Positions 1 through 64,000 of a stretch of DNA of 64,000 nt are shown piece after piece. Under the pieces are notes generated by a model, which saw only the letters and a list, made by a program, of their open reading frames with translations, was not told the DNA's origin and searched no databases. This stretch comes from a virus. How positions within the stretch are numbered: position 1 is the stretch's first letter; every line of letters starts with the position of its first letter. Both the position numbers and the translations under genes were made by a program. The stretch covers positions 1-64,000 of IMG/VR virus record IMGVR_UViG_3300023181_000003; one strand, given 5' to 3'.

Positions 1-313
1 AGCAAATCGGTGTATTGAATGGGTCTAGCTTTACTTCCTGTGCCCAAATTTGGGGAAATGGTTGTGTTGGAATATAGTACCTATCATCAGGCCATGTACC
101 TTTCTTTCTCATTTCATCGATATACTCTTGCATTGTCTTCTGTCTCATACCAGAAGTATCTACTTCCGTGTTTACATATATCTCTGGTGTTAATTTCTTA
201 AATACTAGGCTCAAATGCTCCTTAATCATTTTCCATTGCGAGTCTGTTATAGATTGAGCGTTTGTTAGTTCTACGAAACCCTGCAACCAAGTTACAAATT
301 TTTGTGCATCCAT
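1..313 (-). CDS. hypothetical protein, N-terminal part (ORF continues past left edge)
   Basis: Hand-translated. Reverse frame is open from ATG at 313 (AAGGA 6 nt upstream) to base 1: 104 codons MDAQKFVTWLQGFVELTNAQSITDSQWKMIKEH... Absent from ORF track only because no stop lies in the window. Confidence 0.5.
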   Translation of the reverse strand, partial: MDAQKFVTWLQGFVELTNAQSITDSQWKMIKEHLSLVFKKLTPEIYVNTEVDTSGMRQKTMQEYIDEMRKKGTWPDDRYYIPTQPFPQIWAQEVKLDPFNTPIC

Positions 314-324
314 TTGTTATCCTT

Positions 325-462
325 TCAATTATGAATAATACAACCTTTAATCCTACAAGAATCCTTTGCATGTTTATACTTAACATATTGCCAATAATGT
401 TCGTCTTGTCTATAACCATTACATGCATGATAAGGAAATCCATATTCATTAAAGTTGTTCAT
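325..462 (-). CDS. small Cys/His-rich hypothetical protein (45 aa)
   Basis: Hand-translated: ATG at 462 just after AGAGG; MNNFNEYGFPYHACNGYRQDEHYWQYVKYKHAKDSCRIKGCIIHN. Fills the gap between neighbouring leftward genes better than track ORF 222..449. Confidence 0.4.
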   Translation of the reverse strand: MNNFNEYGFPYHACNGYRQDEHYWQYVKYKHAKDSCRIKGCIIHN

Positions 463-471
463 TTACCTCTT

Positions 472-819
472 TCAATTAAAAACATCATTCTTCAAAAAGC
501 AATTAGAAATATAGAGCCACGCTTGTTTGGCCTTTCCTTTCAAGTCTTGCCTATCAGATAGCTCTTTCAAAACTGCTTCCAAGCATTGTAACACATATTT
601 ACGTGTATGTGTCGTTTTCTCATCCCAAAAATTGTGAGGTAGAAACTCTTCTACTTTGAAATCTTCTTTTACATTTTTATTCCATAATGTAACAAGCACT
701 TCAAACAAATGCATTGTCTCCATCTGTTCTACACAATAGAAATATTCTTCCATCTCTTTCCATACAAAAGATTTAGGACAAGCCAATAATGCTTCTGTCT
801 TTGTTTTATATCTAATCAT
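472..819 (-). CDS. hypothetical protein
   Basis: ORF track, 115 aa; co-oriented and tightly packed with neighbours; no motif recognised. Confidence 0.6.
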   Translation of the reverse strand: MIRYKTKTEALLACPKSFVWKEMEEYFYCVEQMETMHLFEVLVTLWNKNVKEDFKVEEFLPHNFWDEKTTHTRKYVLQCLEAVLKELSDRQDLKGKAKQAWLYISNCFLKNDVFN

Positions 820-827
820 GTAACTCC

Positions 828-1073
828 TTATTTATATACGTGATTAATAACTAAACTATTAGCTTTCTCAAGTGGCATTAGCTCGCTTACACAGTCCAAC
901 GGATTACTCTTATGAACTGTAAAGTTCTCTGGTAGTTTATCGGGCACATATCTACAGTTCCAGAATATGTATTGTTCTGAGCCTGCTTCCACCCAATCAT
1001 AATAAATCCCTAAAGCCCTAACAACTTCTGTAGGCTCTTTATCTAGATATTTTACGTATAAATGTTTAATCAT
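828..1073 (-). CDS. hypothetical protein
   Basis: ORF track, 81 aa; start overlaps the stop of the upstream ligase gene by 4 nt (coupled). Confidence 0.6.
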   Translation of the reverse strand: MIKHLYVKYLDKEPTEVVRALGIYYDWVEAGSEQYIFWNCRYVPDKLPENFTVHKSNPLDCVSELMPLEKANSLVINHVYK

Positions 1074-2098
1074 TTAATATAATTAAGGAAATAGTTACGT
1101 GCTTTGGTAGACATTTTACTAGATACATCTTTTGTGGTTAGGCCACTTGCAACCAGAGTGTCTAGTTCTTCTTTAAGCACATCAGACATAACCCACTTGA
1201 TATAATCCCCTGTATGTTTAGCATCAATCTCAAGACCCATCTCTCCTAGCTTATCAATCCCTTGTTTTAAACGATTCTCTGTCACAGTCTTTTCTACAAA
1301 CTCATCAACAGAAGCTACTTTTTCTAGATCAATAGCCACTAGAGTCTTTACTTTTGAAACAGAATGCTTTTCACCTTTAGTTTTGAACATTACACCATCA
1401 ATATTAATCTTTGGTTCTGAACATTCAATAGCTGTCCATACAAGACCTTCACCAATTAGGGAGCCTTCTGGAGCATCTGGAATAAAGAAGCGAGCAACAG
1501 GGCAATCTTTTTCAACATGCTCAGTTAGCTCAATAAACTTGTTTTGTGATAGCTCAGGATTATTAAAATCAACCTCTACAACAAAAGATGGGTAACTTGA
1601 AATAAAACTTACGTTTTCCATAGGGAATCCAGATTTTAGGAAAGCAAAGAGCATCTCTACTGTGCTCAGCCAATCCGTAGAAGCTGCATCTTCAGAGATA
1701 CGTGCTTTAAAAATAGTAAAGTGTTTATCTACTTCGCTTACACCCACACCTTTTTGGATACCCTTACCAAACCACTCGCCATAGATTTGAATATTAGTTT
1801 TATTCTCAGGACGTGCCTCTTGAATAGCATCAAATAGTTTATGAAAGTATTTCTCATTAACTTTAACAAAGGCTGCAAAGCCCATATTATCACTCTCAGG
1901 TGTAATGATACGTTCACGAGATTGGGTATGAATGACCCCATTTTGGGTACGAACTACACCAGCATTAGTGCCATGAATCTTTACAGTTCCTTCAAACTTA
2001 ATTATAGGAAGTGGAACATCATGATATTTTGCACTGTCTTTAATGTGTTTAATAGTTTGTCGGAATTGCCCGATAGACGGGAATGCAATGTGCTTCAT
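1070..2098 (-). CDS. ATP-dependent RNA ligase, Rnl2-like
   Basis: 342 aa; nucleotidyltransferase motif I KIHGTN (as in T4 Rnl2), followed by YGEWFG, EGLVW and KTKGEKH, which resemble motifs III, IV and V. Confidence 0.75.
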   Translation of the reverse strand: MKHIAFPSIGQFRQTIKHIKDSAKYHDVPLPIIKFEGTVKIHGTNAGVVRTQNGVIHTQSRERIITPESDNMGFAAFVKVNEKYFHKLFDAIQEARPENKTNIQIYGEWFGKGIQKGVGVSEVDKHFTIFKARISEDAASTDWLSTVEMLFAFLKSGFPMENVSFISSYPSFVVEVDFNNPELSQNKFIELTEHVEKDCPVARFFIPDAPEGSLIGEGLVWTAIECSEPKINIDGVMFKTKGEKHSVSKVKTLVAIDLEKVASVDEFVEKTVTENRLKQGIDKLGEMGLEIDAKHTGDYIKWVMSDVLKEELDTLVASGLTTKDVSSKMSTKARNYFLNYIK

Positions 2099-2101
2099 TA
2101 T

Positions 2102-2272
2102 TTATTCACTTTCTTTTACGTTAATTACTACCCATTGAGACATAACTGCGAACATGCAAAGTACTCGATTAATTGCTTGTTCTTTGTTGAAAGCTTCAAC
2201 AGATGAAAATTCTGCATCCATTTCTTGTACATGATTATACACAATCACGTCAAACTTGGAATTTTTAATCAT
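2102..2272 (-). CDS. hypothetical protein (56 aa)
   Basis: Hand-translated MIKNSKFDVIVYNHVQEMDAEF...; stop lies 3 nt before the ligase ATG; fills an otherwise empty operon gap. Confidence 0.45.
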   Translation of the reverse strand: MIKNSKFDVIVYNHVQEMDAEFSSVEAFNKEQAINRVLCMFAVMSQWVVINVKESE

Positions 2273-2404
2273 TTAGTTCCTTTCATAAAAAATATCAAAA
2301 TCTTTTGCTTGTTCATCTTTACATTGTAGGTTTGTCACCATCAGTTTAGCATATTCTTGATCTTCATATACGCTATTAAATTCTAGCTCATCAATTATTT
2401 TCAT
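2273..2404 (-). CDS. hypothetical protein (43 aa)
   Basis: Hand-translated MKIIDELEFNSVYEDQEYAKLM...; TAAATG stop/start junction with the next gene. Confidence 0.4.
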   Translation of the reverse strand: MKIIDELEFNSVYEDQEYAKLMVTNLQCKDEQAKDFDIFYERN

Positions 2405-2415
2405 ATTTATTCCTT

Positions 2416-2640
2416 TTAAACTTTTTCTAACCAAATACTATTAATTGGACCTTCTGCACTCTTACCTGTTGGGTAAATTTTTACAGGGAACCCTTGAAAA
2501 TGTACGTAAACTATTTTATCTCTTGGCTCAATACCTGAAACATTAAAAATGTTATCATGATAATGTAAAATAAACTTTACGCCTTTCTTAAAATCTATCC
2601 ACATTTCAATAGGAGTATTATAGTCTAGCTCTTTAAACAT
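2416..2640 (-). CDS. hypothetical protein
   Basis: Track ORF 2416..2655 starts at TTG. The ATG at 2640 is preceded by AAAGGAATAAT, so the start was moved. Confidence 0.6.
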   Translation of the reverse strand: MFKELDYNTPIEMWIDFKKGVKFILHYHDNIFNVSGIEPRDKIVYVHFQGFPVKIYPTGKSAEGPINSIWLEKV

Positions 2641-2651
2641 ATTATTCCTTT

Positions 2652-2897
2652 TCAATATTTCTCAAATAATCCATCTAGATATACAATAGATGCCTCTAGC
2701 TTATCATCATACACCAAATCATAACTCACTGTACCAGATTTATAACCAATAATATCATATGCATCCACTGATAAGCCCATGATATCCCATGTAGTGAGGT
2801 TTGTGATTACACCTAGTTTACCATAGTTTTCTTTATCTAGAAGTTTTACAATAGTTCCAATTTTATGTTTAGTTTTCTTTTTAACAAATTCTTCCAT
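2652..2897 (-). CDS. hypothetical protein
   Basis: ORF track, 81 aa; operon context. Confidence 0.6.
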   Translation of the reverse strand: MEEFVKKKTKHKIGTIVKLLDKENYGKLGVITNLTTWDIMGLSVDAYDIIGYKSGTVSYDLVYDDKLEASIVYLDGLFEKY

Positions 2898-2978
2898 GTG
2901 ATTCTCCCTTAAATCGATTTAAACAGCTTTTAATCCATTATTGTAGCACTAGGCTATGTAGGTATGTCTGATGGTGTT

Positions 2979-3332
2979 TCAGACGCTTGTAGGGGCTCCT
3001 GTGGCCTTCTGGATAACATTGTTGATCTGTGCAATAGCTTCATAATCACTATCACAAACATGTTCAGGATACATAGCCTGATACCAGAGTAAACCATTAA
3101 GTGCTATTTCTAAAGTTTCAAGCAATTCTGGTGCTGCACTGATTAAACGTGCATTGGCTAAAGATTCTTCCAAATCTCGTTTATGAAGTTCTTCGTAAGC
3201 ATAATTGAATTTAAGAAAGTGCACATTAGCAACTTTATATCTACCTCCAAGTTGTGTACCACGAATACGGAAGTATTCTACACCATCTTCTTGTGGTAGT
3301 AGAGTCCAAGGGCCTTTAGTGTACATTTTCAA
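2979..3332 (-). CDS. hypothetical protein
   Basis: ORF track, 117 aa; KGPW...ANARLISAAPELLE pattern seen in many small phage proteins of unknown function (recollection only). Confidence 0.6.
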   Translation of the reverse strand: MKMYTKGPWTLLPQEDGVEYFRIRGTQLGGRYKVANVHFLKFNYAYEELHKRDLEESLANARLISAAPELLETLEIALNGLLWYQAMYPEHVCDSDYEAIAQINNVIQKATGAPTSV

Positions 3333-3552
3333 TCTCCTTTAAATCGCCTAAGTTCATCCATTCTAGCATACCACCAGGGTATTGAACACGATCAATTTCA
3401 GATCGACGTTCTTTAACAGTCTTACCACAATGTTTACATGTAGATGTTTGAATCACTATACGCCAATCTCCTTTTACTTCGCGTGTAGGCTCATAGGAGT
3501 ATTCATTATCGTGTGATGTGAAGAAACATTTTAGTTGTTTTAGGTAGTTCAT
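3316..3552 (-). CDS. hypothetical protein, possible zinc ribbon
   Basis: ORF track, 78 aa; contains CKHCGK; overlaps neighbours on both sides. Confidence 0.55.
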   Translation of the reverse strand: MNYLKQLKCFFTSHDNEYSYEPTREVKGDWRIVIQTSTCKHCGKTVKERRSEIDRVQYPGGMLEWMNLGDLKEIENVH

Positions 3553-3764
3553 TCTACAATTCGTCCATGCATCGCCAAATCATCATTCACCTCAGTTGGC
3601 CCAAGGTACTCACAACCTTCTTCGGGATATTCAGTAACATAAGCATACAGACCATTTGGCATTCCTTTTAGTGGCCCTGTAATAGTAACCTCTGCGTCAT
3701 ACCCACCAAAGAATTTGACAAGCTTCTCAGCTTGTCGTAGGGTAATATTAATATTTTGTGTCAT
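3549..3764 (-). CDS. hypothetical protein
   Basis: ORF track, 71 aa; 4-nt overlap with the downstream gene. Confidence 0.6.
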   Translation of the reverse strand: MTQNINITLRQAEKLVKFFGGYDAEVTITGPLKGMPNGLYAYVTEYPEEGCEYLGPTEVNDDLAMHGRIVE

Positions 3765-3779
3765 TTAGTTTCCTTTAAT

Positions 3780-3980
3780 TTAAAATACAAATTCTGTATA
3801 AATCCAACCGTTTTGTTTTCCTGTATTGTCGTCCCATTCACCAACACATACATCATCTACATCACATACCAAAAGATCATCATGTACATGAACCCATCCT
3901 ACATGATAGGCGATTTCTCTCCAAAGTTCATATTGATCTTTACTGAAGTATGTTACTTTGCTCATTTTGTTTCCTTTCAA
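3780..3980 (-). CDS. hypothetical protein (first gene of leftward block)
   Basis: ORF track, 66 aa; AAAGGAAACAAA precedes the ATG; the antisense track ORF 3756..3995 is less plausible. Confidence 0.6.
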   Translation of the reverse strand: MKGNKMSKVTYFSKDQYELWREIAYHVGWVHVHDDLLVCDVDDVCVGEWDDNTGKQNGWIYTEFVF

Positions 3981-4022
3981 ATTTGTGATGTGTGATTGTA
4001 GATCAAGTGTGAAGTCTTATGT

Positions 4023-4040
4023 GTTGTATTTTCACTACAC
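4023..4040. promoter_or_regulatory. degenerate copy (opposite orientation) of the operator-like motif found at 40861 and 41341
   Basis: Reverse complement reads GTAGTGAAAATACAACAC; its 12 3'-terminal nt (AAAATACAACAC) are identical to 41349-41360 plus flank. Lies upstream of the leftward gene 3780..3980. Confidence 0.3.
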
Positions 4041-4096
4041 TATGTAAAGATTTGTAAAGTAGTGTAAATTATTCAGAAAGTAAGGGTAAATCCTAA

Positions 4097-4124
4097 TTGA
4101 CAAAATAGTGTTTTATGTTACAAT
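4097..4124 (+). promoter_or_regulatory. sigma70-type promoter (TTGACA, 16-nt spacer, TGtTACAAT)
   Basis: TTGACA at 4097-4102, TG at 4116-4117, TACAAT at 4119-4124. Confidence 0.55.
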
Positions 4125-4128
4125 AACA

Positions 4129-4619
4129 ACATAAATGCGGAAACTGCATCTCTAACATGGAATACACACATTGTACCATGAAATTGGAAAGTTTCTCGGA
4201 TTGTGTTGCGGTAAGTATCTTCTTTAAAACAAGGTGTAGACAGTGGGCATGATTTTAAAAGCCGTACACGTCGTGGAGACGGCAAAGGGTTAAGTAAGAG
4301 GTTGGAAGCTAAGATCAATGATGCTTCTTTCTTTTTCAGTGAGCCTGAACACGTAGGGAAGGATTCTAATGGATTCTTTTGAGTCACTGAACTGTATCTG
4401 TATGCTTGATCAATCTGCATACATCTAGCCTAAAGCTAGACAAAGACGGCTCCGGGGGAAATATCCTTGGTTGGTTTTGATTATAGTCTTAGATTCTGTA
4501 TTTCACATTTAAATTATGTGTTTGCAGAGTCTAGGGTAAACTGTATCTTAAAAACCCACCAAGGGAAATTATAGGTAACTAATATAATGAATAAGTATTA
4601 ATAAGATAAGGAGTCAATA
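4129..4619 (+). ncRNA. long ORF-free leader / candidate structured RNA (element A)
   Basis: ~490 nt between the promoter and the ATG at 4620 with no + strand ORF >=60 aa. Contains GNRA-type and long hairpins (e.g. 4488-4525). Its 3' 117 nt share an ordered motif series with 41207-41296. Confidence 0.35.
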
Positions 4620-5093
4620 ATGCCAAGTGTCTTTGAATGGTGGCTAGGTAGGCCAGAAGAAATAGTTATACCAAAACCAGAGAGAAAGAAATATACTGAT
4701 TTAACAGGACAGAGATTCACTAAACTACTTGTCCTAAACAGAATAGAATCAGATAAACACGTATATAAATATTTATGTCAATGTGATTGTAGTAATACTA
4801 AAGTTGTACTAGCACAGAATCTTAAAACTGGTAAAACTAAATCATGCGGATGTTTAAGAGAGTCTAAAGAGTGTTATTCTAAAATTAAACTAACACAAGC
4901 CCTTGTGCTTGAAAGATTTAATACTGCTCATGGAAACTTATATGATTATTCACAAGTTGTTTACAAAGGTATAGCAAATAAAGTGAGTATTGTTTGTTAC
5001 AAACATGGTGTTTTTATGCAAAGACCTGATAATCATTGGAATGGTGGTGGTTGTCCACACTGTTATAATGAAAATATTAAGAATAGATCATAA
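4620..5093 (+). CDS. homing-endonuclease-related DNA-binding protein (no nuclease motif seen)
   Basis: 157 aa. N-terminal module LTGQRFTKL...CQCDC...SCGC matches the repeats of the HNH-AP2 protein (6832). C-terminal module HGNLYDYS...CYKHG...GCPHC matches the repeats of the 49960 protein. GGAG 8 nt before the ATG. Confidence 0.7.
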   Translation: MPSVFEWWLGRPEEIVIPKPERKKYTDLTGQRFTKLLVLNRIESDKHVYKYLCQCDCSNTKVVLAQNLKTGKTKSCGCLRESKECYSKIKLTQALVLERFNTAHGNLYDYSQVVYKGIANKVSIVCYKHGVFMQRPDNHWNGGGCPHCYNENIKNRS

Positions 5094-5120
5094 ATATTTA
5101 TATGTATCCTCTAGTTTAGT

Positions 5121-5149
5121 ATATATTTAGATAATTCTTGTGATACAAT
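5121..5149 (+). promoter_or_regulatory. extended -10 promoter-like element (TGaTACAAT)
   Basis: TG at 5141-5142, TACAAT at 5144-5149; no good -35. Confidence 0.4.
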
Positions 5150-5340
5150 ACTCTTATGTAAGTAAATAGTTACTTCGGAAATAAAGAATGCACTCAAGAT
5201 CGTTACATATATTGTTCCCTTGAGGCTCACATTGTTTTATTACAGTGTGTCGAATTAATGCAGGTAAGGTGTTTATGGATACACATTAGCCTTCCAAGCT
5301 TAAATAGATCGGCTCGGTACCGACTACCTGCTCCAAATAA

Positions 5341-5410
5341 GGATGAGTATACCGTTAAGGAGGCGGAACCGGCTGTAACTCGGTTGGATCGTTACCAAGA
5401 TCATCCACCA
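5341..5410 (+). ncRNA. tRNA-like element, anticodon-loop CU-GUA-AC (Tyr-type), reduced D/T arms, encoded ACCA end
   Basis: Hand fold: acceptor GGATGA(5341-46)/TCATCC(5401-06) then A-CCA; anticodon stem ACCGG/TCGGT with a 7-nt loop (GTA at 5375-77); D stem of only 3 bp; T arm of only 3 bp with a non-canonical loop. Confidence 0.3.
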
Positions 5411-5533
5411 AATAATTAAAGATCACCTACCTTAGTGACCGATAGACCCTCGGCGAGATAAGAAATTCTCAGGTGTCCGCATCAAGCAGCTTAAGCGAAA
5501 TGTAAGCCCTGTAATTGTAAGCAGGATAAATAT

Positions 5534-5611
5534 AGCGGTGTAGTTCAGTCCGGTAGAACAGGGGTCTCATACGCCTCATGTCATGGGTTCAAATCCCATC
5601 ATTCGCAACCA
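5534..5611 (+). tRNA. tRNA-Met-like (anticodon CAT) with non-closing acceptor stem; possibly pseudogene or part of a larger composite
   Basis: Canonical D arm (GTTC/AGTCCGGTA/GAAC), anticodon arm (GGGGT/CTCATAC/GCCTC) and T arm (ATGGG/TTCAAAT/CCCAT), ending ..CATTCGC-A-ACCA. The adjacent 5' strand AGCGGTG does not pair with CATTCGC. Confidence 0.45.
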
Positions 5612-5728
5612 AGCATCTGTGACCCACATGCAGCAATTGAAGCTGGCAATGTCGAACAGAGTTAACACGCACAACAATTACACAGCTTTCCTCCTTTCTA
5701 TGTGATAGTTGCTCTGTGCCCTAATAAT

Positions 5729-5812
5729 ACCGACTTCGCATAGAGGCCGATTGCACCTGTTTTGTAAGCAGGAATATAAACACCGTAAGTTCAAATCTTA
5801 CAGTCGGCACCA
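5729..5812 (+). tRNA. tRNA-like, anticodon TGT (Thr-type), encoded CCA, unusual 12-nt variable loop
   Basis: Hand fold: acceptor ACCGACT/AGTCGGC (A1-C72 mismatch); D arm GCAT/AGAGGCCGA/TTGC; anticodon arm CCTGT/TTTGTAA/GCAGG; T arm GTAAG/TTCAAAT/CTTAC; A-CCA at 5809-5812. Confidence 0.5.
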
Positions 5813-5832
5813 AATAAAGAAAAGAATATATC

Positions 5833-6177
5833 ATGGCAAATCCTAATTTAGTAAAAGGTGCCCCTGCTTTACCTGGGGCTGGTAGACCACCTGGGAGTGG
5901 TAACAAATCTAAAGCTTCTTCATTACGTAAAACTTTAAAGAAACTAAAGTCGTTTGAAGAGAAAGCTATCCAAAACATTGAAGACAGTGTTAATGGAAAA
6001 GAAGTAGATAAAGAGCAACTAGCATCCTCTAAGTGGCTTGTAACAAGTGTTGTAACAGTCCAGAAAGCTTGTTTAGCTGAAGAACAGTTTAAAGAATCCC
6101 TCAATGATGAGGATGAAGAGAAAGAACCTGTGGTTGAAAAACCTAAGTTTTCTCTTAATATTGTAAATAAGATTTAA
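5833..6177 (+). CDS. hypothetical protein; possible small terminase / DNA-binding protein
   Basis: ORF track, 114 aa; N-terminal GAGRPPGSGNK basic motif and acidic C-terminus; lies upstream of terL. The function call is a guess. Confidence 0.6.
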   Translation: MANPNLVKGAPALPGAGRPPGSGNKSKASSLRKTLKKLKSFEEKAIQNIEDSVNGKEVDKEQLASSKWLVTSVVTVQKACLAEEQFKESLNDEDEEKEPVVEKPKFSLNIVNKI

Positions 6178-6262
6178 TATAATGTGGAGAGACTAGCGAT
6201 TATGGCTAGGGAGTTGAGATGCATGGATAGTGTGGCAGGCTCAGCACGAATAAATCAATATT

Positions 6263-6297
6263 AGAGGGGTAGTAAAAACTACACCCTCTTTTATTTT
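6263..6297 (+). terminator. rho-independent terminator
   Basis: AGAGGGGTAGT-AAAA-ACTACACCCTCT (one bulge) followed by TTTTATTTT. Confidence 0.6.
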
Positions 6298-6313
6298 GTA
6301 GAAAAGGATTGTA

Positions 6314-6745
6314 ATGAGTAGTATTAAATATAGAGTGTCTGTTCAAGGCACAGACAGTTTAGGCCACAAGTGGTTAAGTAATGTAGTGGAAGTGGCTAAG
6401 CTAGGTGGTGAGGTCGATATGAATCAATTACGTACATCATTCCCTCATTCAGCTATTATGTTTCTTGAAACAGATCAAGAGATGGTTAGTAGGTCTGGTG
6501 TGACATTCACTGTTCTTGAACAGAGTTATAGCACAGAAGAAGAGTTAGATGCCTTGCCTATTGAAAAATGGCGTAAGCTTATGAAAGCTAATGGTTGTAA
6601 TTCTCGTAATAGACATGATGGAAATACACAGTATTTAGCTAAATTTTCTGTTGTAGAAAAAGTTGTTAAGCCAGTTAAGAATAAAGTAGAAACTGTGTTA
6701 CAATCTGATGTTGTAACAGAAGATGTAGCTGACGCTACAGAGTAA
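6314..6745 (+). CDS. hypothetical protein
   Basis: ORF track, 143 aa; AAAGGA 6 nt before the ATG. Confidence 0.65.
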   Translation: MSSIKYRVSVQGTDSLGHKWLSNVVEVAKLGGEVDMNQLRTSFPHSAIMFLETDQEMVSRSGVTFTVLEQSYSTEEELDALPIEKWRKLMKANGCNSRNRHDGNTQYLAKFSVVEKVVKPVKNKVETVLQSDVVTEDVADATE

Positions 6746-6831
6746 TAAATAACGTAGATGAACGGACGGCCATCCTTCACATTGCTCGCTCAGTGTGATA
6801 GTCTACACCAATTAAATATAGCGAGGTATGA

Positions 6832-7689
6832 ATGCGTAAGTATAAACTAAAAGATTTAGTGGGAACTAAATTAGGTTTTCTAGAAATAATTGCTAGAGAG
6901 CAAGAAGCAGAAAATGATACAGCTTACACAGCAAAATGGAGAGTCCGTTGTGCATGTGGTGAAGAAGTTATTTATGATCATAGAATTCTAACATCTAAGA
7001 AAAAGTCAAATTGTGGATGTGGTATGCGTAGTGAAAAATACCTCCCTGGTAAACAATTTTCTAAACTAACTATAGTTTCAAATGGACCACCCCATCCGAC
7101 AACACAATCTCCGAGGGTTTTCTGTAGATGTGAATGCGGAAATCCTGAACTAACCTTAGTGCAGAAGAATAACTTAATCTCTGGTAACACCACATCTTGT
7201 GGTTGTGTAGGTATTGCAAGTCGAATAACTCATGGTATGTCTAGTACACGAACTTACCAGATTTGGGAAGGTATGGTTCGTAGGTGTTCTGTTGGAAGAG
7301 AAGAAGAGTTTCCTTACCATGCAGGGAAAGGAATTCGAGTTTGTAAAGAGTGGAATCCGAAGTTAGGAGGGTCTTTTGAGAACTTCTATAAGGATATGGG
7401 AGAAGCTCCTGATAATCTTTCTATTGATCGTATTCACAATGATAATAACTATTTCAAAGAAAATTGCCGTTGGGCAACAAATAGTATCCAAGGCTATAAT
7501 AAAGGTTTAGACCCAAATAATAGTTCTGGTAAATCTGGTGTTAGTTTCTACAAACAGAATAATAAATGGTCTGCTGAAATACATGTAGACGGACAACATA
7601 TCCGACTAGGAATGTTTGAATATCTGGAGGATGCTATCAAAGCAAGAGAAAAAGCAGAGCTAGTCTACTATGGTTGGAATAAGCAATGA
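6832..7689 (+). CDS. HNH endonuclease with AP2-type DNA-binding domain (homing-endonuclease architecture)
   Basis: 285 aa. Two N-terminal Cys-rich repeats (..C.CGE...CGCG; ..CRCECG...SCGCV), HNH motif DRIHNDNNYFKENCRWATNSIQGYN, and C-terminal AP2-like GVSFYKQNNKWSAEIHVDGQHIRLGMFEYLEDAIKAREKAE. GAGG precedes the ATG. Confidence 0.8.
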   Translation: MRKYKLKDLVGTKLGFLEIIAREQEAENDTAYTAKWRVRCACGEEVIYDHRILTSKKKSNCGCGMRSEKYLPGKQFSKLTIVSNGPPHPTTQSPRVFCRCECGNPELTLVQKNNLISGNTTSCGCVGIASRITHGMSSTRTYQIWEGMVRRCSVGREEEFPYHAGKGIRVCKEWNPKLGGSFENFYKDMGEAPDNLSIDRIHNDNNYFKENCRWATNSIQGYNKGLDPNNSSGKSGVSFYKQNNKWSAEIHVDGQHIRLGMFEYLEDAIKAREKAELVYYGWNKQ

Positions 7690-7769
7690 GTGAACAGCAC
7701 TTCGGTCCTAGCAGCGAAAAACAGCAATGGTTTCTCTCTAGTGACGCTAATATTATTGTATATGGTGGT
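7686..7769 (+). CDS. terL: terminase large subunit, proposed exon 1 (28 codons)
   Basis: ATG overlaps the HNH stop (ATGA). MSEQHFGPSSEKQQWFLSSDANIIVYGG ends where TerL proteins run into the P-loop. Read through unspliced, the frame stops at 7812-7814. Confidence 0.55.
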
Positions 7770-7989
7770 AAACTTGTGCCTCCATTCAAAACTCTTTTAA
7801 ACGGGGAAACCTAAACAGATATTGCTGTAGGCAATCCCGTGCCAATGTTTAAAGACAGTGCGTAGAGGCCAGCCGCAAGGCGTAAGATTCAAGCGAATCT
7901 GAAACAGAGAGAATGTTTAAATACATTAAGAGATGGTCCGACACTCAGGGAAACTTGAGAGAGGTTTAGCGAACTTCATAACAGATACG
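7770..7989 (+). ncRNA. candidate self-splicing (group I-like) intron in terL; boundaries +/-3 nt
   Basis: 220 nt (220 mod 3 = 1, the frame offset between exon ORFs). Preceded by U and ends in G. GGUGGU/GCCUCC (7778-83) gives a P1-like pairing with terminal U-G. GNRA-capped hairpins at 7803-12, 7872-81 and 7944-59, plus hairpins at 7821-35, 7886-99 and 7912-27. Confidence 0.5.
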
Positions 7990-9393
7990 GCAATGGGTGG
8001 TGGCAAGTCCTATTGTGGCTTGTTACGCCATCTGAGATGGGTAGATGATCCTAATTATCGTGGATTCATTATCCGTAAAAACCAAACAACATTAGCTAAA
8101 TCTGGTGGTTTGTTTGATGAAGCTAAGACTCTTTACAGAGCATTTGAGCCTAGAGTAAAGATTAACAAGAAAGATATGAAGTTTGAGTTCCCTTCGGGGG
8201 CTGAGATTGCCATGTCCCATCTTGAAACAGACGATGACGCTGAGAAGTACCGTGGTTTACAAATCTCTGCGGCCATGATCGACGAGGCCACACAACTGAG
8301 CGAAGAAAATACTTTAGTTGTACTTTCACGTCTTAGGTCTAAAGCTAAGATGATTCCAAATCTTTTCCTAACGTGTAACCCGAATCCAGATTCTTATTTA
8401 CGTAAATGGATTGATTGGTGGATTATCCCTAAAGGTGCCACAAACGCAGGTCGTGCCAATCCAGACAGAGATGGAAAGATTCGTTGGTTCATTCGTCTAA
8501 ATAACGAGATGATATGGGCTGACACCAAGCAAGAATTACTAGAGCAGTATGCTTCTAGAGATTCTGATGGAAATATTCTTCCTGAAGATAGTGAATTCCA
8601 GTATATACGTCCTTTGTCATTGCAGTTTATATCTGCAACCATTTATGACAACCCTATACTTATTAAAACAAATCCAAACTACCTTGCCAACTTACTTGGA
8701 TTAAAACGAGTAAAGCAAGAGCGGGATTTATATGGTAATTGGGATATACGCGAAGACGCAGCAGGGTTCTGGAAAAGTGAATGGTTAGGAGAACCAGTAA
8801 AAGAATCTGATTATGATATTGTTTCATATTGCAGGGCATGGGATATCGCAGGTTCACTACCCTCAGAAGCAATGCCTAATCCAGACTGGACAGCCGGGGT
8901 ACTTATTGGAAAAAGCCGAGAAGGTATTTATCTAATTCTCGATGTAGTAAGATTCAGAGCAAGATTTGGCGAAGTAATGAAGAACATTATTTCTACTGCC
9001 TCTATCGATCCTGAAGGTACAAAAATTATATTACCACAAGAGCCAGGGCAAGCAGGTAAAGCAGCAGGGCAAATGATGATTCGTGAGTTAATTTCCGAAG
9101 GGTTTTATGCTCGTATGCGACCATCTAATAAATCTAAGCTTATACGTTTTCAACCCTTCGTGGCTGCATCAGAAGCAGGTATGGTGAGAATGGTACGAGG
9201 TCCTTGGAATGATGATTATACGTCTGAGTTAGTAGCCTTTGATGCAACACGTAACATTAAGGACGATCAAGTTGATGCCACATCAGACGCTTTTATCACA
9301 CTAGCTCAGAAAATTCAAATACCTAATATTCTATCTGGTATTCAATCAGCAAATTTATCAAGATCAAATCCACTCGTTGGATTAAATAACTAA
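7990..9393 (+). CDS. terL: terminase large subunit, main coding part (track ORF 7933..9393)
   Basis: Walker A AMGGGKS, Walker B-like AAMIDEAT, ~470 aa, immediately followed by the portal gene. The track ATG at 7933 has no usable SD and gives only 19 aa before the P-loop. Confidence 0.85.
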   Translation, partial: AMGGGKSYCGLLRHLRWVDDPNYRGFIIRKNQTTLAKSGGLFDEAKTLYRAFEPRVKINKKDMKFEFPSGAEIAMSHLETDDDAEKYRGLQISAAMIDEATQLSEENTLVVLSRLRSKAKMIPNLFLTCNPNPDSYLRKWIDWWIIPKGATNAGRANPDRDGKIRWFIRLNNEMIWADTKQELLEQYASRDSDGNILPEDSEFQYIRPLSLQFISATIYDNPILIKTNPNYLANLLGLKRVKQERDLYGNWDIREDAAGFWKSEWLGEPVKESDYDIVSYCRAWDIAGSLPSEAMPNPDWTAGVLIGKSREGIYLILDVVRFRARFGEVMKNIISTASIDPEGTKIILPQEPGQAGKAAGQMMIRELISEGFYARMRPSNKSKLIRFQPFVAASEAGMVRMVRGPWNDDYTSELVAFDATRNIKDDQVDATSDAFITLAQKIQIPNILSGIQSANLSRSNPLVGLNN

Positions 9394-9401
9394 GGAGAGA
9401 A

Positions 9402-10916
9402 ATGGAAGATTCACTTAAAAGTGATCAAACAGAAATTTCAAATCTCCAGCCTGGAACAAATCCAATACCATCTATCTCTCTTGGAGAAACAGGTTACAAC
9501 GGTCTAATTGTTCTTGGTGGAGATGTGTTTGAAGAGTGTCAACACGAATTGAGGTATCCTCAAGCAGTTGAAACATTCAAGAAAATGTCTAAAGATGGGG
9601 CTATTGCTCCTGCCTTAGAATTAGTTGAAATGTTAATATCTCGTGCTGATTGGTCTGTAAAAGTTCCAAAAGGATATGAAGAAGAATTAAAAGATAAAGC
9701 TATATTCATTGAACAGTGTGTATCTGATATGGATCACACATTCCAAGACTTTATCAAACAAGCTTCAAGCTTTAATAAATATGGATTCTCAGTTTGTGAG
9801 AAAGTCTTTCGTTATCGTCGTAAAGCCGATGGTTCAAGATTCGATGATGGATTGATTGGACTAAAGAAATTACCTCTACGCTCTCAAGATAGTATTGATT
9901 CTTGGAAATGGAGTAGTAAAGGCCGTGAGATTGCAGGGTTCTGGCAGAAAGTTAACATCATTAATAGTGAGACTTTCAATGGATGGGATTTTGTTCAATC
10001 AACAGGTACAGAGGATAATGGTTCAACATTAAAGTTTATCCCACGTAAAAAATATTTACACTTTAGAAACTCTCCAGAAAAAGATTCTCCTTATGGTAAA
10101 TCTCCTTTAGTTGGAGCATGGCAAGCGTGGCGCTACAAGCAGGCTTTTCAAGAAGCTGAAGCTATTGGTGTCTCACAAGATGCTAATGGATTTAAAGTCT
10201 TATACCTTCCTCCACAATACCTTGCACCTGACGCTTCAGAAGAAAATAAGGCAGTTTACGCAGAGTATAAAAAGATTATGGCAAACATTCAAGTTGCCAA
10301 ACAATCTGGATTAATTCTACCTTTGATCGTTGATGATCAAGGTAATAAGATGTTTGAGTTTGATATCAAGTCTATCACAGGCCAAAAGTCTTATGATACA
10401 GATGCAATTATTAAACGTTATACATCAGAGATTCTTTCCTCATTATTCGCTGATTTCTTAGCATTAGGTAGTAATGGGGGTGGCTCATTCAGCTTAGCTG
10501 AGTCTAAACTTTCTGTTATTGAAATGGCTATTGAATCAAGATTAAATGAAATCAAAGCTCAATTAAACCACGATCTGATTCCACAACTATTCGCTTTAAA
10601 TGGATGGTCTACCGAAGTTCTTCCTTATTTCACATATGGAAAAATTGGTAGCGTAAGTCTAGATGAAGTTGGTAAGTTTGTACAACGTGTTGCAGCAGTG
10701 GGGATGTTACCAAAAGATGCTCATGTAATTAACTGGTTACTAGCTCAAGCAGATATTCCATATCGTGTTGATGAAAATATGTCTGTAGAAGAATTAAGTA
10801 AAATTCTTACTCCCTTAGAAACTGGCGCTGCTGAGGGTATGGCCTCTGGTCTTCCCTCAGGCACTGGAAATTCTACAGGCAATAACTCTGCAACCAACAG
10901 CGACAACGCAGCATGA
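9402..10916 (+). CDS. portal protein
   Basis: 504 aa, directly downstream of terL and upstream of the prohead protease; call rests on position and size. Confidence 0.75.
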   Translation: MEDSLKSDQTEISNLQPGTNPIPSISLGETGYNGLIVLGGDVFEECQHELRYPQAVETFKKMSKDGAIAPALELVEMLISRADWSVKVPKGYEEELKDKAIFIEQCVSDMDHTFQDFIKQASSFNKYGFSVCEKVFRYRRKADGSRFDDGLIGLKKLPLRSQDSIDSWKWSSKGREIAGFWQKVNIINSETFNGWDFVQSTGTEDNGSTLKFIPRKKYLHFRNSPEKDSPYGKSPLVGAWQAWRYKQAFQEAEAIGVSQDANGFKVLYLPPQYLAPDASEENKAVYAEYKKIMANIQVAKQSGLILPLIVDDQGNKMFEFDIKSITGQKSYDTDAIIKRYTSEILSSLFADFLALGSNGGGSFSLAESKLSVIEMAIESRLNEIKAQLNHDLIPQLFALNGWSTEVLPYFTYGKIGSVSLDEVGKFVQRVAAVGMLPKDAHVINWLLAQADIPYRVDENMSVEELSKILTPLETGAAEGMASGLPSGTGNSTGNNSATNSDNAA

Positions 10917-10944
10917 TAGCTAAATTAAAATATAAGGAGGCTTC

Positions 10945-12336
10945 ATGTCTCATGAGTTAGTTCGATTAAAGAATAAACTATATAACACTCCCCACCTAAT
11001 CAATACAACATCATTTGAAACAATTCTAGAGTATCTTAACACAAGAAGTCTAGGTGGTTTTGTTCCAAAGCCTTTGCTTATTGAAGATGATGATTTTGTT
11101 CCTCCATCACAAGACGATGAAGATAATCAAAATTATGATGCTGATCTAAAGACAGGATTTATCCATATTGAAGGCCCACTTACATATAAGCCTGTAACCA
11201 TTATGGGGTTTGATTGTGGTGGGGCAAATTACCAGACCATTAAATCAGACTTTATTGATATGGTTGATGCTGGTGTAAAAACTATTGTATTAGCAATAGA
11301 CAGTGGTGGAGGTGAGGCATTCCAATGCTTCCCTACAGCACAATATATGCGTGACCTTGCAGATGAAAATAGTGTAAAGATTATTACATATGTAGACGGT
11401 ATGGCCGCTTCTGCTGCTTACGCACTAGGCTCCATTGCTGATGAATTGATTATGGCCCCATCATCTGAGGTAGGATCAATTGGTGTTTTAGTTCGTCTAT
11501 TTAATGATTCTAAAGCATTAGAGATGAACGGATATGAAAGAACATTTGTTAAAGCTGGTGGAGAAAAGATTCCATATGCTGAAGATGGTTCTTTCAGAAA
11601 AGAATTCATAGCTGACATTCAAGAAAAAGTGGATGTTATGTATGGAGAGTTTGTTGATCATGTTGCGCAAATGCGTGGATTGTCAGCAGACGCAGTTAGG
11701 GCCACTGAAGCTAAAACCTTTCTCCCTGAGAAGGCAATGCAACTTGGACTAGCTGAAAGTGTGATGACTTTAGAGGAACTACACGATTACTTAGTCACTT
11801 CAGCCCAATCTCAAGGAGAACAGATGTTCAATAAACGAACACCTAAATTTAAACTAGATAAACAAGAGGAAAATCTTGACATGACCCAAATTGCAGAACT
11901 GCAATCTCAGCTACAAGCACTTACAGGACAACTAGAAGGCGTAAACGCTGAACTTGTTAATTCTGCTTCTGCTCTAGCTCTCGCCCAAACTACTCTAACT
12001 GAAAAAGAACTAGCTCTAACTGAAGCACTCTCACAAGTTGCCTCTCTAGAAGCTGCACAACTAGATGCTAAAGCATCAGCCCGTAAACAATCCTTGGCTG
12101 CTGTCCTAGCGGCTGATAAAGTGGAAGCTACTGCTACTGCTCTATCTGGCCTAGATGACACTGCTTTTGATACTGTCCTAGCAAGCTACAAAGCACAAGC
12201 TGAAGTTAACAAAGCTTCAGAACTAATGCAAGAACTTGGTGGCGAAGGTGCTGTTGTTGATACAACTAAAAAAGTTGAAAGTAAATCAACAACTTCTAAA
12301 GCACTTGAACAAAAACTTGGCAAAGTAAGCCAGTAA
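10945..12336 (+). CDS. prohead serine protease (S49/ClpP-like) fused to scaffold-like coiled coil
   Basis: 463 aa; IDSGGGE and GMAASAAYALGS motifs of S49-type peptidases; Ala/Leu/Gln-rich C-terminal third (QSQLQALTGQLEG...). Confidence 0.75.
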   Translation: MSHELVRLKNKLYNTPHLINTTSFETILEYLNTRSLGGFVPKPLLIEDDDFVPPSQDDEDNQNYDADLKTGFIHIEGPLTYKPVTIMGFDCGGANYQTIKSDFIDMVDAGVKTIVLAIDSGGGEAFQCFPTAQYMRDLADENSVKIITYVDGMAASAAYALGSIADELIMAPSSEVGSIGVLVRLFNDSKALEMNGYERTFVKAGGEKIPYAEDGSFRKEFIADIQEKVDVMYGEFVDHVAQMRGLSADAVRATEAKTFLPEKAMQLGLAESVMTLEELHDYLVTSAQSQGEQMFNKRTPKFKLDKQEENLDMTQIAELQSQLQALTGQLEGVNAELVNSASALALAQTTLTEKELALTEALSQVASLEAAQLDAKASARKQSLAAVLAADKVEATATALSGLDDTAFDTVLASYKAQAEVNKASELMQELGGEGAVVDTTKKVESKSTTSKALEQKLGKVSQ

Positions 12337-12372
12337 TTTTCTAAAAACAACAACTCAAATTAAAGGTAAATT

Positions 12373-12813
12373 ATGCCATTCGTTTCACGTCCTTATGATG
12401 ATCGTTTCTCAGACCTAGTATTCCACGAACATGATCCATGTGTTGGTTATGCTCGTGAGTCTGTTAACGTAACACCTCCTGCTGCTTCAGCACCTGTACT
12501 AATTGGTACAGTTGTTTTCCGTGCTAAGAGTCTAGACCCTGCTGCTCCTTATGCTGTTCTAACTGCTGCTGCTTCAATTGTAGCTACCAATGAATTTGCT
12601 GTCATCTACGGTGATCAGTATTCATTCAACCCTTCATTCGTTCCTAACGCCATCGTTGCTAATGAATTCAACGCTGTTGGTTTTGTGCGTGGTCCTCTAC
12701 AAATTAAAGAGTACTTCGTTAAACAACGTCATGCTGCTCTAACTGCTCCACAGTTTGAAACTCTACGCCAAGCACTAAAGGCTCAAGGCATCATCATGGA
12801 AAAAACACTATAA
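12373..12813 (+). CDS. head decoration protein (lambda gpD-position)
   Basis: 146 aa between the protease/scaffold and the major capsid gene, matching the lambda C-Nu3-D-E order; position only. Confidence 0.5.
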   Translation: MPFVSRPYDDRFSDLVFHEHDPCVGYARESVNVTPPAASAPVLIGTVVFRAKSLDPAAPYAVLTAAASIVATNEFAVIYGDQYSFNPSFVPNAIVANEFNAVGFVRGPLQIKEYFVKQRHAALTAPQFETLRQALKAQGIIMEKTL

Positions 12814-12863
12814 AGATTAGTCTTAATAGAATATTCCATATAACAATAAATTGAAAGATAAAT

Positions 12864-13952
12864 ATGCCATTAGTTATTAACCGTGATTCAGCCTCTGGCG
12901 ATAAAGTAGTTGACCGTACAACCGAACTTGTAGACATTCCTAACAACGTAGGTGTTATGCCTGCTCTAAACCTCTTCCAAGATGTTTATAGCTCACAGAA
13001 ACGCATTGAAGTTGTTCGTACTACAAAAGGCAATCACATTGCTGTTGACCGTAATTGGGATGAACGTAACAGCACTATTGCTGGTCGTGAACGCGATAGC
13101 CTCTTACTAAAAATTCCTCACTTCCCGCTAGATGACGCTATCACACCAAATGATATCGATGGTACTGTGCAAGTGGATAGCATTGCTGAAGCCCTTGAGC
13201 TAGAGACAGTTGCTAACGTTCGTGCTGACAAGATGATTGACCTACGCCTAGCGCATGGTCTAACTCTAGAGAATGCCCGTATGCAGCTTATCACCACTGG
13301 TACTGTATATGCTCCTACTGGAACTCTACGTACAAGCTACGGCCCAACAGTTAACTTCTATACAGAGTTTGGCGTTACACGTACAGAACTACCATTTGAT
13401 TTTACTGGTGCTACAGACCCTCGTGGACCTCTAGAGGCTGCTCGTCGTGCTTCTGTTGCCGGTATCCGTAATGGTCAAGCTGGTGCTCTACGTGGCTTCG
13501 TAGCTCTATGCTCAAGCACATTCTTTGACGCTCTATATACAAATGCGTATGTAACTGATGCTGTTAAGTATTTCCAACAACCGATCAGCGTACCTCTCCT
13601 AACTGCTCGTCCTGATGCAAACTTTGGTGATGCACGTTTCCGTGAAGTTACTCTATGGGGTATTACCTTCATCGACGTTGGTATGGGTGGCTATGATGCC
13701 CCAGGTACTGGAACTTTTGTTCCTTATATCCCTGAAGGTGATGCATATCTAATGCCTCTAGGTGTTCGTGATATGTTCAAAACTTATTATGCTCCTGCTA
13801 ATAAGTTTGCAACTATCAACCGTCAAGCACAAGGTAGCTACTGGTTTGAATATGCCAATGAAAAAGATGACATCATCGAAATCATGACAGAACAAAACTT
13901 CTTAAACGCTTGCCTATACCCACAAGCAATTGTGCGTCTATACCTAGACTAA
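12864..13952 (+). CDS. major capsid protein (gpE-like position)
   Basis: 362 aa; follows the decoration gene and is followed by a strong hairpin terminator. Confidence 0.8.
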   Translation: MPLVINRDSASGDKVVDRTTELVDIPNNVGVMPALNLFQDVYSSQKRIEVVRTTKGNHIAVDRNWDERNSTIAGRERDSLLLKIPHFPLDDAITPNDIDGTVQVDSIAEALELETVANVRADKMIDLRLAHGLTLENARMQLITTGTVYAPTGTLRTSYGPTVNFYTEFGVTRTELPFDFTGATDPRGPLEAARRASVAGIRNGQAGALRGFVALCSSTFFDALYTNAYVTDAVKYFQQPISVPLLTARPDANFGDARFREVTLWGITFIDVGMGGYDAPGTGTFVPYIPEGDAYLMPLGVRDMFKTYYAPANKFATINRQAQGSYWFEYANEKDDIIEIMTEQNFLNACLYPQAIVRLYLD

Positions 13953-13961
13953 AATAAATAG

Positions 13962-13999
13962 TGGGGAAACGAGGTGTAACAATCTCCTTCCCCATTTTT
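13962..13999 (+). terminator. rho-independent terminator after capsid gene
   Basis: TGGGGAA...TTCCCCA stem (inner GAG/CTC) followed by TTTTT. Confidence 0.55.
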
Positions 14000-14025
14000 G
14001 TTTATAACATAATTTAAGGATTAAT

Positions 14026-14259
14026 ATGGCATTATCATATAATATTGGGCACTTTGGCACAGTTGAAGAACTTAATGAACTTCTAGCTGCTGGCACTCTA
14101 GTATCTGCTGCTACACTTACAGTCAATGGTACTGTAAAGAAAGCTGCCTTTGTTGCTGCTGCACCGGTACCTTTCGCTGATCTTACAGCCGCTGCTAACG
14201 CTTATAACGCTCTACGCACTTCATTAATTAATGCTGGTCATCTAGCAGCCACAGCTTAA
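14026..14259 (+). CDS. hypothetical Ala-rich structural protein
   Basis: ORF track, 77 aa; in the head module. Confidence 0.55.
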   Translation: MALSYNIGHFGTVEELNELLAAGTLVSAATLTVNGTVKKAAFVAAAPVPFADLTAAANAYNALRTSLINAGHLAATA

Positions 14260-14273
14260 TAGGTGGCGGTTAA

Positions 14274-15335
14274 ATGAAATTTCCTTTTTCTATTGGAAAT
14301 TATGGATTAACCAAGATAATTAACGATCTATTTAAAGACAATTCTCAGTTTTGGGTTACTATAACTGAAATGATTGACTCTAAATTGTCCCCTGTAAAAC
14401 AGTCAATAACAAATATTCAAAATCAAACATCTACAGACATTCTAAATACTAAAATACAAACTACTGTATCTGAATGGTTGACACAAAACCCTGTCAATGT
14501 TGGAGAGAAGGGTGATCAAGGTATTCAGGGCATTAAAGGGGATAAGGGAGATTTTGGATCAATTGGCAGTAAAGGAGAGCCCGGCATTCCCGGTCCTCAG
14601 GGTGCCCAAGGAGAGATTGGATTAGTTGGTCCTCAAGGAGATGTTGGACCTCCTGGCCCGCAAGGTATTACAGGACTCACAGGTGAGCAGGGATTACAGG
14701 GAATACAAGGTGAAATAGGTATCCAGGGTGAACAGGGAGTAGAAGGACCAATAGGGCCTACAGGAATTCAAGGATTGCAAGGCTTTAAAGGTGATACAGG
14801 TCCCCAAGGAATTACTGGAGCTACAGGACAACAAGGTATTCCTGGCGAGATAGGAATACAGGGTTTGAAGGGAGATATGGGGGCTTCAGGTCCACAAGGA
14901 CTGCAAGGATTCCCAGGTATTCAAGGACCAATAGGTATAACTGGTGCAGAAGGGCCTAGGGGTTTACAAGGTATTCAAGGCTTAATTGGTGTCACTGGAC
15001 CACAAGGAATCAAGGGAGATACTGGACTAACTGGCTCAATAGGGCCTGCTGGTAGAACTTTTGTTGGTACTGTGATTGTTAATGAAAGTATATTAGTTGT
15101 CTTAGGTGCAGGAAATAGAAAAGTTTCTAGAACACTTACAGGGATACTAGCAAACGATGATTTAATTATTGTGCCCATCCCTACAGCTACGAATCCAGAT
15201 GGACTACCAACAGGTTTTGCTATTCAAGGTGCAACTGCTCCATCAGCAGGAAACATAGTTGTTACTGTAAATACTCCAGCTTTGGCTATAGGAGCAACTT
15301 ATACAATCACATGTCGCGTATACGCATTAAGGTAA
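14274..15335 (+). CDS. collagen-like repeat protein (head/tail fibre candidate)
   Basis: 353 aa; uninterrupted Gly-X-Y run of about 60 triplets (aa 77-260, nt 14502-15053), flanked by a 76-aa N-terminal and a ~90-aa C-terminal non-repeat domain. Confidence 0.85.
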
Positions 15336-15338
15336 ATT

Positions 15339-15776
15339 ATGGATGATGCAGCAAAAATCAGTTTAATAAGGTTGCTTATTGGTGATATCCCTTCATCTCC
15401 TTTTTATCCTCTTTTTACAGATGAGCAATATGAAGAGTTTCTAGTATTAGGCGCTGGTGACGTATTACGTTCAGCCCGTTGGGCAGCTATTTCAGCCTCA
15501 ATGATTGTTGGAACTTACAACACCCGTGAGCGCACAGGTGATATTGAAGTATGGAATTCTTATGGAACTAATTACCTTGCAGCTTTAAAACTGTTCCTTG
15601 GTAACAATTCTGTAAATATTCCAGATGGATTAATGCCTTGGGCTGCTGGAATGAGTCGTGCTGAGATGTGCGAATATGCTCGTAATCCTGATAGGATTCC
15701 TAATAATCTTCTAGAAATTTATGTCTGTGATGGTGATAACCTTTGCAGCCCATGTGCAACTACAAATTGTTGTTAA
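15339..15776 (+). CDS. head-tail connector/adaptor candidate
   Basis: ORF track, 145 aa; lies between head and tail modules; Cys-rich C-terminus CDGDNLCSPCATTNCC. Confidence 0.55.
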   Translation: MDDAAKISLIRLLIGDIPSSPFYPLFTDEQYEEFLVLGAGDVLRSARWAAISASMIVGTYNTRERTGDIEVWNSYGTNYLAALKLFLGNNSVNIPDGLMPWAAGMSRAEMCEYARNPDRIPNNLLEIYVCDGDNLCSPCATTNCC

Positions 15777-15788
15777 TAAGGTGACCCA

Positions 15789-16277
15789 ATGGCTTCTATT
15801 CCACTATTTCTATTAACTCAGCACAAAACTGTAAACTGTTCTAGAAGACTCCCAGGTGGATACATGGATGGTCATTGGGTTGATGGTGGTGAGGACTTAT
15901 TTCAAATTGAAGCTAATGTACAACCATTCAACTACAAAGATGAATTACAGCTTAAGGAGTCCGAACGTTCTAGGCAATGGCTGAAAATTTACACAGCCTC
16001 ACAGCTTAGAGGCTTGGAACAAGGTGACTCAGGATACAGAGGTGACACTGTTATTTGGGAAGGTTATAAGTACCAAGTAATGAGAGTGCATAATTATTCT
16101 ATGTCTGTGTTGGACCACTATAAAGCTTTATGTGCCCGGATTGAGACAACACTAGAAGATAGTTACCCTTCTGATATTTTACCCGGTGGTACGCCAGCTA
16201 GGGAATTTATTGAAGGTGAGCCTATATTAGAAGAGGTTATTAACGTAACAATGCCCTCTAGAGGATATCCTGTTTAA
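15789..16277 (+). CDS. head closure / head-tail joining candidate
   Basis: ORF track, 162 aa; position only. Confidence 0.55.
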   Translation: MASIPLFLLTQHKTVNCSRRLPGGYMDGHWVDGGEDLFQIEANVQPFNYKDELQLKESERSRQWLKIYTASQLRGLEQGDSGYRGDTVIWEGYKYQVMRVHNYSMSVLDHYKALCARIETTLEDSYPSDILPGGTPAREFIEGEPILEEVINVTMPSRGYPV

Positions 16278-16786
16278 TGGCTACAACTATTAAAGTGTCT
16301 GTTAAATCAAATACGAAAGTATGGGAACAGATCAAGAAGAGGATGTTACGTAACACAGGCTCTGTAGATGTGGGCTGGTTCCAAGAAGCACGTTACGACA
16401 ATGGTACACCTGTTGCTTGGATTGCTCTACTCAATGAGTATGGGTACATCACAAGCGGACGCTACAAAGGGTATCACCCGCCAAGACCATTCTTTAGAAC
16501 GTTTTGGGAAGCTTATTCTACTACAGAAATAGCTACAAAACTCCACATTATTCCTATGGTTCAACAAGTTGCTTTAGGGAGAATGACATGGAACTCTTTA
16601 TATAAAAAGATGGGTGATGAACTTGTCAAGTTAGTTAAAGAAAGAATAGTTACTTATAAAACTCCTGCCAACAGTCCTTTGACAATATCTCTTAAAGGGT
16701 TTAATGATCCATTGATTGAGACAAAGACAATGCTTAATACAATTCGTTATAGGATATCTCGTTCTAAAAGAACAACAGGAATTTAA
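16277..16786 (+). CDS. HK97 gp10-like tail-completion/neck candidate
   Basis: 169 aa; ..AWIALLNEYG.. resembles the NEFG region of the HK97 gp10 family (recollection); position agrees. Confidence 0.55.
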   Translation: MATTIKVSVKSNTKVWEQIKKRMLRNTGSVDVGWFQEARYDNGTPVAWIALLNEYGYITSGRYKGYHPPRPFFRTFWEAYSTTEIATKLHIIPMVQQVALGRMTWNSLYKKMGDELVKLVKERIVTYKTPANSPLTISLKGFNDPLIETKTMLNTIRYRISRSKRTTGI

Positions 16787-17317
16787 ATGAGTATCTATAA
16801 AGATTTACAAGATAATATTTACAATGCTTCAAGAGCCTTTCTAAATAAGATGGGCTTCACAACTAATCAACTTATTTGGCAATATGGTAATGGACCAGAG
16901 CCTAAGAAAGATTATTGTGCAATGTACATTATTGATATTCGCCAGATTGGTAAGGCTAATGAATCAACTTTAACTAGCGAAGTGGTTGAGGGCGTAGAAG
17001 AGAATCAACAGATTCATTATACAACAACACATGAACTTATTGTTCAATATACATTTGTTGGTGAATCATCTCCTATCATGGCTGCACAATGGCAGCACGA
17101 ATTTAAAAACAATAGAGTTGTAATTGATCAATTCTATGAAAATAATCTAGCTGTAGTTGGAATGACTTCAGTAAAACCCATCTCTATTAAACGAGACACT
17201 GTATGGGTGGATAACACAACAATTGACGTGAGGTATCGTTATTCATGCACGAGTAGCCAAGAAGTTAATTGGGTTGAGTACATCGTCCTTAATGATGTTC
17301 AATATGGACCATTGTAA
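16787..17317 (+). CDS. tail terminator/completion candidate
   Basis: ORF track, 176 aa; immediately upstream of the sheath gene. Confidence 0.55.
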   Translation: MSIYKDLQDNIYNASRAFLNKMGFTTNQLIWQYGNGPEPKKDYCAMYIIDIRQIGKANESTLTSEVVEGVEENQQIHYTTTHELIVQYTFVGESSPIMAAQWQHEFKNNRVVIDQFYENNLAVVGMTSVKPISIKRDTVWVDNTTIDVRYRYSCTSSQEVNWVEYIVLNDVQYGPL

Positions 17318-17361
17318 AATGTGTCTAATTTCCTATTTCAAATTAAAATAAAGGACTATTA

Positions 17362-18396
17362 ATGTCTAAGGTAAATAGAATTGTCGATGTACAAATCTCA
17401 CGTGAAACCACACAGATTAACACGGCAAGTTTCAGTATTCCACTCATTCTTGTAACAGCTGCTGTAGATGCTGATGTTACTGACCGTGTTCTAACATTCA
17501 CTGACCTAGATTCAGTAGGTGAAGAGTTTGGTACTTCTTCAAGTGCTTATATCATCGCTGGTAAACTGTTCGGTCAAACACTTAAACCAACAGAAATTAA
17601 AGTTGGTATTCGTCTATCAACAGAAACACTAGTTGCTGCTTTAGCTACAATTCGTGGTGTTGATGACACATGGTATGCACTAGTTTCAGAATCACATACT
17701 GCTGCTGACGTACTAGCTCTTGCTGCTTATATCCAAGCAAACTACAAGATTTATGGTACATCAACTAATGATGTAGTAACTCCAACTTCAGGGACTACAG
17801 ACATTGGTAGTCAACTAGAGGCTCTAAGTTATGATCGTACATTCGTAGTTTATTCAGCCACAGCGAATGCTGATTATCCTGAAGCTGCTTGGATTGGTAG
17901 TCAACTAGCAGAAGTGCCAGGATCAAACACATGGGCATTTAAACAGGCTGCTGGTGTTACTCAAGGTAATCTAACAAGTGGACAAATCACTTTCCTAGAA
18001 GGTAAGAATGTAAACTACTTCACTGATATCGGTGGTGTAAACATCTTCATGACTGGCGCTATGGCTAACGGTACATGGATTGATGAAATGGTTTTCGTTG
18101 ATTGGCTACGTGCTCGAATTCAAGAAGGAATCTTTTTCCGTCTTATCAATAAAAAGAAAATTCCTTTCACCAAGAAAGGCTTCGCTATCATTGAGAATGA
18201 GATTCGTAGTGTACTAACCCTTGGTGTTACCAATGGGGGTATTGCTGATGACACTCCATTCACTGTTGTTGTTCCTAATCCACTAGATATTCCGGAAACT
18301 CAACGTGCTCAACGTATTGCAGGTAATTTCACATTCACTGCTCGTCTAGCTGGCGCTGTTCACAAGGTAATTGTACGTGGTACTGTTACAGTTTAA
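17362..18396 (+). CDS. tail sheath protein (short type)
   Basis: 344 aa; first large gene of the tail module, directly upstream of the tube paralogs, chaperones and tape measure. Confidence 0.65.
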   Translation: MSKVNRIVDVQISRETTQINTASFSIPLILVTAAVDADVTDRVLTFTDLDSVGEEFGTSSSAYIIAGKLFGQTLKPTEIKVGIRLSTETLVAALATIRGVDDTWYALVSESHTAADVLALAAYIQANYKIYGTSTNDVVTPTSGTTDIGSQLEALSYDRTFVVYSATANADYPEAAWIGSQLAEVPGSNTWAFKQAAGVTQGNLTSGQITFLEGKNVNYFTDIGGVNIFMTGAMANGTWIDEMVFVDWLRARIQEGIFFRLINKKKIPFTKKGFAIIENEIRSVLTLGVTNGGIADDTPFTVVVPNPLDIPETQRAQRIAGNFTFTARLAGAVHKVIVRGTVTV

Positions 18397-18414
18397 TATT
18401 AAGAAAGAATAATA

Positions 18415-18948
18415 ATGGCAACAGGCGCTCTATTAGGTAGCTACTCTCCTGAAGATGTAATCGTAACGATTACGACAGAAGCAGGAGTTACGCACCAAGT
18501 TTCAGGAATGATGGAAGGTACTTTCATTACAATTAACCGTAATGTTCCTTTCGCAACTCTATATACAGGTTCAGATAATACTTCTGCCCGTGTAGTTCGT
18601 AAAAACAAATCAGCTAACATTACACTAAGTCTACACCAAACAGGTGAGAGTAATGATGTATTCACAGCCTTAATGGATATCGATGCTCAAGACCCTGCCT
18701 CTGGCAATGGTATCTTTGCAATCTTTATCAAAGACTTGAACGGACGTTCTTTATATCACGCCAATCAAGCGTTTATTGGAACACAACCAGATTCTACATT
18801 CGGTGCTGAGATTCTACAACGCGATTGGGTAATCCACGCGATTGGTCTAGAACAGTTCATCGGTGGTAATGCAAAAATTACTCCTGATACAGTGGTTGAT
18901 CTTCAAGCTCTAGGTATTGAAGTCGAATCACGCTGGACTACTACTTAA
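18415..18948 (+). CDS. tail tube protein (paralog 1)
   Basis: 177 aa; SPEDVIVTI...GTFITINRNVP...ANITLSLHQTGESNDVFTALMDID aligns with the next two ORFs. Confidence 0.65.
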   Translation: MATGALLGSYSPEDVIVTITTEAGVTHQVSGMMEGTFITINRNVPFATLYTGSDNTSARVVRKNKSANITLSLHQTGESNDVFTALMDIDAQDPASGNGIFAIFIKDLNGRSLYHANQAFIGTQPDSTFGAEILQRDWVIHAIGLEQFIGGNAKITPDTVVDLQALGIEVESRWTTT

Positions 18949-18967
18949 TTCTTAAAGGGGAATAGAT

Positions 18968-19480
18968 ATGGCAACTCTGCACACTTTTTCCCCTGAAGAG
19001 GTTTTAGTGCTACTAGCTGGAGTTATTCCAGTGGACGGTTATGTAAATGGTACTTTCATTTCTATTAAAAAGAATGTTCAACCTTTTGTAAGTAGAACAT
19101 CTTCAGATGGTGTTGTTAGTCGTTTGTATAACAATAATCAAAATTATACAGTTGATCTTACATTAGCTAGTTATTCTACTAGTAATGATATTTTAACTAA
19201 ACTTTGGTTGGCAGATGAAATTACTCAGCGGGCTAAATTTCCTATTCTGATTAAAGACTTATCAGGTTCTACATTATTTGCAGCTACAACTTGCTGGATT
19301 GATGGTATCCCTGATGTGACTTTATCAAATGAAATTACATCCCGTACATGGTCAATCTTCTGCACACAAGCTACGTATAACATTGGTGGAAATGATGATG
19401 CCTCTTCATTGATTGAAGATTTAGCTAATGCAGCTATTGGCTCTATCCCAGGATTACAAAGGACTATTAGTAATGGATAA
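18968..19480 (+). CDS. tail tube-like protein (paralog 2)
   Basis: 170 aa; SPEEVLVLL...GTFISIKKNV...YTVDLTLASYSTSNDILTKLWLAD. Confidence 0.6.
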   Translation: MATLHTFSPEEVLVLLAGVIPVDGYVNGTFISIKKNVQPFVSRTSSDGVVSRLYNNNQNYTVDLTLASYSTSNDILTKLWLADEITQRAKFPILIKDLSGSTLFAATTCWIDGIPDVTLSNEITSRTWSIFCTQATYNIGGNDDASSLIEDLANAAIGSIPGLQRTISNG

Positions 19481-19940
19481 CCCTACATTTAGTCCTAGTG
19501 ATGTTATCTTAAGTTTTGGTGGATATAACCTAGACAATTGGGAAAGCATATCTCTTAAAAGAGAAGTAAGCCTTTCTCGCCCTATTCGTGGTATCCGTGG
19601 TAAAAATACACGGGTACTACATCGCAATACAGCCGCAACAATAACTCTTGTTTGTGCTCAAACTTCCCTAGTTCACGATATCTTATCACAGGTGCTTGCT
19701 GCTGATTTGATTTCTGCTGGAGGTGCGAGATTAGAGATTTCCATTCTTGATAGAAATGGTGGATTATCTTTCTCAAGCTCTGAAGCTTATGTTGTTGGTT
19801 ATCCTGAGCAAAAATATAGTAACACAATTGAAGAATATACATGGACTATTTATTGTCAATCATCTGCACAAACAGGTATGACAAGTAAACGACCATCCAC
19901 TTCATTGTTTGATTCTGCTCTAAATTATTTAATAAATTAA
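19473..19940 (+). CDS. tail tube-like protein (paralog 3)
   Basis: Start moved to the ATG at 19473 (ATGGATAA overlaps the upstream stop). MDNPTFSPSDVILSF...ATITLVCAQTSLVHDILSQVLAAD. Confidence 0.6.
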   Translation: MDNPTFSPSDVILSFGGYNLDNWESISLKREVSLSRPIRGIRGKNTRVLHRNTAATITLVCAQTSLVHDILSQVLAADLISAGGARLEISILDRNGGLSFSSSEAYVVGYPEQKYSNTIEEYTWTIYCQSSAQTGMTSKRPSTSLFDSALNYLIN

Positions 19941-19958
19941 AATTTCCGAGGATTTATA

Positions 19959-20282
19959 ATGGCTACAAAAGTTTACCTACCTGAACAAGAGACTTTCGAG
20001 ATTGAAGGAAAGAAGTTCACTGTAACAGCTTATCCTACAATGTTTGGACTAAGCATTCAAGAACGTATCATGGATGGTCTTACTCCAGAATTGATGAAAG
20101 ATATTATCGTTAAAAGCACCTCTGTTGACAGTGTGGCTATTGATGATAAGAAATTTGATCAAGTGTTTTCTAGAAAATATAAGATGCTCATGGAAGTTGT
20201 TCAGAAGATTCTAGAATTTAACTTTGGTAAAGAAGAGGCCGAAGACTCCCCAAACGAACAAAGCGATACGTCAGAAAGCTAA
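19959..20282 (+). CDS. tail assembly chaperone (G-like)
   Basis: 107 aa, acidic C-terminus, immediately upstream of the tape measure; carries slippery C CCA AAC at 20250-20256. Confidence 0.65.
   Translation: MATKVYLPEQETFEIEGKKFTVTAYPTMFGLSIQERIMDGLTPELMKDIIVKSTSVDSVAIDDKKFDQVFSRKYKMLMEVVQKILEFNFGKEEAEDSPNEQSDTSES
20250..20256 (+). promoter_or_regulatory. -1 programmed ribosomal frameshift slippery heptamer C CCA AAC
   Basis: X XXY YYZ in the zero frame (tcC CCA AAC). The -1 frame is open from here and runs into ORF 20315..20557. Confidence 0.5.
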
Positions 20283-20314
20283 GCCCTGAGACGGAATCGC
20301 AATACTCTCCTGAA

Positions 20315-20557
20315 ATGAAAAAACTAATTGAGAACTTTTCAGGAGATTATAGGGTGTTAAGGGTTTGCTTTGCAACAAGTGATCCTTTGAAGACATTAGA
20401 TGATTTACATCACACTTACTCGTATAAAAGGTTTATTCAGTTTCTTGAGTATGCTGATGCCAAAGCAACTATAGATGAGGATGCAGCCTCCAAGACTCGC
20501 AGAAAAGCTGAACAAGCACAGGCTGAAGCACAGAAGAAACAAAATAAAGGTGTGTAA
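20315..20557 (+). CDS. frameshift extension of tail assembly chaperone (T-like part; fusion 19959..20256/20256..20557)
   Basis: In the -1 frame relative to 19959..20282; no stop between the heptamer and this ORF; no convincing own SD. Confidence 0.55.
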   Translation: MKKLIENFSGDYRVLRVCFATSDPLKTLDDLHHTYSYKRFIQFLEYADAKATIDEDAASKTRRKAEQAQAEAQKKQNKGV

Positions 20558-20577
20558 CACCAAAGGAGTCAATATAG

Positions 20578-22572
20578 ATGACAATGGTTAGTTCATACTT
20601 CGCCAAAGTCGGTGTAGATGTTAATAAGGCTGACTTTGCAAGGGTTGATAAATATTTTGATTCTTTACAACGTAGATTATTAAAGTTTCAAACAGCTACA
20701 GGCAAGTTAACAATAGACATAAAGCCTAGCGTAAATGTTGTAGCAGCAGCTTTAACTATTCAGCGTCAAATAACTCTAGCCACACGGAATGTTGTTGTCC
20801 CTCTTAGAAGGTTTCAAATTGATTCTAGAGCATTAGCTGCACAAATTAGTAATAGTTTGGCAACCAGAGGTGGTACTTCTAGAATTAGATTAAATGCCAC
20901 ATTGTCTCAGCAATCTTTACAGATGATGAGGCAACAAGTGCAGAATGCTCTGAATGGAATGATCATAAGCCCTCGTGTAAGACCCGTTGTAGCCCCTGTA
21001 AGGGGTCAAGGAGCGGCTCCAGCAGCGAGGCAAGGGGTAGGTAGCAGGGCTAGTGGAAACTCTCGCTCAGGCTCTGCATTATATGATGCTCAACATGGTA
21101 CATTAGCAAGACTCTCTAGATTTGGTCTAGGGGCTCTACCTTTTGTAGCTGGTGCTTATGGACTGTCAGCTTTAAATACTGCTACGCAGCAAGTTACATT
21201 GTCTGATATGGCTTCAAGAGGTATTTTCTCTGAAGCTACAATGCCCGATGGTAGAACTAGAAATGTTTACAATAATTCAAATAATTGGATTCGTAATCAT
21301 GCTGATAGGACAGGTATTAACCTGCAAGATGCTTTGCCATCTTATCAGGGGTTCATGGCAGCTTCTATGCCAACTATGGGGTATGAGCCTTCTCAACAAG
21401 TGTTTCAAGCATTCTCTCAATTTGGTACTGTACGTGGTGCTAGTAAAGAGTCAATGCAAAGAGCATTAGTTTCAATTCAACAAATGGCTGGTAAAGGCCA
21501 GATCATGAGTGAAGAGTTGAAGGGTCAATTAGCTGAAGCTCAAGGCTTCGGAGAATTACCGCAAATTTTTGCTGCTGCTTATCAAAAGCAAACAGGTGGT
21601 AAATTAGTTGGTGCTGAAGCTTATGCGGCTTTACTAAAAGCTATGGAAGGTGGTAAGGTTAAATCTTCTACCATTCTACCAATGGTAGCACAAACTTTGA
21701 TGGAGAAATCAAGCCCTTATATTGAAGCCGCATCAAGGACTTCTTCAGCAGAACAAAATAGAGCAGATAATGCCAGATTTGCATTCACTGAAAAGTTTGC
21801 TAAGGGTGGTGGAGACTCTGGATGGGCAACCATTTGGAGGACTGTTGCCTCAATGACAGAACGTGCTTCTGCTAATGCTGACGATTTTGGTAGATATTTT
21901 GAAATAGCTTCATTATATGCTAGTAACACTCTGCTAACCCTAGAGCAAATGGGAAGTTGGATAACTGGAAATGCTGTTGGAGATAACATATTCCTAACAA
22001 TGTTTGGTCCTGAAACTAATAAGAACATTCAAGATATTATTAAAGGTGTTACAGACTTCACAATGGCATTAACAAATATGTCAATGGGTGATGCTACATT
22101 AGCTTCTACAAAAGCACAACTAGAAGATATCACAAATATTATTAAAGTTGCTGTTCTTACAGCTACACAATTGGCTCAATTACTCTCTGGTGAGTGGAAA
22201 CTTGCAATAGCTACAGGTATTGAACGTAACAAAGCCGCTGGTGCTGTCTTAGGCTTCAAGTCTTCGCCTGAAATGGTTGGACCTCCTGATGTTAGTGGAA
22301 TGTCTGCAAATAATCCATTGCCTTTGGCTGATTATAGAAATACAACTGGAGCAGCACCTACACCGTATGCAAATACCCCTGCTTCTGCTGTAGCAAACAC
22401 AACAAACACTAATAATCAAAACATTAGCGTAGTTATTCAAAACCCTACAATCAATGCTCGTCCTGATCAAACAGTGTCACAAGCAATGGCTGAACTTGTT
22501 GGACCTTCTATTCAAGTTTATACATCTGATTTAAGAGGTGCAATGGCTCGTGCTCCTAATGGCCCACAATAA
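20578..22572 (+). CDS. tape measure protein
   Basis: 664 aa, Ala/Gly/Ser/Gln-rich; directly after the chaperone pair. Confidence 0.8.
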   Translation: MTMVSSYFAKVGVDVNKADFARVDKYFDSLQRRLLKFQTATGKLTIDIKPSVNVVAAALTIQRQITLATRNVVVPLRRFQIDSRALAAQISNSLATRGGTSRIRLNATLSQQSLQMMRQQVQNALNGMIISPRVRPVVAPVRGQGAAPAARQGVGSRASGNSRSGSALYDAQHGTLARLSRFGLGALPFVAGAYGLSALNTATQQVTLSDMASRGIFSEATMPDGRTRNVYNNSNNWIRNHADRTGINLQDALPSYQGFMAASMPTMGYEPSQQVFQAFSQFGTVRGASKESMQRALVSIQQMAGKGQIMSEELKGQLAEAQGFGELPQIFAAAYQKQTGGKLVGAEAYAALLKAMEGGKVKSSTILPMVAQTLMEKSSPYIEAASRTSSAEQNRADNARFAFTEKFAKGGGDSGWATIWRTVASMTERASANADDFGRYFEIASLYASNTLLTLEQMGSWITGNAVGDNIFLTMFGPETNKNIQDIIKGVTDFTMALTNMSMGDATLASTKAQLEDITNIIKVAVLTATQLAQLLSGEWKLAIATGIERNKAAGAVLGFKSSPEMVGPPDVSGMSANNPLPLADYRNTTGAAPTPYANTPASAVANTTNTNNQNISVVIQNPTINARPDQTVSQAMAELVGPSIQVYTSDLRGAMARAPNGPQ

Positions 22573-22581
22573 AAGGATGAA

Positions 22582-23415
22582 ATGTCATTAGCTATTAAAT
22601 TCGGAAATACTTCTGACACATCATCCCTTTCAGGGTTTATTTATTTTGATGCTGTTACAGATTATTCAAAGACCCTCACTGGTAAAACTACAAGCCATCC
22701 TATTGATGCTGGAGCATTAATTACAGATCATTTTGTTTCTGACAATAGGAAATTCTCTATCAAGGGTGTTATCTCTGGTGCTGATATATCTGGAGTAAGT
22801 TTATCAGTGAATATTGATGGACAAACACCTCTGAATGGTAACTCTCAGCCTAGTGCTGTTACAGTGTCAGATCAAGGCTCAGACCTACTAAGTTTTCTTC
22901 CTGCGTCTATCACTCAATTCTTAGGTGTAACAACACCAACAGTTATTGCTGATGAATCTGCTAGAACAGATTATAAAGCACAAGTTTGGAATATTCTAGA
23001 TTCTCTTATGACTGCATTGGTTTATGACCAAACAGCTAAAAGACTTAAGAATCAAATGAGTGTTATCACTCTTTATGAATTAACTGGTGATAAGCTTGAG
23101 AAACAATATGAAAACTTAGTAATCACTAACTTTCAAGTTGATGAAGATGCTGACACTGGTGATGGAATGTTTTTCACAATGGCTCTTGAATCTGTTAATT
23201 TTGTAACCCTAGAAAAAGTAGAACTACCTAAAGATGTTTCTGCTGCTCTAAAGAAATCTACAGCAACTACAGCTAAGAAGTCAAAAGTAAGTGGCGATAA
23301 AGAATTAGTAGGGCCACCAACACCTGATGCACCTAAGATTCTTAAGACACCAACACAACAAATCTCTGATAACAACGCTAGGCTAGAACAATTAAAGAAG
23401 GTTACATCTAAATGA
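22582..23415 (+). CDS. tail/baseplate protein (distal tail candidate)
   Basis: ORF track, 277 aa; position after the tape measure. Confidence 0.55.
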   Translation: MSLAIKFGNTSDTSSLSGFIYFDAVTDYSKTLTGKTTSHPIDAGALITDHFVSDNRKFSIKGVISGADISGVSLSVNIDGQTPLNGNSQPSAVTVSDQGSDLLSFLPASITQFLGVTTPTVIADESARTDYKAQVWNILDSLMTALVYDQTAKRLKNQMSVITLYELTGDKLEKQYENLVITNFQVDEDADTGDGMFFTMALESVNFVTLEKVELPKDVSAALKKSTATTAKKSKVSGDKELVGPPTPDAPKILKTPTQQISDNNARLEQLKKVTSK

Positions 23416-23750
23416 CATTTCAATATGTACCTCTTCCTCTTTATGAGGACAGTGATTATGAATATGAAGTGCCATTGGAAGGCAACTACTACACTTTAAG
23501 GCTCTATTATAATGAACGTGCTGAGGCATGGTTTTCTGAATTAAGAGATGGTGAAGGTGCTATGTTAGTTGCTGGTGAAAGAGTTGTCCCTTATTACCCG
23601 ATGTTCTTATCTTATTCTTTAGAAAATCTCTCTGGAATGTTTTGGCTAGAATATATTGGCTATGACATGAATGAGACATTATCCAATCCATTTGAATTAT
23701 CAAAATACAATAAACTCTATTACATCTATGATGATGGAGAACCAGAATAG
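23412..23750 (+). CDS. tail/baseplate protein
   Basis: ORF track, 112 aa; 4-nt overlap with the upstream gene. Confidence 0.55.
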   Translation: MTFQYVPLPLYEDSDYEYEVPLEGNYYTLRLYYNERAEAWFSELRDGEGAMLVAGERVVPYYPMFLSYSLENLSGMFWLEYIGYDMNETLSNPFELSKYNKLYYIYDDGEPE

Positions 23751-23758
23751 GAAATTAG

Positions 23759-24685
23759 ATGGCTGTTATTTATCAGAGAAATAGACAATATTCTTTAGTG
23801 GTAGGGACAGCTTCTAATGCTTTTGAAGTTACCAATCTTCAAATTACTTTCAGAGCCAATAAAACTAGCAGTAACAAAGATAAGAAAAATAAAGCTCATA
23901 TTGAGATTTATAATTTATCAAAAGACCATCAAGCTCTACTAGAGCAACCATATGTAGCTGTTGTTCTAAGTGTAGGGTATGAAGATACAGGCTTAAAGAG
24001 ATTGTTTGCAGGTCAAGCATTCTCTGTTGGTACAAAGAAACAAGGTCCAGATACAATCACAGAAATTGATATTGAAGCCTATTTTACAGAGCTAAACTTT
24101 AAAACTGTTTCTAAACTAGTGCCAGCAGGTAAAACTGTTAGACAAGTTATTCAAGAACTAATTAAAGAAATTCCTGAAGTATCTAAGAGTATTTTCAACG
24201 GAGAAAACATCAAGAAAACTGTCGTAGATGGTTATCCAATGTCAGGCAATCCTAGACGAATTCTAGATGATATAAGCAGAGCTTATAAGATTGATTGGCA
24301 AATTGATGACGGAGTTTTATTCATTAGCGATGAAGGGGATGCTTACACTAATGATAAGAATACAGCTTTTCTAATTCACGAAAGATCAGGCTTGATTGAA
24401 CGTCCATATTATGAGACTAAGAACATCAAAGACCCATCAGGTAGGAAAGTAGAAACTGTAGGTAAAGATGGTAAGTCACATAAAAAGATCAAGAAAGTTC
24501 CTAAGAAAAGTATTCGATTAAAGATTCTTATGAACCCTGCTATTTATGCAGGAAGTATTATTAGGATTGAATATGGAGATTTTACAGGCTTCTATAAAGT
24601 TGACGAGGTTCAACATGAAGGTGACTTCAGAGGCGACACTTGGTATTCAGAAATTAAATGTAGTGAGAGAGTTTTAGACAAATGA
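23759..24685 (+). CDS. baseplate hub candidate
   Basis: ORF track, 308 aa; position. Confidence 0.55.
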   Translation: MAVIYQRNRQYSLVVGTASNAFEVTNLQITFRANKTSSNKDKKNKAHIEIYNLSKDHQALLEQPYVAVVLSVGYEDTGLKRLFAGQAFSVGTKKQGPDTITEIDIEAYFTELNFKTVSKLVPAGKTVRQVIQELIKEIPEVSKSIFNGENIKKTVVDGYPMSGNPRRILDDISRAYKIDWQIDDGVLFISDEGDAYTNDKNTAFLIHERSGLIERPYYETKNIKDPSGRKVETVGKDGKSHKKIKKVPKKSIRLKILMNPAIYAGSIIRIEYGDFTGFYKVDEVQHEGDFRGDTWYSEIKCSERVLDK

Positions 24686-25479
24686 GAGAACCAAGTTTAG
24701 AAGAAGTCTTAGAGTCTAATTTCTCCTATATGATGGCTGGTGTTCACACAGCTATTCCGGGGATAGTTGTTGCGATTAGGGATAATCTTACAACATCGTT
24801 TGTAGATGTTCAACCCACAGTTAATATGATTTCAGAAGAGGACGACAATATTCCTCGGCCTGTAATCTTAAATATTCCTCTTATATTTCCCGTCTCTAAA
24901 ACAGGGGGCATCACTTTTGATGTTTCTGTAGGGGATACAGTGCTACTAGTCTACTCTATGCGAGGACTAGACACTTGGAAGCGGGGCGTTGGAACACCTG
25001 TTGCTCCTACAGACTTTCGTAAGATGGACCAAAGAGATGCTATTGCTATTCCTGGCCTACAAACAATTAGTACATCGGTTAACAATCCCTCTAAGAGAAC
25101 AAATGTTCATGATACAAAAGACACAACTATCGTAGCGGGTATTGGTACAGGTTCAGAAGTAGAGGTTAGACTAAAACCTAGTGGGCAGGTTATTATAAAC
25201 GCCCCCTCATCCGCGACTATCAACACGGAGTATGCAGAGATAAATTCCCCTCTTACGAGAATAAATGGTAACGTTGATATAAATGGTACTTTACTTGTTC
25301 GACAACTAATTACCTACTTAAACGGTATTGCTGGTACTCAAGGTGTTAATACAAATACATTGACGGGTGGATTCAATATTAACGGCGGAACTATAACACA
25401 CAATGGTGTGAATATTGGCTCCGATCATACACATGGTAATGTTCAGTCAGGTAGTGATTCATCAGGACCACCACAATGA
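24682..25479 (+). CDS. baseplate central spike (gpV/gp138-like)
   Basis: 265 aa; N-terminal ..VHTAIPGIVVAIRD...VDVQP.. resembles the spike OB-fold N-terminus; C-terminal Gly/Asn/Thr-rich beta-helix-like region ending HTHGNVQSG. Confidence 0.6.
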   Translation: MREPSLEEVLESNFSYMMAGVHTAIPGIVVAIRDNLTTSFVDVQPTVNMISEEDDNIPRPVILNIPLIFPVSKTGGITFDVSVGDTVLLVYSMRGLDTWKRGVGTPVAPTDFRKMDQRDAIAIPGLQTISTSVNNPSKRTNVHDTKDTTIVAGIGTGSEVEVRLKPSGQVIINAPSSATINTEYAEINSPLTRINGNVDINGTLLVRQLITYLNGIAGTQGVNTNTLTGGFNINGGTITHNGVNIGSDHTHGNVQSGSDSSGPPQ

Positions 25480-25498
25480 TTATAGATAGGCTAATTTA

Positions 25499-25858
25499 AT
25501 GGACTTACTACTTAATATAAATGGTGATCGTGATCTAGCATTTGTTAATGGAGAATGCCCAACTACAACAGATTTAGTATCTGTAGTTGCTCAGCGTTTA
25601 TTTATCATGTTAAGAACTATGGCTCCAGAGTGGTTCTTAAACACACAACATGGTGTTCCATATCTCACTAAGATTCTAGGCCAGAAGATTACTAAATCAG
25701 GAGTAGACACAATTCTGCAATCTAAGATTCTTGCTGAGCAAGGAGTTTCACGTATCTCTGAATGGAATTCTTCATTAGATTCTAGATCAAGAGCATATTC
25801 TGTCAGTTTCAAAGTTATTGCAACTGATGGCAATGAAACTACGACAATTACAATTTAA
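25499..25858 (+). CDS. baseplate wedge protein (gpW/gp25-like)
   Basis: 119 aa, directly upstream of the baseplate J-like gene. Confidence 0.55.
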   Translation: MDLLLNINGDRDLAFVNGECPTTTDLVSVVAQRLFIMLRTMAPEWFLNTQHGVPYLTKILGQKITKSGVDTILQSKILAEQGVSRISEWNSSLDSRSRAYSVSFKVIATDGNETTTITI

Positions 25859-25866
25859 AGGTTATC

Positions 25867-27306
25867 ATGGCAGGATTAACACCTACAGGTTTTGAAATCA
25901 GGAGACTTCCTGAGATTATTTTAGATCAAAAAGCAAGAGCAAAGGAAGTATTTCAAGATTTAGTGCCTGTTGGTGATGAGGTAGACACATCAGATAGTTC
26001 TACAATTGGGCGTATCATTGGATTAACAAGTCCTCAATATTCTGATCTTTGGGAACTTATTCAATTAGTTTATTCAGCTTTTGATCCTAACAGTGCTACA
26101 GGTATTGCTCTTGATAATCTCGTGGCCTTAAACGGTACTACACGCAATCCAGCTTCTGCCACAACAGCAGATATTGTTGTTTGGGGTAATCAAGGTACAA
26201 CAATCACTTCAGGTGCTCAAGTATCTTCTACAAGTTCAGATACCTACACATTGAACTCAGATTTAATAATTGTTACTTCAAATTCTATTGGAATGAGGTT
26301 ATCTCTACCTGCTGTAGTAGATGGGGCAACTTACACTGTAACTATTATTAGGTCAAATCAGACAATTGGGCTTACATACACAGCAGGACCAACTGATACG
26401 GTGGCGACAGTATTAGCTGAGCTACAGTCCCAAGCGGCTGTTTTCTCTTACTTTAATTCCACATCTACATCTACAGAATTAGAAATTACTTCTATTAATA
26501 TATATGTACCATTTAGTTTTACAACAAATCTTTCTATTTCAAAGATTAAAGTAAGAGGACAAGTAACTAATACTGAGCTAGGAAATAGAGAATTATCAGC
26601 CAACACGTTGAACATTATATCTACACCAGTCTTAGGGTGGGATAGCGTAAACAATCCTGCCAACGGTGTTACTGGTAGTAATGAAGAAACTGATGATGAG
26701 TTAAGAGAGCGTTTTAGGCAAAATAAATTTACAACTGCTCAGAATATTTCTGATGCCTTGTATTCAGACTTAATTGATATTGATGCTGTAAACAAAGTTA
26801 GCATTTATGACAACAACACAGACACAATTGATGTTGTTCATGATGTTCCACCACACTCTTTTAAAGTATTAATTCTAGGTGGCGATAACTTAGAAATTGC
26901 TAATACCATATGGAAGAATCAACCTTTGGGTATTGCAAGTGCGGGAGATGAAGAAATTGAGATTCAGGATTCTCAAGGTGTAGACCAGATTATTCGTTTT
27001 CAACGTCCCTCTCCTGTTCCTGTGTATATTACTATGGATATATCTGCAATTACAGATGATTCTCTTCCATCAGACTATGCAACAACAATTAAAGCGTCCT
27101 TGATTGAATACTTTGAAACACTAGGTTTAAATTCAGAGCTAATCTATAGTAGATTATACACACCAATTAACCAAACATCTGGTTTCATGATTAATGAACT
27201 TTTTGTTGGTACTTCCCCAACACCTACAGGGACAGCTAATATCCAATTTGCTTACGACGAATATCCAACAATCGATTCTGCGAACATAATTATTACTGTA
27301 TCTTAA
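25867..27306 (+). CDS. baseplate J-like wedge protein
   Basis: 479 aa; N-terminal MAGLTPTGFEIRRLPEIILDQ typical of the Baseplate_J family (recollection); synteny agrees. Confidence 0.65.
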   Translation: MAGLTPTGFEIRRLPEIILDQKARAKEVFQDLVPVGDEVDTSDSSTIGRIIGLTSPQYSDLWELIQLVYSAFDPNSATGIALDNLVALNGTTRNPASATTADIVVWGNQGTTITSGAQVSSTSSDTYTLNSDLIIVTSNSIGMRLSLPAVVDGATYTVTIIRSNQTIGLTYTAGPTDTVATVLAELQSQAAVFSYFNSTSTSTELEITSINIYVPFSFTTNLSISKIKVRGQVTNTELGNRELSANTLNIISTPVLGWDSVNNPANGVTGSNEETDDELRERFRQNKFTTAQNISDALYSDLIDIDAVNKVSIYDNNTDTIDVVHDVPPHSFKVLILGGDNLEIANTIWKNQPLGIASAGDEEIEIQDSQGVDQIIRFQRPSPVPVYITMDISAITDDSLPSDYATTIKASLIEYFETLGLNSELIYSRLYTPINQTSGFMINELFVGTSPTPTGTANIQFAYDEYPTIDSANIIITVS

Positions 27307-27324
27307 ATAATCTGAAAGTATTAA

Positions 27325-28074
27325 ATGGCAGGAACAGATGTAAAAGATTATTTAGCAGAGGCAAGAAGTAGGGTAACAGAGGCATTTAAAGAGAAACCTG
27401 TATTTGATAAATACTTACAATTAGCTTCTTCTGCCTCTGCGGAAATACAGGCTGTTGCCTTAGATTTATACAATAAGAGATGGATTGATACTGCTGAGGG
27501 TGCTCAATTAGATATTATTGGTAATATTGTTGGTCAACCTAGAGAATTAGTTGGTGCTGATTTATATACATTCTTCGGATACGAAGGTAATCCAGCTTCT
27601 AACTCATTCGGTACAGTGAGTGATCCTACTATCGGGGGATTCTACCTTACAGCAGGTACTTCAACATCAGGAAATATTATTCTAGATGATTATCTTTATA
27701 GAAGATTTATTAAAGCTAAGATCATTAAGAATAAAACAAGAGCTACACCAGAAGATGTAATTAAATTTTTAACATTCGTTTTTGATGTTGAAAATGTATG
27801 GATTGTATCTCAAGGTGGTGGCAAAGCATTTATAAGAATTTTAAGTGCTAACTTTACACAGACAGACATAAATTTACTTTATTATTTTACAAATAATGAT
27901 TGGGGGAAATCTTATTTTGTACCAAAAAGCTTAGGGGTTGAATATACGTGGGAAGTATTACAAGTGAATGAACTATTTCCGGGAGGTCCAAGCCTCTCAG
28001 ATTTCTTACAAGGAGAAGAACAATTGAATATTCTTCTAAATCAGACAATGCCCGAACATGGCTATTCAATTTAA
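27325..28074 (+). CDS. baseplate/tail-fibre-associated protein
   Basis: ORF track, 249 aa; lies between the baseplate J-like gene and the fibre genes. Confidence 0.55.
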   Translation: MAGTDVKDYLAEARSRVTEAFKEKPVFDKYLQLASSASAEIQAVALDLYNKRWIDTAEGAQLDIIGNIVGQPRELVGADLYTFFGYEGNPASNSFGTVSDPTIGGFYLTAGTSTSGNIILDDYLYRRFIKAKIIKNKTRATPEDVIKFLTFVFDVENVWIVSQGGGKAFIRILSANFTQTDINLLYYFTNNDWGKSYFVPKSLGVEYTWEVLQVNELFPGGPSLSDFLQGEEQLNILLNQTMPEHGYSI

Positions 28075-28088
28075 TATAGAAAGAAAAA

Positions 28089-29747
28089 ATGGCAACATCA
28101 TTAAGTTTTAGTCAACAAGTAGAGCGATTTGAAGGGAATGAATCAAGAGCAAATACCTTTGTAAATGGAGACTCTACATCTACTTGGACAACAACTGGCG
28201 GAGAAATTCTCCCATCAATATCAAAAATTATTCAAGAAAATTCCCTTGGAAGTAGAATTTACTCTACTGCTTCTGGCACATCTTCTGCTTTAGTTTTAAC
28301 AACAAATACTGGAATTGCATCTTATACAAATAATGCTACATTTGCATTTACAGGTACTGTTTCAAATAGCGCTAGTAGTACTATTAAAGTAGATGATGGT
28401 CCTGCTGCTCCAGTCTATCGTTTAAGTGGTGGTGTTGTAGGTTCAGGAGATATCGTTCCAGGGCGTAGATATGAAATCAGATACTCTACAGCCCTTGCCG
28501 GGTTTGAGTTATTTCCATTATCAAGAATCTCTCTGCAAGCTACTACTCTAGCAGACGGAAAACAAGATTTATCTGGAACATTTCAAGCCTTAAATGATGG
28601 AGATAAAACTCGTGTCTACATCATGCCAAAAGGCTCAGGCCAAAGCGGCGCCCCTGCAGCTATCAAAATCTTTGCTGATGATTTTAATGCACAACCTGTA
28701 GAATACAGGGACATGGGAATTTTCTTTCTACCCAAGTCTTCTGTAGGAAGTTTATCAGCAACAACAGCGCCTGCGCATATTTTACTCTCAAGTAAAACTG
28801 GAACATTTACACATGGAGAGGCTCTTACCGGTTCTTTAGGTGGTGCTGGTACTTTAAGATACAGAAATAAAAACTATCTATTTGTAAAACCAATCACAAC
28901 TCCATTCCAAGTAGGGGAGACTGTCACTGGAGCAACTTCTGGAGTTACTGGTGTTATTGAAAGTATTGATACATCAGGTTCAACATGGAGCCCATATGGT
29001 GCTGTTATTCTAAACCAAAAAACTGGTTCTGGTAGTGCTTATCGTGGCCTTAATCCAGATATGATTTTTGGATATGATGATGTTGTTTACACTGCACAAG
29101 TAGCAGGCCGTATTATTTATGGTGAGACTACAGAAGGCTCAGCTTTCCAGCCCTACTGGATATTTGGACCATCAGCAGATTGGAAGGGTGGCGTAGGCGT
29201 ATCTGCAAACTGTATTGCTCAGTTTGAGAGGGATATTCTCTTCTCTTCTAATGGTACAGGTATTAGATTTAGAAATTCTGCGGATACAGCTAATGACACA
29301 TACACACGCTTAGACACAGATAGTGTTTATAAAATAACTGTTGGCGGCGGATCACCATTCCAATTTAATAGTGCTGGCACTCTAACAGTCCCTAGTACTA
29401 CTATTACAAAAGCATTTAGAGCCACTGTTGGTGTTCTACCTTATGTGAACTCATCTACACCTCTAGCAGTCAACCCAACTGCTTTAGGTAAAACAATGAC
29501 TTGCACTCTTACAGGAGATGCTCTATTAGGAACTTCAGCTAACGTTGTTGCACAAGATGAATTTGAAATTATCTTCCTTAATGCAGCAGGAGGGCCTTAC
29601 ACAGTAACATTCTCTGCTGGATGGAGGTCAGATGTAGCAAGTTTCACCGTCTCCGCTGGTAAGAGTGTTGTCCTATCTGTTAAATGTACTACAGCCGGTA
29701 GTTATTATGTAATTAGCCGATCACCTGAACTAACTTTAAGAACTTAA
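28089..29747 (+). CDS. tail fibre protein
   Basis: 552 aa, Ser/Thr/Gly-rich; position. Confidence 0.6.
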   Translation: MATSLSFSQQVERFEGNESRANTFVNGDSTSTWTTTGGEILPSISKIIQENSLGSRIYSTASGTSSALVLTTNTGIASYTNNATFAFTGTVSNSASSTIKVDDGPAAPVYRLSGGVVGSGDIVPGRRYEIRYSTALAGFELFPLSRISLQATTLADGKQDLSGTFQALNDGDKTRVYIMPKGSGQSGAPAAIKIFADDFNAQPVEYRDMGIFFLPKSSVGSLSATTAPAHILLSSKTGTFTHGEALTGSLGGAGTLRYRNKNYLFVKPITTPFQVGETVTGATSGVTGVIESIDTSGSTWSPYGAVILNQKTGSGSAYRGLNPDMIFGYDDVVYTAQVAGRIIYGETTEGSAFQPYWIFGPSADWKGGVGVSANCIAQFERDILFSSNGTGIRFRNSADTANDTYTRLDTDSVYKITVGGGSPFQFNSAGTLTVPSTTITKAFRATVGVLPYVNSSTPLAVNPTALGKTMTCTLTGDALLGTSANVVAQDEFEIIFLNAAGGPYTVTFSAGWRSDVASFTVSAGKSVVLSVKCTTAGSYYVISRSPELTLRT

Positions 29748-29754
29748 TAATATA

Positions 29755-30576
29755 ATGGCAATCCAACAAAAACCAAACTTTCAAATCGCTTGGGCAGAAA
29801 CTGGTAACAAAGTAGCTGTAAGCGAAGCTAAACTACGTCAAGGTTGGGTTGCTGAAATCCCTCCTGCTGAAGTAGAAAACTTTTACCAGAATAAGCAAGA
29901 TACGGCTATCCAGCATATCTTTCAGAGTGGTATCCCTGTTTGGGATAGTTTAACAAACTACACAGCTAATAAGTCTATTGTTCAAGGTAGTAATGGATTT
30001 ATCTATGTTGCAAACTCAGATAACACAGGACAAAACCCCTTAGTAACTACAGCCTGGAGGCTTTTAATTGATAATGCAAGTCAGCTTGTTAATCAATCAA
30101 GGGCTATCAATACAGGCTATGGTCTACAGGGCGGGGGTAATCTTACTTCAGATAGAAGTTTAAGTTTAGCAGCTTCAGGGGTTGCCCCTGGTACTTATGG
30201 TAGTTCAGGTAGTGTTTCTCGTGTCACAATTGATTCCGCTGGACGTGTAACAACAGCCGCAAATCAAGCAATTGATTTTAATTCTCCCTTCAGTGATAAA
30301 CTATTAGCTTCCCAAGGTTATCAAAAACTACCTGGAGGTTTAATATTACAATGGGGTGTATTAGTAGGTCCAATCAAAATTGTAACATTAGGAACATTTA
30401 CAATTCCTTTCCCTACTGCTTGTTTAAACATTGTTGCTTCAAAGGGCTCTGATATAAGCCCAACAGCAGAATATACAATTGGTATTCAACCAGAAAACAC
30501 TACTGGATACAGGTTTCTTATTAGTGGCCCTAATAATGGTTCTCAAACTTTCTATTGGCAAGCGATAGGTTATTAA
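29755..30576 (+). CDS. tail fibre / receptor-binding protein
   Basis: 273 aa; N-terminal ..FQIAWAETGNKV...RQGWVAEIPPAEVENF.. resembles conserved fibre N-termini; last structural gene before lysis. Confidence 0.6.
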   Translation: MAIQQKPNFQIAWAETGNKVAVSEAKLRQGWVAEIPPAEVENFYQNKQDTAIQHIFQSGIPVWDSLTNYTANKSIVQGSNGFIYVANSDNTGQNPLVTTAWRLLIDNASQLVNQSRAINTGYGLQGGGNLTSDRSLSLAASGVAPGTYGSSGSVSRVTIDSAGRVTTAANQAIDFNSPFSDKLLASQGYQKLPGGLILQWGVLVGPIKIVTLGTFTIPFPTACLNIVASKGSDISPTAEYTIGIQPENTTGYRFLISGPNNGSQTFYWQAIGY

Positions 30577-30579
30577 TAT

Positions 30580-31113
30580 ATGAATAAATCATCAATCTAT
30601 AAAAGCCTAATAGCAGCAGGGCTTACAAGTGCTCTAGCCCTCTCTGGAGCCTATTTAGTTGCTCCTAGTGAGGGAGAGGTGCTTGGTACTTATAAAGACC
30701 CTGTAGGCATTGTTACAAGCTGTTATGGACATGTTGATAACAAGTTAAAGCTAGGACAAAAGTTCACTCGTGATGAGTGTATCAAAGTCTTAGCTAATGA
30801 CTTACAACAGAAAGAACTTGATCTTAAGAGACTTGTTAAAGTTCCATATAAATCAGATTATCAACATGCTGCACTATTGAGTTTTACATACAATGTCGGA
30901 CCAAATAAACTAGCCTCTAGCACACTACTCAAAAAGTTAAATGCTAAAGATTATGATGGTGCTTGCTATGAACTCACTCGTTGGGTTTATGCTAATAAAA
31001 ATGGTGAAATGGTTAAGCTTAATGGGCTTGTCACTAGACGTACACAGGAATTCCAGTGGTGCATGAATCAAGTACCTGTAGATGTTAGATATGCTGAAGG
31101 AATGTTAAAATGA
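30580..31113 (+). CDS. SAR endolysin (T4-lysozyme/GH24 type)
   Basis: 177 aa. Weakly hydrophobic N-terminal segment IAAGLTSALALSGAYLVA, then the catalytic E-x8-D-x5-T (EGEVLGTYKDPVGIVT). Confidence 0.85.
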   Translation: MNKSSIYKSLIAAGLTSALALSGAYLVAPSEGEVLGTYKDPVGIVTSCYGHVDNKLKLGQKFTRDECIKVLANDLQQKELDLKRLVKVPYKSDYQHAALLSFTYNVGPNKLASSTLLKKLNAKDYDGACYELTRWVYANKNGEMVKLNGLVTRRTQEFQWCMNQVPVDVRYAEGMLK

Positions 31114-31466
31114 TCTGGAGTAATATAAAAAATTACGTCTACGGTAGTGCAGCAATCCTTTTACTCTCTCTGTCTATAGGATTCTATATCTCTAGTAATC
31201 ATTATAAAAATGAAGCACAGCTATTGACAGCACAAGTGTCTACACTCACTGATAACCTTAATAGAGCAAATTCAACCATTACACAAATGAATGAAAATGC
31301 TGAGCAAACAAATAAAGTTTCTGTAAAACGGCAAGAAGATCGTAAACAGAGCAATATATCTTCTACCAAGAAGCAGGAACAATTAAATGAAGCAATTAAG
31401 ACTAATCCTGATTGGAGTGATGTGCCTGTGCCTGATGGCGTGCTCAAGTCTCTTCAAACAGAATAA
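31110..31466 (+). CDS. i-spanin
   Basis: 118 aa; N-terminal TM (YGSAAILLLSLSIGFYI), coiled-coil periplasmic part; overlaps the endolysin stop and the o-spanin start. Confidence 0.7.
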   Translation: MIWSNIKNYVYGSAAILLLSLSIGFYISSNHYKNEAQLLTAQVSTLTDNLNRANSTITQMNENAEQTNKVSVKRQEDRKQSNISSTKKQEQLNEAIKTNPDWSDVPVPDGVLKSLQTE

Positions 31467-31671
31467 TATAGAATATAAATATATAAAAGCATATCCTCCC
31501 ATTGAATGGCTAGAAGACTGTACAATAGCACAGCCATTTGAAGGGATGTTAAATAAAGACATAGCTGATTTAGCCAAACAAAGAGGTGACAGTTTGAAGC
31601 TATGTAATATTGATAAAAAATCGCTACGTGATTGGCGAGAGAGCGAAAGTAAGAATGTCCCTACCAACTGA
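31387..31671 (+). CDS. o-spanin (lipoprotein)
   Basis: 94 aa; signal peptide with lipobox LMAC; start lies inside the i-spanin gene (overlapped architecture). Confidence 0.7.
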   Translation: MKQLRLILIGVMCLCLMACSSLFKQNNIEYKYIKAYPPIEWLEDCTIAQPFEGMLNKDIADLAKQRGDSLKLCNIDKKSLRDWRESESKNVPTN

Positions 31672-32068
31672 AGATGCAATTCAAATGGCAACAGATTCCG
31701 CATTAGCAAGTATAGGCTCTAAAATTACATATGGTGGGGCACTCACTGCCTTTGGTAGTTTTCTATTATCCAGTGCGGGTGCAGCACTAATAGGTATTCT
31801 AGGCGTTATCATAGGATTAGTTATCCAGTGGTATTTCAAGCGCAGAGAGGACGCTAGGCTAGAAGAGTTTAAGAAAAGGGAAGATGCTCGTTTAGAGGAA
31901 GAACATATATGGAAAAGAGAAATCCATATTGCACGTCTTGCTCAGATTACATCAGGCAATCTTAAAGCTAGTCCTTCAGAGATTATAGATGATATAAAAT
32001 CTGTCCCTCGTCCATCTCCTATTCCAATTGAAGAGACAATAGTTTCTACATTAGAAAAAATAAAATAA
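31655..32068 (+). CDS. membrane protein, holin candidate
   Basis: Track ORF starts at TTG 31610; ATG at 31655 used. Hydrophobic stretch GALTAFGSFLLSSAGAALIGILGVIIGLVIQWYF, then a tandem KRREDARLEEF/KKREDARLEEE repeat. Confidence 0.45.
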   Translation: MSLPTEDAIQMATDSALASIGSKITYGGALTAFGSFLLSSAGAALIGILGVIIGLVIQWYFKRREDARLEEFKKREDARLEEEHIWKREIHIARLAQITSGNLKASPSEIIDDIKSVPRPSPIPIEETIVSTLEKIK

Positions 32069-32112
32069 AGAGAGAAATTAATTTCTCCAAATAATTACAT
32101 CTCGGAAATACT

Positions 32113-32160
32113 AAAGCCCCTACTCTTAGCACGGAATAGGGGCTTTTCTTTTATTTATTT
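32113..32160. terminator. bidirectional terminator between convergent blocks
   Basis: AAAGCCCCTA...TAGGGGCTTT stem followed by TCTTTTATTTATTTTT on the + strand. Confidence 0.6.
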
Positions 32161-32315
32161 TTAATCTCTGATGAATCTGTAATTTTGTAATACAGATTAT
32201 CATCTTCTGAATAATATTTACAGAAATAATCTGCATCCACTTTAGAATCAAACTCTCTATAAAATACTTCCGTTACTTTCCCTAATGTAAACAATGTAAT
32301 TTCATATGTGATCAT
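32151..32315 (-). CDS. hypothetical protein (54 aa)
   Basis: Hand-translated MITYEITLFTLGKVTEVFYREF...; ATG overlaps the GNAT stop (ATGA). Confidence 0.4.
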   Translation of the reverse strand: MITYEITLFTLGKVTEVFYREFDSKVDADYFCKYYSEDDNLYYKITDSSEIKNK

Positions 32316-32692
32316 GGTACAGCCTTCACTTCCTGTTTATCCCAAAACTCTAAAGTACCTTTAGTGCCCTCAGAGCCCCAAAAGTTAACATCTGCATGTT
32401 TAGCTTTCATAGCTGAAACAAGTTTACCACCAATTCCATAATTTCTATATGATCGTCTGACAAAGATTTGTAAGTGATTGTCACACTTCACACACACTCC
32501 TACAGGATAATCAGCTAGAGTAGCAAGCATAATATCCTGATTACTCCCTAAACCATTTTTAATGATTGATTTTAAATCCTCTTGAAGATTCCAGCCCCTA
32601 ACAAACAGTACGTTGCTAAGAGCAATTTGTGCTAGTTGTTGGGGGTTTTCTTCGTTTAAGATTGTATTCTTTAGAATGTTATATGTTCTCAA
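32312..32692 (-). CDS. GNAT-family N-acetyltransferase
   Basis: 126 aa; QIFVRRSYRNYGIGGKLVSAM matches GNAT motif A (R/Q-x-x-G-x-G/A); TTG start in the track. Confidence 0.6.
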   Translation of the reverse strand: MRTYNILKNTILNEENPQQLAQIALSNVLFVRGWNLQEDLKSIIKNGLGSNQDIMLATLADYPVGVCVKCDNHLQIFVRRSYRNYGIGGKLVSAMKAKHADVNFWGSEGTKGTLEFWDKQEVKAVP

Positions 32693-32814
32693 TCTGGTAA
32701 CTCCCTGTAATCTCTTGAATTACAAATCTCACATACATACACTTCTTCACACCAGTCTCCATTGTCATTATCATGAAGATACTTCCATTTATGTGCACAC
32801 TTATAATCACTCAT
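32689..32814 (-). CDS. small zinc-ribbon-like protein (41 aa)
   Basis: Hand-translated MSDYKCAHKWKYLHDNDNGDWCEEVYVCEICNSRDYRELPD; stop overlaps the GNAT TTG start. Confidence 0.4.
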   Translation of the reverse strand: MSDYKCAHKWKYLHDNDNGDWCEEVYVCEICNSRDYRELPD

Positions 32815-32815
32815 A

Positions 32816-33139
32816 CTATTTACTTTCTCTTAAGGCTTCCATAGCCTCTTGCTTTGTTTTATAAATACCACCTAGCACAAAATCTTTCTTGATTTCACAC
32901 CATTTAGTTTTATATTGATTAAGACTAGAATATTTAGATTCTACAATCCATACACCATCACTCAATTCAAGAATACTCCATTCAGATGGTGCTTCAGCGT
33001 TAGGAGTCTTATTATTCTTTAAATATTCAATCTTGATTTGATTGAAACATTCATTACGTACATCTACAGCATGCTTTTGTTTTACTAAGCATCCTACAGA
33101 TACACAGACAATCAATAGGAAAGATAATATCCACTTCAT
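32816..33139 (-). CDS. secreted/lipoprotein-like hypothetical protein
   Basis: 107 aa; N-terminal MKWILSFLLIVCVSVGC signal-like segment. Confidence 0.6.
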   Translation of the reverse strand: MKWILSFLLIVCVSVGCLVKQKHAVDVRNECFNQIKIEYLKNNKTPNAEAPSEWSILELSDGVWIVESKYSSLNQYKTKWCEIKKDFVLGGIYKTKQEAMEALRESK

Positions 33140-33315
33140 TTCATTCCTTTAAAGTAATCAGCACATTGTTGATCTGTGAGGCTTTCCATATGATGTCTAA
33201 CATCAGTGAGATTTGCTCCATGAATAGTGAATACTTTCTTCAGTGAATCTTTTGACAGGATAATGTTGATTACATTACCTTCTTTAGTGATTGTATATGA
33301 ATATGGAAGATTCAT
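33136..33315 (-). CDS. hypothetical protein (59 aa)
   Basis: Hand-translated MNLPYSYTITKEGNVINIILSKD...; ATGA overlap with the downstream gene. Confidence 0.45.
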   Translation of the reverse strand: MNLPYSYTITKEGNVINIILSKDSLKKVFTIHGANLTDVRHHMESLTDQQCADYFKGMK

Positions 33316-33504
33316 TTAGCACCTATCATGAATACAGGCTTCATAACCTGCGTTCCATCCATCCACATGGCCTTCATCATATAATCCCTGTGCAAAATTA
33401 TTTACAGTAGGGATAATTGAATGATAAATCTCTTCAGCTTGTTTATAGCTGACGCTCGAATTATCAAGACGAATAACTCTAATGATTTCTTCAATGTCTA
33501 GCAT
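33316..33504 (-). CDS. hypothetical protein
   Basis: Track ORF 33316..33594 trimmed to the ATG at 33504 (AAGGAATTAAC upstream), avoiding overlap with the upstream ORF. Confidence 0.55.
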   Translation of the reverse strand: MLDIEEIIRVIRLDNSSVSYKQAEEIYHSIIPTVNNFAQGLYDEGHVDGWNAGYEACIHDRC

Positions 33505-33505
33505 G

Positions 33506-33679
33506 TTAATTCCTTTCTTTCTTCCAATTAAGTATAATTGCAGGAAATTCATAACAAATACTGTTAATTGGTTTCCCACTTGTAATACCTTCAATGATCT
33601 TCCAAGACATGTATGTTACAAGGTCATCGTGTGTCCATTCATTTAATGGTGCTGAAATTCCTTTGATACTATTATTCAT
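33506..33679 (-). CDS. hypothetical protein
   Basis: Track ORF starts at TTG 33691; ATG at 33679 follows the upstream stop (TAAAAATG). Confidence 0.5.
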   Translation of the reverse strand: MNNSIKGISAPLNEWTHDDLVTYMSWKIIEGITSGKPINSICYEFPAIILNWKKERN

Positions 33680-33681
33680 TT

Positions 33682-34293
33682 TTAAGTCCAAAGTCCTGAA
33701 TAATATTTACCAAATAGGCGGAAGCCATTTTCCCTACGTTTTCGACGTTCCCTATACTCTTCAATAGTCTCACTATCGTACTTCCATTCATACTTATCTT
33801 CCCAATCAGGGGCGTGTGCCCAAATCATTTCATCAATAATGTACTCCCAACGAGCAAAAAGAAAATCATCAGTATCCCATTCATTCTCTTTCGGTGGTGC
33901 GCTAGTTGAACGAATATCCTCAGGAACATCTTCATCATCTAAATTAATAGGCGCACCATGATTTACTTCTTTTAGTTTAAGAAGTAGTGGATGAATAATT
34001 ATTGATAGTGTGTTGTCAGCACTCCAAGTATCATAATAATCAATCTTGACTTTTACTTTACGTTTTTGAATGGTGTAAAATTTTGCACATAGTTTACTAA
34101 GTAGAGATTCATTACCATCTTTATTTTCAGCTAACCATTTACCAAATTCGTGCACAGAGTCATCTTCATATTTATCTTTCCAAAATAGAATTTTCTCTGC
34201 GATCTGATATGGCCCGATCTGGTTTGCATATGGTCCAATGTAAACTTTCATAATATTCCTTTCGTTTAGATAATGAAGTGTAGCATACAACAA
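33682..34293 (-). CDS. hypothetical protein
   Basis: ORF track, 203 aa; downstream of the DNA polymerase gene. Confidence 0.65.
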   Translation of the reverse strand: MLYATLHYLNERNIMKVYIGPYANQIGPYQIAEKILFWKDKYEDDSVHEFGKWLAENKDGNESLLSKLCAKFYTIQKRKVKVKIDYYDTWSADNTLSIIIHPLLLKLKEVNHGAPINLDDEDVPEDIRSTSAPPKENEWDTDDFLFARWEYIIDEMIWAHAPDWEDKYEWKYDSETIEEYRERRKRRENGFRLFGKYYSGLWT

Positions 34294-34320
34294 CTGGTGT
34301 GGTTGTTGTATTTTTGTTAA

Positions 34321-36420
34321 TTAGTGAGTCTCACACCAATTTTTACCAATCTTACTCTCACCTTTTAATTCAACTTTAAATTTTAAATATTGGCCTGATT
34401 TCTCAATTGCTTTAGTGACCATGTTTCCAATTTCTTGTGCAACTTCTTCATCACATTCAAACTCTGCCTCGTCGTGTTGATAGCATACTCGCCTAACGAT
34501 ATAACCTTTATAACTGTAATAGGGTTTACGATCTTTCCACTTTAGTCCACCTAACCACATATCCATAAAGCACAGAGCATAATCCATAGCAATGCCGCCT
34601 GCACTTTGAAAAATTGTATTAAGTAGTGCTGATTTCTTTCTTGTAATAAGAATTCTACCATCAATAGCAGGAAGATGTTTCTTTTTGCCTTTTGTTTCCC
34701 AATACTTTTCTAACTTATCTTTTAGTAACTTAGTTCCCTGATTAGCAGCCCAAAATTTCTCAGATATTTCTTGACCTCTTGATTCTGGTAATCCTGCTGT
34801 TGACGCAATTTTAGGTGGACCGGCACCATACATTGCTGCGTAGTACACGTTCTTACTTCTATCCCTGAAAGGCTTAAATTTTGGATCATCTTTATTAAAA
34901 TCTTCTGATGTGATATCAAAATCTAACAATTGATCTTCATAGACACTTTTAGCTGTCTTTGAGTGAACATCACCACTAAGCAATTCTCTAGCAGTTTCAC
35001 CATCATCATAGGGGAATGTGTAGTGCCCTTGTACACGACCCTCCAAAGCCGCAGCATCAGCCGCAGCAATAAGCATACCCTCTTCAGCAATCCATAAACT
35101 TCTAAACTCATAACCTAAAAGAACTTTAGGGCTTGCCTTCGGACAATTTACGATAGTCCGATGTTTTTGTCTGTGTGTTGAGGCAATGCCTGTTCTACCT
35201 GCGCCAATACGTCCATCCATTTGTAGCCGTGGATTATTTATCCAAGTATTCAAAACAGATTGTCTGTTTCGTAAACTAAGCCATTTAACAACCTGTTTGA
35301 TAATGTCACCTTGCATAGCTTCGAGATTCACACAAAGTTTCTGAGTCTCTTGAATTTTAGGAGAGGTAGGAATTAATTTACCACGTTGATCACGCATAGG
35401 CTTACCATTTTTATCTTTCTGGTAATTCCATAAAGTTGGTTTCCAGCCTAATGATAAGAACCAATCTTTCATCTGATCTTGATTACCCATTTCCATAGGT
35501 AACTTAATATCTAGAATTTGTCCTGGCTCAACCTCATAAGTCTTTCCATAAAATTCCCATTGGCCGAAAGATTCCTTACCATCATGCTTTTCAACAAACT
35601 TTTCCCATGATGATGAAAATGATCCATCCTTCTTATAAGGCTTTGCAGGCATTGTGTAGAATTTCTCTTCACTTTTCTTTAAAGCCCTAGGAGGTAATTT
35701 AGGTTCTACCTCTGCACGAATCTCTTCCATCATCACAACAATCTTTTCAGCTAAATCATGAGCAAACTTCTGATCAAACTTCCAACCTGTTAGCTCTTGA
35801 CAAGACATTAGAAAGAAAGATTTCTGTCCACACTTATATGCATCAGTAATTTCAAATTCTGAACCATACACTTCTAACCATTCATTTTTAAGACTCTTAT
35901 ATGCTTTGATGTTAACTTCTACGTCTCGTTCACAATAAACATCCATCTCTGGATGCCACTGTTTAAATTCCTGTGCTTCAGGATCACTAGCTTGAATAAG
36001 ACCTAATTCAATTGCTTTAGACCTCCAATCAATTTTCTCTAAACCTTCTTGTTCACCAAAATACTCAATACTGTGTCCTGGCCTGTCAGGGTTTAAAAAC
36101 ATTGACAAATAGAAACTATCCACATATTGCACATCTTGGTTATTAAATTTATCAGGACCGACTGTAATTTCAATTCCTAAAATAAACATAAACATTAAGA
36201 AGTCATAGCCAAGACCAAAGTGAGCAATAAGCCTTGGTTTTTCATATTGGGAAATGAATTCTACGAGTTTCTGTTTTGCCTGTTCATCTTTAAAAGGATT
36301 TACTTTTAACTTTTCTCCTGATTGAATATGTGTTGCACAGATTGTCCAAATTAATGTGCTATCAAAAAGAAGTCCATCGCTCTCGATATCTAGAACAACC
36401 TCATCAATTTCTTCTTTCAT
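34321..36420 (-). CDS. DNA polymerase, family A, with 3'-5' exonuclease domain
   Basis: 699 aa; ExoI LDIESDG; pol motifs DAAALEGR (A), RDRSKNVYYAAMYGAG (B) and YQHDEAEF (C). Confidence 0.9.
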   Translation of the reverse strand: MKEEIDEVVLDIESDGLLFDSTLIWTICATHIQSGEKLKVNPFKDEQAKQKLVEFISQYEKPRLIAHFGLGYDFLMFMFILGIEITVGPDKFNNQDVQYVDSFYLSMFLNPDRPGHSIEYFGEQEGLEKIDWRSKAIELGLIQASDPEAQEFKQWHPEMDVYCERDVEVNIKAYKSLKNEWLEVYGSEFEITDAYKCGQKSFFLMSCQELTGWKFDQKFAHDLAEKIVVMMEEIRAEVEPKLPPRALKKSEEKFYTMPAKPYKKDGSFSSSWEKFVEKHDGKESFGQWEFYGKTYEVEPGQILDIKLPMEMGNQDQMKDWFLSLGWKPTLWNYQKDKNGKPMRDQRGKLIPTSPKIQETQKLCVNLEAMQGDIIKQVVKWLSLRNRQSVLNTWINNPRLQMDGRIGAGRTGIASTHRQKHRTIVNCPKASPKVLLGYEFRSLWIAEEGMLIAAADAAALEGRVQGHYTFPYDDGETARELLSGDVHSKTAKSVYEDQLLDFDITSEDFNKDDPKFKPFRDRSKNVYYAAMYGAGPPKIASTAGLPESRGQEISEKFWAANQGTKLLKDKLEKYWETKGKKKHLPAIDGRILITRKKSALLNTIFQSAGGIAMDYALCFMDMWLGGLKWKDRKPYYSYKGYIVRRVCYQHDEAEFECDEEVAQEIGNMVTKAIEKSGQYLKFKVELKGESKIGKNWCETH

Positions 36421-36438
36421 CCATTCCCCTTACATTAT

Positions 36439-38247
36439 TTAAAAACTTACATTACTTCTAGAATGATAATCATCTAAATCTACTACTTTACGGGTTTGAG
36501 TGTCATATACCCACGCTCCAGCTTCACCAGTATCTCCATTACGACATTTCGGAAGTCTAACATATGTTGTGTTTCTTTCTACAAAATCTTCTGCCATTTT
36601 ATCACGGTCAATAAGAATATTGTAAGCAGCAGATTGAACAAAAGTTCCAGAACCTAAAGCATCATATTCATTTATTTCACGAATTTTCCCATCCTTATCA
36701 GGATTAGGTTTTCTCGTATGCAAGACGTTCACAATTGTAATCCCACTCTTAACCATTCCTTTTTGGAACTTTAAATGACTCTCTTGTGCTTCAATAGGCA
36801 TACCTCGAAGGATATCGGTTAGAACATCAATTACAATCAGTTTACATCCATGAGACTTAACTAATTTTTCCATTTGTTTCTCTAACTCTTTAATATCACC
36901 ATCCCTTTCATCTAGAATTGCCCATCGAGGTTCTCCATTTTCATCAACAAGAAGATCATCATACAATTCCATCACTTCTGGTTTTTCTAGATAATCAATG
37001 ATTTCTTCACCATCACCCATTCTAACAAGATTTTTCTCTAAATGAATAGATAACATATCTAATGTATACTGACCGGCTGTAGCCTCTAAAGAAACAACCC
37101 CTGGTTTTACTGGTGAATTAAAAATCCAATGATACATCATATTGTTCACATGACTAGATTTACCAACAGAAGTATTACCAATTATATTAACAATACGTCC
37201 TTGCTGTGGTCCGCCACCCATCATAGAGGATAATTTCTTCATATATGGTGGAAGAGGAATTCTCGGCCTACGTAATTCTTCTTTAACGTCTTCCATTAAA
37301 CCTGCTGAAGAACGAATACCTGTGTTTATTACAGGTTTAGCATTATAGAAGTCTCTTAGGAATTGTTTTTCTTTACCGTCATTAAGCATTTTGTTTGGGT
37401 CTTTACCAGACCATGTAACAACCTTAACTTTTTCCTGGGGTAGAACTTTTATAATTTCTTCTACAGCTTTTTTACCCGCCTCATCATTATCCATTCCAAT
37501 AATAATATTTTCAAACTCATCACAGAATTCATACTGTGTAGCAATCTGTTTAGCTGCATTACCTTCACCACATGTCGGGGACACTACAGCAATAGAATCA
37601 TATCCTTCTTGACCTTTACTGATTTGATAATCGCGGAGCATTTGATATGCTGCAACTTTATCTTCTTCACCACCTACAATTAGAATATATTTTCCACCAG
37701 CTTGAAATCTCACTTGTCCACTAAGTTCACATGATAGACCAGTAATTCCACGTTTACCATATCGAAAATCTTTAGGGTGATTTCGACATTTATATCCTAC
37801 AACTTCACCATCTTTTGTTTCTGGATAATAACGTGCTAAGACATTTCCTCTACTATCAACCTTAGCCATGTGTCCATAAAATTTACTGTACTCATCTTTA
37901 ATACCACGATAATTGTTTGTATTATATGTTAGTGTCTTACGAAAGTCTTTAATATCTTCTTTACTCATTGGAGGGATTTTGGAAACCTTTGTGTATTTTG
38001 GTTTCTCTTTTACAATTCCGTCTTCAATTCCAAGTAAATCGGCTAGACTAGTATTAGCTACTTCATTTTTACTAAAATACTGGCAGCAACTAAAGCAGTA
38101 GCCATCATATTCTACATTACCCTCATCATCTTCATGTTCATAAACTTTCAATGCATCTGAGCTAAAACATTCCTGTTTTCCATTAACTTCATTTGCAATA
38201 CATTCAAAATTATTATTTAGTAACTGTCCGCTTTCTTTTGCACTCAT
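36439..38247 (-). CDS. bifunctional primase-helicase (T7 gp4-like)
   Basis: 602 aa; Cys-rich N-terminal zinc-binding region, TOPRIM acidic motifs (GGEEDK, GMDNDEAGKKA), Walker A GNTSVGKSS, Walker B-like LIVIDVL. Confidence 0.9.
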   Translation of the reverse strand: MSAKESGQLLNNNFECIANEVNGKQECFSSDALKVYEHEDDEGNVEYDGYCFSCCQYFSKNEVANTSLADLLGIEDGIVKEKPKYTKVSKIPPMSKEDIKDFRKTLTYNTNNYRGIKDEYSKFYGHMAKVDSRGNVLARYYPETKDGEVVGYKCRNHPKDFRYGKRGITGLSCELSGQVRFQAGGKYILIVGGEEDKVAAYQMLRDYQISKGQEGYDSIAVVSPTCGEGNAAKQIATQYEFCDEFENIIIGMDNDEAGKKAVEEIIKVLPQEKVKVVTWSGKDPNKMLNDGKEKQFLRDFYNAKPVINTGIRSSAGLMEDVKEELRRPRIPLPPYMKKLSSMMGGGPQQGRIVNIIGNTSVGKSSHVNNMMYHWIFNSPVKPGVVSLEATAGQYTLDMLSIHLEKNLVRMGDGEEIIDYLEKPEVMELYDDLLVDENGEPRWAILDERDGDIKELEKQMEKLVKSHGCKLIVIDVLTDILRGMPIEAQESHLKFQKGMVKSGITIVNVLHTRKPNPDKDGKIREINEYDALGSGTFVQSAAYNILIDRDKMAEDFVERNTTYVRLPKCRNGDTGEAGAWVYDTQTRKVVDLDDYHSRSNVSF

Positions 38248-38265
38248 TTATTTCCCTTTTTATTG

Positions 38266-38484
38266 TCATAACCCATTATTGATCTTCCTCCGATTTACAA
38301 AATAATCGTGTAACTCTTGCTTTACTCTAGCAACTTTCTTTGAATAAATAAGATCATCTTGTTTCTTTATTGTAAGATAATCCCATTCAACTCTGTTAGG
38401 AGTTTTTGTAAGCCTTTCTATATTCCAAGATTCTTTTGCCTTTCTTATATCATCTTCTGTCACTTTCAGCGAGGGTATTTCCAT
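38266..38484 (-). CDS. hypothetical protein
   Basis: ORF track, 72 aa; operon context. Confidence 0.6.
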   Translation of the reverse strand: MEIPSLKVTEDDIRKAKESWNIERLTKTPNRVEWDYLTIKKQDDLIYSKKVARVKQELHDYFVNRRKINNGL

Positions 38485-38703
38485 TTAAATTCCTTCTAAT
38501 CCATCTTCAAAATCATCAGCAGAGCCTACAAGAATACCTTCTTGATAAGCTTCCTGCACTAGTCTATTTTGTTTACTAAGAACATTGAAAACATCTTGCC
38601 ATTCATCACAACCTCTAGGATCATAGTTCCTTTCTTTTCTTCTGTCTTCATATCCTGCTGTATAAAGTTTATCAATTAAATAATAAATATCTTCTGTGTT
38701 CAT
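38485..38703 (-). CDS. hypothetical protein
   Basis: ORF track, 72 aa; abuts neighbours. Confidence 0.6.
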   Translation of the reverse strand: MNTEDIYYLIDKLYTAGYEDRRKERNYDPRGCDEWQDVFNVLSKQNRLVQEAYQEGILVGSADDFEDGLEGI

Positions 38704-38927
38704 AGACTACTCACAATCTCAAACCTCTGAAACTCACTCGTTTCACCAATGTGATAATAAACAGCAAGCATAGCATCAGCTAAACGATATGTTCCTTTAA
38801 ACTTCTTATCATCTAGGCCAATCTTCCGCATGGAATATCCAACATGTTTGTTGATCTTCTTACGAATCTTTGGTTCCTGTAGATTATACACCTTTTCTAG
38901 ATTGTTACATTGCCAAACTAGGTACAT
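38700..38927 (-). CDS. hypothetical protein
   Basis: ORF track, 75 aa; 4-nt overlap with the downstream gene. Confidence 0.6.
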   Translation of the reverse strand: MYLVWQCNNLEKVYNLQEPKIRKKINKHVGYSMRKIGLDDKKFKGTYRLADAMLAVYYHIGETSEFQRFEIVSSL

Positions 38928-38928
38928 T

Positions 38929-39099
38929 TTAATTCTCCTTAATAAGTAGACTAATTAGATATTCTTTTTGAAGTTCAACCTCTTCTTCCAAGAGTTTAAC
39001 AGGGCTACCATAATACCAACCACATTCATACTCGCCCAATAGTTGAATTATAGTCTGTTCAAATTTATCTACAACAGAATAGGCATCGTCATAATTCAT
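38929..39099 (-). CDS. hypothetical protein (56 aa)
   Basis: Hand-translated MNYDDAYSVVDKFEQTIIQLLGEYE...; GGAGG upstream of the ATG. Confidence 0.45.
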   Translation of the reverse strand: MNYDDAYSVVDKFEQTIIQLLGEYECGWYYGSPVKLLEEEVELQKEYLISLLIKEN

Positions 39100-39100
39100 A

Positions 39101-39337
39101 TCAAACCTCCTTCATACTTTGATTAATAAGTTTTAGCATAAATTCATTCTCATGTTTTAGTCTTAGGTTTTCTGCATTAGATTTACTTAATTCAACATCC
39201 AGCTTTGTGCAAATATCTACTAAGTCTGCATATTTATTAATCCATTCCTTGTCATTTTCTGTCCACCTAATAGAAGGCTTTCCAGCAGCCTCCCATGCTG
39301 AAATAACATTACAGCCTGTTGAAGTTTGCCAGCCCAT
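39101..39337 (-). CDS. hypothetical protein
   Basis: ORF track, 78 aa. Confidence 0.6.
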   Translation of the reverse strand: MGWQTSTGCNVISAWEAAGKPSIRWTENDKEWINKYADLVDICTKLDVELSKSNAENLRLKHENEFMLKLINQSMKEV

Positions 39338-39338
39338 A

Positions 39339-39905
39339 TCAATCCTTCTTCATGTATTTATAAACTTTAACCATTTCAAATTCTGGCTCTTTAATGGAAT
39401 ATAGATTAGGCCAATCTTTGGCATTGCTCCAATGATAGCCATGTCCACATTCTCCCATTGTAACGTATTCTGCGCCACCAGCACCTTGCCACCATGCCTT
39501 ATCCTCAAGAGCTACTTCACCATCACTAATTTTAATAGTTTCAGGCTTAACACGTAGATGAAATTGTGTATTAGCTCCAATCATTCTTAGCACCCAATTT
39601 GTATCTTTTACATCACCCCAAGGCTCACCCGCATCTACACGAAATTGGATAGCCCCATCATCAGCAATAGCTTTTAGGATTTCACTTTTGTTGTAGTTTA
39701 TTTCTAAAGATTCTTTTGGAAAAACTTGTTCAATTAAATCTTCATCATCTTCTTCACCATTATAGTAATGACCAGAGGATGTATAACAAAGTACATCTGA
39801 TTCGTAAGGATATTTAGTATAATCCACACAGTGCTTAATAATTTTTACAATTTCACCCTTACGATTTTTATAAATACCACCAACTTCTAGCTTAATTTCA
39901 TTCAT
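39339..39905 (-). CDS. hypothetical protein
   Basis: Track ORF 39339..39953 trimmed to the ATG at 39905 (AAGGAGAATGTT upstream), which removes overlap with the upstream ORF. Confidence 0.6.
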   Translation of the reverse strand: MNEIKLEVGGIYKNRKGEIVKIIKHCVDYTKYPYESDVLCYTSSGHYYNGEEDDEDLIEQVFPKESLEINYNKSEILKAIADDGAIQFRVDAGEPWGDVKDTNWVLRMIGANTQFHLRVKPETIKISDGEVALEDKAWWQGAGGAEYVTMGECGHGYHWSNAKDWPNLYSIKEPEFEMVKVYKYMKKD

Positions 39906-39921
39906 AACATTCTCCTTTTGT

Positions 39922-40110
39922 TTAATTCTTCTCCACACAACGTGAACGATCATCTGTAGCTACGCCAAGTTTATTTCTAGCTTTCTCACAAGCCACCACT
40001 GTAGCATATTCTCCGATTGGACGCCAATCATGTTTTACTCTCTCATTATAACAAGCACCTTGCCCGTTGCAAGTCATAACAATCACTGTCCATAGATATA
40101 AAATAGTCAT
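39922..40110 (-). CDS. small Cys-rich exported protein candidate
   Basis: Trimmed to the ATG at 40110 (GGAGGAAACAGA upstream; ATGA overlap with the upstream gene). MTILYLWTVIVMTCNGQGACYN.. has a hydrophobic N-terminus. Confidence 0.5.
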   Translation of the reverse strand: MTILYLWTVIVMTCNGQGACYNERVKHDWRPIGEYATVVACEKARNKLGVATDDRSRCVEKN

Positions 40111-40514
40111 TCTGTTTCCTCCAGTTTTGGTCCTGTCAACCAATTATAAAGCCTCTCAGCATCTTGGAAAACTTCCCAAGCCTCTTCTTTCGTGTCCATA
40201 AATGTAAAGTCCTCATCATATAGATGGTTGTAATCACTTCCCACTTTAACACACGTCACCTTTCCATCATACATTGGTTTTGACAAGTGAGAGGGATAGG
40301 AATGGAAAGGCATGATTGTAGCAGCTTCTTGCCACATATCATTAGAAGTGAAAGCTTCAAAGTGTGGATGTGTAGGGTAAATATATGCATATACATTCCA
40401 CCTGTTTGAACCATCATGGTCAAATTCATATTTCCCTACAGTGTAGTGATAAACTTCTACAAGAAAGTTATTTCCACGGCTGTGCCACACATTTTTCTTT
40501 TGCCAATTAATCAT
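40107..40514 (-). CDS. hypothetical protein
   Basis: ORF track, 135 aa; AAGGAAACAA precedes the ATG. Confidence 0.6.
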   Translation of the reverse strand: MINWQKKNVWHSRGNNFLVEVYHYTVGKYEFDHDGSNRWNVYAYIYPTHPHFEAFTSNDMWQEAATIMPFHSYPSHLSKPMYDGKVTCVKVGSDYNHLYDEDFTFMDTKEEAWEVFQDAERLYNWLTGPKLEETE

Positions 40515-40621
40515 TTGTTTCCTTAATCAAATTTAAGCCCCTAGGAGGCTGTTAAAACACTTCAAGCACCTACCCTACTACTTTAGTAAATTAAGGGGCT
40601 TTTAGAGGCTTCTGGTGGGTT

Positions 40622-40789
40622 TTAGAACGTGTCGCTCTTTACACTCTCAAGTAAATCTTGAAAATTGGAATATACAATATCCGCCCTCTTATGGTCGCTA
40701 AAGGATTCACTATCCGCTAACCTCCAGTATTCTTGTCCTAGGTTAAACGCAGATTTAAGCATCTTTTCTAGTGTAATCACATCTGTCAT
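40622..40789 (-). CDS. hypothetical protein (55 aa), first gene of leftward replication block
   Basis: Hand-translated MTDVITLEKMLKSAFNLGQEYWRLAD...; AAAGGAAGAGT precedes the ATG. Confidence 0.45.
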   Translation of the reverse strand: MTDVITLEKMLKSAFNLGQEYWRLADSESFSDHKRADIVYSNFQDLLESVKSDTF

Positions 40790-40860
40790 ACTCTTCCTTT
40801 CATTATAAAAACAACATTATTCTGGCACACATATAGAAATATAGCAAGAATAATTACACT

Positions 40861-40880
40861 ACTAGTTGTAAAAATACAAC
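40861..40880. repeat. operator-like 20-mer ACTAGTTGTAAAAATACAAC (copy 1) containing palindrome GTTGTA-N4-TACAAC
   Basis: Exact 20/20 repeat of 41341-41360; lies between divergent promoters. Confidence 0.55.
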
Positions 40881-40906
40881 AAAATGCAAATATATTTTAA
40901 CAAAGC

Positions 40907-40935
40907 ATGAATTTAGTGAAATCTTGTGTTATAAT
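40907..40935 (+). promoter_or_regulatory. extended -10 promoter (TGtTATAAT)
   Basis: TG at 40927-28, TATAAT at 40930-35; weak -35. Confidence 0.5.
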
Positions 40936-40941
40936 GTCATT

Positions 40942-41340
40942 TCACACTGATTATGTTTGTGATGCTTGCTTCGTGTGAGCATTGTAGCATACGTTAGTGT
41001 GATCGTCTAGGGTGTTTTTGGGTAAACCGTCTTTTCCTTAGATTAAAGAACAAGTAAAGACTAGATCATGTTCAAGCTGTGGACTCGTGAAGGAATAACA
41101 GTGATTAGACTCCATGCTAGGAGGAAATTCCAAAGGTGTTGCGATTGCATTGTAACAACACCCGTGCATCTATAGAAAGATGTTCCATGTTTACATGGCT
41201 GTTAATGGCTCCGGGGTTGATTCTCTTAGTCTTGCAGATGTTTGAGTTTTTCAGATTAAGTTCTGAGGGACTCGTTCGTCTGTAATTTCACCAAGGTTGA
41301 TATAGTAATACATATTGTCAAGTAGTTAATTAATATAGAT
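40942..41340 (+). ncRNA. ORF-free transcript region / candidate structured RNA (element C)
   Basis: ~400 nt between two promoter/operator copies, with no ORF >=60 aa on either strand. 41207-41296 shares an ordered motif series (GGCTCCGGGG, TTGATT, TAGTCTT, hairpin, CACCAAGG) with 4448-4564. Confidence 0.35.
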
Positions 41341-41360
41341 ACTAGTTGTAAAAATACAAC
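41341..41360. repeat. operator-like 20-mer ACTAGTTGTAAAAATACAAC (copy 2)
   Basis: Exact repeat of 40861-40880. Confidence 0.55.
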
Positions 41361-41366
41361 ACAAAC

Positions 41367-41395
41367 TATCTTAAATGTTACAACTGGTGTATAAT
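41367..41395 (+). promoter_or_regulatory. promoter-like element (TATAAT 41390-41395)
   Basis: TATAAT about 29 nt downstream of operator copy 2; poor -35. Confidence 0.4.
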
Positions 41396-41423
41396 GTGAG
41401 AACATAAACATGAAAGGAAATAT

Positions 41424-41558
41424 ATGAGTGATACATGGATTAATTGGAGATTTGGATTCTGGTATTTTCAGTTAGGTAAGAAATTTAAATTTCTACATAT
41501 TTACAAACAAATGCATATTCCCGTTGCTGGTGATAAATGGTTTCAGAGTTATAAATGA
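41424..41558 (+). CDS. hypothetical protein (44 aa), first rightward gene
   Basis: Hand-translated MSDTWINWRFGFWYFQLGKKFKFLHIYKQMHIPVAGDKWFQSYK; AAAGGAAATAT precedes the ATG. Confidence 0.45.
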   Translation: MSDTWINWRFGFWYFQLGKKFKFLHIYKQMHIPVAGDKWFQSYK

Positions 41559-41635
41559 CACTATTAATATGTTGGATTCTGATTTACATAGTTTATCAGT
41601 TGGATAAGATAATTGATTTATTGAAAGGAAAATAA
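41555..41635 (+). CDS. possible 26-aa hydrophobic peptide
   Basis: ATGA-coupled to the previous ORF; MTLLICWILIYIVYQLDKIIDLLKGK; very short, weak support. Confidence 0.25.
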   Translation: MTLLICWILIYIVYQLDKIIDLLKGK

Positions 41636-41636
41636 T

Positions 41637-42143
41637 ATGAAAGAAAAACTTAAGGTCCGTGTAGGACAGTTTTGGAAACGTCGTGATGGAAGGATTGTCA
41701 GGATTGACGCTATATCTAAGTTACCAAACGATGACTATTTTTTACTCATTAACGATTATACAACTAGAGATAGTTTTGGGCTTGATTTAACAGAGGTCAC
41801 TCACGATCTTATTGAACCAATAATCTCTATTTATGCAGCCGGTCCAATGTCGGGCTATCCAGATAACAACTATCCAGCTTTTAATGAAGAATCTGCCATC
41901 TTACGAAATCAAGGTTTCCATGTAGAAAATCCAGCACAAAACCCTGATCCTCATGATAAATGCTGGAATGGTTATATGCGTACTGCAATCAGGCAATTGA
42001 TTGAATGTGATCGTATTCATTTACTAGAAAATTGGAGTAAATCTCGCGGGGCTCTTGTGGAGTATAAACTAGCTAAAGGTCTAGGATTAGAAATCACATT
42101 CCAAAATGGACAAGCTGCATCAGAGGAAATCAATGTCAAATAA
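41637..42143 (+). CDS. DUF4406 / nucleoside 2-deoxyribosyltransferase-like protein
   Basis: 168 aa; [21 protein letters not shown]...[20 protein letters not shown] matches the DUF4406 pattern (recollection); extra ~60-aa N-terminal domain. Confidence 0.65.
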
Positions 42144-42735
42144 TAAAACACTATTCCTACTCGTAGGTCCATCAGCATCAGGCAAGTCTCATCTTTTGAA
42201 CTACCTCACTCAGAAGGGCTTACAACGTATTGTTTCTACCACTACACGTCCTATGCGTCCAGGTGAAGTAGATGGTGTAGATTATCATTTTATCTCTGAT
42301 TTATATTCAAAAGCAATTAACGCTGAAAAAGGGTTTGTAGAAAAAGTGGAATATGCTGGCGTAACATATGGCGTTACACATGAAGAATTTGAGGATAAAT
42401 TAAAGAAAGGTAAGGGTGTGGCTTTCCTTATCGTAGAACCTACAGGATTAGAGAGGTATTTTAAATATTGTAAAGATCATAATGTAACACCTCTCACTAT
42501 TTATATCCATACACCAGATGTAATTAGATTTCAAAGGCTTAAAGATTTAGCTGAAAATGATTGGGGCGATAGTTTATACACAGAATCAGGTGTAGACCGT
42601 ATCATTCGCTCAGCAGTGCATGAGAAATATTGGAAGTCTTTACATGCTTGGGATTATATTCTAGATGGAACAGACACAGAAGAAGAAAACTATGTTACAA
42701 TTATGAACATCACTAAAGGAGAAATAAATGACTAA
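42133..42735 (+). CDS. guanylate-kinase-like nucleotide kinase
   Basis: Start moved to the ATG at 42133 (GAGGAAATCA upstream). P-loop GPSASGKS and [19 protein letters not shown] guanylate-kinase signature. Confidence 0.75.
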
Positions 42736-42877
42736 AACAGATTTTGATAAAAATATTGGTAAGATTCTTGAAAGTTATAAAAGCCTAATCGAATATTGTA
42801 GAATGGAAGAGTTGCTTTCGGATGACTATTACTTCGTAACACATATTCAGACCTTAAAGATTGAAAATGAAACTTAA
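42728..42877 (+). CDS. hypothetical protein (49 aa)
   Basis: Hand-translated [25 protein letters not shown]...; overlaps the upstream stop. Confidence 0.4.
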
Positions 42878-43064
42878 TTGTTGGTTAGGCTTTCCTTTTG
42901 AAGATAATCCATCCACTGTAGAAATTCAAGTAGATACAAATAAATTTGGATATACAGATAAGGAGTGGAGTATGTTAAGTGATTGGGGAAAGCGTGATAT
43001 TGTCAATGATGAAATCTTTAAGAATTTAAACAAAGGCTTTTATGAGCTAGAAGGAGAGCAATGA
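42867..43064 (+). CDS. hypothetical protein
   Basis: Track ORF starts at TTG 42861; ATG at 42867. Confidence 0.55.
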   Translation: MKLNCWLGFPFEDNPSTVEIQVDTNKFGYTDKEWSMLSDWGKRDIVNDEIFKNLNKGFYELEGEQ

Positions 43065-43942
43065 GTAATGAAGATTGGAAAAATGAAGCTGTCACACTAT
43101 CGAAAGATGGGTTATCACAGAGAGCTATTAGTAAATTATTAGATGTTCCAAAGAGTACATTAGGAGACTATTTAAAAGTATTCTATTCAAAACCAAGTGT
43201 AGAGAACAAACCAACACAAATGTTCTCTGTCCGTAAGTCACGAGATATTTCAAATGATCGTGTGTTAGTTATTAGTGATTTACATATTCCTTACCATCAT
43301 CCTGATAGTTTTGAATTCCTAGAATCATTAAGAGTAAAGTATAAACCAACACGGGTTGTTTGTATGGGTGATGAGTTAGACCAACATGCTTTGAGCTACC
43401 ATGAACATGATCCAGACCTACCTAGTGCTGGAGATGAATTAGCTAGATCGCTTCCATTTATTAAACAACTACATGAAATCTTTCCTAAGATGGATGTGTT
43501 AGAATCTAATCATGGGAGTTTGATTTGGAGAAAGACAAAGACAGCAGGAATTCCTAAGCATTATATCAAGTCTTATAATGATGTGCTTAGTGTCGGTGAA
43601 GATTGGAAATGGTCATTTGATCTAACAATTACACTTCCTGATGAGTCTAAATGTTATTTCCATCACGGTAAGTCTAGTGATGTTTTGAAGTTAAGTCAAC
43701 AAATGGGAATGCATGCTATACAAGGCCATTATCACGAAAAGTTTAAGATTGATTATTGGGGTAATCCCACTGGTCTTTATTGGGCTATGCAAACAGGTTG
43801 TTTAATTTCTGATGAATCATATGCATTTAATTATAACAATGTCAATATCAAACGTCCTGTTATTGGTACAGGTGTTATCATTGATTCTCACCCTATTTTA
43901 GAACCCCTTATTATGGATGAGAATGGTAGATGGATACGATGA
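43061..43942 (+). CDS. calcineurin-like metallophosphoesterase with N-terminal HTH-like segment
   Basis: 293 aa; motifs SDLHIPYH, GDELD, SNHG, HHGK and GHYH in canonical order; N-terminus LSQRAISKLLDVPKSTLGDYLK. Confidence 0.8.
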   Translation: MSNEDWKNEAVTLSKDGLSQRAISKLLDVPKSTLGDYLKVFYSKPSVENKPTQMFSVRKSRDISNDRVLVISDLHIPYHHPDSFEFLESLRVKYKPTRVVCMGDELDQHALSYHEHDPDLPSAGDELARSLPFIKQLHEIFPKMDVLESNHGSLIWRKTKTAGIPKHYIKSYNDVLSVGEDWKWSFDLTITLPDESKCYFHHGKSSDVLKLSQQMGMHAIQGHYHEKFKIDYWGNPTGLYWAMQTGCLISDESYAFNYNNVNIKRPVIGTGVIIDSHPILEPLIMDENGRWIR

Positions 43943-44163
43943 AAGTTGAACAAGACAGTGAAAACTGTGATACAATATCACTTCACGATAAGCAGCTTAC
44001 AGACGTTCTAGTAGAATTGCTTGTAAGGCTCACTACGCCTCTTAACACTGATACTGAGGCCAGGGTAGTGACGTTTGAATTAGATGGCTTAAACGAGGTT
44101 CTAGATGCCTTGGTTAGCCTTTGTGAACAACGAATGGAGGTAGAAAATGAAAATGCTGAGTAG
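43939..44163 (+). CDS. acidic hypothetical protein
   Basis: ATGA overlap with the upstream stop; 74 aa. Confidence 0.55.
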   Translation: MKVEQDSENCDTISLHDKQLTDVLVELLVRLTTPLNTDTEARVVTFELDGLNEVLDALVSLCEQRMEVENENAE

Positions 44164-44551
44164 AATTAAAGTTGGCGATTATCTAGGGGCATTAGAGTAT
44201 AGAGATGATCTATATTGTCTAGACCGGATAAATCTTATCAAAGTTAAACAAATAGTCAAAACAGATACAGAAGTAGTGTATGTAGTTAGCGATAATACTG
44301 AAGGAAATTATACATCTTCTGGAGTATCCAATAGGGATTACGGTTCTAAGTTTGTAAAAGTTTCAGAAAACAGAGTAAAAGTTGGTGATAACGTTCGTGT
44401 TTATTTCAGAAGCGACACTTTAAACAATGCATCAAAGTTTCAATCTATTGTAGTTAAGGTTGAAGAGGTAAGTGTTTTTAACTTCAAAGTTGGTGAAGAT
44501 TGTGTTTTAAATTTCAATGATGAAGGTACTTCATGGGAGAAAGTAGAATGA
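44147..44551 (+). CDS. hypothetical protein (repeated KVGD motifs)
   Basis: ORF track, 134 aa. Confidence 0.6.
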   Translation: MKMLSRIKVGDYLGALEYRDDLYCLDRINLIKVKQIVKTDTEVVYVVSDNTEGNYTSSGVSNRDYGSKFVKVSENRVKVGDNVRVYFRSDTLNNASKFQSIVVKVEEVSVFNFKVGEDCVLNFNDEGTSWEKVE

Positions 44552-44709
44552 GACGTTATGCAATTAACATTGAAGTCGAGATTGAAGCTGAGGATGAAAC
44601 AGAGGCATTTGCTAAGATGCATAAACTAGATAATCAGCTTCTTGCTAATTTTGATATTGTAGATATGTGTATTGATCATCCTTTTGAAATTGCTAAAGAT
44701 GATGACTGA
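44548..44709 (+). CDS. acidic hypothetical protein (53 aa)
   Basis: Hand-translated MRRYAINIEVEIEAEDETEAFAKMHKLDNQ...; ATGA overlap. Confidence 0.4.
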   Translation: MRRYAINIEVEIEAEDETEAFAKMHKLDNQLLANFDIVDMCIDHPFEIAKDDD

Positions 44710-44878
44710 AACACCCTCAATGTCCATGATTGCATACAACATGCAAATTCATGGCTTTCACAATTGTAATATTCTAATGAATAAAGATAAAAATACATTC
44801 CAGCTTACAGATAATGAGGGAAATGTGTTACAATTGCAAGAGCGTAAGGATAAACCAATTATTTGTAGGAAGGATTGA
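44699..44878 (+). CDS. hypothetical protein
   Basis: Track ORF 44672..44878 trimmed to ATGATG at 44699. Confidence 0.5.
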   Translation: MMTETPSMSMIAYNMQIHGFHNCNILMNKDKNTFQLTDNEGNVLQLQERKDKPIICRKD

Positions 44879-44879
44879 T

Positions 44880-45140
44880 ATGTTGAAGAATAGTGTAGGA
44901 GATGTAACAAATTTTGTTAATATAGATCAAGGTACTTTTCAACCTATTATCAAAGATAAAGTTGTAGACGCGGTAAGAAAAGATTTACTTGATAGGTCAA
45001 ATGTTGGTATTATTAAATATAATACAACTTTGGATCAAAACAAAGGTGATCTACGTTACTGGTTAAATCACGCATATGAAGAATGTCTAGATCAGGCTAA
45101 TTATCTTAAACGTGCAATTATGGAGATTGATAATGACTGA
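44880..45140 (+). CDS. hypothetical protein
   Basis: Track ORF 44814..45140 trimmed to the ATG at 44880, right after the upstream stop. Confidence 0.55.
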   Translation: MLKNSVGDVTNFVNIDQGTFQPIIKDKVVDAVRKDLLDRSNVGIIKYNTTLDQNKGDLRYWLNHAYEECLDQANYLKRAIMEIDND

Positions 45141-45288
45141 AATTAAAACAATTGAAATTAGTATTGACGAATATGAGCGTCTAATGAATAGAGAAGAAAA
45201 GCTTTGTGCATTAGAAAATGGTGGAGTAGATAATTGGGAGTGGTATGATCAGGCAATGGAAGATTATTTTGGAGAAGATAATGAGTGA
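45133..45288 (+). CDS. hypothetical protein (51 aa)
   Basis: Hand-translated MTEIKTIEISIDEYERLMNREEKLCALENGGVDNWEWYDQAMEDYFGEDNE. Confidence 0.4.
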   Translation: MTEIKTIEISIDEYERLMNREEKLCALENGGVDNWEWYDQAMEDYFGEDNE

Positions 45289-45592
45289 AACAGTAGTACA
45301 AAAAGTATCAGTTAGAAAAGCAAATGCTAAAGAGATTACAAATGCATTGAATTTTTCAATTGGCCGTGATGATTACGACATTGAAGAGTATTTAAGTGAT
45401 AATTTTCTGATTGAAATTCATGGAAAGATTTTCAAATATTCACTATCAACTTTAGATTCATATGGATTCACTGAAGTCACAGAAGATTCAAATAAGAACC
45501 TGAGATTTATTACACAGTATTATAATGGTGGGTGTCATATCACTGAAATTATTGAAAATGAACTAAAAAAGGCTAATATTTATGACAAATAA
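45281..45592 (+). CDS. hypothetical protein
   Basis: Track ORF trimmed to the ATG at 45281 (ATGAGTGA overlap). Confidence 0.55.
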   Translation: MSETVVQKVSVRKANAKEITNALNFSIGRDDYDIEEYLSDNFLIEIHGKIFKYSLSTLDSYGFTEVTEDSNKNLRFITQYYNGGCHITEIIENELKKANIYDK

Positions 45593-45830
45593 AGTTTTAG
45601 TATTTTCAACTACATTCTGTGCTAATTGCCCAGGAACTAAGAAGAAACTCCATGATGCAGGGATTGAATTTGAGACTGTAGATGCTCTCAAGAATCCTCA
45701 AGGCGTAAAGGAATTCAATATTAAAGCAGTACCTACTGTGCTAGTTGTTGATGAGAATTGGGAGAATGTTGTTTATCAACAAACGGGTAGTGTTCAGGAT
45801 ATTGAGAAGATTAAGGAATTGCTTAAATGA
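45582..45830 (+). CDS. glutaredoxin/NrdH-like redoxin
   Basis: 82 aa; VLVFSTTFCANCPGTKKKL places CxxC at the end of beta-1, typical of the thioredoxin fold; next to RNR/ThyX genes. Confidence 0.7.
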   Translation: MTNKVLVFSTTFCANCPGTKKKLHDAGIEFETVDALKNPQGVKEFNIKAVPTVLVVDENWENVVYQQTGSVQDIEKIKELLK

Positions 45831-46816
45831 ACTATAAATCAGAAGTATTTGGTAAGGGGGGTATTATTGCTCGTGTAGTAGCTAAGAGTAAGTCTAGTGT
45901 TACTGGAAAAGTTATTACAACTTTCGAGATTGATTTTCCTCGGATGATATTGAGTGAACTAAATACGCACAGGATGTTAAGTAAAAATTCAGCATCCAGC
46001 CGAGCTATTCCAATTAAGAAGACTATTGAGCAAGTAAGGACCACTCCTGCAATGCCTGTTCATTGGGGTAAGAATCAAGCAGGTATGAAAGCTAAAGAAG
46101 AACTTTCAACAGAAGATTCTTTTTGGGCAAAAAGTGAATGGGAAGATGCTGCTCTTTCTGCTTCAAATTCATCAGAACGTATGGAAAGTTTAGGGCTACA
46201 TAAGCAAGTTGGTAATCGTATTCTAGAACCATTTGTTTTTATGAAAACTGTAATCACAGGTACAGAATGGAATAATTTCTTTTACTTACGTGATCATGAA
46301 GATGCAGACCCTACGATTGCTGAATTAGCTAAGTGTATGCGTGAAGCAAATGAACAATCTGATATAGTTGAGCTACGCCCTGGAGACTGGCATACGCCAT
46401 ATTATTTAGATGGGTTCTGGAAAGATAGTGGTTATGCTGGGCGAGATATGATGGCTGTTGATAACAAGCGTGATGGTGGATCAACATTAGCCAATGCTCT
46501 AGCGATTTCATCATCATGTTGTGCTCAAGTGTCTTTTAGACTATTAGACCCTTCATTAGAAAAAGCTGATAAGATTTATGAACGTTTAGTTGAGAGTAAA
46601 CCTGTACATGCTAGTCCTTTTGAGCATAGTGCTACTCCAATGGAAGATTTATATTTTGAAAATAAAGGTGTAGATTCTGTTAATGTCCCATTTGATCCAG
46701 ACTCTTGGCAAGAAGGAATTACACATGTGGATAAGAATGGTAAACTTTGGTCAGGTAATTTTGAAGGATGGATTCAACATAGGCAATTAATTCCTAACAA
46801 TGTAGTGTTAGGATAA
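45827..46816 (+). CDS. thyX: flavin-dependent thymidylate synthase ThyX-like
   Basis: 329 aa; THRMLSKNSASSRA matches the ThyX signature RHRxxSxxxxSxR except for the first residue. Confidence 0.7.
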   Translation: MNYKSEVFGKGGIIARVVAKSKSSVTGKVITTFEIDFPRMILSELNTHRMLSKNSASSRAIPIKKTIEQVRTTPAMPVHWGKNQAGMKAKEELSTEDSFWAKSEWEDAALSASNSSERMESLGLHKQVGNRILEPFVFMKTVITGTEWNNFFYLRDHEDADPTIAELAKCMREANEQSDIVELRPGDWHTPYYLDGFWKDSGYAGRDMMAVDNKRDGGSTLANALAISSSCCAQVSFRLLDPSLEKADKIYERLVESKPVHASPFEHSATPMEDLYFENKGVDSVNVPFDPDSWQEGITHVDKNGKLWSGNFEGWIQHRQLIPNNVVLG

Positions 46817-46826
46817 GGGAGAATAA

Positions 46827-47210
46827 ATGATTAAAGTATTGAGTATTTTTGATCTTATGGAAGTAGATGAGATTAAGAAATGTATTGTAAGTGGTGATAA
46901 AGAAAAGTTTAATGATTGTTTATATAGATTAGGTATTGATACATCTAAAGAAGTGACAGAGAAGAATTGTTATCATCGTGCATTATTGTTTGGTAATGAA
47001 GTTAAGTTAGGAATTCTTTATAGTGGCACAGAGAGGACTGATAGGGAATATTTACGTAATGGAAGTTCTTTAGAGAATAGGATTGAACAATTGGTAGGAG
47101 ATGATGAAGATATGGCTGATGAGATGAAGGCCATGTCATCCTACCCTCAGTTTTCTAATATGATCATTAGGCACAATGTTGGTGAATTGTTTGTGTTTGA
47201 TGAAGAATAA
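46827..47210 (+). CDS. hypothetical protein
   Basis: ORF track, 127 aa. Confidence 0.6.
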   Translation: MIKVLSIFDLMEVDEIKKCIVSGDKEKFNDCLYRLGIDTSKEVTEKNCYHRALLFGNEVKLGILYSGTERTDREYLRNGSSLENRIEQLVGDDEDMADEMKAMSSYPQFSNMIIRHNVGELFVFDEE

Positions 47211-47224
47211 ATAAAGGAGGTTTA

Positions 47225-48229
47225 GTGAGTAAAATTAAAACAAGAATTCAAACACCTACAGATAGTTATGTACGTTATTATCCTAAAATTGTAGAATTAG
47301 CTAATAAACAATTAGAAGATCAACTCTGGTTTAGCTCTGAAATGAAAGTTGAACTAGATAAGATGCAACTTAAATATGAACTGTCTCCTGAGCAACAACA
47401 CACGGTAAAGTTTCTACTAAATCTATTTGTTAAATATGAGTTAGAAGTTGGGAGTATGTGGGCTAAGATTGGTAAAATATTCCCAAGACCAGAGGTAAAA
47501 TTAGCTGCGTCAGTTGTTGAGATGGTCGAGCGTGCTGTACATGCTGAGTTTTATAATCAAATTAACATTCAACTAGGGTTAGACACAGATGATCATTATC
47601 TTGAGTTTATGAATGACCCTGTGCTTAAAGAGCGTGCAGAGTGGTTGGGTAAATTATTGAGTGATAAAGATGACGAGATTCTTTCTGTAATTATTTTTTC
47701 AATGACAGAGACAGCATTATTGTTTTCTCCTTTTTCAATGCTGAAAAGTTTCCAATCAAATGGTAATAATAAGATTCCTGTGACAGCACGAGGGACAAAT
47801 CAAAGCGCTGTTGATGAAGACTTGCACGGAATGATTAGTGCAGAAATTATTAACACTTACTATTCAGAATTAGGTACTACGCTTAAAGATGATAAAGTTA
47901 GATATAAAAAAGTTCGTGAAGCAGTACAGCAAGTTTATCTTCATGAGGAACGTATTGTAGATTTGGCTATTATTGGTGAGTCTTTAAATGGTGCTACGAA
48001 ACAAGAGTATAAAAACTTTGTAAAGCATCGGCTTAATATTTACCTAGAACGTCTAAACCTGCCTCATGAGTTTGAGGTTGGAGAGTGTTCAATCATTGAT
48101 TGGTTTGAAAAGAATACATACTCATATAAAGTAATTGATTTCTTTTCTACAGGTCAAGGTCAAGAATATGAGTTAGGTTGGAATAAACGCGGTTTTGGAA
48201 GTTCATGGAGAAAAAATAAGAATGATTGA
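47225..48229 (+). CDS. nrdB: ribonucleotide reductase small subunit
   Basis: 334 aa, GTG start after AAAGGAGG; ExxH-type di-iron motifs (MVERAVHAEF, VDEDLHGM); adjacent to nrdA. Confidence 0.75.
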   Translation: MSKIKTRIQTPTDSYVRYYPKIVELANKQLEDQLWFSSEMKVELDKMQLKYELSPEQQHTVKFLLNLFVKYELEVGSMWAKIGKIFPRPEVKLAASVVEMVERAVHAEFYNQINIQLGLDTDDHYLEFMNDPVLKERAEWLGKLLSDKDDEILSVIIFSMTETALLFSPFSMLKSFQSNGNNKIPVTARGTNQSAVDEDLHGMISAEIINTYYSELGTTLKDDKVRYKKVREAVQQVYLHEERIVDLAIIGESLNGATKQEYKNFVKHRLNIYLERLNLPHEFEVGECSIIDWFEKNTYSYKVIDFFSTGQGQEYELGWNKRGFGSSWRKNKND

Positions 48230-49952
48230 TTATTCAAAGCAAAATAAGAAGGCTATTAAAGACGGTGAAGCACCTGAATGGTTTACATCTGGTGGTTATC
48301 AGTTATTCATGGAGAAATATTCTTGGCAAAAGGAGAGTGTTAAATCACGTTTGAAAAGCGTAGCTAAGATGCTTGCTAGTCACGCCCCGGCTATCTATCC
48401 TGATTGGTGGGAGAACGATTCCTATACATCAGGTAAAACTTATGAAGAAGTATTCTTTAACACTACTTGGGATCAATTCATTAGTTATTCAACACCTCTT
48501 CTAGCTAATGGTGGTTTGCGGAAACGTGGGACAACAGTCTCTTGTGCTGGTGGTGTGTTAGAGAATAATCTTTATGATCGCTATAACTCTATGACTGAAG
48601 CTGCAATTCTTACAAAACACTCGCACGGAACAAGTTACTCGATTGATGCGTGGCCTAGTGAGGGTGCTCCATTAGCCCGGGGAGGTAAGAGTGGCGGTAT
48701 TATGCCTGTTATTCGAGATTTGATTAACACGATGGACGAAGTTGTACAAGGCTCTAGACGTGGTTCATTAGCTTACTCCCTTCGGCCACAACATGGAGAT
48801 TTTGAAGAAGTTCTAAAGAACCTTTATAAGAATCCAGAATCAAACAATGTAGGTTGGCTGATTGATGATGAATTTATTCGTGAATTGAATGAAGGTAATG
48901 AAGAGTTTATTGATAAGTTAGAGAAAACATTAGAAGTAAAATTACCGCGAGGTAGGGGGTATTACACTTTTATTGATAAAATGAATAGGCATTTAGCCGA
49001 AGCATTTAAACGTAAAGGTCTTAAAGTTCATGCTTCTAACCTTTGTCAAGAAACTTGCCTGCCTTCGAGTGAAGAATACACATTTAGTTGTGTTATTCTG
49101 AATTACAATCTTGAAGTATATGATAAGTGGCCTGTCCATCTTATCCATATTGGACAGATCATGAGTGATTGTAATATCAGTGAATATATTGAGACGATTA
49201 AAGGGCTTTCGCGTCAAGATCAAAAAGCAATGGAAAAGATTCTCAGGTTTACTGAACATTTCCGTAGTTTAGGTAGTGGTGTTCTAGGCTGGCATACTCT
49301 AATGCAGTTACGAAGTATTGTTGTGGGAAGCCTTGAGAGTATTATTCTAGATGATGAGATTTTCTCTCGCCTAGATAGAGATTCAAGAGAAACAACACAA
49401 TGGCTTGCAAATGTAATGGGAGAACCAGAAGGCTGTAAAGGTTTAGGTATTAGAAATGCAACACGTTTAATGATGCCTCCCACCAAGAGTACAGCCGAAC
49501 TAGCAGCGGGTGCAAGTGAAGGTATTGGTCTTGATATGTCAATGGTGTTTACAAAACAATCCGCTGGTGGTGAGTTTCACAGGATTAATAAAGTTCTTCT
49601 GAACATTATGAAAGAACGTGGAGTTTATAACAAAAAGACAATTAAACGTATTGCTGTAAACAGAACAATTGCAAAAGAAGATTGGTTATCTGAGCACGAG
49701 AAGAAAGTGTTTCGTTGTGCTTTTGAGATTCCAATGGAAGACTATTTACGTCTATGTTCATTGCGTCAGCAGTACATTGACCAACAACAGTCAATCAATT
49801 TATATTTTTCTTCTGCGGATACAGAAGAATATATTAGTGACATTCATAAGTTTGCTTTTAATGATCCTGGGATTCTAAGTCTATACTATATTTATAGTAT
49901 GAGGGGTAGTGGATTGGTTGAAAGGTCAACAGATTGTGAGGCGTGTCAGTGA
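48222..49952 (+). CDS. nrdA: ribonucleotide reductase large subunit (no ATP-cone)
   Basis: Start moved to the ATG at 48222. Active-site SNLCQE motif; C-terminal CEAC redox pair. Confidence 0.85.
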   Translation: MIDYSKQNKKAIKDGEAPEWFTSGGYQLFMEKYSWQKESVKSRLKSVAKMLASHAPAIYPDWWENDSYTSGKTYEEVFFNTTWDQFISYSTPLLANGGLRKRGTTVSCAGGVLENNLYDRYNSMTEAAILTKHSHGTSYSIDAWPSEGAPLARGGKSGGIMPVIRDLINTMDEVVQGSRRGSLAYSLRPQHGDFEEVLKNLYKNPESNNVGWLIDDEFIRELNEGNEEFIDKLEKTLEVKLPRGRGYYTFIDKMNRHLAEAFKRKGLKVHASNLCQETCLPSSEEYTFSCVILNYNLEVYDKWPVHLIHIGQIMSDCNISEYIETIKGLSRQDQKAMEKILRFTEHFRSLGSGVLGWHTLMQLRSIVVGSLESIILDDEIFSRLDRDSRETTQWLANVMGEPEGCKGLGIRNATRLMMPPTKSTAELAAGASEGIGLDMSMVFTKQSAGGEFHRINKVLLNIMKERGVYNKKTIKRIAVNRTIAKEDWLSEHEKKVFRCAFEIPMEDYLRLCSLRQQYIDQQQSINLYFSSADTEEYISDIHKFAFNDPGILSLYYIYSMRGSGLVERSTDCEACQ

Positions 49953-49959
49953 GGTACGT

Positions 49960-50862
49960 ATGCCGAGTGGAATAAAAGATACTCAAGATTTTATACAAAC
50001 ATCAAAACAAGTTCACGGGGATAGATATGATTATTCAAAAACTGAATATAATGGTATTAAGAATAAAGTAGTTATTACATGTGCTATTCACGGCGATTTC
50101 CGCCAGCCTGCACATTATCATTTAAAAGGAAAGAATTGTTTTCAATGTGCTGCTGATGACAGGGGTAAGAATAAAAGAAAGGGATTTGAGGCTTTTAAAC
50201 AAGAAGCAATAAAAATACATAATGGGATATATTCTTATAAAGAACAGGAGTACAAGGATAATAAAACCAGTATTATAGTTACTTGTTCTAAACATGGGGA
50301 TTGGACTACAACAGCTAATAATCATATTTCTAAAAAATCTGGTTGTCCTATTTGCCATTTTGAAAATGGTGCTTACAATTATAAACATAGATGTTATAAC
50401 CCAGAGTTTGCAAGTAAAGATGGTTGTTTATATTTGTTAAAACTTACAAAAGATGGTGAGTCTTTTGGCAAGGTTGGTGTTTCTATTAATTATAATCTAA
50501 GATTTAGAAATTTTATAAACAAAGGTTTTGAAGTACAAGAAATTGATGCATGGAAACTTACAGCAGGAGAAACATCTATACTGGAAGAAACTATTCTTGA
50601 TTACATATGGAAAGAGGGGTTAAGGTTTATGCCATCTTCTAAGTTTGACGGTTCAACGGAATGTTTCAATCTTGATTACGTAAATGAAATTATAGAAGTT
50701 TTTCATATAAATCATCCTAGGAAACGTTGCGAAGAAGAGACATATTGGTTAGACTCTGGTGAAATTATAGAGTATAATAACGACTATACAGAAGAGGAAG
50801 AAAGCCCCGATGTATATTACACATGGACAAGATCGTCCGATAAATTTAAACTTTCAAGATAA
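49960..50862 (+). CDS. free-standing homing-endonuclease-like protein (GIY-YIG/T5orf172-like C-terminus)
   Basis: Start moved to the ATG at 49960 (GAGG upstream). Two N-terminal repeats HGD.YDYS...C..HG...C..C; C-terminal CLYLLKL...FGKVGVS...RFRNF...GSTECF. Confidence 0.65.
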   Translation: MPSGIKDTQDFIQTSKQVHGDRYDYSKTEYNGIKNKVVITCAIHGDFRQPAHYHLKGKNCFQCAADDRGKNKRKGFEAFKQEAIKIHNGIYSYKEQEYKDNKTSIIVTCSKHGDWTTTANNHISKKSGCPICHFENGAYNYKHRCYNPEFASKDGCLYLLKLTKDGESFGKVGVSINYNLRFRNFINKGFEVQEIDAWKLTAGETSILEETILDYIWKEGLRFMPSSKFDGSTECFNLDYVNEIIEVFHINHPRKRCEEETYWLDSGEIIEYNNDYTEEEESPDVYYTWTRSSDKFKLSR

Positions 50863-50873
50863 AAGGAAATAAA

Positions 50874-51893
50874 ATGGCATTTGGTGTTGTTAAACAAAAC
50901 GTTAGTGATAGTAGTAATAAAAAAGAAATTGATTATGAGGCTTATAACAAATATATGGTTGAGGCAGTAGGCGTACCTGACCGTGAATCTCTTCAGGGTG
51001 TTATCAGCGTGATCGCAGATTTAGGACTTCAAGAACAAGAAGATTCAGAAGTTGTATTTACTGGTGATGAAGACGATGAGATTGAGGCTATTAAGGCTAA
51101 ACCTTTAACCTATTTCAAAGACGGTAAAGACCCTAAGACTGGTAAAACTGTTCGCCTAAAGTGCTGGCCTAACGCCGTTGCACAGGCAGCGGCAATTGCC
51201 GTGGATTTTCCGCAAATCATTGTCGATAAGGGCATCTGGTTTGGAGACTCTTCTTCACCATTGCCATTACGCATTTGGCTCGGTGGGAAGTTCTATACAC
51301 AAGAGCACGGCATGGTTTTACAACGGATGACAAATTTGCGTGTGAACGAGAAACTAAAGGATGGTTGGAGTTTAAACCAGAAAAACCTGTTCTACAAACT
51401 AGCCACAGCATCTAAATTAATTTCTGCTGGTCAACCATTCCTGCCTGAGCGTATTGATGAATTGCTTGGAAAACAATTTAACTTTACAACCTCTGTCTCT
51501 CTGAAGCCATCAGCAGATGGTAAGAAGAATTATCTTCAAGAATATTGCGTGTTTGCTGGCGCAATTGCTCGCGGGCAACAACAACTTGAAACTGATGTAA
51601 AACCTGCACTAATTCAATTTGATGTTGAAAATGATCCAGATGATGTACGTATCATTCCGGCGCATGTAGTCGCAACAATGCGTAGAGCAAGTAATTTTAC
51701 TGGTAGTACTTTAGAGAAACAGTTGGTAGAGGTTAAGGGTGCATTTAAAGAACGTGAAAACGTTTCTTCTGATGAGCCTCCAGTAGAGGAAAAGGCACCT
51801 GCTGCTAAACCTACGAAGCCAAAGGTGACAAAACCTGCTAAAGCTGAAGAGTCTAATCCATTTGACGACATGGACGGGGATATTCCTTTCTGA
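50874..51893 (+). CDS. single-stranded DNA-binding protein candidate
   Basis: 339 aa; Pro/Lys/Ala-rich linker then C-terminal FDDMDGDIPF, the acidic SSB-tip motif (compare E. coli SSB ..DDDIPF). Confidence 0.6.
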   Translation: MAFGVVKQNVSDSSNKKEIDYEAYNKYMVEAVGVPDRESLQGVISVIADLGLQEQEDSEVVFTGDEDDEIEAIKAKPLTYFKDGKDPKTGKTVRLKCWPNAVAQAAAIAVDFPQIIVDKGIWFGDSSSPLPLRIWLGGKFYTQEHGMVLQRMTNLRVNEKLKDGWSLNQKNLFYKLATASKLISAGQPFLPERIDELLGKQFNFTTSVSLKPSADGKKNYLQEYCVFAGAIARGQQQLETDVKPALIQFDVENDPDDVRIIPAHVVATMRRASNFTGSTLEKQLVEVKGAFKERENVSSDEPPVEEKAPAAKPTKPKVTKPAKAEESNPFDDMDGDIPF

Positions 51894-51951
51894 TGGTAAA
51901 CCCTACCCTATTAATTTAGGGTAGTCTTAAATGTAAAGTAAAGGAGAATTT

Positions 51952-52359
51952 ATGAGTAAATTTAAAGTAGGTGACAAGGTAGTAGTTGCTAAAGAATTGA
52001 ATAGAGAAAGATATATTAATTCGGTCCTTGGTTGGGATGAAAATATGGACGAGGTTACTGGCAAACAGGGTGTAGTTCACGAACATTATTTTTATGATGG
52101 TAGTCCACTCGTGCAGTTTGAATATGGCATGTATTATTTATTTGAAGATGATATGAAGTTAGTTAAACAAGTAAAGGAAAAGAAAGTTATGAAAAAAGAA
52201 AAAGTTATTGAGCGTTTTTATGTAGTTCAACGTGGTGATGAAGTTGTAGATCATGCAGACACCCGTGCACAAGCGCGTAGAACACAACAAGCGTGTGGTG
52301 GTGCTTCCAATGGCGTTAAAATCTTCCAGCGTGTGACCATTCAGAAAGAAGTGCGTTGA
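51952..52359 (+). CDS. hypothetical protein (MSKFKVGDKV family)
   Basis: ORF track, 135 aa. Confidence 0.6.
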   Translation: MSKFKVGDKVVVAKELNRERYINSVLGWDENMDEVTGKQGVVHEHYFYDGSPLVQFEYGMYYLFEDDMKLVKQVKEKKVMKKEKVIERFYVVQRGDEVVDHADTRAQARRTQQACGGASNGVKIFQRVTIQKEVR

Positions 52360-52640
52360 TGACTGAAATTTCATTCATTAATAATGGTACAGTTACTATT
52401 AACTCTAGTGAACCACTTACTTTTGAAGGTAAGGCAACTGTAAATGAAATTGGTACCTCAAACTATTTTTCTTTCACAAAAGAACAAGCTGCTAGAGCAT
52501 TCACAGAATGGGACAGACGTTTCCGTGAAGCACCAGAAGAATTTGTAAATATTGCTGAACACCTATTGTTTAGTGATCCACAAACTTATGGTGAAGAATG
52601 TGCCCCATATTTCTTGAGTTTACTTGAAGAGTTAGAATAA
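52356..52640 (+). CDS. hypothetical protein
   Basis: ORF track, 94 aa; 4-nt overlap. Confidence 0.6.
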   Translation: MMTEISFINNGTVTINSSEPLTFEGKATVNEIGTSNYFSFTKEQAARAFTEWDRRFREAPEEFVNIAEHLLFSDPQTYGEECAPYFLSLLEELE

Positions 52641-52819
52641 TGAATGATATCGAAGTTAAATTGGGAGATATTCTAACTAACGAGGATATTGAGCAATTAA
52701 GTGAACAAGGCGTTCGTATCGGTCCCGATGATCATTTTTATACTCAAGATTTCAGAATGACTAGATTAAATATCCGTTATAATTCTGAGAAGAAAGTAAC
52801 TAAAATATTTAATGGTTAA
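52640..52819 (+). CDS. small protein with peptidase-inhibitor-I78-like motif (59 aa)
   Basis: Hand-translated. GVRIGPDDHFYTQDFRMTRLNIRYNSEKKVTKIFNG resembles the I78 pattern (vR.i.P....T.D.r.dRLN....); TAATG junction. Confidence 0.4.
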   Translation: MNDIEVKLGDILTNEDIEQLSEQGVRIGPDDHFYTQDFRMTRLNIRYNSEKKVTKIFNG

Positions 52820-52823
52820 TAAC

Positions 52824-52847
52824 ATAGGGCTTAGTGCCCTATTTTTG
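52824..52847 (+). terminator. rho-independent terminator
   Basis: ATAGGGC-TTAGT-GCCCTAT followed by TTTTTG. Confidence 0.6.
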
Positions 52848-52861
52848 TTTAAGGAAACACT

Positions 52862-53041
52862 ATGTTAGAATTAAAATGTGATGGGTCTTGTGTAGAATAT
52901 TCAGACCTTGGTGAACATTCTGGAGAAGTTGTGCGTGTTTACGTTGAAGGATGGGGCTATTTTAACTATTCTGAGACTGCTATAGCAGAGGATAGGCGTA
53001 GAGGTTTAGTTGTTCTTACAGAGGTAGAAGATGGCATTTAA
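52862..53041 (+). CDS. hypothetical protein (59 aa)
   Basis: Hand-translated MLELKCDGSCVEYSDLGEHSGEVVRVYVEGWGYFNY... Confidence 0.45.
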   Translation: MLELKCDGSCVEYSDLGEHSGEVVRVYVEGWGYFNYSETAIAEDRRRGLVVLTEVEDGI

Positions 53042-54131
53042 AACAGAGAATGTAATTACACCAAAAGAGAAATGTCCTTATGAATTGATGGTAATTGATT
53101 CTGACACGCCACTACTGACAGCCGCTAAGATGGTACAGACAGATTATGTTTTAGTTAAACATATTGCTTCAGGCCATGTTCAAAGATTTAAAAATGTTAC
53201 CGAATTCCACGGACACTGGAAGAGTAAATCAGGTGGTGCTCTAAAAGTAATGAATGATAAGCGTATTGCAAAAGGGCAAGAGCCCTTGTCAGTTGATGAC
53301 TTTGAGATTGAAGAATGTGCAGAGCTAAACACAGAAATTACAGATCATTTAAATAAGGCTATCGAATCATTCGATTTCTTTGTTGGACGTATGAAGAGAT
53401 TAAACTTTGCTGATGATTATCTACTAGTAATTGGTGGACAAGGTAATTTCAGAAAGACTCTTGGTAAGACTCTTCCCTATAAAGGAAAAAGAAGTGTTAA
53501 GCCTTTATTATTTGCTGAAGTAAAAGAAGCTATTATTCAAAAATATAAACGTAAGATTCATGTATGTGATGATGAAGAGGCTGATGATGTTTGTTCAATA
53601 TTAGCTTATAAAGATTATCTTAATTTCTTAGAGACAGGGCAAAAGAAGATTGTTCTAGGGTATGTAGACAAAGATTTGAAAATGTGTCTATCAGATCAGT
53701 TCAATTATGGAGACAGTGAGCCTGTAATTGTCACACAAACAATTGAAGAAGCTACAAAACACTTTTGTTCACAATTACTAAGTGGTGATTTAAGCACAGA
53801 TAATATTCTAGGTCTTCCTAATTTCTCTGATGATGTGAGAGAGAAGTATAAGCTAGGAAAGACCCGTGGCATCGGCAGGACTACAGCAGAGAAGTATCTT
53901 TCAGGCTGTGCTACTATCAAAGAGATGTTTGAGCGCGTTGTAGAGGCTTATAGAGGCTACTACGGGGATGATAAGAAACCATTTCTCTCTTGGGATGGAA
54001 ATACATATGAGTGGAATTGGTTAGATTACCTTCAAGATAGTGCTTTGATGCTTTGGTTACGTAGGGAAGAGGGAGAGCTATATAGCATTGAAGAAGTTTT
54101 AAAAGAATTGGAGATTAAATATGAGTCATAG
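53031..54131 (+). CDS. 5'-3' exonuclease / flap endonuclease (RNase H-like)
   Basis: 366 aa; acidic clusters VIDSDT and CDDEEADDV, plus H3TH-like GKTRGIGRTTAEKYL. Confidence 0.75.
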   Translation: MAFKTENVITPKEKCPYELMVIDSDTPLLTAAKMVQTDYVLVKHIASGHVQRFKNVTEFHGHWKSKSGGALKVMNDKRIAKGQEPLSVDDFEIEECAELNTEITDHLNKAIESFDFFVGRMKRLNFADDYLLVIGGQGNFRKTLGKTLPYKGKRSVKPLLFAEVKEAIIQKYKRKIHVCDDEEADDVCSILAYKDYLNFLETGQKKIVLGYVDKDLKMCLSDQFNYGDSEPVIVTQTIEEATKHFCSQLLSGDLSTDNILGLPNFSDDVREKYKLGKTRGIGRTTAEKYLSGCATIKEMFERVVEAYRGYYGDDKKPFLSWDGNTYEWNWLDYLQDSALMLWLRREEGELYSIEEVLKELEIKYES

Positions 54132-54336
54132 GATTGAAGGCTGGTGTATTATTGACAGTCAGACTGGTGAGAGAATCCTGAAAGTTTATGAGACTAGGGG
54201 TGGAGCCAAGACTAGTTTTAATAATAGTTGTTATGCGCGTTTGTGTCTTGGGCATGTTGAAAAATTTGATGAACAAATTCGTTATATCTTAAATCCTTTA
54301 GTATTGATTGAAGGGGAAGATGACAGCACAAAATAA
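54121..54336 (+). CDS. hypothetical protein
   Basis: ORF track, 71 aa. Confidence 0.55.
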   Translation: MSHRIEGWCIIDSQTGERILKVYETRGGAKTSFNNSCYARLCLGHVEKFDEQIRYILNPLVLIEGEDDSTK

Positions 54337-54886
54337 AATAGAAGAGATTCTAAAACAATATCCTCAGATATGGAAAACAGAATCATCTTTCATGTCTTTC
54401 CTTCGAGGGGGTGTAAGATCAGGGCTATGGAATAAACACCCTGTCAAGTTAGAATTCATTAAGAATAATAGAATAAGAATAGAAAACCCTAAATTAGAAA
54501 ATCGTGGTAGATTCCCAACAGTGTGGGGTGGTGTTTGTGCTCTCACGGGAGAACTTTGTGTTATAGGAGATATGGAAGTTGATCACAAAGTTGGAGGGCA
54601 CAGCCTTAGAAGCATTAAAGATTTGCAACAATTTGTAGAAGGTCTTGCGCTTATCACAGCAGAGGATTTACAATTGGTGTCTAAGGTGGCACATAAGATT
54701 AAAAGTATGTCAGAGAAAAATGGAACAGACTTCAACACTGCGATGATAGAAAAGAAAGCCATTCAAATCTGTAAGGATAATCTTGACAAGGCTTTTCTAG
54801 AGGAACATAATCTAGTTCCAGCCACAACAAAGGCTAAGCGTAGACAACAAATTGTAGAATTTTTAACTAAGGAGAATTTAAAATGA
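54320..54886 (+). CDS. HNH-like (His-Me finger) protein
   Basis: Track TTG start moved to the ATG at 54320. CALTGELCVIGDMEVDHKVGGH ... VSKVAHKIKS resembles an HNH core lacking the second Cys pair. Confidence 0.5.
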   Translation: MTAQNKIEEILKQYPQIWKTESSFMSFLRGGVRSGLWNKHPVKLEFIKNNRIRIENPKLENRGRFPTVWGGVCALTGELCVIGDMEVDHKVGGHSLRSIKDLQQFVEGLALITAEDLQLVSKVAHKIKSMSEKNGTDFNTAMIEKKAIQICKDNLDKAFLEEHNLVPATTKAKRRQQIVEFLTKENLK

Positions 54887-55095
54887 AGAGTGAAATTAAT
54901 GTTAGTGTGGTACAATCTTACCCCATGCTTAAAATCCATGATGACGGGGATATTGTCTTGTTTATAACAGATCGAAATGGCACGGTTGTAAAATGGGGAG
55001 GTAGAAGTCAAACTAAAGAGGGTGTATTTATCAAAGATTGGTCAACAGATGGTTGGTCTAAATTCACAGGCTCAGTAACCCTCTCAAACGATTAA
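54883..55095 (+). CDS. hypothetical protein
   Basis: ORF track, 70 aa; ATGA overlap. Confidence 0.55.
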   Translation: MKSEINVSVVQSYPMLKIHDDGDIVLFITDRNGTVVKWGGRSQTKEGVFIKDWSTDGWSKFTGSVTLSND

Positions 55096-55105
55096 AGGAA
55101 ATATT

Positions 55106-55300
55106 ATGTTACAACAAGACACAATCTTTGGAATTCTTGGTATTGTTTTTATTGTATTAAAAATTCTAAGTATTGGTATAGTAGCTCAATGGTCCTGGTG
55201 GCTTGTATTACTACCATTGTACGGCCCTATTTTATTTTCAATTTTATTTTGGGCTATGTTCATTTTCTTTAATATTATTGTTGCAATATTTAAATCATGA
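55106..55300 (+). CDS. small membrane protein (2 TM)
   Basis: 64 aa, almost entirely hydrophobic (IFGILGIVFIVL...WWLVLLPLYGPILFSILFWAMFIFF). Confidence 0.6.
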   Translation: MLQQDTIFGILGIVFIVLKILSIGIVAQWSWWLVLLPLYGPILFSILFWAMFIFFNIIVAIFKS

Positions 55301-55467
55301 TCTACGATATCTACGTCTCAGGTAAATACTTCGGTAATGTCAATGAGAAATCATTGCAACTAGCTGCTGTAAAAGCCCGACAGCTTATTAACATGAGCAA
55401 TCCAAAAACTTCTGCTACAAAATTCTCTCTACTACAGAGAGTAGAGACTATTGAATTTGATCTATAA
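55297..55467 (+). CDS. hypothetical protein (56 aa)
   Basis: Hand-translated MIYDIYVSGKYFGNVNEKSLQLAAVKARQLINM...; ATGA overlap; preferred over antisense track ORF 55311..55514. Confidence 0.45.
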   Translation: MIYDIYVSGKYFGNVNEKSLQLAAVKARQLINMSNPKTSATKFSLLQRVETIEFDL

Positions 55468-55481
55468 TTGAGGAAACATCT

Positions 55482-55673
55482 ATGACAATTCACGCCTATC
55501 GTGCTCATGCACATAATAAAGAGAAAAATCTAGTTGCAGCTAAGATTAATTGTTCAGATGAATATGATTTCTTTGAGAGTGAAGAACATCATATTGCAGC
55601 TATAGATTTTGAAGAAATGACAAAGCTAGACGGAAAAGGTGTGACATTGTTTTTAATTAGTAAAGGAGAATGA
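55482..55673 (+). CDS. hypothetical protein
   Basis: ORF track, 63 aa. Confidence 0.55.
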   Translation: MTIHAYRAHAHNKEKNLVAAKINCSDEYDFFESEEHHIAAIDFEEMTKLDGKGVTLFLISKGE

Positions 55674-56128
55674 ATATGGAATATGAATTTAAAGTTGGCG
55701 ATAAGGTAAAACTACCAGATTGGGATACTGCGTATCCAATTGCTCACATTAGAGAGGATAGTATTAGTCTTGGCGGGTTTTATTATCCTATTAGACTAGG
55801 ATTTATTAAAGAGTCTGTCAAAACACCACATAAGCATGCTGAATTGATTAAGGCATGGGCTGATGGGGAGAAGATTCAAGGTAAAGCTTGGCAAGGAAAA
55901 TGGTTTGATACTTCTAGACCCGATTGGCTAGAAGAAAATGAATATCGTATCAAGCCAGAGCCTAAACCTGATAACATTTGCTTTGGTTTTTGCCCTGGGC
56001 TACATGATCAAGATTCTTACCCTAGAATTACTAATATTGCAATGGCAACAGATGAAACTGATAACATTAAATTCACTTTCGATGGTGAAACTGGAAAACT
56101 AAAATCTGTAGAAATGATTGGAGAATAA
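55670..56128 (+). CDS. hypothetical protein (KVGD family)
   Basis: ORF track, 152 aa. Confidence 0.6.
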   Translation: MNMEYEFKVGDKVKLPDWDTAYPIAHIREDSISLGGFYYPIRLGFIKESVKTPHKHAELIKAWADGEKIQGKAWQGKWFDTSRPDWLEENEYRIKPEPKPDNICFGFCPGLHDQDSYPRITNIAMATDETDNIKFTFDGETGKLKSVEMIGE

Positions 56129-56129
56129 A

Positions 56130-56306
56130 ATGAAAGCAAAAGAAAAGAACTCTGTCCTAGATGCAATTGAATCAGATAGTTTTGAATACGCATTTGTATA
56201 TTACTCTCATTTTAAAGAGATTAAAGATGATGAGTTTCACAAACTACGTGAAGAATACTTAAAAGCTAGAGAACTTCTAGCTGATTACATCGGTTATCAA
56301 ACTTAA
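56130..56306 (+). CDS. hypothetical protein
   Basis: Track TTG start 56118 moved to the ATG at 56130, right after the upstream stop. Confidence 0.55.
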   Translation: MKAKEKNSVLDAIESDSFEYAFVYYSHFKEIKDDEFHKLREEYLKARELLADYIGYQT

Positions 56307-56315
56307 GGATTAAAG

Positions 56316-56516
56316 ATGGATAAACCAAAAGTACATTTTATTCTAGAACATGATTTATTTAATTTTCTAGAAGTGGGAAAGAAAGCCTCTGTTGTAGCTC
56401 TAGACCATCCACGTCTAGGGTGTACACGAGTGTTTACATCTCGGATTATCAGTATTAATTATGAATATAAATCATTCGAGACGTTGAATAGTGTTTATGT
56501 TGCATCGAATGATTGA
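56316..56516 (+). CDS. hypothetical protein
   Basis: ORF track, 66 aa. Confidence 0.55.
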   Translation: MDKPKVHFILEHDLFNFLEVGKKASVVALDHPRLGCTRVFTSRIISINYEYKSFETLNSVYVASND

Positions 56517-56534
56517 TGCATAAAAACAACACTA

Positions 56535-56575
56535 AGCCTTACAATTGTAAAAAGTTGTAAGGCTTTTTCTTTTTG
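56535..56575 (+). terminator. rho-independent terminator
   Basis: AGCCTTACAA...TTGTAAGGCT 10-bp stem followed by TTTTTCTTTTT. Confidence 0.7.
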
Positions 56576-56584
56576 TGAAAGCTG

Positions 56585-56593
56585 TGATATGAT
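56585..56593 (+). promoter_or_regulatory. extended -10 element TGaTATGAT
   Basis: Same TGnTAnnAT pattern as the other promoters; sits between the terminator and gene 56624. Confidence 0.35.
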
Positions 56594-56623
56594 AGCTACA
56601 TCGCAACAAAGGAATGAATCATC

Positions 56624-56953
56624 ATGGACATGCAATTTGAAGATAAAGTTGTTCGCAAGTGGTTGTCTAAACGAGATGATGCACAACGAAGGGGTATTGA
56701 ATTTAACCTTTCTGTTGTTTCAATTAGAAACCTTCTTCTGTCTAAGAAGTGTTACTATCTTGGCACCCCACTGTCACCAGACAAGATCACGATTGATCGT
56801 GTAGATGGTCGTAAGGGTTATGTCAAGGGAAATGTTGTAGCTTGTAGTAATAAAGCAAATCAAGTTAAAGAGATTTTTGAGCGAGAACCACAACTTCTTG
56901 ATACAATCCGTGATAAGATGAATAAACACATGAAAGGAAATACAAATGTCTGA
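56624..56953 (+). CDS. HNH-family endonuclease-like protein
   Basis: 109 aa; ...CYYLGTPLSPDKITIDRVDGRKGYVKGNVVACSNKANQVK matches the small phage HNH pattern (C..tG......s.DRid...GY..gNv......N..K). Confidence 0.6.
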   Translation: MDMQFEDKVVRKWLSKRDDAQRRGIEFNLSVVSIRNLLLSKKCYYLGTPLSPDKITIDRVDGRKGYVKGNVVACSNKANQVKEIFEREPQLLDTIRDKMNKHMKGNTNV

Positions 56954-57293
56954 AACTATTAATATCCTAGACACCAAAGCTGCCAATATTGTTATTTTTA
57001 GTGCTATGGTGGAGCATTGTAAAAATGATGATATCCTTGAAGTTTTTAATATTATTCATGAGGGTGGTAACTCTAAGGCTGAAGTGAAGGTTCTTGTAAA
57101 CAACGTCGAAGTGCCTTTTTCTAAGTGTCTTGTTGAAGCTATGGAAAGTCTAATGGAAAATTATGATAAGCATTTAGAAGAAAAAGCAAAGAAATTGCTA
57201 TCACAAACTAAGCTTTCTGGTCTGATGTATGCATTGGAACAAGCTGAAGATTTGGTCGGAGAAGAATTCAATAAACTTGATATCTCACTTTAA
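56946..57293 (+). CDS. hypothetical protein
   Basis: ORF track, 115 aa. Confidence 0.6.
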   Translation: MSETINILDTKAANIVIFSAMVEHCKNDDILEVFNIIHEGGNSKAEVKVLVNNVEVPFSKCLVEAMESLMENYDKHLEEKAKKLLSQTKLSGLMYALEQAEDLVGEEFNKLDISL

Positions 57294-57304
57294 AGGAAAA
57301 TAAA

Positions 57305-57490
57305 ATGTTTAATATGCTATCAAATCTCGCTAAGGCAACTGTTGCAGTTGTTGTTACTCCTGTTGCTGTAGTGGCAGACCTAGTTACCCTTCCTGCGTCA
57401 GCAGATGATGGTACACACCCTTTTGGCTATACCAAGGGGCTTATTAGCCAAGCTAACAAGGCTTTCGATTCGGCTGTAAAGCCTGATTAA
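57305..57490 (+). CDS. hypothetical protein
   Basis: ORF track, 61 aa; hydrophobic N-terminal half. Confidence 0.55.
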   Translation: MFNMLSNLAKATVAVVVTPVAVVADLVTLPASADDGTHPFGYTKGLISQANKAFDSAVKPD

Positions 57491-57505
57491 TTTAAAGGAT
57501 TAAAA

Positions 57506-57700
57506 ATGTTTACAAAAGAACAAGCACTAGCTGTAATGGGCTTTACAGGTATGACTACAATGAATTTTGGTGATTTTCACTATGATGTTGAGCAACGTCT
57601 TGGACATCCTGTGTTTACACATACATTTGCTAATAAAGAGTTTGCAGAGAAAATTAAAGAACTTTATCGTGCAGACTTTATTAAAGAATGTCTGATTTAA
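57506..57700 (+). CDS. hypothetical protein
   Basis: ORF track, 64 aa. Confidence 0.55.
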   Translation: MFTKEQALAVMGFTGMTTMNFGDFHYDVEQRLGHPVFTHTFANKEFAEKIKELYRADFIKECLI

Positions 57701-57710
57701 AGGAGTCATA

Positions 57711-57911
57711 ATGTATAAATACACAGATAAACAAATCCTAGATTGGTTAGGTAATAATTATTTTCATCGTGAGAAAGACGATTGGGATACTAAGTATCAT
57801 AAAGGTTATACACAATGGGTGTTCTTTGCACCTGAAGGACGACAAGGAGATATTCGTTGGGTAATTGAAGGTGCAATGGAACGACAAGGAGTAGAGCAAA
57901 ATGAAGATTAA
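57711..57911 (+). CDS. hypothetical protein
   Basis: ORF track, 66 aa. Confidence 0.55.
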   Translation: MYKYTDKQILDWLGNNYFHREKDDWDTKYHKGYTQWVFFAPEGRQGDIRWVIEGAMERQGVEQNED

Positions 57912-58107
57912 TTTGGAACGTATTATTACTATGGTTGCTTATGCAATCCTTCCAAACCTCATGACAGGTTTTATTATTTGGGTTACTTTCCCATATATCA
58001 CCAATGAACTGATTGTTTTGTTTTCTCTGATTTTCAGTCCCATCTTTATGATTGCAAGTATGATTGCTGGTTTTGATCTTGGAAAGAAGTACAATGAAAA
58101 CAATTGA
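57901..58107 (+). CDS. small membrane protein (2 TM)
   Basis: 68 aa; two hydrophobic segments. Confidence 0.55.
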   Translation: MKINLERIITMVAYAILPNLMTGFIIWVTFPYITNELIVLFSLIFSPIFMIASMIAGFDLGKKYNENN

Positions 58108-59194
58108 ATACATAAAACAAAATGGCCTTAAGGCTCTTACAGATGATTTAGCTATTGCTGTAAAGCCTTTTATCACTCCAGAAGGTGATACACTTTACCT
58201 ACTTGATTACAATCAAATTGATTCACCTAAGTGTCATCCTGTAGTTATGGAATGCCGTAGCCTTATCATTGATAGTGAATATAATGTTGTTAGCCGATCA
58301 TTCGATAGGTTTTTCAATATTTCCGAGGCCCCTGATGTAACACCAAAAATTGATTGGTCTACAGATGTTGTAGCTTCTAAAGTGGACGGAAGTTTGACAA
58401 AGGTTTTCTGTTATAAAAACACTTGGTATATTTCAACACGTGGAACTGCATTTGCTGATAGTAAGGTTGGTCCTTGGGATATGACTTTCCGAGATTTGGT
58501 ATTGAAGGCTCTAGATGTTTACGATGATGAAGAGTTTCAGAATCGTTGTAATAAATTTCTAGATAAAGAAAACACTTACATCTTTGAAGTAACTTCTATG
58601 GAGAATAGGGTTGTAACTCGGTATGAGGGATATACTCTACACTTGCTTGCTATCCGAAATAATCTAGTTGGTAATTACATTGACGTAAATCAATTGAGTT
58701 CAGAGTTTCGACATAAGAATGTAAAGACTTATTCTTTTGCTACTGAGAAAGAATGTATTGATGCCGCAAATAATTTACCAGATTTAGAGGAAGGCTATGT
58801 TGTATATAAACAAGGCATTCCAATCTGCAAGATTAAAAGTCCCCTATACGTCAGCATCCACTATGTAAAAGGAAATGGTCTTACTCCGAGGATCATAATG
58901 GAAAAGATTCTAGAGAACGAAGTAGAAGAATACCTAGCATACTTCCCTGAAGATGCAAAGCATTTCCTTCCATACCAGAAGGCTTTGATTTCTCTGATGA
59001 TTGATGTACATGAGAGTTTTATTAAAAATATTACTATTGTAAATCAAAAAGATTTTGCTATGGCTGTGAAAGACACTCCTTTTGCTGCTATACTCTTCTT
59101 TGCACGTAAGAGTGGTGTTGGAGTGGCTGAGAGTTTTGAACTTCAGACAGCACCATATAAGCTACGTCTGCTTGAGACGTATGTAAAAGTTTGA
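58094..59194 (+). CDS. ATP-dependent RNA ligase, Rnl1-like (KxDGS type)
   Basis: Start moved to the ATG at 58094. Motif I ASKVDGSL, then YIFEV, EGYVVY and CKIKSP, which resemble motifs III, IV and V. Confidence 0.7.
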   Translation: MKTIEYIKQNGLKALTDDLAIAVKPFITPEGDTLYLLDYNQIDSPKCHPVVMECRSLIIDSEYNVVSRSFDRFFNISEAPDVTPKIDWSTDVVASKVDGSLTKVFCYKNTWYISTRGTAFADSKVGPWDMTFRDLVLKALDVYDDEEFQNRCNKFLDKENTYIFEVTSMENRVVTRYEGYTLHLLAIRNNLVGNYIDVNQLSSEFRHKNVKTYSFATEKECIDAANNLPDLEEGYVVYKQGIPICKIKSPLYVSIHYVKGNGLTPRIIMEKILENEVEEYLAYFPEDAKHFLPYQKALISLMIDVHESFIKNITIVNQKDFAMAVKDTPFAAILFFARKSGVGVAESFELQTAPYKLRLLETYVKV

Positions 59195-59205
59195 AAGGAA
59201 TAAAC

Positions 59206-59976
59206 ATGATTACACAAGAGAATTTTAAGAAGTGGTCTAAAATCGGCCTGATTGGTCTAGCCGCTCTAGTGGTGGCCCCTGTAGTCTTTATGATTATTAA
59301 GGGCATTGTAGGGGCTGCTATTGCCCTTGCTGTGGGAGGTTTAGTTATTGCTTTAGCTCCGGCAGTATCACAGAGCCTTACAACATTAAAGTTTAAAGCT
59401 TTAGGTGTTGTGATTGATCATTCTCCAGTGGAAGCATTACATCAGCGAGCTAAGGAACGTTGGGAAGAGTTAGAAAATCAACAAGAGATGTTAAAACAAC
59501 AAGCTGCATCACTAGAATCTTTCCGATCAAAAGCTTTACGTTTTATCAAGCAATATCCCGATGAAGCCCTAACATGGCAAGAGCGCTTAAAAGGTTATGA
59601 AAATCTGTTTGCAATGCGTGTAGAAATGTGGAAGAAAGCACGAGATTCAACACAAATCTTTATGCAACAAGTGGATAAGGCTGAGGCAATTTATGAGATG
59701 GCTGTAGAAGATCAGAAGATTGGTAAATCATTTGGTAAATCTAAAGATTTTATGTCTGTGTTCAAAGAAAAGACAGCGTTTGAAGCCATTGACAAGGCGA
59801 ACAACCAAGCTATGGCTGACCTCAAGATGGCACTCCTAGATGATGATTTTGTTACAAAAAAGGTTGAAGAAAGTGTTGAACCTATGCGCCAAGTGAGTTA
59901 TACTAACAACACAGTGAATCTAGGCTCTTTGCTTGAGATTCGTGAACTACAACCTGCTGTATTGAAAGGAATGTGA
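59206..59976 (+). CDS. membrane-anchored coiled-coil protein
   Basis: Track TTG start moved to the ATG at 59206 (AAAGGAATAAAC). Two N-terminal TM segments, then a long helical Glu/Lys/Gln-rich region. Confidence 0.6.
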   Translation: MITQENFKKWSKIGLIGLAALVVAPVVFMIIKGIVGAAIALAVGGLVIALAPAVSQSLTTLKFKALGVVIDHSPVEALHQRAKERWEELENQQEMLKQQAASLESFRSKALRFIKQYPDEALTWQERLKGYENLFAMRVEMWKKARDSTQIFMQQVDKAEAIYEMAVEDQKIGKSFGKSKDFMSVFKEKTAFEAIDKANNQAMADLKMALLDDDFVTKKVEESVEPMRQVSYTNNTVNLGSLLEIRELQPAVLKGM

Positions 59977-60122
59977 TGAAATCTGTAATAATTGGTATCA
60001 CTTTACTTATTGTTGTGATTGGGGCTCTTTTCTTTGCTACAATGGAAGACTCTAAGCCAACACAGACTAGAGCAATCTCTACTCCTATAGATAATGGTTA
60101 CTCTAATTTTAAAATGAATTGA
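59976..60122 (+). CDS. small single-TM protein (48 aa)
   Basis: Hand-translated MKSVIIGITLLIVVIGALFFATMEDSKPTQ...; start overlaps the upstream stop. Confidence 0.4.
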   Translation: MKSVIIGITLLIVVIGALFFATMEDSKPTQTRAISTPIDNGYSNFKMN

Positions 60123-60133
60123 AAGGATAAATT

Positions 60134-60496
60134 ATGAAAAAGAATATTGCAATGAAATGGGTTAAAGCTCTTGAGTCTGGTGATTATAAACAGGGTAGGG
60201 AAAGACTTAGGAGTAAGAGCAATAAGTTTTGTTGTCTAGGTGTTTTGTGTAATATTCATGCCCAGGAAAATCCAAAATTTGCTAAGAAAATGAAGGATAA
60301 TCTTTCCTACGGTACTGATGGTTTTGGTACCCCTGAAGGGGGTGTTCTTCCTGTTGAGGTAATGGAATGGGCTGGTATGGAAAATACAGATGGTAAATAT
60401 GCCAGTTTTATTCCATCTCTAATTGAGCTAAATGATGGTGGCGTTAATTTTGAAAAAATTGCACAGACCATTAAAGATAACTGGAAAAGTCTGTAA
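60134..60496 (+). CDS. hypothetical protein
   Basis: ORF track, 120 aa; W.KALESGDY.QG...CCLGVLC motif recurs in phage proteins of unknown function (recollection). Confidence 0.6.
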   Translation: MKKNIAMKWVKALESGDYKQGRERLRSKSNKFCCLGVLCNIHAQENPKFAKKMKDNLSYGTDGFGTPEGGVLPVEVMEWAGMENTDGKYASFIPSLIELNDGGVNFEKIAQTIKDNWKSL

Positions 60497-60518
60497 AACT
60501 CTATAAAGGAAATATATT

Positions 60519-61451
60519 ATGAACAAGTTTAAGAAAATCTCCCTAGCCGTTACCCTTCTTGTTGCAATGACAGTGGCTCAAGCAGAAAATTTTGTTGTCG
60601 CTACAGGCGACGGCAAGAGTGGAAGCACATATGCACGTATGTATAAAGAACTAGCACAACGTTGCAATTACTCTGCCACTGGTCTAACCCTTGCAGAGCA
60701 AGAAACTACAGGCTCTGTAAAGAATGTGGAGCTACTTACTGGCAATCAAGTGAATGCAGCAATTGTACAAAGTGATCTATTGTTTTGGACTAAGATGAAG
60801 GATGAAACCAAGGTGGCGAATGTTCGCACACTATTTGCTCTACACCCTGAAGAACTACATTTTGTAGCTCGCGCTGACACTAAGAAGGAAGGTGGTTTTG
60901 GTGTAGGTAGTTTTAAGGTGGGTGGTACAAGCATTACATATAATTCTGTTCAAGACCTTACAGGGCGCACTGTAGGTGCTGTAGGTGGCTCTGTGATGAG
61001 TGCTAATGTTGTGTCAGCTAAGAGTGGTCTTAACTTTAGTGTTCAAGAATACCCTAATAATGATGCAATGAAGCAAGATTTACTAGAAGGTAAGATTGAT
61101 GCTATTGTGGCAGTTGGTGGCAGTCCTCTAGGTCTGGTGTCTAGCCTTGATCAACGTTATCGACTTCTGCCTGTTACAGAATCTGTACAGAAGGCTCTAG
61201 CAGATATTTATCAACCTGCAAAGCTTTCATATACAAATCTGAATCAAGCTGGTGTGCCTACGCTTGCAACACAAGCGTTGTTTGTCAGTCGTACATATCG
61301 CTCACAAGATGTACAATCTCAGCTAAAGAAGCTACGGGATTGTTTTGTTAAGGTTGTACCAGATATTCAGGATGCTCGCGGGACGCATAGCAAATGGCAG
61401 AGTGTAGACACTGCCGACAAGGGCAAGTGGGCTTATTACGAATTCAAATAA
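60519..61451 (+). CDS. periplasmic solute-binding protein, TAXI (TRAP-associated) family-like
   Basis: 310 aa; signal peptide MNKFKKISLAVTLLVAMTVAQA. TGSVKNVELLTGNQVNAAIVQSDL, LHPEELHFVAR, DLTGRTVGAVGGS and EGKIDAIVAVGGSP match the TAXI pattern. Confidence 0.7.
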   Translation: MNKFKKISLAVTLLVAMTVAQAENFVVATGDGKSGSTYARMYKELAQRCNYSATGLTLAEQETTGSVKNVELLTGNQVNAAIVQSDLLFWTKMKDETKVANVRTLFALHPEELHFVARADTKKEGGFGVGSFKVGGTSITYNSVQDLTGRTVGAVGGSVMSANVVSAKSGLNFSVQEYPNNDAMKQDLLEGKIDAIVAVGGSPLGLVSSLDQRYRLLPVTESVQKALADIYQPAKLSYTNLNQAGVPTLATQALFVSRTYRSQDVQSQLKKLRDCFVKVVPDIQDARGTHSKWQSVDTADKGKWAYYEFK

Positions 61452-61460
61452 GGAAACATT

Positions 61461-61994
61461 ATGTCTAAATTTAAAATTGGTGATGAGGTAATTACAAACT
61501 CTTTCCTGAGTAAGAGTATCTTATTTGCTCCAGATATGTTAGAATTTTGTTGTAAAAAAGGCATCATTAATTATATCTACCCTAATGGTGCGTACAGTGT
61601 TCATGGTTGGTCATGGCCTGAAAATTCTCTAATTCTAGTAAAGGAAGAACAAATGAATAAAATGCCAGAGCTACAAACAGGTAATCGTGTTGTTTATCGT
61701 AATGGTAAAGTATTTGTGTATATTAAAGATTTAGAAGGTCTTTATACTCTTTCAGGTTTTATGGACTTAGAAGATACAGATACTGAAACAGGTAAAATTG
61801 TTGGTGGTTATAATGATGGTTGGGATATACTGCAAGTATATGATGGCTTTACAAACGGCAATATGCTAGACTTCAATGACCTTGGTAATCTCCTGTGGGA
61901 ATACAAAGAGCCTGCTGTTCCAACAGAAGCAGACCTTTTACGTGAACAAATTAAGGAATTGAAGGGTAAACTTCGGGAACTAGGAGAGGAATAA
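61461..61994 (+). CDS. hypothetical protein (MSKFKIGDEV family)
   Basis: ORF track, 177 aa. Confidence 0.6.
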   Translation: MSKFKIGDEVITNSFLSKSILFAPDMLEFCCKKGIINYIYPNGAYSVHGWSWPENSLILVKEEQMNKMPELQTGNRVVYRNGKVFVYIKDLEGLYTLSGFMDLEDTDTETGKIVGGYNDGWDILQVYDGFTNGNMLDFNDLGNLLWEYKEPAVPTEADLLREQIKELKGKLRELGEE

Positions 61995-62173
61995 TGAACC
62001 TTTGTGATTCATATGTTAAAGAGGTTCTTGGACCTCCAATTTTAAAGTACAACAAATGGTGGCTACCTGTATCTTATTTTTGTTGGAGTATTAATCCTGA
62101 AGAAACAGAACTAATGTTCGATACAAAAGAAGAAGCTCTATCTATTAAACCTAATCATCATTTTCTAAGTTAA
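61994..62173 (+). CDS. hypothetical protein (59 aa)
   Basis: Hand-translated MNLCDSYVKEVLGPPILKYNKWWLPVSYFCW...; TAATG junction. Confidence 0.4.
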   Translation: MNLCDSYVKEVLGPPILKYNKWWLPVSYFCWSINPEETELMFDTKEEALSIKPNHHFLS

Positions 62174-62177
62174 TAAT

Positions 62178-62951
62178 ATGTATAAAATTGTAGGCAGTAC
62201 AGCAGCTAAAAGAATCTTCCCTGAATGGCACCGTGTTTCAGATGTAGATGTTTGGAATGATGGTAGTGATATCTTCCAAGGTATTAAAGGTTATGATGTT
62301 TGCCGTATGCCTACAAATATTCTTGAAGCATTTGAAAGTAAAACAGAATATGCTTCATTGAATGATCTTTACACAATAAAGATTTCTCACATGCCTTGGG
62401 ACATATTTTGGTCGAAGCATTTACAACATGCTTTAGTGTTCAAGAAACATGGAGCACAGATTAATCAAAAGTTATATCTATTCCTTCAAGAGCATTGGAA
62501 TAAACAACATGGCAGTAAAGATTTTCTGTCTTTGTATAAAACAAAATCAGAATTTTTTGATGATGCTGTTGTTAAGATGTACGATCATGATTTTCTACAT
62601 GAGTTAATTGCTTATCCAAATGTTCCTATTTATACAACAGTGCTTAAAGATGGTGAGCAAGTGGCGATTGATAAGAATAAATTTGATGCTTTATCATTTG
62701 AGCAACAGATTAAAATGATGAGAGAAGAGATTGCTGTAATTGCATGCGAAAGGTGGTTGCTAAACCCTAAGAATCGTGGTAAAATGCCAATATCTAGAGC
62801 ATGGTCAATGGCGTTACGTAAGACCACTACAGCACTCACTAAGGGAAGTTATAGTAGGCTGATATGCGAAAATCTTGAGCACTTCATTCACCCTAGTATG
62901 AATGAGATTAATTATTTATTGGAAAGGACTATTTATGGCAAAGAAAGTTAA
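62178..62951 (+). CDS. hypothetical protein, possible nucleotidyltransferase fold
   Basis: 257 aa; N-terminal GS..(10)..DVDVW resembles a minimal NTase G-S ... DxD motif; weak. Confidence 0.55.
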   Translation: MYKIVGSTAAKRIFPEWHRVSDVDVWNDGSDIFQGIKGYDVCRMPTNILEAFESKTEYASLNDLYTIKISHMPWDIFWSKHLQHALVFKKHGAQINQKLYLFLQEHWNKQHGSKDFLSLYKTKSEFFDDAVVKMYDHDFLHELIAYPNVPIYTTVLKDGEQVAIDKNKFDALSFEQQIKMMREEIAVIACERWLLNPKNRGKMPISRAWSMALRKTTTALTKGSYSRLICENLEHFIHPSMNEINYLLERTIYGKES

Positions 62952-63300
62952 TTGGGAGAATCTAAAGGAAGAACTAGATTCTATTTTTGGTGAAGATGAA
63001 CCTTCAATTCTTGATGAGTGGGATGATGAGGAAGTGATTAGTCCTGTTGTAAATTTCTTACAAGGACAAGACATTGAGAAACTAAAAGATGTAAATATTG
63101 AACTTCTGTCTAAACTTGATGAACCAGATTATGATTCACATAGTCAAGGCTGTGGAATTGATACAACTGCGGTATTTTCTTTAGAAGATAAAATTTATCG
63201 AGTTACAATTTCACACTATTCATATAAAGGCTATGATCTAGATTCAGTTCAGGTAGAAGAAGTAGCACCAAAGATTAAACAGATTATTTATTATGACTAA
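62935..63300 (+). CDS. acidic hypothetical protein (tandem paralog 1)
   Basis: Trimmed to the ATG at 62935. C-terminus YRVTISHYSYKGYDLD...IIYYD parallels the next ORF. Confidence 0.55.
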   Translation: MAKKVNWENLKEELDSIFGEDEPSILDEWDDEEVISPVVNFLQGQDIEKLKDVNIELLSKLDEPDYDSHSQGCGIDTTAVFSLEDKIYRVTISHYSYKGYDLDSVQVEEVAPKIKQIIYYD

Positions 63301-63622
63301 AATATATACTCAATACGAAGAACTGAAACAAGAAATTATCTCTTGTCTTGAGTGGAAAGCATGTAAATATAATCCAGAACAATACTATGAAAATTTTGTT
63401 CTCTGCGGCAGTAATATTTTAAATCCTGATAGATTAAAATTTATTACACAAGAAAGCCCCGATGATGAATATACAGGGCAGTGTTACACTATCATTGAAT
63501 TAGATGGTATTTTGTATCGTCTGAATTATACGTATCGTTCACATTACGGATACGAAATGGATTACATCCACATCAATTCTGACGTTAAAAAGAAACAAAT
63601 GGTTGTAGATTATTATGACTAA
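63293..63622 (+). CDS. hypothetical protein (tandem paralog 2)
   Basis: 109 aa; YRLNYTYRSHYGYEMD...VVDYYD; same TATTATGACTAA stop/start junction as the next boundary. Confidence 0.55.
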   Translation: MTKIYTQYEELKQEIISCLEWKACKYNPEQYYENFVLCGSNILNPDRLKFITQESPDDEYTGQCYTIIELDGILYRLNYTYRSHYGYEMDYIHINSDVKKKQMVVDYYD

Positions 63623-63632
63623 AGGAAATAAG

Positions 63633-63830
63633 ATGGAAGAAATTATTGGTTGGGAATATCATGAGTCTAATGGTGATGGTAGTGTTTGTGTGAGAAAATT
63701 TAAGACACTAGAATCAGCAGAAGCATATGTAGAAGCTTATGAAAAGTCTGGTTATTTTGAGGGATTTTGTGATGCAGGCCCATATCCTGTTAAGATTAGT
63801 GATTACAAAGATCGTGTATTTAGTGAATAA
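63633..63830 (+). CDS. hypothetical protein
   Basis: Track ORF 63615 trimmed to the ATG at 63633 (AAAGGAAATAAG upstream). Confidence 0.55.
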   Translation: MEEIIGWEYHESNGDGSVCVRKFKTLESAEAYVEAYEKSGYFEGFCDAGPYPVKISDYKDRVFSE

Positions 63831-63847
63831 ATTTGAAAGGAATTATT

Positions 63848-64000
63848 ATGTCAACAGAACTATTTAAAGAGCTAGAAGAACGTTATGCAGAACTTGACGG
63901 AGATTTTACTGATCTTCTTAGGGGATACGGGAATGATGATATTCCTAATTTTGAATTCATTCAAGCTGAGGGCGGTGGTGAGGGAGGGGCTGAGCACTGT
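63848..64000 (+). CDS. hypothetical protein, N-terminal part (runs off right edge)
   Basis: ATG at 63848 after AAAGGAATTATT; open to the window end: MSTELFKELEERYAELDGDFTDLLRGYG... Confidence 0.5.
   Translation, partial: MSTELFKELEERYAELDGDFTDLLRGYGNDDIPNFEFIQAEGGGEGGAEHC

Follow-up and report, generated by a model that had tools for sequence, protein, structure and literature searches.

The untranslated leader and its setting

The DNA analysed here, a stretch of 64,000 nucleotides (the window), comes from an uncultured tailed phage of ~94 kb, the large terminase of which has 43% identity to those of PAK_P1/Otagovirus-type Pseudomonas phages; a terminase scan of GTDB genomes gave no match, and one of JGI metagenomes returned mostly duplicates. 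Public assemblies contain 324 close relatives of the terminase. Behind the best promoter in the window lies half a kilobase of non-coding DNA, a rare arrangement in compact phage genomes. This region appears to be the untranslated 5' leader of an operon comprising a homing-endonuclease-like gene, then a tRNA cluster. A second non-coding element is present at 40942-41340 and, as the original prediction had it, each of the two is located at a strand-switch (divergent) junction. The principal features are as follows.

4097-4124, + strand: promoter, with -35 TTGACA (4097-4102), a 16-nt spacer, TG (4116-4117) and -10 TACAAT (4119-4124)
4130-4619, + strand: untranslated leader RNA of ~490 nt, with no conserved ORF, a folding z of -3.4 and no Rfam match
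4608-4622, + strand: ribosome-binding site AAGGAG (4608-4613) and ATG of gene 4620, a stretch identical in contig L102 of a sister phage
4620-5093, + strand: first gene, 157 aa, with DUF723 (PF05265) and homing-endonuclease DNA-binding modules
5260-5812, + strand: three tRNA genes (5260-5335, 5535-5607 and 5729-5812), transcribed in the same direction as the leader
40927-40935, + strand: promoter of the second element, extended -10 TGTTATAAT, from a promoter scan
40942-41340, + strand: second structured non-coding element (element B), z = -4.5

The leader promoter (TTGACA-16-TGtTACAAT) agrees with the consensus at 11 of 12 positions and has the TG in addition, making it, as first proposed, the best sigma-70-type match on either strand of the window; transcription probably starts near 4130. 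The product of the first gene matches PHROG HNH-endonuclease families at 2e-18 to 1e-11, with no recognised catalytic domain found in it; its homing-endonuclease-like nature had been missed in the initial reading. The only true homologue of the leader occurs in a sister phage (contigs L101 and L102), with ~50% identity, flanked by an upstream protein 77% and a downstream protein 96% identical to their counterparts in the window, and with an identical ribosome-binding-site region.

The leader is a real feature, and its sequence supports the view that it is a transcribed-looking, non-coding, structured RNA rather than a missed gene. No + strand ORF longer than 35 aa is present across 4129-4619, and the antisense 100-aa ORF (4118-4420) was rightly dismissed from the outset, having neither a Pfam match nor a counterpart in L101. 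It is hardly credible that either this ORF or a 35-aa TTG-initiated ORF (4467-4574) encodes a small protein. A GGGGG does lie 8 nt ahead of the TTG at 4467 and, in the GCT CCG GGG frame, both the leader and the second element read A-P-G-x-I-x-L-V, three synonymous differences separating them; however, this frame of the leader lacks a start codon before 4467, it closes after four codons in L101/L102 (GCT CCG GGT AGA TAA), and the sole ATG-initiated frame in L101 is a different one. No ORF conserved between the leader and L101/L102 was found. The reading frames through GGCTCCGGG are also unlike between the second element and L101, and a small-protein interpretation of GGCTCCGGGG was rejected because the frames differ.

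A type I toxin resembling hok/sok was likewise considered for the leader. Such mRNAs are folded, ~400 nt long, and combine a small hydrophobic ORF and a sequestered ribosome-binding site with an antisense RNA. Neither the leader nor L101/L102 has a small hydrophobic ORF with a ribosome-binding site, and this interpretation was rejected; the second element has such an ORF (41136-41285), which is not conserved in the relative L002.

Predicted folds of the leader and the second element

The whole 491-nt leader folds with z = -3.4, the genomic background being -1.0 +/- 1.3. The structure initially ascribed to the leader is borne out for its 3' part (4351-4619, z = -4.0, the most negative among 150 windows over the first 22 kb) but not for 4129-4350 (z = -0.45). 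All the hairpins named in the original prediction were recovered in minimum free energy (MFE) or centroid folds, and the parts of the leader can be described as follows.

4130-4350, + strand: 5' half, not unusually structured (z = -0.45), with hairpins at 4135-4149 and 4156-4180
4399-4423, + strand: hairpin e, UGUAUGC, an 11-nt loop and GCAUACA, in the centroid fold
4424-4440, + strand: hairpin f, UCUAGC-CUAAA-GCUAGA, in MFE/centroid and consensus folds
4448-4458, + strand: hub motif GGCUCCGGGGG, found in the window only here and at 41207, and conserved in L101/L102
4452-4482, + strand: terminator-like hairpin CCGGGGGAAAUAUCCUUGG (4452-4470), then UUGGUUUUGAUU; probably not a conserved terminator
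4465-4564, + strand: long irregular hairpin of 37 pairs, in predicted folds
4557-4564, + strand: motif CACCAAGG, found on the + strand only here and at 41289, its CACCAAG being conserved in L101/L102

The long hairpin is closed by the helix CCUUGGUUGG/CCACCAAGG, formed by 4465-4474 with 4556-4564, and has an interior 13+6-bp stem with a CACAU/AUGUG tip, including the stem CUUAGAUUCUG/CAGAGUCUAGG; its 3' end is 55 nt ahead of the start codon of gene 4620. Long unbranched hairpins with such pair counts also occur in 5-32% of shuffled leaders, so the argument for this hairpin rests on its position and recurrence, rather than on its strength as a single hairpin. In all five leaders with a downstream gene, the longest hairpin comes last and ends 27-55 nt ahead of the start codon (55 nt in the window phage, 27-54 nt in the others), with 37 pairs in the leader, 34 in L101/L102, and 31, 47 and 24 in the relatives L002, L001 and L023, respectively.

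The sister phage leader retains hairpins e and f, GGCUCCGGG, the 34-pair hairpin, UGUAUCUU and CACCAAG, as conserved islands amid a background otherwise close to random. In L101, UAAGAA-UUUAU-UUCUUA takes the place of hairpin e, and hairpin f is CUUGC-UUUA-GCAAG, with a pair kept by a change on both sides (A-U to U-A), covariation for the leader itself being limited to two sequences. L101 and L102 differ at one position, a C-to-U change that converts a G-C to a G-U pair in the small hairpin. At the spot of the terminator-like hairpin, the sister phage has GGGUAGAUAAC(C/U)C then AAGCUCAAGG, with no U tract; an intrinsic-terminator attenuator hairpin was not found in the second element either.

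Candidate partners of the hub motif are GGAGUC (4610-4615), which overlaps the ribosome-binding site, CCUUGG (4465-4470), GAGCC (4343-4347) and CUCGG (4194-4198). Its long-range pairings come from a two-sequence consensus fold, and in the leader the ensemble probability of the GGCUCC-GGAGUC pairing is ~0.64. The pairing of the hub with the ribosome-binding site is not predicted in L101/L102, where the best partner has a probability of 0.14, and the second element has no matching ribosome-binding-site target downstream of the motif. Thus, whatever function the motif has in common among these RNAs, it cannot be masking of the ribosome-binding site.

The second element comprises helices a-f (41067-41198), GGCUCCGGGG (41207-41216), a long hairpin of 22 pairs (41232-41285) and CACCAAGG (41289-41296). 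Its counterparts of hairpins e and f are GCAUCU-AUAGAA-AGAUGU (41166-41183) and CCAUG-UUUA-CAUGG (41185-41198), respectively. The leader, L101/L102 and the second element have in common a layout of two hairpins, 7-8 nt, GGCUCCGGG, a long hairpin, 3-9 nt and CACCAAG.

The relationship between the leader and the second element had been proposed on the basis of five shared motifs, and these are present literally and in the same order: GGCTCCGGGG (4448 and 41207), TTGATT, TAGTCTT/CTTAG and CACCAAGG (4557 and 41289). Against shuffled controls, the five-motif argument fails except as regards the G+C-rich 10-mer. Local alignment of the two regions scores 26, shuffles giving 21.7 +/- 2.4 (33 of 500 reach 26), and ordinary genome windows outscore it; chaining of the shared k-mers reaches at best marginal significance, the chain being equalled in 42 of 1000 shuffles, in 33 of 626 genome windows and, when weighted by information content, in 204 of 2000 shuffles. 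The 10-mer alone stands out, its 23.5 bits being reached by 8 of 2000 shuffles, with two occurrences in 64 kb, one in each element. The few islands that the leader and L101/L102 have kept in common include two motifs present in both elements (GGCUCCGGG and CACCAAG). A single-sequence covariance model of the 3' module (R1) scores the second element at 11.6 bits, i.e. at noise level, but means nothing in this regard, because it also misses the true homologue L101. From their sequences, the kinship of the two elements is plausible.

Exchange of leaders among related phages

In the near-identical relatives L001, L002 and L023, the leader and the next gene are swapped as a block with sharp boundaries, within flanks that are 93-98% identical, and the motifs of the leader are absent from the same slot. 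This wholesale exchange was not part of the original prediction. The leader variants all fold better than shuffles (z -2.6 to -4.6). A whole clade of uncultured phages of ~85-94 kb keeps such non-coding DNA behind its best promoter, with different, well-folding RNAs in the same slot. Endonuclease-like genes adjoin the leaders (T5orf172/MUG113 in L001 and L002, DUF723 in the window phage). Block-wise exchange of the leader in this clade, in many cases along with the gene behind it, argues that the RNA is a self-contained module and not filler.

The core of the second element recurs in L002, at the junction syntenic to that of the leader. Comparison of the two cores reveals 10 compensatory pairs out of 34 and none broken, which argues that the core is a genuine, portable structured RNA; its location in L002 implies that RNAs of one kind can be accommodated in either slot. 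Kinship of the L001/L012 type (nhmmer E = 1.5e-9) with the second-element type is possible but uncertain, and no consensus fold emerged from a four-way alignment of the second element, L002, L001 and L012. Behind the second element lies a second promoter of its own, so the genes downstream need not depend on its transcript, an arrangement more in keeping with a free-standing RNA than with a leader.

Judged by database searches, the leader is outside every catalogued RNA family. Across the whole window, only tRNAs reach the Rfam 15 gathering thresholds. A search of 3950-4700 at a permissive E-value returned chance matches only (Tombus_5, 17.9 bits, threshold 43), as did searches with the second element and L002, and nothing emerged from 16 related loci; matches in the relatives were limited to tRNAs and to true group I introns within structural genes. 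No likeness was found to Rfam families including 6S, tRNA-like, ROOL, GOLLD, HEARO, group I intron, riboswitches and leaders. BLAST searches of GenBank phages with the leader, the second element and the L023 leader gave no match, nor did a search of plasmids with the leader. Exact-protein look-ups with the 157-aa product of the first gene and with the last gene of the window gave no record. Exact-pattern scans of IMG/VR with the second-element core and the L001-type core gave no contigs beyond those already compared, and scans with two neighbour genes of the second element (DUF4406 and guanylate-kinase-like) returned unrelated phages.

It may be that the leader is a mosaic spacer, left at a hot spot by recombination or homing-endonuclease traffic, with no functional parts other than the promoter and the ribosome-binding site; the hairpins would then be incidental, or would do no more than guard untranslated RNA from Rho and nucleases. 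We consider this unlikely. The sharp swap boundaries in L001, L002 and L023, the adjoining endonuclease-like genes, the absence of a structure signal in the 5' half and the weak alignment statistics between the two elements are as expected for such a spacer. By contrast, a non-coding gap of 335-1300 nt is kept at the leader junction in most relatives despite the compact genome, every variant folds well, the second-element core has its 10 compensatory changes with none broken, and islands are conserved with L101/L102 against a near-random background.

A different possibility is that the leader gives rise to an abundant trans-acting non-coding RNA, e.g. a decoy or sponge in phage-host or phage-phage conflict, under diversifying pressure. 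The leader evolves far faster than both flanking genes and is replaced wholesale in L001, L002 and L023 inside the 93-98% identical flanks; the second-element core is found in one genomic slot in the window and in another in L002, and the element has a second promoter behind it; and every variant folds better than shuffles. However, the RNA has neither a conserved terminator nor a defined 3' end, there is no candidate for a target or partner and no similarity to an Rfam family, and the swapped blocks include the neighbour gene, so that the turnover may be gene-driven. We regard a trans-acting role as rather unlikely, and consider similarly doubtful its extension to a class, in which the leader and the 40942-41340 element would belong to clade-wide, uncatalogued, portable RNAs of ~400 nt that are exchanged as cassettes and diversify fast through a trans role in conflict. 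Members of such a class would occupy the slot directly behind the strongest promoters, would often be swapped with a homing-endonuclease-like gene, and could possibly act as decoys, sponges or immunity determinants. If cassettes of this kind do act in trans, a large, fast-evolving RNA class would be added to phage conflict systems, with a concrete sequence set to test. New RNA family models could be seeded directly from the second-element core (41060-41300, with L002 6738-6990) and from the pair formed by the leader (4351-4600) and L101/L102.

Proposed function and comparison with known systems

The best explanation, which we favour tentatively, is that the element is a cis-acting leader, with an RNase III-type hairpin and possible masking of the ribosome-binding site, enabling local control of the downstream genes. 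The 3' domain would act in cis, on its own transcript. The long duplex of ~20-37 bp would be a processing and stability site of the RNase III (double-strand-specific) type, cleavage at which would release a 5' non-coding RNA from the message and tRNA precursor that follow. The homing-endonuclease-like first gene may have its ribosome-binding site (GGAGUC) masked by the GGCUCC hub, which would keep translation of the gene low despite transcription from the strongest promoter of the genome. Early leaders of T7 (R0.3), lambda (N leader) and SP82 have RNase III hairpins just upstream of the first gene, and the leader similarly has an irregular duplex of about two helical turns or more at this position. 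Translation of phage homing endonucleases, such as I-TevI, is known to be restrained by RNA structure. Structured RNAs derived from 5'-UTRs are common in virulent phages (PMC10914365). If the leader tunes only its own operon, it would be another case of a known theme, i.e. an early leader with a processing hairpin.

The original prediction drew a parallel with nut and put sites, and the two elements are like HK022 putL/putR and lambda nutL/nutR in being two related cis elements located just downstream of two diverging promoters. In processive antitermination in cis, the nascent RNA would modify RNA polymerase to enable read-through of terminators and Rho sites along the leader, the tRNA cluster and the 28-kb structural operon. 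The HK022 put RNA, which is ~70 nt long and has two stem-loops with one unpaired base between them, acts on RNA polymerase without protein factors. Hairpins e and f, which are 0-2 nt apart in the leader, L101 and the second element, resemble the paired, adjacent stem-loops of put, although this is a resemblance only. Both elements are promoter-proximal and head two long, diverging operons, and the module is portable; the untranslated leader and the tRNAs would probably be exposed to Rho, and canonical terminators are present at 52824-52842 and 56534-56565, 11-15 kb downstream of the second element.

By contrast with put and nut, the phage elements are several times larger, have no boxA or boxB and no terminators immediately downstream, and their motifs are missing in relatives (L002, L001 and L023) that hold other RNAs in the same slot. 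No boxA-like sequence (GCUCUUUAACAA or CGCUCUUA) occurs within 3 mismatches in 4129-4619, the consensus being that of Escherichia coli, which may not be that of the host, and the one boxA-like match in the second element is at chance level; over the whole window, such matches number 98, with 95.6 +/- 10.7 expected by chance. Rfam gave no match here, and no convincing + strand intrinsic terminator was found at 4600-24000, i.e. for 19 kb, where there are only 5-7-bp stems inside genes; the terminator-like hairpin of the leader (4452-4470) is not conserved in the sister phage. The small early proteins at both junctions have no Pfam or PHROG match, N-like proteins being too short and too divergent to be identified or excluded thereby. 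With no boxA and no convincing downstream terminator, the parallel is left without positive support, and antitermination appears quite improbable.

A transcription-primed replication origin is very improbable. In such a case, a persistent RNA hybrid would form near the A+T-rich stretch after CACCAAGG, as with ColE1 RNA II or the R-loop origins of T4, with one origin per divergent junction. Both elements are located exactly where transcription and GC skew switch strand, and in each a strong promoter is followed by structured RNA of ~400-450 nt, then by a G run (CCGGGGG) and an A+T-rich stretch of 45-90 nt. However, the GC skew is uninformative because it simply follows gene orientation, neither iterons nor DnaA-type boxes were noticed, the motifs are specific to the lineage, and an origin would not be expected to be swapped along with an endonuclease gene, as the element is in relatives. 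ColE1 RNA II is itself a structured RNA of ~500 nt with a sigma-70 promoter and a G run, which is functionally important in RNA II, but no antisense regulator, RNase H or origin features were identified for the leader, and its context is a phage genome.

ONT-cappable-seq of virulent Pseudomonas phages has revealed structured non-coding RNAs in 5'-UTRs, conserved among close relatives only (PMC10914365). The leader is like these RNAs in being promoter-proximal, structured and non-coding; however, they are mostly <250 nt and defined by premature terminators, whereas the leader has a predicted length of ~450-490 nt and a sole terminator-like hairpin that is not conserved. With I-TevI of T4, the leader shares an endonuclease-like gene behind a strong promoter and an upstream RNA that is predicted to be able to sequester the ribosome-binding site. 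By contrast with I-TevI, masking by the leader would be long-range (~160 nt), with a probability of 0.64 and in one phage only, and gene 4620 is without a recognised catalytic domain.

The arrangement is also paralleled by the early leaders of T7 (A1-gene 0.3, R0.3), lambda (pL-N) and SP82, in which transcription from a strong host-type promoter yields an untranslated stretch of a few hundred nucleotides, with a long imperfect duplex some tens of nucleotides ahead of the first ribosome-binding site. In these leaders, processing at the duplex alters both the translation of the first gene and its stability. The leader shares no sequence similarity with them, and its RNase III site is a candidate one; by contrast with these precedents, the leader adds a conserved G+C-rich hub and exchange as a block between close relatives.

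Genome setting and the leader RNA

The window is a portion of a phage genome (G+C ~36%), the terminase of which has an exact copy on a 94,248-nt ENA metagenome contig and, among GenBank phages, best matches Pseudomonas PAK_P1-like and Otagovirus-like myoviruses (43-44% identity). Its two divergent junctions lie near 4000 and near 40800, and its gene blocks are:

7933 to 32068, + strand: structural genes
32312 to 40789, - strand: gene block
from 41424, + strand: replication and nucleotide-metabolism block

At the first junction, a leader RNA of ~490 nt (A; ~4130-4619, + strand) precedes gene 4620, which encodes a DUF723 protein with homing-endonuclease DNA-binding modules. As originally predicted, the best promoter of the window points into A, TTGACA-16-TGtTACAAT (4097-4124) being the top-ranked sigma-70-type match when both strands are compared. 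An inverted repeat, CACTAC...GTAGTG (4033-4064), enclosing two TGTAAAG copies 33-64 nt upstream of the -35 element, could be a regulator-binding site. The original prediction that A lacks a plausible ORF also holds: no + strand ORF longer than 35 aa lies between the promoter and the AAGGAG-ATG of gene 4620, and an antisense 100-aa ORF has neither a Pfam match nor a counterpart in L101, a contig of a sister phage. That A encodes a small protein is extremely improbable; in L101 the GCT CCG GGG frame runs for four codons before closing, and the sole ATG frame of that contig is not this one.

All hairpins proposed from the sequence were recovered in the predicted folds of A. The whole leader (491 nt) has a folding z of -3.4, the signal being borne by 4351-4619 (z = -4.0) and not by 4129-4350, which is ordinary (z = -0.45). 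The former is the most negative among 150 windows of 300 nt in the first 22 kb (background -1.0 +/- 1.3), with the reservation that one or two strong hairpins alone can give values this large, as in the 56129-56623 gap (z = -5.9, the strongest folding seen), which is explained by small ORFs and a canonical terminator (56534-56565; 13-bp stem, then a T run). Another good terminator is at 52824-52842. The ~850 nt at 38248-39100 in the - strand block, without an ORF of at least 80 aa, fold ordinarily (z = 0.1 and -1.1).

Rfam searches at gathering and permissive thresholds, which do pick up tRNAs and genuine group I introns at other loci of relatives, gave no match for A, for B (a second structured non-coding element; 40942-41340, + strand) or for relatives' leaders, and no match was found in GenBank phages and plasmids. 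A is a real structured leader RNA outside catalogued families, probably belonging to a known kind, the phage early-leader/5'-UTR RNAs. The window has three tRNA genes, at 5260-5335 (tRNA-Gly, called by ARAGORN only), 5535-5607 (by Rfam only) and 5729-5812.

The leader slot in related phages

Most relatives retain 335-1300 nt of non-coding sequence at the junction; a few of these gaps show detectable pairwise relationship (L001 with L012, L034 with L005). Three relatives are 93-98% identical on both flanks of the slot, the left including the promoter and first hairpin (GUAGAG-AAAU-CUCUAC), and carry unrelated blocks between them (L001 6140-7055, L002 6677-7674, L023 4419-5551). Each block comprises one or two genes, T5orf172/MUG113 nuclease-like in L001 and L002, and an RNA of 370-420 nt that folds well (z = -2.6, -3.9 and -4.6). 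A 63-nt piece from the L023 leader end recurs in L002 after the T5orf172 gene (7564-7626). It is improbable that A is itself recombination filler. In all five leaders with a downstream gene, the hairpin nearest that gene, ending 27-55 nt short of its start codon, is also the longest, although judged solely by the number of pairs 0-32% of shuffles do as well.

Other contents of relatives may be recorded here. L103 has an ORF-poor stretch of ~750 nt (3836-4590) that follows a TTGACA promoter and separates early genes from the packaging module; it matches no Rfam family and resembles none of the other leaders. The L034 (~2461-2583) and L005 (~4703-4828) gaps share a conserved ORF of 40-41 aa, preceded by a strong ribosome-binding site (common motif W-I-D-x-N-R-G ... 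S-R-x-A-F-I), and L109 has, upstream of terminase, an 80-aa gene (4868-5110; Pfam Acb2_Tad1_hairpin, anti-CBASS/Thoeris sponge type). Group I introns occur in structural genes of L023 (16798-17075), L012 (12126-12462), L010 (9727-9972), L006 (11249-11502 and 19129-19421) and L035 (8999-9324); none was detected in the window.

The sister phage is known from two overlapping contigs, which jointly give a leader homologous to A. For the 61-aa protein directly upstream of A, the databases yielded a single relative (77% identity; L101, 879 nt), and for the 157-aa protein downstream a 96%-identical one (L102, 896 nt). This leader has its own promoter (TTGACA-17-TGTTATAAT) and ~50% identity to A over ~450 nt, the ribosome-binding-site region being identical. 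The islands kept are hairpin e (4399-4423 in A), hairpin f (4424-4440 in A; in the sister phage CUUGC-UUUA-GCAAG, with A-U replaced by U-A, both sides changed), GGCUCCGGG, a long hairpin (34 pairs, of sequence unrelated to that of A), UGUAUCUU and CACCAAG.

Element B and its relation to A

The B core (41026-41200) matches L002 6709-6877 (nhmmer, blastn; E 8e-10 to 1e-6), which sits behind a promoter at the junction upstream of terminase, i.e. the slot held by A in the window. In seven hand-aligned helices, 22 of 34 pairs are identical, two have one-sided and ten two-sided changes that remain paired, and none is broken; both RNAs fold well (z = -4.5 for B, -3.9 for L002). Judged by sequence comparison, B is a genuine, portable, covariation-supported structured RNA.

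B fits exactly between two copies of a 21-nt direct repeat, ACTAGTTGTAAAAATACAACA (40861-40881 and 41341-41361; 480 nt apart; dyad core TTGTA-AAAA-TACAA), each preceding an extended -10 promoter (TGTTATAAT, 40927-40935; TG-TATAAT, 41388-41395). The copies resemble operators or a promoter module that has been duplicated; TTGTAAA, within the repeat, also occurs upstream of A. A 49-aa GTG ORF inside B (41136-41285; ribosome-binding site AGGAGG, 41119-41124), with a transmembrane-like stretch, FTWLLMAPGLILLVLQMFEFF, is not conserved in the L002 RNA, where the frame stops after five codons.

The original prediction linked A and B through shared, ordered motifs. The motifs and their identical order are real, and GGCTCCGGGG, confined to A and B in the 64 kb, is unusual (23.5 bits at 36% genomic G+C; reached in 8 of 2000 shuffles); CACCAAGG occurs on the + strand in A and B only. 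Most tests, however, were negative or marginal: Smith-Waterman alignment was at chance level, information-weighted k-mer chaining was not significant (204/2000 shuffles) and unweighted chaining was marginal (42/1000 shuffles, 33/626 genome windows). A covariance model of the A 3' module scored B at noise (11.6 bits), which is uninformative since the model also missed a true homologue of A. The proposed link is plausible, if statistically thin.

A, the sister-phage leader and B share a layout. Hairpins e and f stand 0-2 nt apart, GGCUCCGGG follows 7-8 nt after f, and the long hairpin begins 10-30 nt further on; CACCAAG comes 3-9 nt after that hairpin and leads into A+U-rich sequence. The two A-B motifs, absent from all other relatives, belong to the small set of islands maintained by selection in the lineage of A. 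Common descent or common function of these 3' domains is considered likely.

Possible roles of the leader

The original prediction included nut/put-like antitermination among possible roles, which found no positive support and is now quite improbable: no boxA was found, no convincing + strand terminator lies within 19 kb downstream of A, and canonical terminators occur only far downstream of B. A terminator-like hairpin in A (4452-4470) has lost its U tract in the sister phage. A transcription-primed origin is, if anything, slightly less probable still.

What the sequence shows for A is a promoter close to consensus, a stretch without translated genes and a 3' domain whose architecture is conserved; B, its likely relative, is portable and backed by covariation. 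From predicted folds and analogy, A may tentatively be read as a cis-regulatory leader, at somewhat under even chances. The GGCUCC of its G+C-rich hub motif (4448-4458) is predicted to pair with GGAGUC, the ribosome-binding site of the endonuclease-like gene (ensemble probability ~0.64), which would limit translation of that gene from the strongest promoter; such masking is not predicted in the sister phage and has no counterpart in B. A weak point for cis-regulation is that B has a second promoter downstream of it; a trans-acting, fast-diversifying RNA is unlikely, yet less so than recombination filler.

That such RNAs are exchanged in blocks and that B is portable was unexpected and justifies a wider comparative search. 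Under the cis-regulatory reading, the long duplex just before the first ribosome-binding site would act in RNase III-type processing and in stability. T7, lambda N and SP82 early leaders have an RNase III-type duplex just ahead of the first ribosome-binding site, and the long duplex of A is similarly placed.

Follow-up and report, generated by a model that had tools for sequence, protein, structure and literature searches.

The tract at positions 5094–5832 of the window, by which we mean the whole 64,000-nt stretch of viral DNA analysed, is bordered upstream by an ORF related to HNH homing endonucleases and downstream by a gene that probably encodes a small terminase (TerS) or packaging accessory protein (Table 1). 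The match of the upstream ORF covers only part of the phrog_374 profile and is not accompanied by a Pfam match. The downstream gene precedes TerL (7933–9393) and the portal gene (9402–10916), and its product is 41% identical to that of L004 3014–3412; its homologues P0002–P0006 are always found after a tRNA array, and one homologue carries PF18932/DUF5681. An RNA ligase gene lies at 1070–2098. Between the flanking genes, the + strand carries four tRNA-type genes in tandem and in the same orientation: Gly-UCC, a truncated Tyr-GUA, Met/Ile2-CAU and Thr-UGU. The trailer that follows the encoded CCA is AAUAA in three of the units and AGCAU in the other, and all four tRNAs have non-standard features. 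About 40% of the tract (5094–5259, 5411–5507 and 5612–5728) falls outside any tRNA model, and the spacers between the tRNA units hold conserved hairpins.

Table 1 Features of the tract and of the two genes that border it, in window coordinates
Feature	Position	Strand	Basis and remarks
157-aa ORF, HNH homing endonuclease-related, short, possibly truncated	4620..5093	+	PHROG phrog_374 'HNH endonuclease', E 2e-18
Candidate extended -10 element TGaTACAAT	5141..5149	+	Read from sequence; good -35 absent
Leader 5' of tRNA-Gly: two hairpins, then GTCGAAT	5193..5256	+	Homologous L022 leader
tRNA-Gly(UCC), T-loop CUCGGUA (C54, G58), encoded CCA	5260..5335	+	ARAGORN
tRNA-Tyr(GUA) deletion derivative	5341..5410	+	Homology to phage tRNA-Tyr family only
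Invariant 26-nt box TAAAGATCACCTACCTTAGTGACCGA	5417..5442	+	Identical in L144/L158
Spacer with small hairpins CCGA/UCGG (5439–5453) and GAGA/TCTC (5456–5471)	5443..5507	+	Relatives' alignment
Fossil of tRNA-Thr anticodon arm and start of variable loop (CCTGTAATTGTAAGCAGGATAAATATA), 8-nt loop	5508..5534	+	Local alignment, direct repeat D4
tRNA, anticodon CAU (elongator Met or lysidine-Ile2), aberrant acceptor stem	5534..5611	+	Rfam 52.3 bits (5535–5607)
Irregular hairpin TCTGTGA...ATGTCGAACAGA	5616..5660	+	Conserved in L019, L020
CU-loop hairpin, two-part stem, loop (G)CUUUCCUCCUUUCU(A) at 5685–5700	5669..5719	+	Covarying relatives
tRNA-Thr(UGU), 12-nt variable loop, A1.C72 mismatch, encoded CCA	5729..5812	+	ARAGORN; Rfam 48.4 bits
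114-aa gene, probably small terminase or packaging accessory protein	5833..6177	+	Position, homologues

Consistent with an earlier sequence-only reading of this DNA, the interval 5093–5833 contains no + strand ORF of at least 60 aa (its largest have 53, 40 and 45 aa), the ORF at 5721..6104 on the - strand is antisense to 5833..6177, G+C content reaches 43–46% at 5200–5900 vs 28–38% in the flanks, the stems named at 5160–5175, 5193–5224, 5228–5249 and 5445–5477 are present in the sequence, and no + strand terminator-like site separates the tract from 5833. The description of the tract as hairpin-dense holds for the presence of stems but is weak by energy alone, with z = -2.25 for the whole tract and from -0.2 to -2.0 for its parts; the real support for structure comes from comparison with relatives and not from fold energy. 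The same reading had listed three tRNA-like modules, two of them with an encoded CCA. Their coordinates proved real, but the tRNA-Gly gene had been overlooked and CCA ends are encoded in all four units. Two of the three modules (5534–5611 and 5729–5812) are tRNAs by Rfam, whereas 5341–5410 was called by neither ARAGORN nor Rfam, the latter without a match at E = 10. ARAGORN and Rfam each recovered two of the four units, with tRNA-Thr alone common to both.

The tRNA-Gly gene scores 26.9 bits (5260–5332), just below the Rfam RF00005 gathering cutoff of 29 bits, and is 84–88% identical at the nucleotide level to the tRNA-Gly genes of T4-like Aeromonas phages. It shares with the tRNA-Gly(UCC) of the phages compared (44RR2.8t, Aes012, phiAS4, ZPAH1, AS-sw and AP1) the same cloverleaf, a U.U mismatch in the anticodon stem and an A49.C65 mismatch, and four compensatory stem pairs among relatives support the cloverleaf. 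Besides its stems, the Gly family covaries at T-loop positions 54 and 58 (U-A, A-U or C-G): these are C/G in the window, U/A in 44RR2.8t, Aes012 and phiAS4, and A/U in ZPAH1, AS-sw, AP1 and the related contig L022. The C54-G58 T-arm is also found in the 3' fragments of Gly genes at the starts of L019 and L020. The reverse Hoogsteen pair U54-A58 is otherwise nearly universal in tRNAs; in the window, tRNA-Gly has C54/G58 and the Tyr derivative A54/U58, and the Met and Thr T-loops are standard (UUCAAAU). An A54-U58 T-loop is seen repeatedly in phage genes of the Gly, Tyr and Asn-like families, the last of which show eight compensatory cloverleaf pairs, and literature searches found no description of phage tRNAs with A54-U58 or C54-G58.

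The unit that neither tool called aligns with full-length 85–89-nt tRNA-Tyr genes of seven IMG/VR contigs (L165–L171), in three of which ARAGORN calls tRNA-Tyr. Common to these genes and the window copy are the acceptor stem GGATGAG/ATCATCC, the D-loop GTTAAGGAGG, the anticodon loop CTGTAA, the T-loop AUCGUUA and the ACCA end. The window copy keeps its acceptor stem, D arm and anticodon arm (loop CUGUAAC), and has lost the variable arm and part of the T-stem, with 16–19 nt missing; unlike the full-length genes it is no longer a class II tRNA. A four-arm cloverleaf cannot apply to it since the variable arm is deleted, and two of its U residues could pair in either the anticodon stem or the T-stem. 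Its 3' part is 87% identical to positions 21–59 of the related contig L018. The Tyr pattern occurs in seven viral contigs and in none of the GTDB genomes, and an exact scan for the anticodon arm of 5341–5410 gave no match. We also considered whether the T-arm region of 5341–5410 or the 26-nt box, which may resemble the 16S rRNA 3' end (GGAUCACCUCCUUA), could derive from it. As a source of the T-arm region it was rejected: the matching CGGTTGGATC arises only where the deletion joins its two sides, and the full-length Tyr genes lack it.

The CAU tRNA is homologous to annotated tRNA-Met genes of phages, and ARAGORN detects it at a relaxed threshold only. Its cloverleaf was compared with distant homologues only, among which the Met relatives of phages Boevelstad and CR3 have U1-A72 and a 7-bp acceptor stem; the window and L016 genes instead begin with A and carry one additional nucleotide in the 3' strand of the stem, which therefore ends in A.A and contains a bulged U. 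Bacterial initiator tRNA-fMet has a C1.A72 mismatch and, at the foot of the anticodon stem, three consecutive G-C pairs (29-41, 30-40 and 31-39). The anticodon stem here, GGGGU/GCCUC, includes a G.U and a U.G pair, and the acceptor stem ends in A.A instead of C.A, so the gene is of elongator Met or lysidine-Ile2 type.

The tRNA-Thr gene (Rfam match 5729–5809) belongs to a type with a long variable loop that is also found in L020, where the first pair is G1-C72, and in L021; five compensatory pairs among relatives support its cloverleaf. The A1.C72 mismatch disrupts position 1-72, an identity element for ThrRS. ACA accounts for 54% of the phage Thr codons. A partial copy of this gene precedes the CAU tRNA, its local alignment with 5756–5778 scoring 27 against a best of 23 in 500 shuffles. 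This fossil anticodon arm at 5508–5534 and the deletion derivative at 5341–5410 support the view that parts of the array have decayed.

The segments outside the tRNA genes carry conserved elements of their own. In the leader, the hairpins at 5193–5224 (CTCAAG/CTTGAG) and 5228–5249 (CACATTG/CAGTGTG) have counterparts in the L022 leader, before its Gly-like gene, where the stems differ in sequence yet pair (CCTAGG/CCTAGG and CACACTTG/CGAGTGTG) within the same GGCTCACA...GTGTGTCGAAT frame. The 26-nt box occurs once in the window and recurs unchanged in L144/L158, a phage contig of 83 kb without other nucleotide similarity to the window, in which it lies ~205 nt upstream of a DUF5681 small-terminase-like ORF. 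It is also found in L016, L022 and L021 (with a 1-nt insertion in the last) and is missing from L015 and L018–L020 within the available DNA. RNAalifold found no consensus structure for the box region, and a 15-mer from the box gave mostly chance matches in IMG/VR except for L158, the same contig as L144. The box is absent from the GTDB genomes, which speaks against an origin in the 16S rRNA 3' end. The CCGA/UCGG hairpin overlaps the end of the box and becomes CCGU/ACGG in L021, a single compensatory change; 5419–5479 is 98% identical to L022 2082–2142, and the rest of the spacer at 5443–5507 is common to L016 only. A scan with the spacer motif TGCTCTGTGCCCTAAT returned a single chance match, in a coding region of L017. 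Further downstream, the irregular hairpin at 5616–5660 shows a compensatory change (CAGC/GCTG vs CAAC/GTTG). In L020 a tRNA-Phe gene follows directly after GTCGAACAGAATAA, a slot that is empty in the window and in L019, and the hairpin marks an empty cassette site.

The hairpin with a pyrimidine loop at 5669–5719 has the same shape with different stem sequences in all eight close relatives. Its flank-shuffle z is -3.6 in the window and ranges from -1.9 to -8.6 in the relatives, its G.U pairs fit the + strand, and the window holds one copy. In L004 and L005 a version with a 13-bp stem precedes the TerS-like gene by 190 nt, and some members of the lineage that carry the hairpin also carry the invariant box. 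With its freely covarying stems and its 14–15-nt CUUUCCU(U)CCUUUCU loop, fixed in the packaging-operon leader of this lineage, the motif could be new. We infer that the hairpin and the box are part of the region in front of the TerS-like gene and not of any tRNA, and our guess is that they serve as a protein-binding or processing signal on the transcript. Three other roles were considered. An anti-Shine-Dalgarno mimic lacks support, as most relatives have CCUUCC rather than CCUCC; a terminator is disfavoured by the lack of a U-tract after the hairpin in the window; and a minus-strand ORF using the purine-rich complement of the loop was rejected, as a TAA directly follows the GTG.

Eight related phage contigs have arrays at the same place, directly 5' of a homologous small-terminase-like gene, and their tRNA content differs cassette by cassette, with tRNA-Thr(UGU) as the last gene in all eight. 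Same-position arrays ending in this gene (L015, L016 and L018–L022) share modules in mosaic fashion: L016 is identical to the window over 5421–5612 and then carries a different cassette, and L015 is wholly divergent upstream of 5806. HNH-family ORFs flank the window array, a GIY-YIG/SegE-like ORF lies inside the L019 array, and HNH ORFs lie inside those of L020 and L021. Distant relatives identified by TerL also have tRNAs upstream of terL; the TerL-based IMG/VR relatives (L001–L014) have 37–79% amino acid identity and no nucleotide similarity to the tract, and were unusable for alignment. Compared with GenBank phages by megablast, the first 20 kb of the window gave tRNA-sized matches only and no close isolate, and an IMG/VR search with the back-translated 114-aa protein gave no match. 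The four genes and the arrays of the relatives together indicate that the tract is very probably a mosaic phage tRNA gene array in the leader of a packaging operon. The array itself is an ordinary phage feature and a matter of routine annotation.

Like the clusters of T4 (segB), T5, Felix O1 and Pakpunavirus, the array is made up of closely packed tRNA genes that share a strand and encode their CCA ends, varies in content among relatives and has homing-endonuclease genes in or beside it. It differs from them in having four units only, each of them non-standard, in its position directly before a TerS-like gene, and in spacers that carry the CU-loop hairpin and the box, which are unmatched to anything described. 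With HNH-family ORFs flanking the array and clear cassette mosaicism, the region may be of the T4 segB type; T4 SegB provides an experimental precedent for homing-endonuclease-driven inheritance of a tRNA region (PMC2330249).

If the array is expressed as its arrangement suggests, transcription would run rightward, either starting at the extended -10 element or entering from upstream by read-through. The element is present as the sequence-only reading had proposed, but it goes unlisted by a consensus promoter scan owing to its poor -35, and a strong promoter-like site at 4097–4124 offers read-through as an alternative. One precursor RNA would then extend from the array into the TerS-like gene. 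RNase P would cut the tRNA 5' ends, an RNase E-type enzyme would cut within the A/U-rich trailers, and exonucleases would then trim the 3' ends back to the encoded CCA and so release the tRNAs; these steps are those of the established E. coli pathway, assumed here. The released tRNAs would read heavily used phage codons such as ACA, replace host tRNAs lost during infection, or both. Recombination, with the homing endonucleases beside and within the arrays as its probable drivers, would add, remove and exchange cassettes, and the truncated Tyr gene, the tRNA-Thr half-copy and the empty Phe slot would be debris of this turnover. Some or all of the four units may be inactive, given their deviations from the tRNA pattern.

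The sequence-only reading had left open whether the tract is one RNA, a decayed tRNA cluster or a processed polycistron, and the evidence supports a mix of the last two. GOLLD and ROOL RNAs often lie beside tRNA genes in phage genomes, and a single large structured RNA of that type, with the tRNA-like modules as its domains, would account for a tract that is free of ORFs and internal terminators, rich in G+C and stems, and somewhat more stable than its shuffles. The phage setting and the tRNA neighbours are likewise shared with GOLLD and ROOL. Such an RNA is nevertheless extremely unlikely here: only tRNA families reach E = 10 in the tract, matches to GOLLD, ROOL, tmRNA, RNase P and introns being absent even at that threshold, and the GOLLD and ROOL models give no gathering-score match in the 64-kb window and none at E = 10 in 4900–6400. 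ARAGORN found no tmRNA gene, nor did Rfam, and group I intron RF00028 has no match in the window. The tract is moreover not conserved as a unit, its relatives sharing individual modules only, and its predicted long-range pairs lack comparative support. Group I introns do occur near terL in L006, L010 and L012, outside their tRNA arrays. The opposite extreme, a wholly decayed array in which four pseudogenes left by cassette turnover now form only a 5' UTR, is improbable. Each of the units is defective in some way (Gly under the Rfam cutoff, Tyr truncated, Met bulged, Thr with A1.C72 where L020 has G1-C72), and fossil pieces and an empty slot are present. Yet Gly, Met and Thr have intact stems and anticodon loops, none of the units has lost its CCA end, the bulged Met variant is the same in L016 except for one D-loop base, and three phages maintain the long-variable-loop type of Thr, with compensatory changes. 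The recurrence of the C54-G58 T-arm in the Gly fragments of L019 and L020 argues for selection, not drift.

Two further explanations concern what the array, or the tract, is for. The tRNAs could be altered to escape host tRNA nucleases or modification enzymes, or act as decoys soaking up nucleases, a role to which we assign a rather low probability. The recurrent A54-U58 T-loop of phage Gly, Tyr and Asn-like genes, the restriction of the Tyr pattern to viral contigs and the RNA ligase gene are in keeping with it. Phage tRNAs are documented to escape anticodon nucleases by loop changes, or to overcome a tRNA-Tyr-depleting retron (PMC10264068, PMC11555353), but these published cases concern anticodon loops or tRNA abundance, not T-loops. 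An anti-defence role would in any case overlap with the array explanation, not replace it. We know of no defence system that reads T-loop positions 54 and 58. It is possible, if still doubtful, that the essential function of the tract is cis-regulation of the packaging operon by the CU-loop hairpin and the box, with the tRNA genes as inserted passengers. In L144 the box lies upstream of the TerS-like gene with the nearest tRNA gene ~2.6 kb further upstream, in L004 the hairpin lies upstream of the TerS-like gene with no called tRNA between, its two called tRNAs being downstream of that gene, and the hairpin is found in all close relatives whatever their tRNA content. The box, however, is not universal, being missing from the available DNA of four relatives, and the sequence indicates no mechanism. 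A consistent complement of the loop is lacking around the gene's start codon.

It is tentatively suggested that two features could be new, a phage-restricted class of tRNAs covarying at 54/58 (Gly, Tyr and Asn-like, in unrelated phages) and a cis-acting CU-loop motif. Should the 54-58 covariation prove functional, A-U and C-G would be permitted in natural tRNAs at a tertiary pair that is generally regarded as fixed; host T-loop enzymes or tRNA-directed defences might recognise such tRNAs differently, and the covariation may tie to the idea that host tRNA-targeting defences shape phage tRNAs. The CU-loop hairpin and the box are candidate control or processing signals of the packaging operon. 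In practice, half of the units here are overlooked or scored too low by standard tRNA finders, as are tRNAs of the relatives, so the tRNA content of phage metagenomes is probably under-counted. The lineage consists of uncultured phages of roughly 80–95 kb, and the window TerL is 43–44% identical to that of Pseudomonas phages UAVern and PAK_P5.

The tract between the stop at 5093 and the terS-like gene belongs to a well-known kind, clusters of phage tRNA genes that homing endonucleases have probably shaped, and departs from known examples in that all four of its units are non-standard. The sequence-only reading had described an ORF-free, hairpin-dense stretch with three tRNA-like modules, and its account of composition holds: there is no + strand ORF of at least 60 aa between 5093 and 5833, the sole long ORF (5721..6104, - strand) is antisense to the gene at 5833..6177, G+C content is 43–46% over 5200-5900 versus 28–38% in both flanks, the stems and TGaTACAAT element that it named are present, and a consensus scan of the + strand found no terminator before 5833. 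Folding energy alone is unimpressive (z = -2.25 for 5150-5832; between -0.2 and -2.0 for seven sub-segments), so that the term hairpin-dense, though the stems exist, needs comparative support. The proposed modules at 5534-5611 and 5729-5812 were recovered by the tools, whereas neither ARAGORN nor Rfam called 5341-5410. Each tool loses one gene that the other detects: Rfam matched 5535-5607 (52.3 bits, anticodon CAU) and 5729-5809 (48.4 bits) and scored the Gly gene at 26.9 bits, slightly below the 29-bit cutoff, while ARAGORN called tRNA-Gly(UCC) and tRNA-Thr(UGU) and saw the CAU gene at a relaxed threshold only. No non-tRNA Rfam family, GOLLD, ROOL, tmRNA and group I introns included, matched the tract even at E = 10, and ARAGORN found no tmRNA. 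The earlier observation stands in part; a tRNA cluster is the correct reading, and a large RNA of the GOLLD or ROOL type is not.

Features of the tRNA array and its surroundings
Feature	Position	Strand	Evidence or description
RNA ligase gene	1070-2098	-	Pfam PF09414; PHROG phrog_548, E 8.5e-65
Sigma-70-like promoter match	4097-4124	+	TTGACA, 16 nt, TACAAT, with TG; 11/12 positions
HNH-family ORF	4620-5093	+	phrog_374, HNH homing-endonuclease family
tRNA-Gly(UCC)	5260-5335	+	ARAGORN
Tyr derivative	5341-5410	+	Phage tRNA-Tyr(GUA) family, T-loop AUCGUUA
CAU tRNA	5534-5611	+	Rfam; homologues in phages Boevelstad and CR3
tRNA-Thr(UGU)	5729-5812	+	ARAGORN, Rfam
HNH-family ORF	6832-7689	+	phrog_374, HNH homing-endonuclease family
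TerL	7933-9393		Large terminase
Portal	9402-10916		Mu-type
Protease	10945-12336		S49

The 114-aa product of 5833-6177, looked up both exactly and by homology, led to seven short viral contigs (L015, L016 and L018–L022). A tRNA array lies directly 5' of the homologous gene in 7/7 and always ends with tRNA-Thr(UGU), its content being otherwise variable (two to seven called genes). Resemblance to the window is mosaic: L016 is identical over 5421-5612 except for two bases, then has a tRNA-Asn at a point where the window sequence differs, the common spacer 5661-5716 and a different tRNA-Thr; L015 matches from 5806 onward only; and L020 has a tRNA-Phe between GTCGAACAGAATAA and ACGCACATCAT, a slot that is empty in the window and L019. 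Homing-endonuclease ORFs lie inside the arrays of L019 (GIY-YIG/SegE-like), L020 and L021 (both HNH). Homing-endonuclease genes within the relatives' arrays, together with swapped tRNA content, resemble what is known of SegB and the tRNA region of T4 (PMC2330249). In the window, the two phrog_374 ORFs flank the array and terS-like gene, the upstream one being short and only a partial profile match. By eye, L022 also contains an uncalled Pro(UGG)-like gene (about 1480-1560) with a good acceptor stem and standard T-arm, and L019 an uncalled Leu-like sequence with an insertion (about 1030-1110).

The Gly gene shares 84–88% identity with tRNA-Gly of T4-like Aeromonas phages, and its stems show four compensatory pairs in an alignment with six Aeromonas phage genes and the Gly-like gene of L022. 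Full-length phage tRNA-Tyr(GUA) copies (85–89 nt) occur in seven IMG/VR contigs, three of them called tRNA-Tyr by ARAGORN; the pattern is absent from GTDB genomes. The window's copy lacks 16–19 nt, essentially the long variable arm, leaving the T-stem directly next to the anticodon stem, with two U residues for which both compete; judged by its sequence, it is probably a recent deletion derivative and inactive. Relative to its two phage homologues, the CAU tRNA has A rather than U at position 1 and one additional base in the 3' acceptor strand, which leaves the stem with a bulged U and A.A at its end, a variant also found in L016; it lacks initiator features and is of the Met or lysidine-Ile2 type. 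The tRNA-Thr has a 12-nt variable loop common to the window, L020 and L021, compensatory changes at five pairs, and a terminal A1.C72 versus G1-C72 in L020. ACA accounts for 54% of Thr codons in the window's ORFs, which fits the presence of tRNA-Thr(UGU) in every array. All four units have an encoded CCA end, directly followed by AAUAA in three of them (5336-5340, 5411-5415, 5813-5817), and similar A/U-rich trailers on most tRNAs of the relatives are consistent with a shared endonucleolytic processing signal.

T-loop positions 54/58 of the Gly genes covary, being U/A in phages 44RR2.8t, Aes012 and phiAS4, A/U in ZPAH1, AS-sw, AP1 and L022, and C/G in the window and the 3' Gly fragments that start L019 and L020, with no single-substitution intermediate among the genes compared. 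The loop AUCGUUA is shared by the phage Tyr family, Asn-like elements, the four A/U Gly genes just named and the Gly gene of L002, with a close variant, AUCGUGG, in L001. A54 and U58 also occur in tRNA-Gly(UCC) of other phage lineages, namely contigs L001 (4825-4899), L002 (4825-4899), L052 and L168 (6223-6297), whose loops are AUCGUGG, AUCGUUA, AUCGUAA and AUCGUGC. This census is biased by the way loci were collected and gives no frequency estimate. In vivo selection at 54/58 reportedly recovered U-A, G-A and G-G, not A-U or C-G. A literature search found no description of 54-58 covariation, which to our knowledge is undescribed. Asn(GUU)-type tRNAs with an AUCGUUA loop and encoded GCCA end, undetected by ARAGORN and Rfam, were seen in L015 (205-283), L018 (576-654) and L020 (971-1048), in two distinct versions eight compensatory pairs apart.

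The spacers provide a further departure from known tRNA clusters, as they hold two conserved elements for which no match was found, a CU-loop hairpin (5669-5719) and a 26-nt box (5417-5442). Stem sequences of the hairpin differ in each relative with pairing always kept, the loop is CUUUCCUCCUUUCU or CUUUCCUUCCUUUCU, and all eight sequences adopt the shape when folded alone (z against shuffled flanks -3.6 in the window, -1.9 to -8.6 in relatives). It occurs once in the window, and viral contigs L004/L005 carry a 13-bp version that precedes the homologous gene by 190 nt, no tRNA being called in the interval. The box, also single-copy, recurs in L016, L021 and L022 and is missing from L015 and L018–L020 within the DNA available; an exact copy stands in the 83-kb phage contig L144/L158, which is otherwise dissimilar, some 205 nt 5' of a small-terminase-like ORF with DUF5681. 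The box yielded no consensus fold and was found in none of 185,579 GTDB genomes. Our guess is that both elements work in the leader of the packaging operon, at the level of transcript or DNA. As an array the tract is ordinary; what merits follow-up is the CU-loop hairpin and the T-loop covariation. Elsewhere in the spacers, two hairpins and a GTCGAAT motif 5' of the Gly gene (5193-5256) recur in L022 with stems that differ yet pair, 5508-5534 repeats the anticodon arm of tRNA-Thr in degenerate form (alignment score 27, above 500/500 shuffles), and the irregular hairpin of 5616-5660 is conserved and shows one compensatory change. In L145 and L146, two related viral contigs of about 160 kb, the box 15-mer CTACCTTAGTGACCG directly precedes a strong terminator-like hairpin, an occurrence that may reflect chance or a related element.

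The window derives from a tailed phage; among cultured phages, its TerL is closest to those of Pseudomonas phages UAVern and PAK_P5, at just 43–44% identity, and isolates show nucleotide similarity in tRNA-sized pieces only. The promoter match, the strongest within 4000-8000 and oriented rightward to the array, could drive its read-through transcription. By analogy with established bacterial tRNA biology, the array would be transcribed as one precursor, 5' ends would be cut by RNase P, trailers would undergo RNase E-type cuts and then exonucleolytic trimming, and the tRNAs would be used in phage translation. In phage T4, RNA ligase repairs tRNAs cleaved by host anticodon nucleases, and the window's RNA ligase gene could be connected to the array. 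Group I introns (RF00028, 61–66 bits), of which the window has none, lie in or beside the large-terminase genes of three related viral contigs, L006 (7249-7502), L010 (5727-5972) and L012 (8126-8462).

Follow-up and report, generated by a model that had tools for sequence, protein, structure and literature searches.

A tRNA(CAU) gene with a bulged acceptor stem, probably preceded by a recombination-scarred spacer, in the tRNA cluster of an uncultured phage

Introduction

Does a tRNA-Met-like structure in an uncultured phage genome borrow the 5′ half of its acceptor stem from a strand located 38 nt upstream, or does it possess an acceptor strand of its own? The question arises at positions 5495-5611 of the window, the 64,000-nt stretch analysed here, which opens a complete genome of 94,234 bp bearing direct terminal repeats. 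An earlier note on this DNA had described a canonical body closed only from a distance, across an inserted hairpin homologous to the anticodon arm of a neighbouring tRNA-like gene. It had proposed either a recombinant or decayed tRNA, a tRNA interrupted at position 7/8 by an unusual insertion, or a tRNA mimic with two arms. We examined the structure, its leader and the corresponding loci of related phages.

Results

Genomic context and sources of comparison

The nearest cultured relatives of the genome are Pseudomonas phages, with a portal identity below 50%. The tRNA-like structure belongs to an ORF-free tract located upstream of the packaging genes, between a gene coding for an HNH-family protein (4620-5093) and a small conserved gene (5833-6177, orf5833). 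Within this tract, ARAGORN calls a tRNA-Gly (5260-5335) and a tRNA-Thr (5729-5812), and Rfam detects one tRNA at 5535-5607, scoring 52.3 bits, and another at 5729-5809, scoring 48.4 bits. ARAGORN, suggested in the earlier note as a check, called neither the composite structure nor a tRNA(CAU) at 5534-5611. A second tRNA cluster, on the minus strand and outside the window (genome positions 90241-91961), contains Arg-UCU, Cys-GCA, Met-CAU and Leu-CAA genes (loci L001-L004). The tRNA(CAU) of that cluster (90741-90814, 74.7 bits) is fully canonical.

Relatives were reached through orf5833, which led to seven short contigs of related phages (L024-L030). Relatives identified through the large terminase (14 viral-contig loci, at most 79% protein identity) were uninformative: none shares DNA with 5100-5900, hence they carry no comparative information. 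Group I introns scoring above the Rfam gathering threshold occur in or beside the terminase region of related viral contigs (L012, 9249-9502 and 17129-17421; L016, 7727-7972). An exact look-up for more strain variants using the HNH-like protein upstream of the tract returned no record.

The body of the tRNA(CAU) gene is canonical

The gene and its parts were delimited as follows.

5534-5611, plus strand: tRNA(CAU) gene, detected with Rfam RF00005, in a register obtained by alignment to the tRNA-Met of phages CR3, Boevelstad and SSBI34
5543-5599, plus strand: canonical D, anticodon and T arms (anticodon at 5568-5570), according to the Rfam alignment and a base-by-base check
5600-5607, plus strand: 3′ acceptor strand, 8 nt long where CR3 and Boevelstad have one base fewer, seen as a one-base insertion in the alignment with other phage tRNA-Met
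5535-5540, plus strand: proximal 5′ acceptor strand, pairing with 5600-5606 with U5602 bulged, according to the cmscan alignment, a check of the pairs and the parallel in L030

The RF00005 match at 5535-5607 spans model positions 1-71 of 71; its score clears the gathering score of 29 and falls inside the 48-75 bits range of the other tRNAs of the genome. Checked base by base, the stems measure 4 bp in the D arm (5543-5559), 5 bp in the anticodon arm (5561-5577, with CAT at 5568-5570) and 5 bp in the T arm (5583-5599), so that their earlier description as textbook arms stands. All bases involved in tertiary contacts are present (U8, A14, G15, G18-G19, A21, U33, G46, C48 and G53-C61), and the T-loop is of the T-T-C-R-A type. 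Position 1 is A5534, mismatched with A5607 at position 72; the discriminator A5608 and an encoded CCA (5609-5611) follow. Folded alone, the sequence adopts a minimum free energy (MFE) structure that is not a cloverleaf, with a stability no better than that of shuffled sequences (z = −0.31).

The tRNA-Met(CAU) genes of Cronobacter phage CR3, Salmonella phage SSBI34 (Vequintavirinae) and Pseudomonas phage Boevelstad are 79-84% identical to this body. They share with it the G2-C3-G4 start, the end of the 3′ strand, the discriminator A and the encoded CCA, as well as the anticodon and variable loops. They differ from it by a U1-A72 pair, a 7-nt 3′ strand and a regular 7-bp acceptor, whereas the gene of the window has A1 opposite A72 and an extra 3′-strand base that results in a bulged U; their leaders are unrelated to that of the window. 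In the register provided by these three genes, the irregularities thus amount to a mismatched 1-72 position and a single bulge, and the 5′ strand is not missing.

Bacterial tRNA-fMet is characterized by an unpaired 1-72 position, G2-C71, C3-G70, A73 and three consecutive G-C pairs in the anticodon stem (29-41, 30-40 and 31-39). By inspection, the tRNA(CAU) exhibits several initiator-type features (A1/A72 unpaired, G2-C71, C3-G70, G4-C69 and A73). Its anticodon stem contains G29-C41 and G30-C40, but U31-G39 replaces the third G-C pair of initiators, and its D stem carries an elongator-type 11-24 pair. A similarity search against E. coli tRNAs for the isotype produced only weak tRNA-Asn matches and was uninformative. 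Phages often carry two CAU tRNAs of different identities, be it Met, Ile2 or initiator. In the long ORFs of the window, ATA represents 100 of the 781 Ile codons, a share that fits either a Met or an Ile2 role and argues for neither.

Local versus distal closure of the acceptor stem

According to the earlier note, the 3′ acceptor strand cannot pair with the adjacent AGCGGTG. This is accurate in the strict register; a shift of one base, with U5602 bulged, yields six pairs, five of them Watson-Crick and one G-U (in order G-C, C-G, G-C, G-U, unpaired U5602, U-A and G-C). It is this local closure that the Rfam tRNA model adopts, matching 5535-5540 to 5600-5606 and placing one deletion in the 5′ strand. 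Where a regular acceptor would have 7 bp, the local stem thus has six pairs and one bulged U, with A1 opposite A72, which is unusual for a working bacterial-type tRNA. The bulged acceptor is predicted at −6.9 kcal/mol versus −6.2 kcal/mol for the unbulged one.

A similar acceptor is found in L030, an uncultured relative (Logan contig) whose orf5833 homologue is 67% identical. Rfam aligns its tRNA-Met in the same way, with a single deletion, an 8-nt 3′ strand and one unpaired U, and the bulged form is predicted at −8.3 versus −4.9 kcal/mol for the unbulged form. Between the bulge and the T arm lie two pairs, which read U-A and G-C in the window gene and C-G and U-A in L030. This recurrence with compensating changes supports the local bulged acceptor, in a comparison of two rather different tRNA genes rather than of a family alignment. 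The L030 gene also resembles that of the window by its 3′ terminal bases, its CCA, and the small hairpin followed by an A/T-rich tail of 8-9 nt that precedes it. It differs strongly in the D arm, anticodon stem and T arm, scores 40.5 bits and has a paired U1-A72; its leader hairpin is of another sequence, is devoid of any complement to the 3′ acceptor strand, and its likeness to the leader hairpin H1 of the window (see below) is not significant. In the comparison with tRNA clusters of related phages that the earlier note had called for, the tRNA-Met acceptors of L026 and L027 are perfectly paired, that of L030 is bulged, and no tRNA-Met leader among the relatives contains an equivalent distal strand complementary to its own 3′ strand.

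The alternative closure, between 5495-5502 and 5600-5606, does comprise the seven Watson-Crick pairs and one bulged A previously reported, base by base, and the distal strand is indeed followed by TA, as positions 8-9 of a tRNA would be. Against local closure, the seven distal Watson-Crick pairs are nominally better than five plus a G-U, and MFE folds, unconstrained or constrained to the cloverleaf core, use part of the distal strand. With the core enforced, the MFE fold contains five distal pairs and turns 5506-5539 into one long arm (−25.7 kcal/mol). In comparison, the cloverleaf with the local acceptor and both leader hairpins reaches −25.2 kcal/mol, and the cloverleaf with the distal acceptor and hairpin H2 −25.0 kcal/mol. 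Since the local and distal folds are separated by 0.2-0.5 kcal/mol, folding energies do not discriminate between them. When the 134 nt upstream were shuffled 20000 times, 581 shuffles (~3%) contained a complement of 7 bp with one base inserted; the distal complement is within chance expectation.

The leader contains a copy of a tRNA-Thr anticodon arm

The features of the leader, and the probable origin of one of them, are listed below.

5489-5507, plus strand: hairpin H1, 5 bp (5489-5493 with 5503-5507) and a 9-nt loop, from the MFE fold of the spacer 5411-5533
5494-5504, plus strand: segment resembling tRNA positions 1-9 and directly repeating 5534-5542, assessed by match counts in the window and by shuffles
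5508-5525, plus strand: hairpin H2, 5-bp stem and 8-nt loop, a tRNA-Thr anticodon-arm copy with one additional loop base, from the 12-mer, the alignment and the folds
5526-5533, plus strand: A/T-rich spacer tail directly before the tRNA(CAU) gene, similar to tails before tRNA-Met in L027, L030, CR3 and SSBI34
5756-5778, plus strand: origin of the copied segment in the tRNA-Thr(UGU) gene (5729-5812), comprising the anticodon arm and the beginning of the long variable loop, from the ARAGORN and Rfam calls, the alignment and the 12-mer

When the spacer 5411-5533 is folded alone, H1 and H2 (5508-5512 with 5521-5525) form side by side, H2 in both the MFE and centroid folds and H1 in the MFE fold. 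The candidate distal acceptor strand, 5495-5502, forms part of the loop and 3′ arm of the predicted H1.

The homology of the leader hairpin with the anticodon arm of the tRNA-Thr gene withstood scrutiny: H2 resembles 5756-5772, and an exact 12-mer is common to 5515-5526 and 5762-5773 (repeat D3). The local alignment score of 27 between H2 and tRNA-Thr was reached by none of 5000 shuffles. The alignment of about 45 nt claimed earlier with the 5729-5812 element reflects a real relationship and proved weaker than claimed, with 28 identities over 42 columns once extended and 23 over 27 in its core.

The other repeat of the leader consists of the initial four bases of the tRNA 5′ end together with its final four, found at 5494-5504 and again at 5534-5542. 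This pattern, which was picked after being seen, was present in 0.4% of the shuffles (78 of 20000) of the 134-nt upstream sequence and has four matches in the 64-kb window, two of which lie at this locus. The segment 5494-5504 is probably a short duplicate of the first 9-11 bases of the tRNA. A 15-nt tandem similarity (5498-5507 versus 5513-5522), together with a 7-mer common to both junctions, is compatible with template switching at microhomology. We also noted an inverted repeat of 15 nt, 87% complementary, between 5504-5518 in the leader and 5674-5688, the 5′ arm of a pyrimidine-loop hairpin 155 nt downstream, which could be a long-range stem bracketing the tRNA or could be due to chance.

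Several further candidate homologies were dropped. The 10- to 11-mer common to H1 and the leader hairpin of L028-L030 is not significant (133-545 of 3000 shuffles score as well). A scan of viral contigs for that L028-L030 hairpin gave at least 117 stretches; among the matches fetched, the right context was found only in L028-L030 and the others look like chance. A homology between the leader and the sequence downstream of a conserved upstream element (5419-5480, see below) in L027 and L028 was discarded, as the alignment beyond the element is too weak. Exact-pattern scans of viral contigs for the tRNA body, H2 and a degenerate family pattern returned either no match or phage CR3 only. A 16-mer taken from the conserved upstream element, used to scan metagenomes, retrieved 53 stretches, few sharing more than the word and none with the composite arrangement.

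The tRNA cluster is mosaic

The relatives clearly differ from the window phage and from each other by whole cassettes between the same flanks, even among near-identical strains, as judged from their sequences. L025 encodes a protein identical to that of orf5833 and contains the same leader and tRNA(CAU) with two SNPs, one in the D loop; its next genes are a tRNA-Asn and a tRNA-Thr unlike that of the window. L024 also encodes an identical protein, but the region upstream of its orf5833 homologue contains a tRNA-Phe and yet another tRNA-Thr. Endonuclease-like genes with HNH, T5orf172 or DUF723 signatures lie in or beside the tRNA clusters of the window phage, L026, L028 and L030. Other pieces of the cluster look like degenerate tRNAs and escape recognition by Rfam.

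Other elements of the tract

The tRNA-Thr(UGU) gene (5729-5812) has a 12-nt A/T-rich, apparently unpaired variable loop and A1 opposite C72. As the tRNA(CAU) has A1 opposite A72, both tRNAs of the tract have a position-1 A that is unpaired with 72. L030 harbours the same tRNA-Thr gene with G1-C72, and in L027 the long variable loop of tRNA-Thr is a different one.

A long hairpin (5679-5725 in the window; also L024 and L027-L030) immediately precedes tRNA-Thr in every relative; its conserved pyrimidine loop includes a CCUCC-like core. Compensating changes affect 7 of its 11 predicted pairs; its L027 and L028 versions terminate in an ACCA-like tail, and it matches no Rfam family. A conserved stem-loop of ~50 nt is present between tRNA cassettes in the window (5615-5661), L030 (1057-1101) and L026 (1281-1335), with 14 predicted pairs and one compensating change; a tRNA-Asn takes its place in L025.

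Further upstream, a highly conserved non-tRNA element occurs at 5419-5480, in L025 (1-60), L028 (2082-2142) and L027 (2298-2360), the window and L028 copies being 98% identical. Apart from one additional base, the 13 bases at its start look like the 3′ end of 16S rRNA; its internal hairpin covaries between the window and L027, and no Rfam family matches it.

Non-canonical tRNA-like elements that form a family occupy 5193-5210, 5260-5335 and 5341-5410, with members in L024, L028, L029 and L030. These elements have Gly-UCC, Tyr-GUA and Asn-GUU anticodon loops and a T-loop reading A-T-C-G-T-T-A instead of the T-T-C-R-A type; an Rfam search did not recognise them even at E = 10. The Gly element is 83-89% identical to sequences of T4-like Aeromonas phages, annotated as tRNA-Gly in some records and unannotated in others.

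Discussion

With a probability that we place at roughly 0.65, the interval 5534-5611 is a tRNA(CAU) gene of standard length with its own adjacent acceptor strand, behind a recombination-scarred spacer. To judge from its sequence, this gene is otherwise ordinary and probably functional. The 40 nt at 5494-5533 would then be the end of the inter-tRNA spacer rather than an insertion inside a tRNA. In such a spacer, H2 would be a stretch of ~25 nt copied from tRNA-Thr (its anticodon arm and the beginning of its variable loop) through illegitimate recombination or gene conversion, and the probable duplicate of the first 9-11 bases of the tRNA held by H1 would be a scar of the same kind. Embedded homing-endonuclease-like genes probably helped cassette swapping in the cluster. 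The tract would be transcribed as a multi-tRNA precursor. By analogy with general tRNA biology, host RNase P would cut at or next to 5534 and thereby remove the spacer, and 3′ trimming would expose the encoded CCA. The mature product would be 77-78 nt long and would decode AUG, or AUA if host TilS turned C34 into lysidine. ARAGORN would skip the gene because of the bulged base in its acceptor stem. Among the options of the earlier note, a recombinant tRNA comes nearest: the leader copy of a tRNA-Thr arm, the probable duplicate of the tRNA 5′ end and the mosaic cluster agree with it, and the tRNA itself would not be interrupted.

The damage may instead mark a redundant pseudogene in decay, with a local acceptor and an impaired end stem, no longer processed or charged and kept only because the damage is recent. 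We judge this unlikely, although the failure of ARAGORN, the U1-A72 pair and 7-nt 3′ strand of its relatives, and the degenerate tRNA-like pieces elsewhere in the cluster are all in its favour, as is the canonical tRNA(CAU) at 90741-90814, which could make this copy redundant. Against decay, the tertiary-contact bases, anticodon loop and CCA are all intact, and the gene outscores the neighbouring tRNA-Thr, which both programs call. It has also been kept in L025 with a single D-loop SNP although the surrounding cassettes were exchanged, its bulged architecture is found in L030 as well, and pairs of CAU tRNAs with different identities are frequent in phages. Very improbable is a composite RNA of ~117 nt (5495-5611) in which the distal strand closes the acceptor and the intervening 38 nt protrude as an additional arm between acceptor and D arm, leaving the proximal 5′ strand unpaired or inside that arm. 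The seven distal pairs, the TA that follows them and the long arm of the core-enforced fold can be cited for it, and so can the preservation of the arrangement in L025; that contig is nearly identical to the window, so its conservation carries no information. The composite has no energetic advantage over the local fold, and its complement does not exceed chance expectation (~3% of shuffles). The distal strand sits in the predicted H1, and no relative displays an equivalent. It would also place U8 and A9 38 nt from the D stem, presumably breaking the U8-A14 geometry kept elsewhere. To our knowledge, insertions at 7/8 have no precedent among tRNAs of bacteria or phages. The claim of an acceptor closed only from 38 nt upstream is thus at odds with the local stem chosen by the covariance model and recurring in L030, and neither an insertion at 7/8 nor a two-armed mimic is borne out.

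A functional role of the leader itself seems still harder to credit. As a free-standing near-copy, H2 might act as a decoy or competitor for a host factor recognising the tRNA-Thr(UGU) anticodon arm, such as an anticodon nuclease or a modification enzyme, or the two alternative 5′ strands might constitute a switch governing tRNA maturation. H2 is a real copy predicted to fold, the genome encodes at least one RNA ligase, and two reports describe phage tRNAs that counter tRNA-cleaving defences (PMC10264068, PMC11555353). On the other side, H2 is found only in the window strain and the near-identical L025; as L030 has the same type of tRNA-Thr and lacks H2, there is no sign that H2 is conserved. 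Moreover, its loop has 8 bases instead of 7, the analysis identified no defence system that targets tRNA-Thr(UGU), and a scar accounts for the same facts with fewer assumptions. We give equally little credence to a variant in which both 5′ strands are used, yielding either a normal tRNA or a 117-nt tRNA-like RNA that displays a free-standing mimic of the tRNA-Thr(UGU) anticodon arm, as a maturation switch or as a decoy against a host factor attacking or modifying that arm. The link to anticodon nucleases raised by the earlier note is pure speculation.

Intervening sequences are known in archaeal tRNAs with bulge-helix-bulge motifs and in bacterial tRNAs with group I introns, to which the locus would be comparable only if the composite were real. 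No bulge-helix-bulge (two 3-nt bulges and a 4-bp helix) can be drawn at 5502/5503 and 5540/5541: these junctions are direct repeats and not complements, and the best fold of 5506-5539 leaves none. In bacteria, the group I introns of tRNA genes interrupt the anticodon loop. The 38 nt are far too short for such an intron and lie outside that loop, and no Intron_gpI match was obtained at E up to 10 in 4900-6400, while the same style of search detects these introns in loci of relatives.

The tRNA cluster of phage T4, which contains the non-tRNA stable RNAs C and D between its tRNAs, offers a parallel. It is a compact multi-tRNA transcription unit, as the tract described here would be, and has an embedded homing-endonuclease gene that favours the exchange and amplification of tRNA segments (PMC2330249, PMC13096335). 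The T4 endonuclease SegB lies inside the cluster (PMC2330249), and it is reported to drive segmental amplification of tRNA loci (PMC13096335). The two clusters differ in that they have no sequence relationship and that the endonuclease is of the GIY-YIG type in T4, the endonuclease-like genes here being of the HNH type.

If real, a 117-nt composite would represent a new kind of tRNA-like RNA, and nothing found at this locus requires one. The bulged acceptor, present also in a second uncultured phage, suggests that this irregularity is tolerated. The piece of tRNA-Thr copied into the spacer of another tRNA fits a picture of rapid modular exchange in phage tRNA clusters rich in homing endonucleases.
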